A DNA stretch of 27,991 bases from Promethearchaeota archaeon (GCA_048938445.1 JBHLME010000056.1:1-27991), one strand, 5' to 3'. Positions 1 to 27,991 are shown, counted from the first letter of the stretch. Notes: generated from the letters alone by a model not told the origin. Numbers and translations: made by a program.

Positions 1-13
1 CTCAATTTTAAGT

Positions 14-307
14 ATGAAATTTAAAATTATTACAAAAAAGGATTGTTTTTTCTGTGAGAAACTTATAAGTTGGTTAAATGAGAATAACGTGGAATATAAG
101 GAGATAGATTATCTCGAACCAAAAGATAAGAATGATCCTATACTTAAAAATGAAAAGTTTTATAGTATATACTGTGACATGAGTGCATGCGTCGAAAGTT
201 TACCAATAATCGTTAAAAATGATGAAGAGTTTTATTATGGAGAGGTATGGGATTTGGTCAACAACACAATTATAGAAGAGAAAGCAAAAGAAATCATTGA
301 AATTTAA
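14..307 (+). CDS. Glutaredoxin/NrdH-like thioredoxin-fold protein
   Basis: 97 aa. N-terminal TKKDCFFCEKL (CxxC), NVEYKEIDY, and a probable cis-Pro motif SLPII. An additional CDMSAC segment is present. Confidence 0.8.
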   Translation: MKFKIITKKDCFFCEKLISWLNENNVEYKEIDYLEPKDKNDPILKNEKFYSIYCDMSACVESLPIIVKNDEEFYYGEVWDLVNNTIIEEKAKEIIEI

Positions 308-370
308 TAAGGCATAAATGTGAATTTATTTTTTTTCATTTTTATAATAAAAATTTTTTTAATAAATATC

Positions 371-1297
371 ATGAAATTAGATGATGCTAAAGAAATTAGT
401 TTAGAAGATCGCTCCTTATTCAATGAATTTTTTAAAAATTATCATCCTCAAATTTCAGAATTCACGTTTTCAAATTTATTCATTTGGAAGGATTTTTATG
501 AATTTAAATTCAAAATTTGGGAAAATCATATTTTGATATTTTCAAAAACTTATTTAAATAAATGGAAATCATCAATATCAGGAAATAAGAATGTTATCTT
601 TTTTTTACCACCAATCGGTAATAAACCTGAGGATATTATAACAGAGTTATTCTCAAATTTAGAATATATAGAAATACACCGTGTTCCTGAGTCAATTATT
701 ACTTATTTTAAAAAAGAAAATCAAAAAAATCAAATAGCAATTGAAGTTAAAACCGATAGAAATAATTGGGATTATGTTTATGAAAGAGATAGCTTAGTCT
801 CCCTTCCGGGTAACGCATATCGTCAGAAACGACGCAATTTAACTAAATTTATTTCAATGTTTGATTATAAATTTCACTTTATACAAACTGAATGCTTAGA
901 ACTATGTAAAGAACTTCAAATAGAATGGTGCGATATGAATGAATGCCAAAGTAATGAAGATTTGAAACAAGAACAAAACGCTATTTTCAATGCTTTTAAT
1001 TATTATGAAGAACTCTCATTGAATGGTGGACTAATTATGGTAGATGGGAAATGTATTGCTTACACTATAGGGGAAAAATTAAATAAGGATACAATGGTAA
1101 TTCATTTTGAAAAAGCTCATGTTGATTACGAAGGTTCTTATCAAGCAATTAATAATCTATTTGCTAAAGAATGTTGTAAAGATGCTAAATTTGTGAATAG
1201 AGAACAAGATCTTGGAATTTCTGGTATTAGATATGCTAAAGAATCGTATAAACCCCATCACATGATAAAAAAATATATTTTATTTAGGAATGACTAA
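371..1297 (+). CDS. DUF2156 / phosphatidylglycerol lysyltransferase C-terminal-like (GNAT-fold) protein
   Basis: Motifs SEFTFSNLFIW, NWDYVY..L..LPG, IHFEKA, GSYQAIN and NREQDLGI.G.R.AK.SY.P are typical of DUF2156. The ATG at 371 is preferred over the GTG at 320, whose extension reads through T/A-rich intergenic-like DNA. Confidence 0.85.
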   Translation: MKLDDAKEISLEDRSLFNEFFKNYHPQISEFTFSNLFIWKDFYEFKFKIWENHILIFSKTYLNKWKSSISGNKNVIFFLPPIGNKPEDIITELFSNLEYIEIHRVPESIITYFKKENQKNQIAIEVKTDRNNWDYVYERDSLVSLPGNAYRQKRRNLTKFISMFDYKFHFIQTECLELCKELQIEWCDMNECQSNEDLKQEQNAIFNAFNYYEELSLNGGLIMVDGKCIAYTIGEKLNKDTMVIHFEKAHVDYEGSYQAINNLFAKECCKDAKFVNREQDLGISGIRYAKESYKPHHMIKKYILFRND

Positions 1298-1500
1298 TAA
1301 TCTATTATTTTATCGATATTATGTTAAATTTTTGGGCATATAAATCCAAAATTCTAATTTTCTTAAGAAAATTTATGTTATTTTTTAATTAATATATGAA
1401 ACGAGTTAATATCTTTTTTATTTCATTATAATAAGATTTTTAGTTGATATTTAACATAGTTTAATTAGATAAAATCTAACTATTATAGAAGTGAAATATC

Positions 1501-1842
1501 ATGACAGAAATAAAAACTGAAGGAGAGATTGAAAAAGCTGAAGAAAAGCCCAGAAAACCTGTATTTTTGCCAGAATATTGCTCATGGACAGATGATGATG
1601 GAATGTATGTCATGGAAGTATATTTACCAGGTGTAGAAAAACATAGTTTGAGATTAAAAATGAATAAGGATAATATTTTTGTATTCGGTGAAACTGATTC
1701 AGTGAGATACGACGGAGCTTTTGGTTTATGCTGTCCAATTGATACTGAACATGTAACTTCAACCTATAAAAATGGGCTTTTAAGGATTGAGGCTCCATAT
1801 TTGGACCCAACCTTCGATACAGTTGATGTAAAAATAGAATAA
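1501..1842 (+). CDS. hsp20: Small heat-shock protein Hsp20/alpha-crystallin family
   Basis: Motifs EVYLPGV.K, STYKNGLLRIEAP and a C-terminal VKIE (IxI/V). GAAGTGA lies upstream as a possible SD. Confidence 0.9.
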   Translation: MTEIKTEGEIEKAEEKPRKPVFLPEYCSWTDDDGMYVMEVYLPGVEKHSLRLKMNKDNIFVFGETDSVRYDGAFGLCCPIDTEHVTSTYKNGLLRIEAPYLDPTFDTVDVKIE

Positions 1843-1848
1843 TTAATA

Positions 1849-1870
1849 TTTTTTTTTCTTTTTTTTTTTT
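1849..1870 (+). terminator. Archaeal-type oligo-T terminator of hsp20
   Basis: A nearly uninterrupted T tract starts a few nt after the stop codon. Confidence 0.6.
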
Positions 1871-1954
1871 TAAAAAAACTATAAAATCAATTTAGTTCAA
1901 AATTGGTAGTTAATCTTATTATTTTTTAATTTAAAAAAAAGAGTTTTTTAAGTG

Positions 1955-3469
1955 CTAATTATGATGATGATGATGCATGTCTTTTATATTTACAGGTTTT
2001 AACGCTCCAATCGCCCATCCAGTAACCTCATTTAATGAGGGATGGATCACCATCGAATGATAAATCGGTAGGAAAGTACCACCTTCAGGACAGGCACGCG
2101 CTTCTCTTGGTATTAAATCTTCTTTTATATCCTCAGAAAAATTACATGCAAATCCAGAATTCATTAAATATACAAAAGGCTGGACTAAGATTGCCGCATA
2201 GGGACCAACTATGTGTGCTCCCAGTAATTTATATGATTTATCCACGACTAATTTAACAAATCCATCATCATCAGCCCCCTCATCAAAACCCATCGCAAAT
2301 CCTTTAGCCACGTAAGAATAATGTCTTTTAGCAACATAAATTTCGTGTCCTGCTTCAATTGCTTGAGCTTCCGTCATTCCAACATGACCAATTTGTGGAT
2401 GACTATAAATTGCCCATGGAACCGTAGTATAATCAGCTTTCTTCTTTTCTCGACCAAAAATATTATTAATACAAATATCCGCTTCATAATTTGCTTTATG
2501 CCTGAATTGATACAAGCCGTTGGCATCACCTATGCACCAAATATTTTTAACATTAGTTTCTAAAAATTCATTAGTAATGATGTATCCTCTTTTATCGATA
2601 TTTATTCCCGTTTTTTCTACTCGTAGGATATCGGCATTTGACCTCACTCCTGCCGCTACTAAAATCTCTTGAGCCTCAAGTTCTTTCTCCTCACCAGTTT
2701 TCTCATTTTTAATGGTTACTATTTTCATTCCATTTTTACTGCTTGCTTTTATAGCTCGATTATTTGTATAGACTTTTATGTGTTTTTTAAAGTTAATTTC
2801 GACAAATTCACTAATTTCGGGTTCTTCTGTTGTTAATAATCTTTGAAGCATTTCCACCATTGTTATTTCAGTTCCTAATGTTGAAAAAATATGTGAAAAT
2901 TCCGCAGCAATTATACCTCCACCAATGATTATCAAGCTCTTCCATGGTTGCTTAGGAAATTTTTCTTCAAAAAAGCTTTCACTCGTGATGTATCCAACTT
3001 CTTCCAAACCATCTATCGGCGGAATAAATGAACGAGCCCCCGAAGCAATAACAAATTTTTCTCCTTTAAAATGTCCTATAACTTCATTACTATCCTTTGC
3101 TTTTACTTGCATTTCATATTTTCCCGTAAATTCCCCAATTCCTTTAAAAACTTTTAGACTTGGGATATTTGACATGCTCTCTTCAATCTCCTTGCTTTCA
3201 TCAATTTTACTCCACATTCTTTGAGCAATTAAGTCCCAATCATAATCAACTAATGAAAGATTAATCCCTACTTTTTTAGCATGTTGAGCTTCTCTAATAA
3301 TATCTGCGGGAACAACCAAGATTTTTGAGGGAATGCACCCTCTAGTTAAACAAGTCCCTCCAAATTTTCCTTCTTCAACTATCGCACACTTTAATCCTAG
3401 GTTTAATGCTGTACTTAATACACTTGACCCAACACCAGTTCCTATTGCAACAAAATCAAATTTTTCCAT
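1955..3469 (-). CDS. Class I pyridine nucleotide-disulfide oxidoreductase (dihydrolipoamide dehydrogenase / mycothione reductase-like)
   Basis: Motifs IGTGVG (FAD), GGTCLTRGCIPSK (redox disulfide), IIGGGIIAAE (NAD(P)H), IGD, and the HPSLNE acid-base dyad. The protein ends in HHHHHN. Confidence 0.92.
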   Translation of the reverse strand: MEKFDFVAIGTGVGSSVLSTALNLGLKCAIVEEGKFGGTCLTRGCIPSKILVVPADIIREAQHAKKVGINLSLVDYDWDLIAQRMWSKIDESKEIEESMSNIPSLKVFKGIGEFTGKYEMQVKAKDSNEVIGHFKGEKFVIASGARSFIPPIDGLEEVGYITSESFFEEKFPKQPWKSLIIIGGGIIAAEFSHIFSTLGTEITMVEMLQRLLTTEEPEISEFVEINFKKHIKVYTNNRAIKASSKNGMKIVTIKNEKTGEEKELEAQEILVAAGVRSNADILRVEKTGINIDKRGYIITNEFLETNVKNIWCIGDANGLYQFRHKANYEADICINNIFGREKKKADYTTVPWAIYSHPQIGHVGMTEAQAIEAGHEIYVAKRHYSYVAKGFAMGFDEGADDDGFVKLVVDKSYKLLGAHIVGPYAAILVQPFVYLMNSGFACNFSEDIKEDLIPREARACPEGGTFLPIYHSMVIHPSLNEVTGWAIGALKPVNIKDMHHHHHN

Positions 3470-3628
3470 ACATTTTCTTTAGTCTGGGTTTCTTTTAAAT
3501 CTATTTATAATATTTTAAAGATATTCATCTTGTTTTTCTAATAACTTTGTATTCTTATAAAAAATAAATTTAAAATGAATTTTGTAATAGCTTTAGTAAT
3601 AATATAGGAGCTTTTTATTTTAAAAAAC

Positions 3629-3781
3629 TCATTTACCATATTTTTCTTCCCATTCTGCCTTCTTTTTCTCGGGATCATCTCTCATCTGGCATTTATGATG
3701 GATCTGATCTTGTCTTTCAAAAGCTTGATCTAATAAATCATCTAAATCATCATCAGATATTTCTTGTTTCTTTTCCGACAT
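3629..3781 (-). CDS. Small acidic hypothetical protein (50 aa), absent from the supplied ORF track
   Basis: Manual translation: MSEKKQEISDDDLDDLLDQAFERQDQIHHKCQMRDDPEKKKAEWEEKYGK*. It has protein-like composition within otherwise AT-only intergenic DNA, a purine-rich AAGAGAGA upstream, and the same orientation as both neighbours. Confidence 0.75.
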   Translation of the reverse strand: MSEKKQEISDDDLDDLLDQAFERQDQIHHKCQMRDDPEKKKAEWEEKYGK

Positions 3782-3938
3782 AATAATTTCTCTCTTTTTA
3801 TAGATATAATATATTTAGTTTATTAGAGTGCATTTTTCATATAAATCTTAAAAAATTGATTCACTTTTAAGTTTAATTCTTATAATTCATCATACATCTA
3901 AACTATTGTTTTAATAGTTTTATGAAACAACCTTTTAT

Positions 3939-5150
3939 TCAGTGATTTAATTTTGAGTTCTTTCTTTTTCTAAGAGTCGCTTTGAGAATAAGGGTCTCAA
4001 TTCGTCGTAATGCAACAATATCTTTTTTTGGAATAAATTCATAAAGTTCTTCAAGGTTCTCTAAATTAAGAAGCTTGAAAAAATCCTTGTTCAATAAATA
4101 TCGATAGGCTTCAAAATTATCTTCCTTTAGATATGATATTATTTCTTTCTTGATGACATTTTGAGCTCTAGTAATTCCTCTGTCAATCAATTCTTTTAGA
4201 AGGGGGTACCATAACCTTCTTTTCTCCATGAATGCGAATTCTACGTTTTTATCAAGCCATTCTTCAAACATTACCTCCAATTCCTCATTTGAAAATAATT
4301 TTAAATATTTCTCGTTTAGATAGAAAATAATTGTATTAAAATTTCTTGAAGCAATTCTAGTTGCGATGCTTTCTTTCAATCGATAAATAGCTCTTTTATC
4401 TCCTAAGAATGCCATTTTTTTTAGTAATGGAATGGACAAGCTGCTATGAAGAATTCTAAGATCATAGTCATTTTCATACCATGTTTGAAGATTAGAGCAA
4501 TGCCCAATAAATTCGGATTCAGGATCAATTAAATTATGGTCTCTTTCATGATTCTTATCCATTTTATTATAAATCTCAAAGGCTTCATCAATTGAATCAA
4601 TATGATCAAACTTAGTAAAATCCTTTTGAGTGAGATTAAGAAGGAGGTATTTGCACTGATGAAATGGTTCATCTTCAATGTAGATTTCAGTTTGTCCCTT
4701 AATTAATTTTAAGGTTAGATATTCATTAATTCTAAATTCTTTTTCTTCTGGGTAAGTTTCTTCTTCTTTAGCCTCCCTTTTATCACGGTTGCGAACATAA
4801 ATCATATCTGGTAACCTTTCCTTAACTTCCATGGGCTCCAGATTAAACGCATCAAGAAACTCTTGAGCTTCATCACCTTGGTCGATAGATATGATTTTAC
4901 ATAGATTAAAACGAGAATCTTCCATTAATTCTTGTTGTATGTCTTGGGCTACTCTAGAACTTATAAATCTCTTATTTACAGGGGATTTGGCTCCTTTCCA
5001 TATGAAGATCCTTCTTAAGTCTTCTCTAACCAGCACTAAGACTTGTTCTGGGTTAAGATATTGTGATAAATCTTTTTTCGAAAAAATTAATTCTTTTCGT
5101 TCTCCACTATCTTCCAGTTCGTAGGCAAAAAAAGATCTCAAATCACCCAT
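3939..5150 (-). CDS. Gelsolin-repeat protein fused to a Lokiarchaeia-typical domain and helical repeats
   Basis: Residues ~1-105 carry gelsolin motifs LNPEQVLVLV...RRIFIWKGAKS and IISIDQGDEAQEFLDAF. From ~139 comes EFRINEYLTLKL...QCKYLLL...IDSIDEA...PESEFIGHCSNLQTWYENDYD.RILH, a domain I recall from Loki LRR proteins. Confidence 0.8.
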   Translation of the reverse strand: MGDLRSFFAYELEDSGERKELIFSKKDLSQYLNPEQVLVLVREDLRRIFIWKGAKSPVNKRFISSRVAQDIQQELMEDSRFNLCKIISIDQGDEAQEFLDAFNLEPMEVKERLPDMIYVRNRDKREAKEEETYPEEKEFRINEYLTLKLIKGQTEIYIEDEPFHQCKYLLLNLTQKDFTKFDHIDSIDEAFEIYNKMDKNHERDHNLIDPESEFIGHCSNLQTWYENDYDLRILHSSLSIPLLKKMAFLGDKRAIYRLKESIATRIASRNFNTIIFYLNEKYLKLFSNEELEVMFEEWLDKNVEFAFMEKRRLWYPLLKELIDRGITRAQNVIKKEIISYLKEDNFEAYRYLLNKDFFKLLNLENLEELYEFIPKKDIVALRRIETLILKATLRKRKNSKLNH

Positions 5151-5463
5151 TTCAAATATAAAGTAAAAATTTTAATATTTAAGCTCATGGTCAAATCATT
5201 CCCCCATATTTTATCTGCTGGTTTAAATAAATATTCTAAAAATCGTCTACGATTTATACATATTTATTATTTTTACTTCTAATATTTCTCTAAATTCTCT
5301 ATTACTCTATATTTTACTATTCTTTCGATTAAAGAAATTTTTTGAAAGCAATAATAAAAATTTTTAATTATAAATAAATATCCAATGTACATTTAAATAT
5401 TTAAAAAAACAATTGTTAACTATTATAGAAATCTAATGGTAAAAGTAGTTGTAAGTGGTTAAT

Positions 5464-7014
5464 ATGAAGAAAGTTATTGAACCTCAAAAAGAAATCGAAG
5501 TATTGGATGATGTGGATGTAGTAGTCGTTGGTGGGGGGCCTGCAGGTATTGGAGCCGCACTATCATCAGGACGAAATGGAGCTAAGACACTCTTAATAGA
5601 AAAATTCGGTCATTTAGGAGGGCTTCAAACGCACGGAATCAATCCCATGTTTACTTTTATCGACTTTGAATTGCATGGTGGCCTCATACAGGAAATTTTA
5701 ACGCGCCTCGAAAAGGGGGGTGCTTTGACAAATATAAATGACATGGCCCCACAAGAACAACATAGAATGAGGGATGACTTCATAAAAACTATTGGTGCTG
5801 AAAATCTCCCAAAACGACTATTGGAGACAGAGACTGGATATTGGGGCCCTTGGGGATTATCATTTGATCCAGAATATTATAAATACATGCTCGAGACCAT
5901 GATGAAAGAGGCTAAAGTCCGCCTTTTATACCATTCATTTGCGGTAGGCGCTATAAGGGAAGGGAATTTGCTTAAAGGCGTGATCATTGAAACTAACGAA
6001 GGGAGAAGGGCAATATTAGGGAAAATCATTATAGATACCACGGGATTGGGTCATATTATATGGAAGTCTGGGGCAACTTGCATGGGTGATGAAGGTTTTC
6101 CCGCAGGAATTATCAAGGGTCATCCAGGAGCATTTCTAAATTCCTTTTTCATTAATGGTGTGGATATTAAAAAATTTAATGAATTTAGGGCCGCAAATAA
6201 GGAAGAATGGGGTGAGATGTATGGTGGTAAAGAGATGATTGAAGAAGCAAAAAAAAATGGGGCTTATCTCAAAGGTCAAAGCGTTATTTTAGCCACAAAT
6301 ATGGATGTTTACAGGAGTGGAAGAGTATTCGTGATGAATCCATTTTTCATTGTTCCAACGCGCAAAAAGCCATGGATGGCTAAAGTATTAACCAATTGTG
6401 AAATAGACCTCAGGAAGCAAGCTTGGGCTATTTTTAATGTTGTAAAGGAGAATGTCCCAGGTTTTGAAAATTCATACATCGAGAAAACATCAACAATGCC
6501 GTTTAATGCGGTCGGACATAGGATCATCGGTGAGCACGTTTTATCCTTAAAAGACATGCGTGAGGGAAGAGCTTTTGACGATTCCGTTGCTGTTAGTAAC
6601 ATGCCTCCTGACCTCTATGAAGCTGTAGGGCGTTTCAGTTATGAAATTTTACCTCATGACGTTCCATATCGTTGTTTAGTATCTAAAGATATCGATAACC
6701 TTATGGCGGCGGGTACAACAATATCGGCAACAGCTTTCAGTGGTTTAGGGGTGCGTTATTGCACGCCTTCTATTTGTATTGGTCAAGCTACGGGGACAGC
6801 AGCAGCTCTAGCGATCAAGAATAATGTTAGTCCAAAGATGGTGGATGTAAAATTAGTACAGGATACGCTTCGCAAGCACGGTGCAGTTGTATCTGTTAAA
6901 GACGTGTCAGCTGAAGTTCTTGAACCATATAAGTTTATACAAGATCAAAAGATTGTATTTAGGAAAGAATCAACACCTCAATTAGTGAGTGAAGAGGAAT
7001 TAGCTCTACATTAA
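5464..7014 (+). CDS. FAD-dependent oxidoreductase (FAD_oxidored/HdrA-N-like family)
   Basis: Motifs DVVVVGGGPAG, LIEKFGHLGG, IIDTTG, VPYRCLV...DNLMAAG and GQATGTAAALA. The ATG at 5464 is preferred; the GTG at 5455 is an alternative. Confidence 0.88.
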   Translation: MKKVIEPQKEIEVLDDVDVVVVGGGPAGIGAALSSGRNGAKTLLIEKFGHLGGLQTHGINPMFTFIDFELHGGLIQEILTRLEKGGALTNINDMAPQEQHRMRDDFIKTIGAENLPKRLLETETGYWGPWGLSFDPEYYKYMLETMMKEAKVRLLYHSFAVGAIREGNLLKGVIIETNEGRRAILGKIIIDTTGLGHIIWKSGATCMGDEGFPAGIIKGHPGAFLNSFFINGVDIKKFNEFRAANKEEWGEMYGGKEMIEEAKKNGAYLKGQSVILATNMDVYRSGRVFVMNPFFIVPTRKKPWMAKVLTNCEIDLRKQAWAIFNVVKENVPGFENSYIEKTSTMPFNAVGHRIIGEHVLSLKDMREGRAFDDSVAVSNMPPDLYEAVGRFSYEILPHDVPYRCLVSKDIDNLMAAGTTISATAFSGLGVRYCTPSICIGQATGTAAALAIKNNVSPKMVDVKLVQDTLRKHGAVVSVKDVSAEVLEPYKFIQDQKIVFRKESTPQLVSEEELALH

Positions 7015-7107
7015 AGCATATGAACAAATCCTTTTTTCACCGGATTAATTTAATAAAAAAAAAGAGAAGCTTTTATAAACTAAGTTCATTAACCTCATTT
7101 ATCAAGC

Positions 7108-7785
7108 CTACCTTGGTTTTCTTAACAAGCACCAAAGAGGTATATCAGTTTCAGGGATTATTAGATGTTCGAGTATTTCGAATCCATATTTCTGGTATAT
7201 GGACACATTTTTTTCTACATTAGTTTCAACATAAATAGGTAAGTCATCGGTCTCAACTTCAGTGATCATGGTCTTTATTAACAATCCTCCATATCCTTTC
7301 CCTTGTTCTTCTGGTTTAACGGCAATATTTTGAAAATACCAATGATCAAATGGGGCATGATGCTTATGTCTCCCTTCTATATAATTAAAAACTGCCATGG
7401 TCCTTTTCATTGTTTTTAATTTCAAACCTACTTTACGCATTGCATAAAAACCACCATGTCGCATCATAGTCCAAGTAGATGGATTACTTTTACCAGGAGG
7501 CAGCCATATTGTAATTCCTTCTAAGTTCTTTGAGGTTGCATAAGTTAGTCCATATTTTATTCCATAGTTATAGATCATGTAAAATCCATATTGTAGCTTT
7601 TCCTTTCTTTCTTTCTCATCCGGATAAGAAAAAATCGCGGTAGGATCATTTTGAAAAGCATCCCCTGCCACCAAGCACGCTCTTTTAATATCATTTTTTG
7701 TTAATTTATAGAAATTGTCTAAATTATTATTCACATTCATACTAAAATTATCTTTAAATTCCATTATAAAAAATTTGGGGACCAA
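7108..7785 (-). CDS. GNAT family N-acetyltransferase
   Basis: Motifs HWYFQNIAVKPEEQGKGYGG (AcCoA motif A) and YVET...NVSIYQKYGF. The true start may be one of the downstream ATGs. Confidence 0.88.
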   Translation of the reverse strand: MVPKFFIMEFKDNFSMNVNNNLDNFYKLTKNDIKRACLVAGDAFQNDPTAIFSYPDEKERKEKLQYGFYMIYNYGIKYGLTYATSKNLEGITIWLPPGKSNPSTWTMMRHGGFYAMRKVGLKLKTMKRTMAVFNYIEGRHKHHAPFDHWYFQNIAVKPEEQGKGYGGLLIKTMITEVETDDLPIYVETNVEKNVSIYQKYGFEILEHLIIPETDIPLWCLLRKPR

Positions 7786-7896
7786 TATCTATTTAGAATG
7801 GGGATTTTTTAGTAGATGGAACAAAAATAAAATAAATGTTTATAAAGCCAGTGTCTAAGTTAAATGCTGCCTTTTTCGTTCATTAGGTGTAAATGT

Positions 7897-8280
7897 TTAT
7901 TCAGAAAGGATATCCTTAAATTGAATAGGATCTGTTGCATAAAGAACTGCTCGTTCCAAGCTTTCTTCGCGCCATTCGTGCGCCTTAAGATAACCTGGGT
8001 TATAAATCATCTTCTCAAAGGCCTTGCGTGAAGGATAATGGATGAGCATGAGCAGATCCCATTGTTCCTCACCGTTGAGAAGTTCTTTTGGTTTTCCTAA
8101 ATAAAGCAATTTGGCACCGACATCCTCAACGAAAGGACCTGATTCCTTGATGTAACGAAAATATTTATCCCGGCCGCTTTCTTTTTTAAACTTGAGTAAA
8201 TTAAGCATTACAAATGGTTCTTCACTTGTATTGTCTGCTAATGCTTTAAATTGATCTTTATTATTTATGATATTAGGCAT
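7897..8280 (-). CDS. DUF1330 domain protein (dimeric alpha/beta barrel)
   Basis: Motifs PFVMLNLLKF, WD..MLIHYPSRKAF.KM and Y.KAHEWR..SLER. An SD-like GAGGG lies upstream. Confidence 0.82.
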   Translation of the reverse strand: MPNIINNKDQFKALADNTSEEPFVMLNLLKFKKESGRDKYFRYIKESGPFVEDVGAKLLYLGKPKELLNGEEQWDLLMLIHYPSRKAFEKMIYNPGYLKAHEWREESLERAVLYATDPIQFKDILSE

Positions 8281-8327
8281 AATATTATTCCCTCATCGTA
8301 ATATTTTAATTTAAAATTGTTAAAATA

Positions 8328-9443
8328 TCAGGTAAGATAATTCTTTGGAATATCTCGGAGAATATCTTCTGTATCTTTTATGATCTTCTGTACTATATCG
8401 TCAACTTTAGGCATATCACTGATGCGCTGGGCGACTTCTCCAGCGGCCATCATAGCTTTAGATTTATCGCCCATATACACTGCGCGAATTGATTCAATTT
8501 CGTAATCTATCAAGCTCATATCAATGGTGTTATAATCATCGGGCTTGCCTAGAAAGACTCCAGGTGAATTTTTAAGAGTATTGATTGCATGTTCTTGGCT
8601 GCGCTCGTTTTTTACCCAACGCGCGGGGCCAACGAAACCACGGGCTACAAGCGTTCCCCTATCACTAGCTTCCACGACACTTTCTTTCCAAATTTGATGG
8701 AAATCGCTCTCTTGCGTGGCTAAAAAACGAGTTCCCATTTGAACGCCATCGGCACCAAGAACGAGTGCTGCTGCTAGAGTTTTTCCGTCACAATAACCCC
8801 CTGCGCCCATGACAAGAGTCTTATCGTCAGAAACAGCGTCTACAACTGCTGGTAAGAGTATCATAGAATGTACTGGTTCCCAAGATGTATGGAATCCACC
8901 TTCGTGTCCAGATGCAACGATGACATCGACCTCCGATTTCTTGCATCTCAGTGCTCCCTTGACAGAAGGAACGACATGCATCCATATAAAGTCTGTGTTT
9001 TTAATTTTGTCTCGCCATGGTAATGGATCTCCTGCTGAAGTGAATATCACCTTGAAATGCTTTTTAATGTCCGGATTTTCGTCGCATACCTTTATGGCTG
9101 TATCTATGATAATCTCTGATTTTTCGACAAGTTCCGCTGATACCATGACGTTAATTCCAAAGATACCACCCTTGTCCTTGGTCAAACGATATGTACGTTT
9201 CAAAACATTTTCCATTACTGTTGCCATATCATCATCCATGGTTGAATCTGCGGTCTTAATAAACGCATCATAAATCCATGGTTGTATTTCTTTGTCGAAA
9301 AGGCCGCTTGTGGAAAGCAGTCCAAGAACACCTGCGTTAGCCGCGGCCACACAAAGATTATTATTGCTAAAAGGACCCATTCCCGCCTGTATGATCGGAT
9401 ATTTAGTCCCAACCAATTCACAAAATCTTGATTTTATCATCAT
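8328..9443 (-). CDS. Nitronate monooxygenase / FabK-like FMN-dependent oxidoreductase
   Basis: Motifs KYPIIQAGMG, SGHEGGFH, GAGGYCDG, LGADGVQMGTRFLATQES and AGEVAQRI. Confidence 0.9.
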   Translation of the reverse strand: MMIKSRFCELVGTKYPIIQAGMGPFSNNNLCVAAANAGVLGLLSTSGLFDKEIQPWIYDAFIKTADSTMDDDMATVMENVLKRTYRLTKDKGGIFGINVMVSAELVEKSEIIIDTAIKVCDENPDIKKHFKVIFTSAGDPLPWRDKIKNTDFIWMHVVPSVKGALRCKKSEVDVIVASGHEGGFHTSWEPVHSMILLPAVVDAVSDDKTLVMGAGGYCDGKTLAAALVLGADGVQMGTRFLATQESDFHQIWKESVVEASDRGTLVARGFVGPARWVKNERSQEHAINTLKNSPGVFLGKPDDYNTIDMSLIDYEIESIRAVYMGDKSKAMMAAGEVAQRISDMPKVDDIVQKIIKDTEDILRDIPKNYLT

Positions 9444-9849
9444 ATCTCATCTCTATTATTTAATTATTCTTTTATTCATCTCATATTCGCCGTTTAGTAA
9501 AAATTCATATTTTTCCTAAATCCTGTTATAGAAAACATCATCGGATATGAGACTTTAAAATTTATTTGGATGTAACAAATTTTTATTTATTTCAATATAA
9601 AATTAAGTAAGTAATTTTAATATCACTAACGTATTATTGGTATAAGTAGTTTGTCTTTTTACAAGAGATTTAAAACTAATCTCTTTTCTTAGGTGATTTT
9701 TAAAAAAACTCAAATGAAAACAATTCAAAAAACAAGAAATAATACAAATTCTTCTAAAACCTCATTAATGCCTTTTATCGTGTTTTCCGTTGTTTTTTGA
9801 AGCAATTTTTTTTACAGATTTTTTAATAACTTACCAATTTTTAAAATAT

Positions 9850-10839
9850 TCAAGCTATATTATCATTTGATCTTTTATAATATGGAGACTTCCTAAGTAA
9901 AACTAGATTCGCAAGGGGGGATATAATTTTTATACCTAATCTCCTAAATCGATGGCTTCGCTTTATTCTATCTACAAATTGTTGAAATGTCTCAGTTTGG
10001 AATTCCAATGCTTCTTGTGACTCTTTGGTGTCCAACCAATCAATATAAAACCAATCCTCTTTATTTAATGGTTTTTTAAAAGCTTTTTCTGAAGGTAATC
10101 TTAATCCAAAAGCATCTAAAAACCTTGTTAAGAAATCCTTTCCGATAAGTTGACAATTTTCACCACCTCCAATTAAAAATATTTTATCAGTTTGATCTAA
10201 TGTTGCAGCATTAGTGAATGCAATTCCACAATCAATTGATGAAATAAATTCAGTGCGTTGTTCAAGTGGTATATCGAATAAGATAGATATTAGTTCAAGT
10301 GAACCCTTTTCGGCTGAGACGGCGCCTAACCTCAGAATCATCCAAGGAAGCCCACTCTCTCTCAACATTTTTTCACATTCTACTTTTGAACGTGAATAAT
10401 GGTCGGAAGGATTCAAGGGATCATCAACCCTCCGGGGAGGTTCTAGATGCATTGTTGGACCAAAAACACTCACGGAACTTGCCATTATGAATCTTGGTTT
10501 TCTTTCCAACATTTTTGCCGCATTTATGAGATTTTGAGTTCCCTCAACATTTACCTTTCGCGCTAATTCGGGATTTTTTTCACTAAAAGGTGGAATGATG
10601 GCCGCAAGATGGATTATAGTATCAATTCCTTCAATGGCTTTACTTACATCATCAGTGTTGAGAATATTACCCCAAATCGTTTTAAATTGCCATTTTTTAG
10701 ATAATTTCTTAAGTGCTTTTTTATTAGCCGAATTCTGTAAATCAAAACATGTTACTTCATACTCCTGCTTGAGGAGTTGTTTCAGTGTATTTTGCCCTAC
10801 ATTTCCAAAGGCACCAGTTAAAAGGACTTTATTCTTCAT
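9850..10839 (-). CDS. Extended SDR, NAD-dependent epimerase/dehydratase (3-beta-HSD-like)
   Basis: Motifs TGAFGNVG, IIHLAA, VNVEGT, ASSVSVFG and the catalytic YSRSK. Confidence 0.9.
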   Translation of the reverse strand: MKNKVLLTGAFGNVGQNTLKQLLKQEYEVTCFDLQNSANKKALKKLSKKWQFKTIWGNILNTDDVSKAIEGIDTIIHLAAIIPPFSEKNPELARKVNVEGTQNLINAAKMLERKPRFIMASSVSVFGPTMHLEPPRRVDDPLNPSDHYSRSKVECEKMLRESGLPWMILRLGAVSAEKGSLELISILFDIPLEQRTEFISSIDCGIAFTNAATLDQTDKIFLIGGGENCQLIGKDFLTRFLDAFGLRLPSEKAFKKPLNKEDWFYIDWLDTKESQEALEFQTETFQQFVDRIKRSHRFRRLGIKIISPLANLVLLRKSPYYKRSNDNIA

Positions 10840-10945
10840 TTCTAATACTTTTTTTCGGTATGAATTACGTTTAGTTATAAAAGGAATTCAAATTTAATCA
10901 AACTTACGTTTATACATGATAAAATTCATGAAAAATTAAATTTTA

Positions 10946-10976
10946 TTATTTAATAATATTAAGCTTGAATTTTCAA
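10946..10976 (-). promoter_or_regulatory. Shared promoter/operator element, copy 1 (upstream of the SDR gene)
   Basis: ttatttaataatattaagcttgaattttcaa is 29/31 identical to 13565-13595 and contains the inverted repeat TTGAA-N2-TTCAA. Confidence 0.7.
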
Positions 10977-11032
10977 CATATCATTATTAATCTAAAATTT
11001 TAAAACAATTGAAAAAATGAAAAAAAAAGAAA

Positions 11033-13453
11033 TTACTCAGTTTCTTTTAAAACTTCATTGAGGATTTCTACTGTAGTTTCAATAATCATTTTTGAAGTCG
11101 CTTTTTTTATCATTTTAGCCATCATTTTAAAGGATCCAGATATTTCAAAATCTATTTTGATAAAAATACCTATACCAGAATCTATTTCTTCAAAACTTAT
11201 CGTATAGAACACGCTACCTGGTGCAGGAACCACTTCAAATTTTGTAGAAATTTCAGTTCTTGAACCAACTTCATTGTTTGAAAATTCCCTTCCTTGTGCT
11301 ATGGTTTTATGTTGGGCAATTGCATCAAAAAAATTGTTTGTTATTTTTCCTAAATCTGCTGGTTTTTCTTTTAATTCAAAAATTTTCTCCTTTTCCTCAG
11401 ATGTGTCTTTATCCTTAGATTTACCCTTATCACCAGAAGTAACCACAACCCTTACACGACCAAGATTGGGGATTCGTGCATAAGGGGTATTAGGATTTCC
11501 TTGTCTATGTGAAGATGCTCGAGCTGCTGGAAAATAAGTACCAGCTTTAGAAAAAGCATATTTTGTAGTTACTTCCACATGGGTACTTTTGGTGTCTTTA
11601 AGTTTTGAAGTGATTGGGAAGTCACCTTCACCTTCAAAATCCCATTCTACCCCGACTACTGAACCTGCATCTGGTGGTGTTTCGATAACTGCATTGAACT
11701 TAACTTTTTCCCCTACTTTAACATCTGCTCGCTCGCCACCGTTTACAGTTAAATTAATCACTGGTTGAACTCCTTTTCGCTCCGCTGCGGTTGGAGGTAC
11801 TTCTACTTGACCATCAACTATCTTGTAAGTAGTACTTAAAGGGGGTTTTATGCCTTTTTCAACCCATGCGCTTACGTCACGTAGCGCTTGTTGCAATACA
11901 GGTCCATAATTAATAATGCGTGTATGAATTGATGGAGGAGGATCTAAAGGTGTAGCTATTGGAGGTGTATGCATGGCATGGTCGATATACCAGAGTCGGT
12001 AATTATCATCAAATTGTTCTCCTAAATGTTCTTTTATTTTCGAACGGTACCAGTCCGCCTGCCAAGGATATGCAATTTCATCCATCAAACACTCAATAAC
12101 GATCATTTTACCATTAATTTTACCACTAGGGATCGAACCAGTTCCTCCTTTAGTATAAAGCGGACCCATCAATATGGAACGTTGTGGATACAATGGGTTG
12201 CCATCAGCATCCCGGTATTGATCATAGACATAATGATCGGGATCTGGAATCTGGTGTCGATGATAAGTTTGAGAGGCAAGATAAACCGAGTTGTCGATCT
12301 CCACTTTGTCACCTACTTTGACAGCAGCCAGACTTTGGAAGTGGGATTCGCCGAATCCTACCATGACAAAATTATCGAACGCTCCAGCCACGTAGAATAT
12401 ATGTCCCTCAGCATCACCACTTTTCAGGATTATTGAGGCTCCTTGTATGTCACCCTCTGGCAAATCTTCCATTATAAGCGCTGCTGGGACTTTTGTATTA
12501 CCAGTACTCCCTGCTGACAGGGACACATTAATACCCATTTCTTTCAGATCTTCGGGCATTATTAATTTGCTGATAGTGGTCTCGTGATGGATTCGGGCAC
12601 GTCGGAGCGACTCGGGCGGATTTGCACCAAGGTAACCCGGTTCCTTCCAAAAATCCTCGAAATAAGTCGGGTCCTTTTCGATCGTTAAATCTATGAGGGA
12701 GGAAAAGACTCCGGTGTAGCCAAAAGCAATTCTCCTGTAATTAAACCAAGCTCGTGGTGGAAATCCAAACTTAGTTATTTCGATCAGTGCTTCTCTTTCC
12801 TCATCATTCAAGTTTGCATACATATCACCGCTACCCCCCGGTTCTATCGCGTCAATGATTGAATCTATCTTATCTCTTAGTATTCGCATTGTATGAGCCT
12901 GAATTGTAAAATTATTTATCATAGCCATTGGTGTTGCATGAATAAATGGCACCACACCGTCCCAGACACCATTTGTTTCCTCTATACAAGCTATGGTCTT
13001 AAATCCTCCACCACTACCTCCCCAAGCATAACCAAAGGGGCGATGGGGACCATACATTTCAGCGGCTAAAACGCGCGAATATTGTGCTACGGCTGCACTA
13101 GCTCGATATCCAGTGATAGAGGGATCTTCGCCAGGAAACATATCTAATCTTCCCAAGTTTGATTCCACAAAATAAGCACCACTTTCAAAGGCAAAACCTA
13201 AAGAGTAGCTGGGATTAGGATACTCTGGTTTTTGTGCAGCAGTTTCTTTTCCTGATATTGCCATGATATACTGGAAAAACCGACCTTCATATTTTTTTTT
13301 TGGTGGAAAGTATATCGAAAACCGAGCATCAGTGCCTTTAAAACCGCCATGGACATATCGATGACGCACGGGTTCGTCTCGCCACTCATCAATATCAATA
13401 TATGGCTGGTTAAAAATTGGATCTTCTGATCCATCAAACTCAATTTTTTGCAT
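11033..13453 (-). CDS. Large alpha/beta-hydrolase-like protein (tannase/feruloyl esterase-like) with PKD domain and an extra C-terminal domain
   Basis: Nucleophile elbow WGGSGGG, candidate Asp (MDEIA) and His (HAMH), and a PKD-like VEWDFEGEG...YAFSKAGTY. A charged linker leads to an ~120-aa tail. No signal peptide is evident. Confidence 0.7.
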   Translation of the reverse strand: MQKIEFDGSEDPIFNQPYIDIDEWRDEPVRHRYVHGGFKGTDARFSIYFPPKKKYEGRFFQYIMAISGKETAAQKPEYPNPSYSLGFAFESGAYFVESNLGRLDMFPGEDPSITGYRASAAVAQYSRVLAAEMYGPHRPFGYAWGGSGGGFKTIACIEETNGVWDGVVPFIHATPMAMINNFTIQAHTMRILRDKIDSIIDAIEPGGSGDMYANLNDEEREALIEITKFGFPPRAWFNYRRIAFGYTGVFSSLIDLTIEKDPTYFEDFWKEPGYLGANPPESLRRARIHHETTISKLIMPEDLKEMGINVSLSAGSTGNTKVPAALIMEDLPEGDIQGASIILKSGDAEGHIFYVAGAFDNFVMVGFGESHFQSLAAVKVGDKVEIDNSVYLASQTYHRHQIPDPDHYVYDQYRDADGNPLYPQRSILMGPLYTKGGTGSIPSGKINGKMIVIECLMDEIAYPWQADWYRSKIKEHLGEQFDDNYRLWYIDHAMHTPPIATPLDPPPSIHTRIINYGPVLQQALRDVSAWVEKGIKPPLSTTYKIVDGQVEVPPTAAERKGVQPVINLTVNGGERADVKVGEKVKFNAVIETPPDAGSVVGVEWDFEGEGDFPITSKLKDTKSTHVEVTTKYAFSKAGTYFPAARASSHRQGNPNTPYARIPNLGRVRVVVTSGDKGKSKDKDTSEEKEKIFELKEKPADLGKITNNFFDAIAQHKTIAQGREFSNNEVGSRTEISTKFEVVPAPGSVFYTISFEEIDSGIGIFIKIDFEISGSFKMMAKMIKKATSKMIIETTVEILNEVLKETE

Positions 13454-13564
13454 GAATATAAACCATTATTTTTAGTTATGAAAAACGTTTGTTTTTCATT
13501 TTTAAATTAATTTTATTCAAACTTTCGGAAATACTCCAAAAAGTTAATAAGAAGAGAGATTTTT

Positions 13565-13596
13565 TTATTTAATAAATTTAAGCTTGAATTTTCAAG
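13565..13596. promoter_or_regulatory. Shared promoter/operator element, copy 2 (divergent hydrolase/HTH_10 intergenic region)
   Basis: ttatttaataaatttaagcttgaattttcaag includes the perfect inverted repeat CTTGAA-TT-TTCAAG at 13583-13596. Confidence 0.7.
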
Positions 13597-13630
13597 TTAT
13601 CAAAAAATTCATAAAAATTTATAATAAAAA

Positions 13631-14278
13631 ATGAAGAAATTAAAAAAGATCGTTTTAAAAGTACCTTTAGATACAAGATCTAAGCCATTTTTTGATCTAA
13701 TGGAAAAATATGAATTACTACAAGTACACCGTCTTGATGATGATCAAATCTCTTCAACTCAGAAGGTAAAATTCAAGGATAATAAAATGCATCCAAAAAT
13801 GATGGAAGGTGAACCTTTTGGAATGTCATATATAGAAGTTATAGAACATGATAGGGCAAAAAATGAATTTATTTTCTTTTCTAAGATTAAATTGCCTAAG
13901 AAAACGAAAAAATTACTTGATAAACTAGAACTGATTATCGATCCACCTATTATTTTAGATAAAGATCAACTTTTAGTAAATGTTATAACAGATAGTGAAA
14001 ATATTGATGAATTGGTTAGTTCCCTAAATTTATATTATGATAGAGAATTGGAGATTCTAAGTATATCTCAAATTCATCCTAACTATGAAAATCTTTTTTT
14101 AGAATTAACGGACCGTCAGAAAGAAATTGTGTATTATGCTATTCAACATGGATATTTTGAAATACCTCGTAGAATCAATTCAAAGAAAATCGCTACTCAT
14201 TTTAAAATTTCTCGGAGTGCATTATATGAACACTTGCGAAAAATAGAAAGAACAATTTATCACTCAATATTCCATTAA
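13631..14278 (+). CDS. HTH_10 (bacterio-opsin activator-type) archaeal transcriptional regulator
   Basis: C-terminal LTDRQKEIV..AIQHGYFEIPRRIN...IA..F.ISRSALYEHLRKIE. Confidence 0.9.
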   Translation: MKKLKKIVLKVPLDTRSKPFFDLMEKYELLQVHRLDDDQISSTQKVKFKDNKMHPKMMEGEPFGMSYIEVIEHDRAKNEFIFFSKIKLPKKTKKLLDKLELIIDPPIILDKDQLLVNVITDSENIDELVSSLNLYYDRELEILSISQIHPNYENLFLELTDRQKEIVYYAIQHGYFEIPRRINSKKIATHFKISRSALYEHLRKIERTIYHSIFH

Positions 14279-14545
14279 AAGATTATGTTGTAGCCATATT
14301 TATTTAAAAAATTTAGTATTTATTCTTCAATCATACTTTAATCCTTTCTTCTCCATTTTTTTTATGTAAAATTTATATTTTTTTTTAACAAGAATATGAG
14401 AAAGAAGTATCTCATTCAGATTAAAAAAATTGGTTTAAACAAGTATTTGTTTTCAAAAATAAAAAAATCTTGTCTAATATTTTTTGAATAAGTAAATAGT
14501 TGAAATATAAATATATTGAGTTATAGAATTGTGATAGAAATATTT

Positions 14546-14564
14546 AAATGTCCGACGGTCATTT
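14546..14564 (+). promoter_or_regulatory. Putative TetR operator overlapping the GRE promoter
   Basis: Pseudo-palindrome AAATGTCCGACGGTCATTT overlaps the 3' end of a BRE/TATA-like GAAATATTTAAAT and ends 8 nt before the ATG. Confidence 0.7.
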
Positions 14565-14572
14565 ATTAACAT

Positions 14573-17026
14573 ATGGTAGTTCAAAATTTAAAAATGGCTC
14601 CTCTCCAAGGATTTCCTTCTGAGAGAGTTCGAAAGATTAGAGATAAGATGTTATCTAGCCCGTTTGAATATGATATTGAGCGAGCAAGATGTTACACAAG
14701 AATATGGAAGCAGATGTTAGACTCACCTCCCTGCATACGGAAAGCTAAAGCATTAGAGGAATTTATACGTTGCCTTCCTATAAGGATTGATGATGATGAA
14801 CTACTTGTAGGAGTAAAATCTAGTAAAATAAGAGCTGATCCTTTTGAAATAGAACTTGGGTCGCATGTTAACATTTTTGGTATTCTCTTAAACGATAAGA
14901 TCAAAAGGAGCGCTAAAAAGGCATTCACTAGCATGTTTAACAATCTTGAGCGTTATGCTCCTCTTACAGAACAAGAAATCAATGAGTTGAATAATGATAT
15001 TATTCCTTTCTGGCAGGAGAGAACTGTATGTAGCCGAAAAGGAGAAGTTTTAAGAGATGCAGGATTATACACTGATTTTACTGGACCTATGGCTGATATA
15101 TTTAGTAGATTTTTATTGCAGAATCCGGATTTTTATACATTACTGGCCGATGTTCAAGGACATGTCATTCCAGGTTATAAACGGGTTTTAAAAATAGGAT
15201 TTAAGGGAATAGAAAAAATGGCTACAGAAGGTCTTTCCAAACTCAAGGAAACAGATGATAATTATGAACAACGTAAGGATTTTTATGAAGCTGTTTTGGT
15301 AACTTCTCGAGCCGTCTGTGATTATTCCAATCGGTATGCTGATTTAGCCCTGGAAATGGCTGAAAATGCTAAAGAGGAAAGAAAAGCAGAGCTCTTAGAA
15401 ATTGCCGAACGCGCAAGGAGAGTACCAGCTCTCCCGCCTAGATCTTTTATGGAAGCAATTCAATCTGTATGGATGACGAATGTTGTTATGGAAATGAGTT
15501 ATGGAGAGATGAATGTCTTTTCTCAAGGGCGAGTAGACCAATATCTTTATCCTTATTATGCCGCCGATTTAGCAGAAGGAAAGATTACTTATGAAGAAGC
15601 TTTGGGAGCAATTGAAGAATATTTAGTGAAACTTTCTTCAGTTGTTATAGCAGGACAGAACAACATAACTATTGGGGGGTTAGATAAGGATGGAAATGAT
15701 GCTACTAATGATGTATCATACTTGTTCCTTGAGGCTATTGCAAATGTAAAAAGTTTATTAAATACACTGTCAATACGGATATCTTCTAAAACACCTCACG
15801 AGTTTTTGAAAAGAGTTATTGAAACATATCGACATACTGCAGGAATGGCCATTCATTATGATGACATATTAATCCCACAACTTCAAAAAGATGGTTATTC
15901 ATTAGAAGATGCCCGAGACTATTCAATTGTTGGATGCGTGGAACCTACAGGTACGGGTAATGATTTTTCCTATACGGGAGGTAATGGTATTTTTATGGGA
16001 GTGGTTTTTAACATGGCATTAAATGAAGGACGTGTTCTTATGACAGGAGATCGACAAGTTGGTGCAAAAACTCCCGATCCTAGTACTTTTAAATCTTTTG
16101 AGGATGTAAAGCAAGCATTTGTAGATCAACTTACTTACGCAATAGATAGAACTGTGAAAATGGCGGAGTTAAAAGACAAAGTATTTGCAGAAGAATTTCC
16201 CTCTCCATTAATATCCTCTACGATAGAAGGATGCTTAGAGAGTGGTATGGATATCACCAGAAATGGGGCACGTTATAATAATAGTTGTATGAATGGAGAA
16301 GCACTAGGAACCGTAGCTAACTCGCTTGCAGCAATACAGTGGGCGGTATACGAAAAAAATTTACTCACAATGGGAGAATTGGTTAATCATCTTCGTAATA
16401 ACTTCAAGGGCGCAGAAGCGCTTAGGGAACAATTATTGAATAAGGCTCCTAAATATGGCAATGGTGATGAAGAAGCAGATGAACTTGCAAGATGGCTCAT
16501 GCAAATTTTTAGTGAAATTCCAAGAAAATATCATGTAAGGGGTGGAAATGGTATATATCGCTCTAGCCTTGTATCTGCTGCAGGATCACATGTCATGGAG
16601 GGTAAAATGTTAGGTGCTACTCCAGATGGAAGATTACATGGAGAACCCGTATCAAACGGACTTTCTCCTGTAAACGGCACAGAACATAATGGTCTTACTA
16701 TGGTGCTCCGATCAGTAGCTCTAGCTTCACGTGATGCTCTCCTTACAGATGGAGTGGCTCTAAATGTAAGAGTTAATCCAAGCTCAATAGAGGATGATGA
16801 GGGAATAGATAAGCTAGCGTCTATAGTAGAGGCTTATTTTGATTTAGGAGGAAGAGAGCTTCAGATTAATCCAATAAGTTCAGAAATACTAAGAGATGCA
16901 CAAGCTCATCCAGAAAAATATCCTGACCTTTCAGTTAAGGTATCGGGTTATTCTGCTCGGTTTATAGATCTTAGCAAAAACCTTCAGGATGATATCATTG
17001 CACGAACTGTTTTCAATTACATCTAA
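14573..17026 (+). CDS. Glycyl radical enzyme (PFL family, eliminase/dehydratase-like, substrate unknown)
   Basis: Motifs I.DDELLVG, GRVDQYLYPYY, single-Cys loop IVGCVEP, APKYGN, GATPDGR, and glycyl loop DLSVKVSGYSARF. It lacks the CC pair of true PFL. Confidence 0.93.
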   Translation: MVVQNLKMAPLQGFPSERVRKIRDKMLSSPFEYDIERARCYTRIWKQMLDSPPCIRKAKALEEFIRCLPIRIDDDELLVGVKSSKIRADPFEIELGSHVNIFGILLNDKIKRSAKKAFTSMFNNLERYAPLTEQEINELNNDIIPFWQERTVCSRKGEVLRDAGLYTDFTGPMADIFSRFLLQNPDFYTLLADVQGHVIPGYKRVLKIGFKGIEKMATEGLSKLKETDDNYEQRKDFYEAVLVTSRAVCDYSNRYADLALEMAENAKEERKAELLEIAERARRVPALPPRSFMEAIQSVWMTNVVMEMSYGEMNVFSQGRVDQYLYPYYAADLAEGKITYEEALGAIEEYLVKLSSVVIAGQNNITIGGLDKDGNDATNDVSYLFLEAIANVKSLLNTLSIRISSKTPHEFLKRVIETYRHTAGMAIHYDDILIPQLQKDGYSLEDARDYSIVGCVEPTGTGNDFSYTGGNGIFMGVVFNMALNEGRVLMTGDRQVGAKTPDPSTFKSFEDVKQAFVDQLTYAIDRTVKMAELKDKVFAEEFPSPLISSTIEGCLESGMDITRNGARYNNSCMNGEALGTVANSLAAIQWAVYEKNLLTMGELVNHLRNNFKGAEALREQLLNKAPKYGNGDEEADELARWLMQIFSEIPRKYHVRGGNGIYRSSLVSAAGSHVMEGKMLGATPDGRLHGEPVSNGLSPVNGTEHNGLTMVLRSVALASRDALLTDGVALNVRVNPSSIEDDEGIDKLASIVEAYFDLGGRELQINPISSEILRDAQAHPEKYPDLSVKVSGYSARFIDLSKNLQDDIIARTVFNYI

Positions 17027-17121
17027 ACTTTAATTTAAATTCTAAATTTTTCATATTTTTTTTCTTTTTGATATTAGAGTTTTAATATATTTAAGATATC
17101 TTTGAATTAATGACCTTCAAA

Positions 17122-17793
17122 TCAAATAATATACGCTTTCTCCAGTCGATTTCTGAATTCTTTTAAAAAAAATTTGCGAAATTCTTCACTAGTCAATAAA
17201 TATTTATCATTATTAGAGGATTTCGTGATTTTATAAGTTAAATTTAGGTCTGCTTCGAATTTAGCCGCCCCAAGACAGGTTGCGTACATGTAATAATATA
17301 ACGCAATTGGATTTTTTTCCTTGTTCTTTCCTTCTTCAACCGCTTTAAGCACAATATTAATACCTTTTTTTATGACATCAAGTGGTCGATACTTTTCTTC
17401 GTATGGGCCAATTTTATTTGATGATGGCGCTCGAATGAAAAACATTATTTCAAATCTTTTTTTATCTTCGGCCGCAAATTCAAGGAAATATTGCGCCCAT
17501 TTAACTCCTAACTCCACATTATTTCCATCGTGATTTTTTAGAATCTCAGCAAATCCCTTTTCATACTCAGAAAAATAACGTGTTCTAATTGCGTACCACA
17601 ATTCTCTCTTAGATATGATATAATTGTACAAGTTGGATTTTGACATGTTTAATTTACTTGCTAATTCCCTCAAGCTAAATCCGTGAGAACCATATTCTAC
17701 AAAAAGATTTCTCCCGACTTCTAATATTTCATCAAATTGTTTTCTCTTTTTTTCGGGAGCTCTTGCTCTAGTTTTTCTTTTTCTTTCAACCAT
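17122..17793 (-). CDS. TetR/AcrR family transcriptional regulator
   Basis: N-terminal HTH ILEVGRNLF.EYG..GFSLRELASKLNMSKSNLYNY..SKREL. Confidence 0.92.
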   Translation of the reverse strand: MVERKRKTRARAPEKKRKQFDEILEVGRNLFVEYGSHGFSLRELASKLNMSKSNLYNYIISKRELWYAIRTRYFSEYEKGFAEILKNHDGNNVELGVKWAQYFLEFAAEDKKRFEIMFFIRAPSSNKIGPYEEKYRPLDVIKKGINIVLKAVEEGKNKEKNPIALYYYMYATCLGAAKFEADLNLTYKITKSSNNDKYLLTSEEFRKFFLKEFRNRLEKAYII

Positions 17794-17934
17794 TATGTAT
17801 TAGAATTATACAATAAAATAAAAATCATTTTATAATGATAGTATTGAATATGCATTTTCTGTTACATCTCTCTTTCAAAAACATCATGTTTTTAAAGTGT
17901 TTCATATTTTAAACTAACATTATTATTATTGATT

Positions 17935-17953
17935 AAATTAACGACGGTCATAT
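17935..17953 (-). promoter_or_regulatory. Putative TetR autoregulatory operator
   Basis: AAATTAACGACGGTCATAT. On the minus strand it directly follows a TATA-like TTAATATATA. It lies within a 28-bp stretch that is 27/28 identical to 22983-23010. Confidence 0.7.
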
Positions 17954-18178
17954 ATATATTAAGGTTGCCTAAAAAATCATATTTTTAGCGAAAAACGATT
18001 TATGATGCAAAAAAGACATTTTACTTTTTTTAAAATAAAGTAAAATGAATTTGAATTAATATTGATTGAAAAGAAATAGAAAATAATGAATATATATTAA
18101 ATTCACTATAAGCACATAAAAATAAATTTGGGAAAGTAAATATGGCAATAAACATAATCAAGAATAGGAAGATTGTAA

Positions 18179-19222
18179 ATGGTTCTAAATCAAACTAAGC
18201 GAGAAATTATCAAGAATAGGTTTAGATTTCTATTATTTGAAGTTTTTGTATGTTTTTTCTTGATTTTTTGCGCATCAATTCTAGAATGGTTGATCTTGCC
18301 TATCTCGTTAAATCCTGAGATATTTGGGATGTTATTCTACACAATTCGATTAATATTAGTGTTTTTAGCAATTCCTACAACAATTTATTTAATGGACAAA
18401 TATATTAGCCCTTATAAAGGAAAATTGAGGAAAACATCAAAGATATCCGTGTTTAAAGGACACATAATGCTATATAAAATCGCTAAAAGCAACTACAAAT
18501 ACCAATTCTTGTATGGACTTATATTATTGTTTTTGGTTTTTATTCCCTTGAATTTTTTGTTATATCTTTTAGTTCCAGAAATTTTACCATATCATTTAAA
18601 TTCAATGAAATTGAATGTATTGAATTCTTACCTTTTTATAAATGATTTCGCTCTTTTTTTCATCCTATTAATTGTAATACAAACTTCCATTGTGTTTGCT
18701 GAAGAATCAATATATAGAGGTTTTATAAATAAAAGAGGGAGTGAAAATTTTAATAAAATTTCGGCCGTTTTTATATCTTCTTATTCTTATGGATTTTTAA
18801 GTTTAAATTTTTATAGATTTAATCCTTGGTTTCCAGTCATATGGTTTTTTACAATGTTCTTTATTGGTTTGATTCTGTCTCTTTTAATTTTAAGAAGAAA
18901 ATGGCTTTTTCCTTCTATTTTTTCTCATTCAATTAGCAATATTATAATGGTTAGCATTATTTGGTGTTTTTCAAAAGGATGGGGATATTATGAAATATTA
19001 CTCCTCATTTACGCTCCATTAATAAGTATCAGTATACTTGTATTTATACTTCAATATAAACGAATAAAAGAGAGCATATCTATTGGTTTAAATATGTTAA
19101 AAAAATATGCTAAAAATGACGATAAAGAAGATGAAATTAATAGCGATAAATATTTTCGAATATTTATTGATTTTATCATTGGATTTATTTTATTTCTAAT
19201 TAGTTTATTAATTCTGGTATAA
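18179..19222 (+). CDS. CPBP (CAAX protease / Abi) family intramembrane glutamic endopeptidase-like protein
   Basis: Multi-TM protein with AEESIYRG (EExxxR) and HSISN (HxxxN). The middle FxxxH motif is not evident. Confidence 0.82.
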   Translation: MVLNQTKREIIKNRFRFLLFEVFVCFFLIFCASILEWLILPISLNPEIFGMLFYTIRLILVFLAIPTTIYLMDKYISPYKGKLRKTSKISVFKGHIMLYKIAKSNYKYQFLYGLILLFLVFIPLNFLLYLLVPEILPYHLNSMKLNVLNSYLFINDFALFFILLIVIQTSIVFAEESIYRGFINKRGSENFNKISAVFISSYSYGFLSLNFYRFNPWFPVIWFFTMFFIGLILSLLILRRKWLFPSIFSHSISNIIMVSIIWCFSKGWGYYEILLLIYAPLISISILVFILQYKRIKESISIGLNMLKKYAKNDDKEDEINSDKYFRIFIDFIIGFILFLISLLILV

Positions 19223-19260
19223 AATTTTCAATAAATAAAATTCTAACATTATGATGATAT

Positions 19261-20319
19261 TTGATGTTTCGAAATATAAAAACACAATTTAAATTTAAAA
19301 CATATAAATCTGATGCTGCCCCATTTTTCTTCTTTATTGATATTTATCCTCTTAAATTAAACAATTTTGATAAACCTCGTTCCTCATTTTTAGCTCAACA
19401 AATTCAAAACAAACCGATAATACCTTTACCTATGAGAGTTGATAAAGTTTTTAATGGCGAACATTCATTAATAATTCACCCTGATGATCCAATAACTTTC
19501 CCAATCAACGATTCTAATCTTGCGATTATTGATCCATTCCCATTCTTACAACTTGGACTTGAAAAATTAATTTATTTTACCGAAATAAGATCACAAGAAA
19601 CATTCTTTCTTTCTTTAAAACAAAAAGCAGTCGAACAATGGTGGAATGCTACTAAGAATTTTTATGGTAATATGTCTCAACTTGAAGAAGATTTTACAGC
19701 TTTTTTAAAAGCATATTTACATACCATGTTAAACGCATATATTAATGAAGAAGATCTTGTTGGGGCGGCCATCGACTACTGCACCATTATAAATGATATT
19801 TGTAAGGAAAGGATGTTGAGAAATCTAATAACAGTAGAAATAGATACCCAACAACTACAACATAAATTATTCCAAGAAAAAACAAGAAAATATAGAGAAA
19901 AATTAAAAACATTCAATAAAACGGAGTTTCATCCAGAACTCATAGATATTGAAGTTTTTAATCTTTCAGAAACTGATTTTAAATGTCTCGGAACTATAAA
20001 AGATGAAATTAGGAAAGACTATGATAACTTCGATGTCAAAATATTAAAATATATTCCACTCTTGTTATATGACGATTTACAGGAATGCATGCTACAAAAT
20101 CTTAAATTACTCGAAACAAATGAATATAAATTACAAAATCCTTCCATTCTTTTAGAATCAAAAATAATAAAATTAGAAAGACAAGGAGATTTAAGTGATT
20201 TTGAATTAATTAATAGATTCAATTGGTTGAATAATCTAAGAAAAATAGATATTAATTCATTATTTAATTCTTTGACTGAAGCTTTAAATCAATTAAATAA
20301 TAATAAAATAGTTAAATGA
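19261..20319 (+). CDS. Hypothetical soluble protein
   Basis: 352-aa uninterrupted ORF, 38 nt downstream of the CPBP gene and co-oriented with it. No family was recognised. The start is TTG 19261 or ATG 19264. Confidence 0.75.
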   Translation: MMFRNIKTQFKFKTYKSDAAPFFFFIDIYPLKLNNFDKPRSSFLAQQIQNKPIIPLPMRVDKVFNGEHSLIIHPDDPITFPINDSNLAIIDPFPFLQLGLEKLIYFTEIRSQETFFLSLKQKAVEQWWNATKNFYGNMSQLEEDFTAFLKAYLHTMLNAYINEEDLVGAAIDYCTIINDICKERMLRNLITVEIDTQQLQHKLFQEKTRKYREKLKTFNKTEFHPELIDIEVFNLSETDFKCLGTIKDEIRKDYDNFDVKILKYIPLLLYDDLQECMLQNLKLLETNEYKLQNPSILLESKIIKLERQGDLSDFELINRFNWLNNLRKIDINSLFNSLTEALNQLNNNKIVK

Positions 20320-20544
20320 GTTGAAAATTTTAATGAAAAGAACCTAACTATAATAATATTTATATAACTGATTGAATGTTATGCTTTTTCACTAATATAA
20401 TTGATTTCTTTATCCTATAATAAATCTAAATTAAATATCTCTAACTGTTGTAAAAAACAATCCAAATTTGTCAACATTTTAAGTATCAATGAGATTTTTT
20501 CTAAATGTCTAACTTGAGTTATATTAATATTTGGATATTGGTTC

Positions 20545-20564
20545 AAAAAAATAAAAAAAAAAAA
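20545..20564 (-). terminator. Oligo-T terminator of the SBP gene
   Basis: An A tract on the plus strand (T tract on minus) lies directly after the stop codon. Confidence 0.55.
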
Positions 20565-20567
20565 TAT

Positions 20568-22907
20568 TTATATACTTCTTTTCCTTCTTCGATTCGTATA
20601 TACGACTCCGACAAAACTTAACAATGACACGGCTATTACTATTATTACAATAATTTCCCATGGAAAAGCTGGTGGAACTTGAGGTCCCATATATTTTACG
20701 AAATTAAATGTAAACGTAAAAAATGAAGAGGACCATTTTACCTCCCATTCGTTTCTAACTGCATAACCAGTCTTTCCGTTTGATATATAAATCACGGGAT
20801 ATTGAAAATCTTGAATCCATTCAGTTAACTCTTTGTATAAATTTATTTCTTCTGTCTCATTTGCGAACCAAATATTAAATATTAAATCATCACACGTTTC
20901 ATTGTAATTAAATCCCATATTAGCGGAACCCGTATAAGGCCAAGTTGTTAAAGGTGTTGGAATATAATGAGGATATGGGACAACGGGATATCCAGAATAT
21001 GGGTAGTCCGAAATTACAGGATAACCTGATGAATTGATAGGTGATCTTTCAACAACTCCCGGACTTTGCAAATATGCTTGAATGTATCCAAGATCGTTAA
21101 ATCGAGCGTGAAATGGTGAAATTGCAAATCCATCATTTGAAAAAATGGGATAAGTAGCAGCGGGGTCTGTTAATGGCTTAAATAATGCTCCATATGTATT
21201 AGGTTCATCTTCCACGGCATCTATTTTACATCCAATCCTTGTAAGAGCTTCTTCTAAAGCGTCTTTAGCATCCTCGTGAGCTTGATCCCAATGATATTCC
21301 ATAGTATAAATTGGAGTAACACTTGCTGCAACTCCTTCCCAATCATCATCTGTGTCATATAAGCTATGAGCATTGCATATAGGTTCCCAGAATGTATCAT
21401 TGAGAAGTGCTTCTCTTGCTTTAGTAACATCAAAATAAGCAAGAGGTGTGGTCGGGTCATAATATTCATTCGATTTTCCTAAAAGACCTCCAGAACGTAC
21501 TACTCGACCTGCCTTAGTTACGTCAATATATGTGTTATAATCAAAAGCATAGGAGAGTGCTTTTCTAAATGCGCGATTTATACCATTGGCTTCTATGCTT
21601 TTAGCAGTACCAATAAAAGAAGTTTCGTTTCCATAACCTCTTGGAATAATATAGTAAGTTAAATCATAATTAATGTCAGACCAATATTTTAAATATGTTT
21701 CATCAATGCAATTTAAAACAATTGTTTCTCCATATGATTCGATACCCATATCAACGTAATTCGCACCAACAGCAGTCGTAATAGTACTATATTCTATTGG
21801 TTCCCATTCACGATCCGTAGCGTAATCGATGTCTCCTGAAATTAAAGCATTGGTTCGTGTTTGATATCCTGACTGACCATGTGGAAAAGCTTGTATAGCC
21901 ACTTCTTGAAGCATGTGCCATCCTTCTGCTTGCTGAGCTGATGCATTCCACCAATTATCATTTCTATGCATTTTTCCTAAACCCGTGACATCATCATGGC
22001 TTTCGAAAATATAAGGGCCTGTACCTATTAAATGTCCTGGAAAGACAGAGGGATTACCTTGCGGAAAGGAGGGATTATTTCCATACCCTAATATTGGAAC
22101 CTCGAAATAATCTTTGTATGCTTGCATTGAAATAAATTCAAAATTTGCAAGATAATTTGGACCTGAACCCCAATCATTGAAGTAAACTCTAACTGTACCT
22201 CCCGATTGTTTATCATCAAGTATTGTTACATTTTGAAATCGAGGGAATCTAGCATAAAGAGCCCCCTGACTTCCATTATAATATTTATCCATAGACTGAG
22301 GATAATTAGCATAGACACCAGGGGTTAACTTTGATACATTCCAGCTGTTTGTTGCATAGTCATCCCATTCATCTATTTTCATCCAGTAAATGGGTCTAGT
22401 CACAGTAATACTACTTTCAGGATAATCTGGAAGAGCATTGTTTATATCTCCAAGAATGACAAAGGTTCTATCAATATTCCATTTACATACGGTAGCATTC
22501 CAATCTGAACCATCGTGAAATTTAACATTTTCTCGAAGTGTTATGTCCATGTAATCAATCCCCTCATATGCCATGAAGCCTTTAGCAGTATGTTCTATTG
22601 GTCTATTGTGAATGGTCCAATTTTTTGCGATTACAGGTATTAAATTATCAAGACTTCCATTTTCTGCATTATATGGCCATAAGTATAGAGGTTCAAGAGC
22701 ATTATATAAATAATAATCACCATAACTCGCATCATAAGCTTCCATGCTCCAATGTTCAATGGTTGATTGTGGACCAGCAGTTCCTACTGTAAAAGTTGGG
22801 ATTTCCAGAAGTTCTTGAGCTGCTATGGGCATTGTTAATTGAATCGTGGGTAAAAAGAATGAGGCTAATAAAAGAGTAATGATTAACATGTTTGTATTTT
22901 TTTTCAT
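20568..22907 (-). CDS. dppA: ABC transporter substrate-binding protein, family 5 (peptide/nickel), archaeal type with C-terminal TM anchor
   Basis: Signal peptide, then motifs LRENVKFHDGS.WNA..CKWNIDR, IGTGPY and FRKALSYAFD. The C-terminal hydrophobic helix is followed by RRRKRS. SD AAGGAG. Confidence 0.9.
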   Translation of the reverse strand: MKKNTNMLIITLLLASFFLPTIQLTMPIAAQELLEIPTFTVGTAGPQSTIEHWSMEAYDASYGDYYLYNALEPLYLWPYNAENGSLDNLIPVIAKNWTIHNRPIEHTAKGFMAYEGIDYMDITLRENVKFHDGSDWNATVCKWNIDRTFVILGDINNALPDYPESSITVTRPIYWMKIDEWDDYATNSWNVSKLTPGVYANYPQSMDKYYNGSQGALYARFPRFQNVTILDDKQSGGTVRVYFNDWGSGPNYLANFEFISMQAYKDYFEVPILGYGNNPSFPQGNPSVFPGHLIGTGPYIFESHDDVTGLGKMHRNDNWWNASAQQAEGWHMLQEVAIQAFPHGQSGYQTRTNALISGDIDYATDREWEPIEYSTITTAVGANYVDMGIESYGETIVLNCIDETYLKYWSDINYDLTYYIIPRGYGNETSFIGTAKSIEANGINRAFRKALSYAFDYNTYIDVTKAGRVVRSGGLLGKSNEYYDPTTPLAYFDVTKAREALLNDTFWEPICNAHSLYDTDDDWEGVAASVTPIYTMEYHWDQAHEDAKDALEEALTRIGCKIDAVEDEPNTYGALFKPLTDPAATYPIFSNDGFAISPFHARFNDLGYIQAYLQSPGVVERSPINSSGYPVISDYPYSGYPVVPYPHYIPTPLTTWPYTGSANMGFNYNETCDDLIFNIWFANETEEINLYKELTEWIQDFQYPVIYISNGKTGYAVRNEWEVKWSSSFFTFTFNFVKYMGPQVPPAFPWEIIVIIVIAVSLLSFVGVVYTNRRRKRSI

Positions 22908-22956
22908 TTTAATCTCCTTTTTTTTAAAACAACACGTTTTTAAATTATTGTATATA

Positions 22957-22979
22957 TTAAATTACCATTGGTAATTTAA
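22957..22979. promoter_or_regulatory. Perfect 11-1-11 inverted repeat, putative operator
   Basis: TTAAATTACCA-T-TGGTAATTTAA. Its central 19 bp fit the consensus AAATKACCRWYGGTMATTT. Confidence 0.75.
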
Positions 22980-22985
22980 ATAATT

Positions 22986-23004
22986 AAATTAACGATGGTC
23001 ATAT
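22986..23004 (-). promoter_or_regulatory. Putative TetR operator adjacent to the SBP TATA box
   Basis: AAATTAACGATGGTCATAT. On the minus strand it follows a BRE/TATA-like GAAACTTTTATATA. Confidence 0.7.
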
Positions 23005-23087
23005 ATATAAAAGTTTCTAAAAATTATTACATTTTTGGAAATCATGATTCATAAAGTAAAAGAGATTTTACATTTTGTCGATAATGA

Positions 23088-23627
23088 TTGAAAATAATTA
23101 TGATAATGATCAAAAACAAAAAGAAGATACTAATTGATGATAACAGTTCTCATCACAAATCTATAAAAATAGATTGGGGAAGGCAAGGTGGAGTATTTTT
23201 AGCATACATCATTGTTTTGCTAGGTTATTATGGAATCGTTGCTAATATAGTAATGTACCAAGGTAATAATGAATGGTTGTCCTTTACAGAAATGGATAGA
23301 ACCATTCTTTTTTGGACATTTAACGTGTATGGGCAAACATTCTTTTTACCAATATTATTGCTGTTCTTTACTTGCTTTTTTTTAACATACAAAGAAGATA
23401 TTCCTCATTATGGAATTAAAGCGTCAATATGGATTGCGCCATTTTTAATAACTGAAGCATTTATATTATATTTCATTATGTATGGTTTTAACATTGAACC
23501 ATTTATCTATCAATTTGGAGATGGAAGGGGTTATTTAAATATATTGATAATATTCACCACAACATTTATTGGTGCTATAAGTGGAATGAAAGCAAAACAA
23601 TTTGTTGAATTAAAGAGAAATATTTGA
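23088..23627 (+). CDS. Hypothetical 4-TM membrane protein heading the ABC permease operon
   Basis: Four hydrophobic segments, co-oriented with dppB. The start is uncertain. Confidence 0.75.
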   Translation: MKIIMIMIKNKKKILIDDNSSHHKSIKIDWGRQGGVFLAYIIVLLGYYGIVANIVMYQGNNEWLSFTEMDRTILFWTFNVYGQTFFLPILLLFFTCFFLTYKEDIPHYGIKASIWIAPFLITEAFILYFIMYGFNIEPFIYQFGDGRGYLNILIIFTTTFIGAISGMKAKQFVELKRNI

Positions 23628-23701
23628 GGAGGTATTAAAAAAATCAGAAATCTTTATAGTCAATTTCATAAATTATAATTATATTAAAAATAGGGGATAT
23701 A

Positions 23702-24772
23702 ATGGTTAAAAAACAAAAAAATATGATAAAATATATCATCAGACGAATATTGATGATGATTCCAATGTTATTAATTGTTCTAACTTTAACTTGGTTTTTA
23801 TCGCGTATGATGTCTATAGATCCAGTCACAAATAAAATCGCAGGGGCTATAACTGATCCTGAAGCTTTGGAGGCATATTTACAAAGTATAGGATATTATG
23901 ATCCATGGTTTGTTCAACTAGGATCTTATTTTTTAAAATTTTTTACGGGTGATTGGGGAGATTCCTATGTAGTCTTTGAAAATCAACCCATTATAAACAT
24001 AGTTTTTGAGATTTTCCCAAGAACTATTGAGTTGATGATTATTCCTATAATTCTAACTCCTATTATTGCTGTTAAACTTGGAGTATCTTCATCAGTACAA
24101 AAAGATAAAAAAAAAGATATGCTGATTAGGACAGTAGCAATTTTGGGAGCAGGATTTCCCGTTTTTTGGATTGGTTCTATGGCTCAAATATTTTTTGGTT
24201 ATTTTTTAAACCTATTTACAAGAGGTAGCCTTGATTTTCCCGTATTTTTCTCAAATTCAACTAGAATAAATAGTATTATTCCTGATAATGCTCCAACTAC
24301 TGGTTTTCGCCTTATTGATTGTATTATTTATAATGATCAGGTCTATTTATGGGATACTATATTGCACCTGATAATTCCAGCTTTATGTATAACTTTTGTT
24401 TCATTGGCTAATATAACAAGACAAACCCGATCTAGCATGTTGGATGTATTAAATCAAGATTATATAAGAACAGCTAGAGCAAAAGGAGTCATAGAAAAAG
24501 ATGTTATTAACAAACATGCTCTCCGTAATGCATTATTGCCTGTTAGTAATCTTATTATTCAAGGGACAGCTACTGCCTTACTTGGTTCTTTCTTTATCGA
24601 AATAACTTTTGTTTATAAAGGTTATGGATATTATATGGTAGCGGCGATTGTTTTGGGAGATTATTTACTTATAAATGGATTGTTAATAGTTGCAACAATA
24701 ATAATTCTTAGTGGAACCTTAGTTGCTGACGTGATGTATACTATTATTGATCCAAGAATAACATATAGATAA
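23702..24772 (+). CDS. dppB: Peptide/nickel ABC transporter permease (DppB/OppB type)
   Basis: Motifs KYIIRRIL, GDWGDSY, PRTIEL, EAA loop QDYIRTARAKG...HALRNAL, and terminal DPRI. Confidence 0.93.
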   Translation: MVKKQKNMIKYIIRRILMMIPMLLIVLTLTWFLSRMMSIDPVTNKIAGAITDPEALEAYLQSIGYYDPWFVQLGSYFLKFFTGDWGDSYVVFENQPIINIVFEIFPRTIELMIIPIILTPIIAVKLGVSSSVQKDKKKDMLIRTVAILGAGFPVFWIGSMAQIFFGYFLNLFTRGSLDFPVFFSNSTRINSIIPDNAPTTGFRLIDCIIYNDQVYLWDTILHLIIPALCITFVSLANITRQTRSSMLDVLNQDYIRTARAKGVIEKDVINKHALRNALLPVSNLIIQGTATALLGSFFIEITFVYKGYGYYMVAAIVLGDYLLINGLLIVATIIILSGTLVADVMYTIIDPRITYR

Positions 24773-24801
24773 AATATTATATAATTAAAGAGGATCTAAG
24801 A

Positions 24802-25800
24802 ATGATTGAACAAGATTATGAAATGAAAAATAGAAACTACAATCAAAAAAACTCACAAAAGAAAAAGCAAGTAATACGATTTATAAAATTTTATTTAATA
24901 CCTGGTTGGCGAGATCCTGACTTCACAGCTCAAGAGCGTGAAATAGATAAAATAAAATCAAAAAGAAAATTATTTCGACATCTTCTTAAACCATTAACAA
25001 TTCTAGGAATAGTTTTACTTCTATTTATACTTTTTATAACAATATATGCTCCTTGGTTGACACCTTTTCCATTACAAGAAATTATCCCCCCTTATTCGCC
25101 TACAGAGGGTATGCCATGGTCACCCCCTTCAATTGATCACCCTATGGGAACTGCGATAAAAGGATATGATGTATTAGCAAAAATAATTTGGGGCGCAAGG
25201 ACAACAATTTTAACAGCAATAATTCCTGTATCCATATCAATTGGAGGCGGCCTCATATTGGGAACAATTGCGGCATATTTTGGAAAATATGTAGACTATG
25301 TCATGATGCGCTTTGTAGATGTTATCTATGCATTTCCTACTTTAATTTTAGTCATCATCCTTGCTCCGATGTTGAATGATCAACTAATCACCATTCTAAT
25401 AGTATTTGGTATTCTCTTCATACCATTCAATATCAGATTTATGCGATCGATAGTTTTACAAGTTAAGCAGCTAGATTTTATTCACGCTGCTAAAGTTGGA
25501 GGTGCAAAAAAATTTAAAGTAATGTTTAAACACATCGTACCAAACGCACTCTCACCAATGTTAGTAGCTTTTTTTGGAGGTGCCGCTATAGCTATAATAG
25601 GTTTAGCAAGTTTAGCCTATTTAGGATTTTCACCTGATAATGTTGCAAGTTGGGGTGCTGATATATGGGATGCCCAATTAAAATATAGTAACTTATCTGC
25701 CTCTATTTGGCCTGGGGTTTTTATAGGAATTACTGCAATAGCATTCATATTAATTGGCGACGGGTTACGCGACGCATTAGATCCACGATTAAAGTTATAA
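24802..25800 (+). CDS. dppC: Peptide/nickel ABC transporter permease (DppC/OppC type)
   Basis: Motifs PPS.DHPMGT..KGYDV, DFIHAAKVGGA, HIVPN and GDGLRDALDPR. Confidence 0.93.
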   Translation: MIEQDYEMKNRNYNQKNSQKKKQVIRFIKFYLIPGWRDPDFTAQEREIDKIKSKRKLFRHLLKPLTILGIVLLLFILFITIYAPWLTPFPLQEIIPPYSPTEGMPWSPPSIDHPMGTAIKGYDVLAKIIWGARTTILTAIIPVSISIGGGLILGTIAAYFGKYVDYVMMRFVDVIYAFPTLILVIILAPMLNDQLITILIVFGILFIPFNIRFMRSIVLQVKQLDFIHAAKVGGAKKFKVMFKHIVPNALSPMLVAFFGGAAIAIIGLASLAYLGFSPDNVASWGADIWDAQLKYSNLSASIWPGVFIGITAIAFILIGDGLRDALDPRLKL

Positions 25801-25866
25801 AAGGAGGAAATTAAAATTTCAGAGCATTCATTATTATTTTATATTGGTTATCCATTCAATTTTGGA

Positions 25867-27759
25867 ATGGCTATAATAGATTCAATTGTTGCAGTGTTAG
25901 TTTTATATATTATTTCATCTATGATCAACAAACACATACCAGAAGATAAACAAATCCCTAAAAGAGAACATAAGAGATGCACGGCCATAGTTTCCCTCAT
26001 ACTTTTAGTTATTAGCATTGACATTAGGGTCATGCTAGAGTTTATATGGGGTTATGTTGAAATATTTGTGATTTTCACGAATGATTTTTTAATGTTAGGA
26101 ATTCTGAGTATAATTTTTTATTATTTATACAAGAAACGCATTATTAGATTTGGTCCTATTGTTGAGAAGAAGTTTTTTAACAGTCCTTTTCTAAAAATTT
26201 ATAATATATTTATTATTTTAATTTGGATAGGTGCAATATCATTCATTCCTATTCCACTCTTGGACATTCCGATAAATCATCCTGATGTTTTTGAATTAGG
26301 ATTTTATTGGGCAGCTTTAACAGTTGTAATTAATATTGTTTTTACGTTTTTGATTAATAATATTCGCTCAATTGAAAATAGAATTCCTAAACAGCCTCTC
26401 AAGTATGCTATGTTTTCAGGTGGGCTTATATCATTTGGAATCTGGGCGATACAACTTATAGTCTTTGAATTATATTTAAAACGAGTATTTGGAATTCCTC
26501 TCTGGGAACAGGATATTCGAATATTAATCGGTGTAGTTACTAGTATTTACATAATTATACTTATCGTGTCATTAAAAAAAAGATTTTTACCAAAAGCTAA
26601 AGAACAAAGTAAAACAAGAGTTCAAAAAGTATTAGTAGAAATGAAAGTTCAAGCTTCAAATGAGCTTGATTCGGTGATGGATAGGACAGGGGCAAAAGAA
26701 TTACTCAATGTAAAAGATCTCACGACTTATTTTTATACTGAAGAAGGCGTGGTTCATGCTGTGGAAAATGTTTCTTTTAAAGTTAATGAGGGAGAAGTAT
26801 TAGGCTTAGTAGGTGAAACAGGTTGTGGAAAATCTGTAACTGGTTTATCGATCCTTCGTTTAATCAGACCTCCAGGAAAAATCAGAAATGGAAATGTTTT
26901 TTTTAATGGAGTTGATCTCTTAGAAAAATCCGAAAAAGAAATGTTAGAATATCGTGGAAAAGACATAACAATGATATTTCAAGATCCGCTTAATTCTCTT
27001 AATCCAGTTTTTAAGATAGGTAAACAAATTTCTGAAGTATTTTTATTACATATGCTAGATGAATTGCTTGTTGAAGCTTCTAAAGATGACAATATGAGTA
27101 TTTATAGTTTAGCTCGAAAATGGAGTATCGATTTGTTGAAAGATTTAAATATCCCCCATCCCGAAGTAATAATTGATCGATACCCTCACGAATTAAGCGG
27201 TGGAATGCGGCAAAGAGTTCAAATTGCAATCGGATTAGCATGTAGACCTAAATTATTAGTTGCTGATGAACCAACTACAGCATTAGATGTCACGATTCAA
27301 AATCAAATCTTAAAACTAATGATAGAGCTTCACAAGAAATACAAAACAACCATATTATTTATTTCTCATGATTTTGGAATCATTACAAAAATGTGTAATT
27401 ATGTTGCTGTCATGTATAGTGGTTCAATAGTCGAATATGGAAAAATTCAAGCATTATTCACAAGACAATATCATCCTTACACGATGGGTTTAATTAAGTC
27501 TATTCCAGTTGTTGGAAAACAGAAAGATACTCTATCTATCATACCTGGAATGGTTCCTAATTTAATTTATCCCCCTTCAGGATGTAGATTTCATCCAAGA
27601 TGTCAATACTGTTTCGAACCTTGTGAATCATTAATGCCTAAAAATATTAAGATAGACGAAGAATATTTTGTTGCCTGCCACCTTTATGATCCAGAATATA
27701 AAGAATTAGCAGAAATTGCTTTAAAAAAAATAGAAGAAATTCAAAATAAAACAATATGA
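25867..27759 (+). CDS. dppD: Peptide ABC transporter ATPase (DppD/OppD type) with an N-terminal ~7-TM domain
   Basis: Walker A GETGCGKS, Q-loop IFQDP, signature LSGGMRQR, Walker B LLVADEPT, H-loop ISHD, and Cys-rich GCRFHPRC...VACH. The first ~240 aa are hydrophobic. The start may extend to ATT at 25816. Confidence 0.92.
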   Translation: MAIIDSIVAVLVLYIISSMINKHIPEDKQIPKREHKRCTAIVSLILLVISIDIRVMLEFIWGYVEIFVIFTNDFLMLGILSIIFYYLYKKRIIRFGPIVEKKFFNSPFLKIYNIFIILIWIGAISFIPIPLLDIPINHPDVFELGFYWAALTVVINIVFTFLINNIRSIENRIPKQPLKYAMFSGGLISFGIWAIQLIVFELYLKRVFGIPLWEQDIRILIGVVTSIYIIILIVSLKKRFLPKAKEQSKTRVQKVLVEMKVQASNELDSVMDRTGAKELLNVKDLTTYFYTEEGVVHAVENVSFKVNEGEVLGLVGETGCGKSVTGLSILRLIRPPGKIRNGNVFFNGVDLLEKSEKEMLEYRGKDITMIFQDPLNSLNPVFKIGKQISEVFLLHMLDELLVEASKDDNMSIYSLARKWSIDLLKDLNIPHPEVIIDRYPHELSGGMRQRVQIAIGLACRPKLLVADEPTTALDVTIQNQILKLMIELHKKYKTTILFISHDFGIITKMCNYVAVMYSGSIVEYGKIQALFTRQYHPYTMGLIKSIPVVGKQKDTLSIIPGMVPNLIYPPSGCRFHPRCQYCFEPCESLMPKNIKIDEEYFVACHLYDPEYKELAEIALKKIEEIQNKTI

Positions 27760-27788
27760 CTTTATAAAAACTAGAGGTATTTATAATC

Positions 27789-27980
27789 TTGATTAATATA
27801 ATAGAAAATATTGTATTTCCCCTAATTTTGTTCGTAATTGGCTTGATATTAACAAAACGATTTTTATTTTATAAAAAATGGAAATATTCAACAAAAATAA
27901 CGCTTGTAATAAATTTAGTATGGTTATTGTTAAATATAGTTCTGCTATTTATTGTTTCAATTTTTTTTGAAAATTTTTGA
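27789..27980 (+). CDS. Small 2-TM membrane protein
   Basis: TTG start with SD GAGGT 9 nt upstream. Two hydrophobic helices flank a basic loop. It ends 11 nt from the window edge. Confidence 0.55.
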   Translation: MINIIENIVFPLILFVIGLILTKRFLFYKKWKYSTKITLVINLVWLLLNIVLLFIVSIFFENF

Positions 27981-27991
27981 TATTTTGTAAT

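Follow-up and report, generated by a model that had tools for sequence, protein, structure and literature searches.

Candidate TetR-family operators at the promoters of a glycyl radical enzyme and an ABC importer in an Asgard archaeon

Four 19-bp sites in a 27,991-nt stretch of an Asgard (Promethearchaeota) MAG (here called the window, meaning the whole stretch analyzed) probably serve a local TetR-family repressor as operators, judging from the DNA sequence; the likeliest candidate is the 223-aa product of the gene at 17122-17793. A preliminary description had proposed that one operator type links a glycyl radical enzyme (GRE), tetR and an ABC importer as a local TetR regulon, and this proposal is supported by the rarity of the sites, their conservation at -27, their clustering and the way in which they track the TetR clade. 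In the proposed mechanism, a TetR dimer would bind an imperfect palindrome with the half-site AAATKACCG, the AT arms of which would overlap either the TATA box itself or the stretch from it to the start in the promoters of the GRE, tetR/CAAX, and the SBP and permease operons, and the bound protein would exclude TBP/TFB or RNA polymerase. A small molecule linked to the pathway (the imported substrate, the GRE product or a CoA derivative) would release the repressor, and uptake and GRE catabolism would then be induced together. Binding by this particular TetR, repression rather than activation and the inducer are what we infer; the mechanism is very likely an ordinary TetR-type switch in a little-studied lineage. 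The features of the window are listed in Table 1.

Table 1. Genes, putative operators and promoter elements of the window
Feature	Position	Strand	Remarks
orf806, 806-aa conserved GRE partner	11033..13453	-	no Pfam or NCBIfam match
Second motif CTTGAATTTTCAAG	13583..13596	+	outside the TetR site set; 48 nt before the HTH_10 gene ATG
HTH_10-family regulator	13631..14278	+	family search; directly upstream of GRE
BRE/TATA-like element of the GRE promoter, AGAAATATTTAAAT	14536..14549	+	putative assignment
Putative operator O-GRE, AAATGTCCGACGGTCATTT	14546..14564	+	consensus match; 8/9 symmetric pairs
GRE, 817 aa, PFL2/eliminase class	14573..17026	+	GCVE Cys loop, KVSGYSA Gly loop
TetR-family regulator, 223 aa	17122..17793	-	Pfam TetR_N; convergent with GRE, 95-nt spacer
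Decayed second site AAACTAACATTATTATTAT	17911..17929		repeat family D1 and alignment
Putative operator AAATTAACGACGGTCATAT, tetR/CAAX divergent intergenic region	17935..17953		consensus match; 6/9 symmetric pairs
Alternating AT tract, TATA-like	17950..17960		abuts site 17935
CAAX/CPBP-type membrane protease (7 hydrophobic segments) and 352-aa ORF without family	18179..20319	+	
SBP, SBP_bac_5 (Opp/Dpp family), 779 aa	20568..22907	-	family search
Perfect palindrome AAATTACCATTGGTAATTT	22959..22977		9/9 symmetric pairs; 51 nt from SBP ATG
Putative operator AAATTAACGATGGTCATAT	22986..23004		consensus match; 5/9 symmetric pairs; 83 nt before orf179 start
orf179 (4 hydrophobic segments), two BPD_transp_1 permeases, ABC ATPase with oligo_HPY	23088..27759	+	

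The Opp/Dpp-type importer is complete by domains (SBP_bac_5, two BPD_transp_1 permeases and an ATPase with an oligo_HPY C-terminal region); its SBP carries an N-terminal signal-like and a C-terminal anchor hydrophobic segment, and the orf179-permease-ATPase order is the same in the genomes G005, G044 and G051. The CAAX protease and the 352-aa ORF, whose synteny is kept in G005, are possible plus-strand targets of site 17935. The 806-aa gene is syntenic with the GRE gene in loci L004, L006, L007, L009, L011, L012 and L018, and the likeness of its product to tannase/feruloyl esterases with a PKD domain is taken as a lead only.

The window contains exactly four matches to the 19-bp consensus, at 14546, 17935, 22959 and 22986, with 1, 2, 0 and 2 mismatches respectively to the consensus of the preliminary description, which had reported these four sites; dinucleotide-preserving shuffles of the window gave a mean of 0.32 matches and a largest count of 3, and 0 of 100 reached four. 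The GC-containing cores claimed to stand out in AT-rich intergenic DNA were also found, the inner 11 bases of the sites having 36–73% G+C vs 17–19% for the three intergenic regions without the sites. The palindromic character of the consensus stood for 22959 and 14546, but 17935 and 22986 are weakly palindromic because only 5–6 of their 9 pairs are symmetric. In the scanned genome (4,627,293 bases, that is 4.63 Mb, in 256 contigs) the consensus occurs in 49 places with up to three mismatches and in 6 with up to two, four of these six being the window sites. The other two were not convincing as further regulon members, since C111:869 lies inside an ORF and C68:45141 is one of three similar matches 213 bp apart. 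A weight matrix built from five sites in relatives only, with which both strands were scanned at a threshold of 12 bits, gave 41 matches at or above that score in the genome, the three best of which are 14546 (30.1), 17935 (27.3) and 22986 (21.2). The fourth, C76:4922 (20.9), coincides in part with the start codon (ATG) of an ORF whose N-terminus looks aminotransferase-like as read by eye, and was not convincing either. Site 22959 was not among the best 30 of the 41 matrix matches, and no match of at least 12 bits at the activase promoter on contig C47 was among the best 30 listed. The core ACGAYGGTCAT occurs four times in the genome, two of them in the window. In this genome the motif is confined to the GRE, tetR/CAAX and SBP/permease promoter regions.

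O-GRE begins 27 nt before the GRE ATG and ends 8 nt short of it, its first four bases being the last four of the TATA-like element; such an element is present at equal distance from the start codon in all the GRE orthologue promoters that were aligned. Site 17935 is separated by 141 nt from the tetR ATG on one side and by 225 nt from the CAAX ATG on the other, with the AT tract upstream of it in the tetR sense and downstream in the CAAX sense; sites 22986 and 22959 are spaced 27 bp centre-to-centre. Because both of these intergenic regions are bidirectional, the promoter strand abutted by the tetR and SBP sites is ambiguous, and the plus-strand promoters of CAAX and the permeases are equally possible targets of sites 17935 and 22986. 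The earlier statement that three copies lie 3' of TATA-like boxes is kept as far as the AT tracts are visible, but not as to strand in the tetR and SBP regions. A rough genome-wide count of TATA-like heptamers, made on crude ORF starts, gave 101 and 100 per 5-nt bin at -35 to -26 vs mostly 57–100 upstream, a modest excess that lends weak support at best to leaderless transcripts in this genome; the GRE transcript would presumably be leaderless.

Sites 17935 and 22986 lie within two paralogous intergenic segments of about 240 to 270 bp and are therefore not independent occurrences. The local alignment score of the segments is 84 (48 with the sites masked; shuffles 19.2 ± 3.2, maximum 32), and in BLASTN they are 70% identical over 240 nt (E 2e-17) with nothing comparable elsewhere in the genome, for which reason a mobile-element or MITE origin of the repeated segment was rejected. 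The decayed site at 17911 takes the collinear position of site 22959 in the other segment and matches it at 13 of 19 bases by hand count. Flanking sequence of the GRE promoter shows no similarity to either of the other two regions (scores 20–25).

Conservation was studied in 25 orthologous GRE promoters from 20 genomes. The site as found in the window (type A) is located at exactly -27 of the GRE ATG in 6 of the 25 promoters, from 5 genomes (the window, L002, L017, L064, L097 and L109), and in a degenerate form in two more, at -26 and -37 (G026). A variant palindrome AAATTTACnnnGTAAATTT (AAATWTACnnnGTAWATTT; type B) is found at -46 to -49 in 7 of the 25 (L001, L010, L011 twice, L013, L019 and L098), and the remaining 10 show neither type. 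In four aligned type-A promoters, read by eye, the flanks diverge and TTTAAAT..CGACGGTCATT stays; the site core reads CGACGGTC, and in the 6 promoters of 5 genomes the G+C-rich core CGACGGTCAT is retained at -27. Beyond the GRE promoter, a related site lies 60 nt upstream of the SBP gene in G005 (same genus), and in G016 a second site precedes the activase gene. All four exact type-B matches of G044 and G051 fall in the cluster, at SBP/permease and GRE promoters; in G045, AAATCTACTATGTAGATTT precedes tetR and AAATCTACTATGTAAATTT precedes GRE, and one more exact type-B site is at G043:C66:11198. The genes for TetR, GRE, activase and ABC importer form one cluster in several genomes, and the importer directly precedes GRE in five other genomes, which supports the uptake-plus-catabolism reading.

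The motif scan of the genome and its relatives upheld the earlier expectation for strict matches, which are rare and centred on the window, but not for the loose consensus, which shows no genome-wide enrichment over the reversed-pattern control (type A with up to two mismatches, 3/6/0/3/0 forward vs 3/2/1/2/1 control; type B with up to one mismatch, 8/7/5/4/8 vs 7/4/10/3/2). None of the three matches of G005 with up to two mismatches matched any window gene in the fetched locus. Two matches of G002 were inspected, one being coding and the other unannotated in a locus without a system gene; the G002 matches and the G005 matches outside clusters had no system gene, the only exception being the L057 match, which lies about 0.8 kb from a homologue of the activase. 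G016:C151:631 was discarded as a site, being apparently within a coding sequence as read by eye.

The lack of enrichment in loose consensus searches is one of the points that would be expected if the sites were not transcription-factor operators, but a shared core-promoter sequence combined with a duplicated promoter segment; the TATA-like AAAT/ATTT arms, the location of two sites in paralogous segments and the weak symmetry of two of them point the same way. We nevertheless regard this explanation as highly improbable: the core is constant at -27 while the flanks diverge, the GRE promoter has no flanking similarity to the other two regions, the same core precedes the G016 activase at a different distance from the gene, and the relatives-only matrix ranks these promoters first genome-wide.

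The association between sites and TetR proteins favors operators of the local regulator. Type A accompanies TetR orthologues of 61–100% identity and type B homologues of 39–44%, the latter in all five type-B genomes. TetR proteins of at least 61% identity were found in 4 of the 41 relatives searched (G000, G005, G016 and G026), and all four have a GRE of at least 66% identity with a type-A or type-A-like site. Ahead of NLYNY, the recognition helix reads KS in type A, and type-B proteins have KN, QQ, PN or QN there; in these comparisons operator variant and TetR clade go together. The TetR gene shares a cluster or contig with GRE in 8 loci (same cluster or contig in G000, G005:C64, G013:C2, G026:C106, G043, G044 and G045), and in G016 tetR and GRE diverge around one site, the tetR carrying a TAA in frame close to its 5' end and the activase frame being broken. 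The autoregulation proposed earlier holds in part, since a site is present upstream of tetR in G000, G016 and G045 but was not found there in the closest syntenic relative, G005.

Two genomes have a type-A site at GRE without a TetR of at least 60% identity having been found: G003 (83% complete, 630 contigs), whose best match has 37% identity with an in-frame TAG, and G042, whose best match (50%) resembles a paralogue group of about 50% identity in sequence and upstream region. Both would be accounted for if the sites were real operators bound by another regulator, either the HTH_10 protein or the TetR paralogue encoded on contig C44 of G000. The HTH_10 gene directly precedes GRE in the window and adjoins GRE or orf806 in L004, L005 and L008, whereas it was not detected in the fetched type-A/B loci of G016, G043, G044, G045 and G051 and tracks another motif, CTTGAATTTTCAAG. 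The C44 paralogue is 55% identical to the window TetR, with a near-identical recognition helix differing at few positions, but its neighbors are unrelated (transglutaminase-like, DUF166 and FTR genes) and its relatives have a different palindrome upstream. Binding of the sites by either protein appears unlikely.

The window TetR matches TetR_N (PF00440) over residues 23–65 (E 4.3e-08, 33.2 bits, cut-off 24), and its AlphaFold2 model is all-helical, with 11 helical elements (pLDDT 87.2, pTM 0.81), in agreement with the two-domain family fold of about 9–10 helices and a C-terminal ligand/dimerization domain. In Foldseek, 279 PDB entries matched at E ≤ 0.001, those listed being TetR-family regulators, headed by FasR, AibR and FadR-type TetRs including Sulfolobus FadR (6en8), at 10–20% sequence identity to solved members. 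Acyl-CoA sensors are among these structural neighbors, and an acyl-CoA-like ligand is only a lead taken from the model. Repressor sites in archaea occupy blocking positions when they overlap the TATA box or lie between it and the start, and the GRE site occupies the 27-nt interval from the TATA-like element to the ATG while the type-B site overlaps the presumed TATA box; both layouts speak against an activator or dual regulator resembling FasR, and so does Sulfolobus FadR, which is a repressor (PMC6449355). FasR, described as a TetR-like activator (PMC7382501), is nonetheless the best structural neighbor of the model, and on the plus strand sites 17935 and 22986 are directly followed by an AT tract, compatible with CAAX/permease activation. 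Overall, such a role in place of simple repression seems quite unlikely.

As a local repressor, the window TetR would have its closest counterpart in FadR of Sulfolobus acidocaldarius, an archaeal TetR-family protein with only four genomic sites of dyad symmetry, which represses a local cluster (PMC6449355). Both systems have semi-palindromic operators at a local catabolic cluster that includes the regulator's own gene (PMC6449355). They differ in that FadR, from a crenarchaeon, has a 16-bp motif, acyl-CoA ligands, lipase/beta-oxidation targets and experimentally shown binding (PMC6449355), whereas the Asgard system has a 19-bp motif with predicted GRE and Opp-type importer targets. Bacterial TetR proteins of the QacR, AibR and FasR/FadR types share the N-terminal HTH and the helical ligand domain, and bacterial local repressors of the family are likewise encoded beside their targets, with palindromic operators of 15–21 bp and, as in some lineages here, an operator preceding the regulator gene itself. 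The window sites overlap archaeal TATA/BRE-type elements, whereas the bacterial operators overlap -10/-35 boxes.

The GRE has both family domains (PF02901, 2.7e-157; PF01228, 3.7e-24), and VGCVE and KVSGYSA are present in its translation; a Glu two residues after the Cys (GCVE) marks GRE eliminases. Its best matches among PDB sequences are CutC choline TMA-lyase (9f3w, 1.4e-125), B12-independent glycerol dehydratase (1r8w, 2.2e-120) and hydroxyproline dehydratase HypD (6vxc, 2.8e-114), and none of the NCBIfam equivalog cut-offs was reached (best 538 bits vs 678 for the PFL2-3 subfamily and 504 vs 1100 for HypD). The family has 64–84% identity across Asgard MAGs and 32–33% to the nearest bacterial matches found. 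Asgard GREs have been labelled alkyl-/benzylsuccinate synthases and read as alkane- or aromatic-activating (PMC8163825). Such synthases have small subunits encoded alongside. For the window GRE this assignment is not supported, as AssA/BssA are not its closest matches in phmmer searches of PDB sequences and CutC is a far stronger match than BSS (4pkc, 1.2e-71) or MasD (9o8u, 3.3e-68). The available text of a paper on microcompartments (PMC12747264) contains nothing on this GRE. The window encodes no radical-SAM activating enzyme; when the syntenic activase of L011 is taken as reference, its best orthologue (63% identity) lies on C47, beside a different GRE, and an activase gene is adjacent to or clustered with the GRE orthologue in G003, G005, G013, G016, G026, G044 and G045.

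A polar, imported GRE substrate is suggested because an Opp-type importer adjoins GRE in five genomes. A wider and tentative reading, which on balance may well not hold in full, joins two propositions: that the GRE promoter, short-leader or leaderless, has been repeatedly rewired in Asgard archaea (type A at -27; type B at about -47 with a diverged TetR altered in its recognition helix; an HTH_10-linked CTTGAATTTTCAAG at -51), and that the pathway acts on a polar ester-type compound, through Opp-type import, a tannase-like or HSL-type esterase and radical 1,2-elimination. If true, it would provide a natural set of regulators co-varying with their operators in the archaea most closely related to eukaryotes, and Asgard GREs of this family would not be hydrocarbon-activating succinate synthases; the reading leads away from alkane or aromatic activation because the coupling of GRE to a binding-protein-dependent importer and esterases is conserved. 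No regulator-operator pair in Asgard archaea is described in the searched literature, as far as its available text extends. The pair is defined well enough for a direct test with one purified protein and three DNA fragments, and the TetR ligand would be a handle on the substrate of an Asgard-wide GRE family.

The motif CTTGAATTTTCAAG was missed by the preliminary description. With up to one mismatch, 7 of its 8 occurrences in 639 kb of loci are in a GRE/HTH_10 neighborhood, the exception being L037, and by this co-occurrence it appears linked to the adjacent HTH_10 regulator.

The preliminary description had proposed that one 19-bp palindromic operator links the glycyl radical enzyme (GRE), the TetR protein and the ABC importer, and the four 19-mers are found where it placed them, at 14546 in the GRE promoter, at 17935 between tetR and the CAAX protease gene and at 22959 and 22986 between the binding protein (SBP) gene and the open reading frame orf179, with 1, 2, 0 and 2 mismatches to its consensus. 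All four are intergenic, with dyad symmetry at 8/9, 6/9, 9/9 and 5/9 positions, and their GC-containing cores stand out as claimed (inner 11 bases 36–73% G+C versus 17–19% in intergenic DNA). Shuffled windows (n = 100, dinucleotide-preserving) gave a mean of 0.32 matches to the consensus and four were reached in 0/100. Across the 4,627,293 bases of the genome the consensus occurs at 49 places with up to 3 mismatches and at six with up to 2; four of these six belong to the window, which speaks against the background frequency that had been named as a possible objection. A weight matrix trained exclusively on five sites from relatives gave 41 matches of at least 12 bits on both strands of the genome, the top three being 14546, 17935 and 22986 and the fourth a place that overlaps a start codon (C76:4922); site 22959, which has an ATT centre, is absent among the best 30 of the 41. 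The core ACGAYGGTCAT is present in four copies, two of them in the window, and neither the consensus nor the matrix search of the own genome gave convincing members of the set beyond the window.

The comparison covered 25 promoters, from 20 genomes, of GRE orthologues whose 5' end is intact; it left out L014–L016 (bacterial, 32–33% identity), the 5'-cut copies (first GRE of L013, L110, L115), and L096, which duplicates the place of L002. The window-type site (type A) stands exactly 27 nt before the GRE ATG, with an 8-nt gap, in 6/25: the window, L002 and L109 (both from G005, of the same genus), L017, L064 (G016) and L097 (G003). Degenerate versions occur in two promoters, both of G026, at -26 and -37, and a variant 19-bp palindrome (type B, AAATWTACnnnGTAWATTT) lies at -46 to -49 in seven (L001, L010, L011 twice, L013, L019 and L098). 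Neither type is present in 10/25. There, L003, L004, L005 and L008 carry CTTGAATTTTCAAG at about -51 in its place, and in L006, L007, L009, L012 and L018 a non-palindromic sequence occupies the operator position at -27, being AAATGACCGAATTACAC in L007, L009 and L018, of which L006 and L012 show near variants; no recognisable element of these kinds precedes the second GRE of L001. Bases 1–9 of AAATGACCGAATTACAC are identical to the type-A half-site, and two genomes of this non-palindromic group (G049 and G050) have no TetR match at 1e-20. The aligned type-A promoters all share the TATA-like TTTAAAT and the right half CGACGGTCATT without change, and differ in the left half and the flanks. At loose thresholds, neither pattern is enriched in relatives versus a reversed-pattern control, so the signal is carried by the top-scoring matches and where they lie, not by bulk counts.

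The GRE operator begins within AGAAATATTTAAAT and leaves 8 nt between its end and the ATG, so that a bound TetR dimer would fill the interval between TATA and start; at type-B promoters it is the right arm of the palindrome that overlaps the presumed TATA. Since a TATA-like element stands about 26–35 nt before the ATG, as is kept in all GRE orthologues, the sequence suggests a very short or absent transcript leader, to which a genome-wide check lends weak support.

With 41 relatives searched, a TetR of at least 61% identity is found in four genomes, the window's own (G000), G005, G016 and G026, and 4/4 carry a GRE of at least 66% identity together with a type-A or type-A-like site. G003 has a type-A GRE and site with a TetR match of only 37% that contains a stop codon, in a genome 83% complete and in 630 contigs; the best match of G042 is 50% and resembles a group of paralogues of about 50% identity. 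A 39–44% homologue is present in 5/5 type-B genomes, and the type-A and type-B classes have different residues directly ahead of the NLYNY conserved in the recognition helix. Among five genomes without the site at the GRE promoter, three have no TetR match at 1e-20 and two have 38–43% homologues. TetR and GRE share a cluster or contig in G000, G016, G005 (C64), G013 (C2), G026 (C106), G043, G044 and G045. The predicted TetR structure is confident (pLDDT 87.2), and the PDB neighbours listed for it belong to the TetR family of regulators, with FasR, AibR and FadR types at the top and Sulfolobus FadR (6en8) among them. Taken as a prediction, the TetR-operator system is computationally well supported. 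Among studied systems, FadR of Sulfolobus acidocaldarius comes closest; the account consulted describes for it four dyad-symmetric sites, repression of a local cluster and release by acyl-CoA (PMC6449355). The TetR subfamily with the helix NLYNYVxSKRELW is expanded in some relatives (nine matches with E <= 1e-15 in G013), and upstream of the genes of the ~50% paralogues (L025, L026 and L068) lies a different G+C-containing palindrome, roughly CTTAACTGGGAAA...TTTCCCAGTAAG, possibly an operator of their own, or else a terminator.

The obvious rival for binding the 19-bp sites is the HTH_10 regulator encoded directly upstream of the GRE; this regulator, however, tracks another motif, CTTGAATTTTCAAG, which is found as an exact copy 48 nt before its ATG in the window (13583–13596) and in the same place in L004. 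Another copy, with 1 mismatch, lies at 10964–10977, 125 nt upstream of an epimerase gene, and the places in relatives are L003:1587, L004:916 and 7763, L005:9949 and 7748, and L008:9950, frequently preceded by TTAAG. In 639 kb of fetched loci, 7/8 matches with up to 1 mismatch fall within the GRE/HTH_10 gene neighbourhood. CTTGAATTTTCAAG is probably the site of the HTH_10 regulator, in which case the GRE promoter would hold sites of different regulators in different lineages.

Sites attributed to TetR also recur at other promoters of the system. G005 keeps the synteny of importer, SBP, orf352, CAAX and tetR, with a related site ATATGAACGTCATTCATTT 60 nt before the SBP ATG and the -27 site at both of its GREs, one of which is on another contig. 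G016 has a single site between divergent tetR and GRE and a second upstream of the activase, and near-identical palindromes lie upstream of tetR and of the GRE in G045. The exact type-B matches of G044 and G051 are confined to the cluster (4/4), where they occupy the SBP/permease intergenic region and the sequence preceding a GRE. G043 holds two, of which one is at the GRE; the other, at C66:11198 (L081:1501–1519), is set in AT-rich sequence away from the GRE cluster. In G016:C321 an in-frame TAA occurs near the 5' end of the tetR orthologue (L064, about 560–620) and the activase frame is interrupted (about 3954), which points either to a fault in the assembly or to a cluster in decay.

In the window, an alternating AT tract precedes the tetR and SBP sites in minus-strand sense, in agreement with the preliminary description. 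Read on the plus strand, their orientation and left-arm TATA overlap are the same as at the GRE site, and because of this their targets could just as well be CAAX-orf352 and the orf179-permease-ATPase operon, or the genes on both sides. About 240–270 bp of the tetR/CAAX intergenic region is paralogous to the SBP/orf179 one (17855–18085 versus 22901–23129; blastn 70% identity over 240 nt, E 2e-17; alignment score 84 versus a shuffle maximum of 32), with collinear patches extending to about 18139 and 23186. Since a search of the own genome found no other comparable segment, the pair is, judged by its alignment, a duplication of a bidirectional promoter module. The centres of sites 22959 and 22986 are separated by 27 bp, and 17911 is a decayed counterpart of 22959.

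Features of the window (contig C170 of a 4.63-Mb assembly, 29.6% G+C)
Feature	Coordinates	Strand
ORF of 806 aa, no family match	11033–13453	-
HTH_10 regulator	13631–14278	+
GRE, PFL-like + Gly_radical; VGCVE Cys loop; KVSGYSA glycine loop	14573–17026	+
TetR_N protein, 223 aa	17122–17793	-
CPBP/CAAX membrane protease	18179–19222	+
ORF without family	19261–20319	+
SBP_bac_5 binding protein, 779 aa	20568–22907	-
Small membrane ORF, 4 segments	23088–23627	+
Two permeases	23702–25800	+
ABC ATPase with oligo_HPY	25867–27759	+

By sequence the GRE is of the PFL2/eliminase class; CutC, glycerol dehydratase and HypD head its PDB matches, and no NCBIfam equivalog cut-off is reached. Asgard GREs likened to it by general kind are labelled alkyl-/benzylsuccinate synthases in the part of PMC8163825 consulted. 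The close relatives of the window's GRE (64–83% identity) are without exception from MAGs that bear the label Promethearchaeota or that of another Asgard group. The importer operon lies directly upstream of a GRE orthologue in G003, G005, G043, G044 and G051, and a hydrolase recurs as a partner of the GRE. Synteny between the 806-aa ORF and the GRE is kept in seven Asgard loci; this ORF has no Pfam or NCBIfam match and contains a GGSGGG stretch; its nearest Atlas clusters have Tannase and PKD domains in a minority of members, a lead towards a tannase-like protein, and L001 has an Abhydrolase_3 esterase in a similar place. No activase is encoded in the window; in the own genome the cluster activase has its best orthologue (63%, G000:C47:19851–20750, L093:5813–6811) directly after a different GRE, one 30% identical to that of the window. 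We infer a pathway in which a polar compound is imported, hydrolysed and subjected to radical elimination. The GRE is duplicated in tandem in several Asgard genomes (L001 2401–7432, L011 10001–15014, and L013), and in L011 each copy has its own type-B site.
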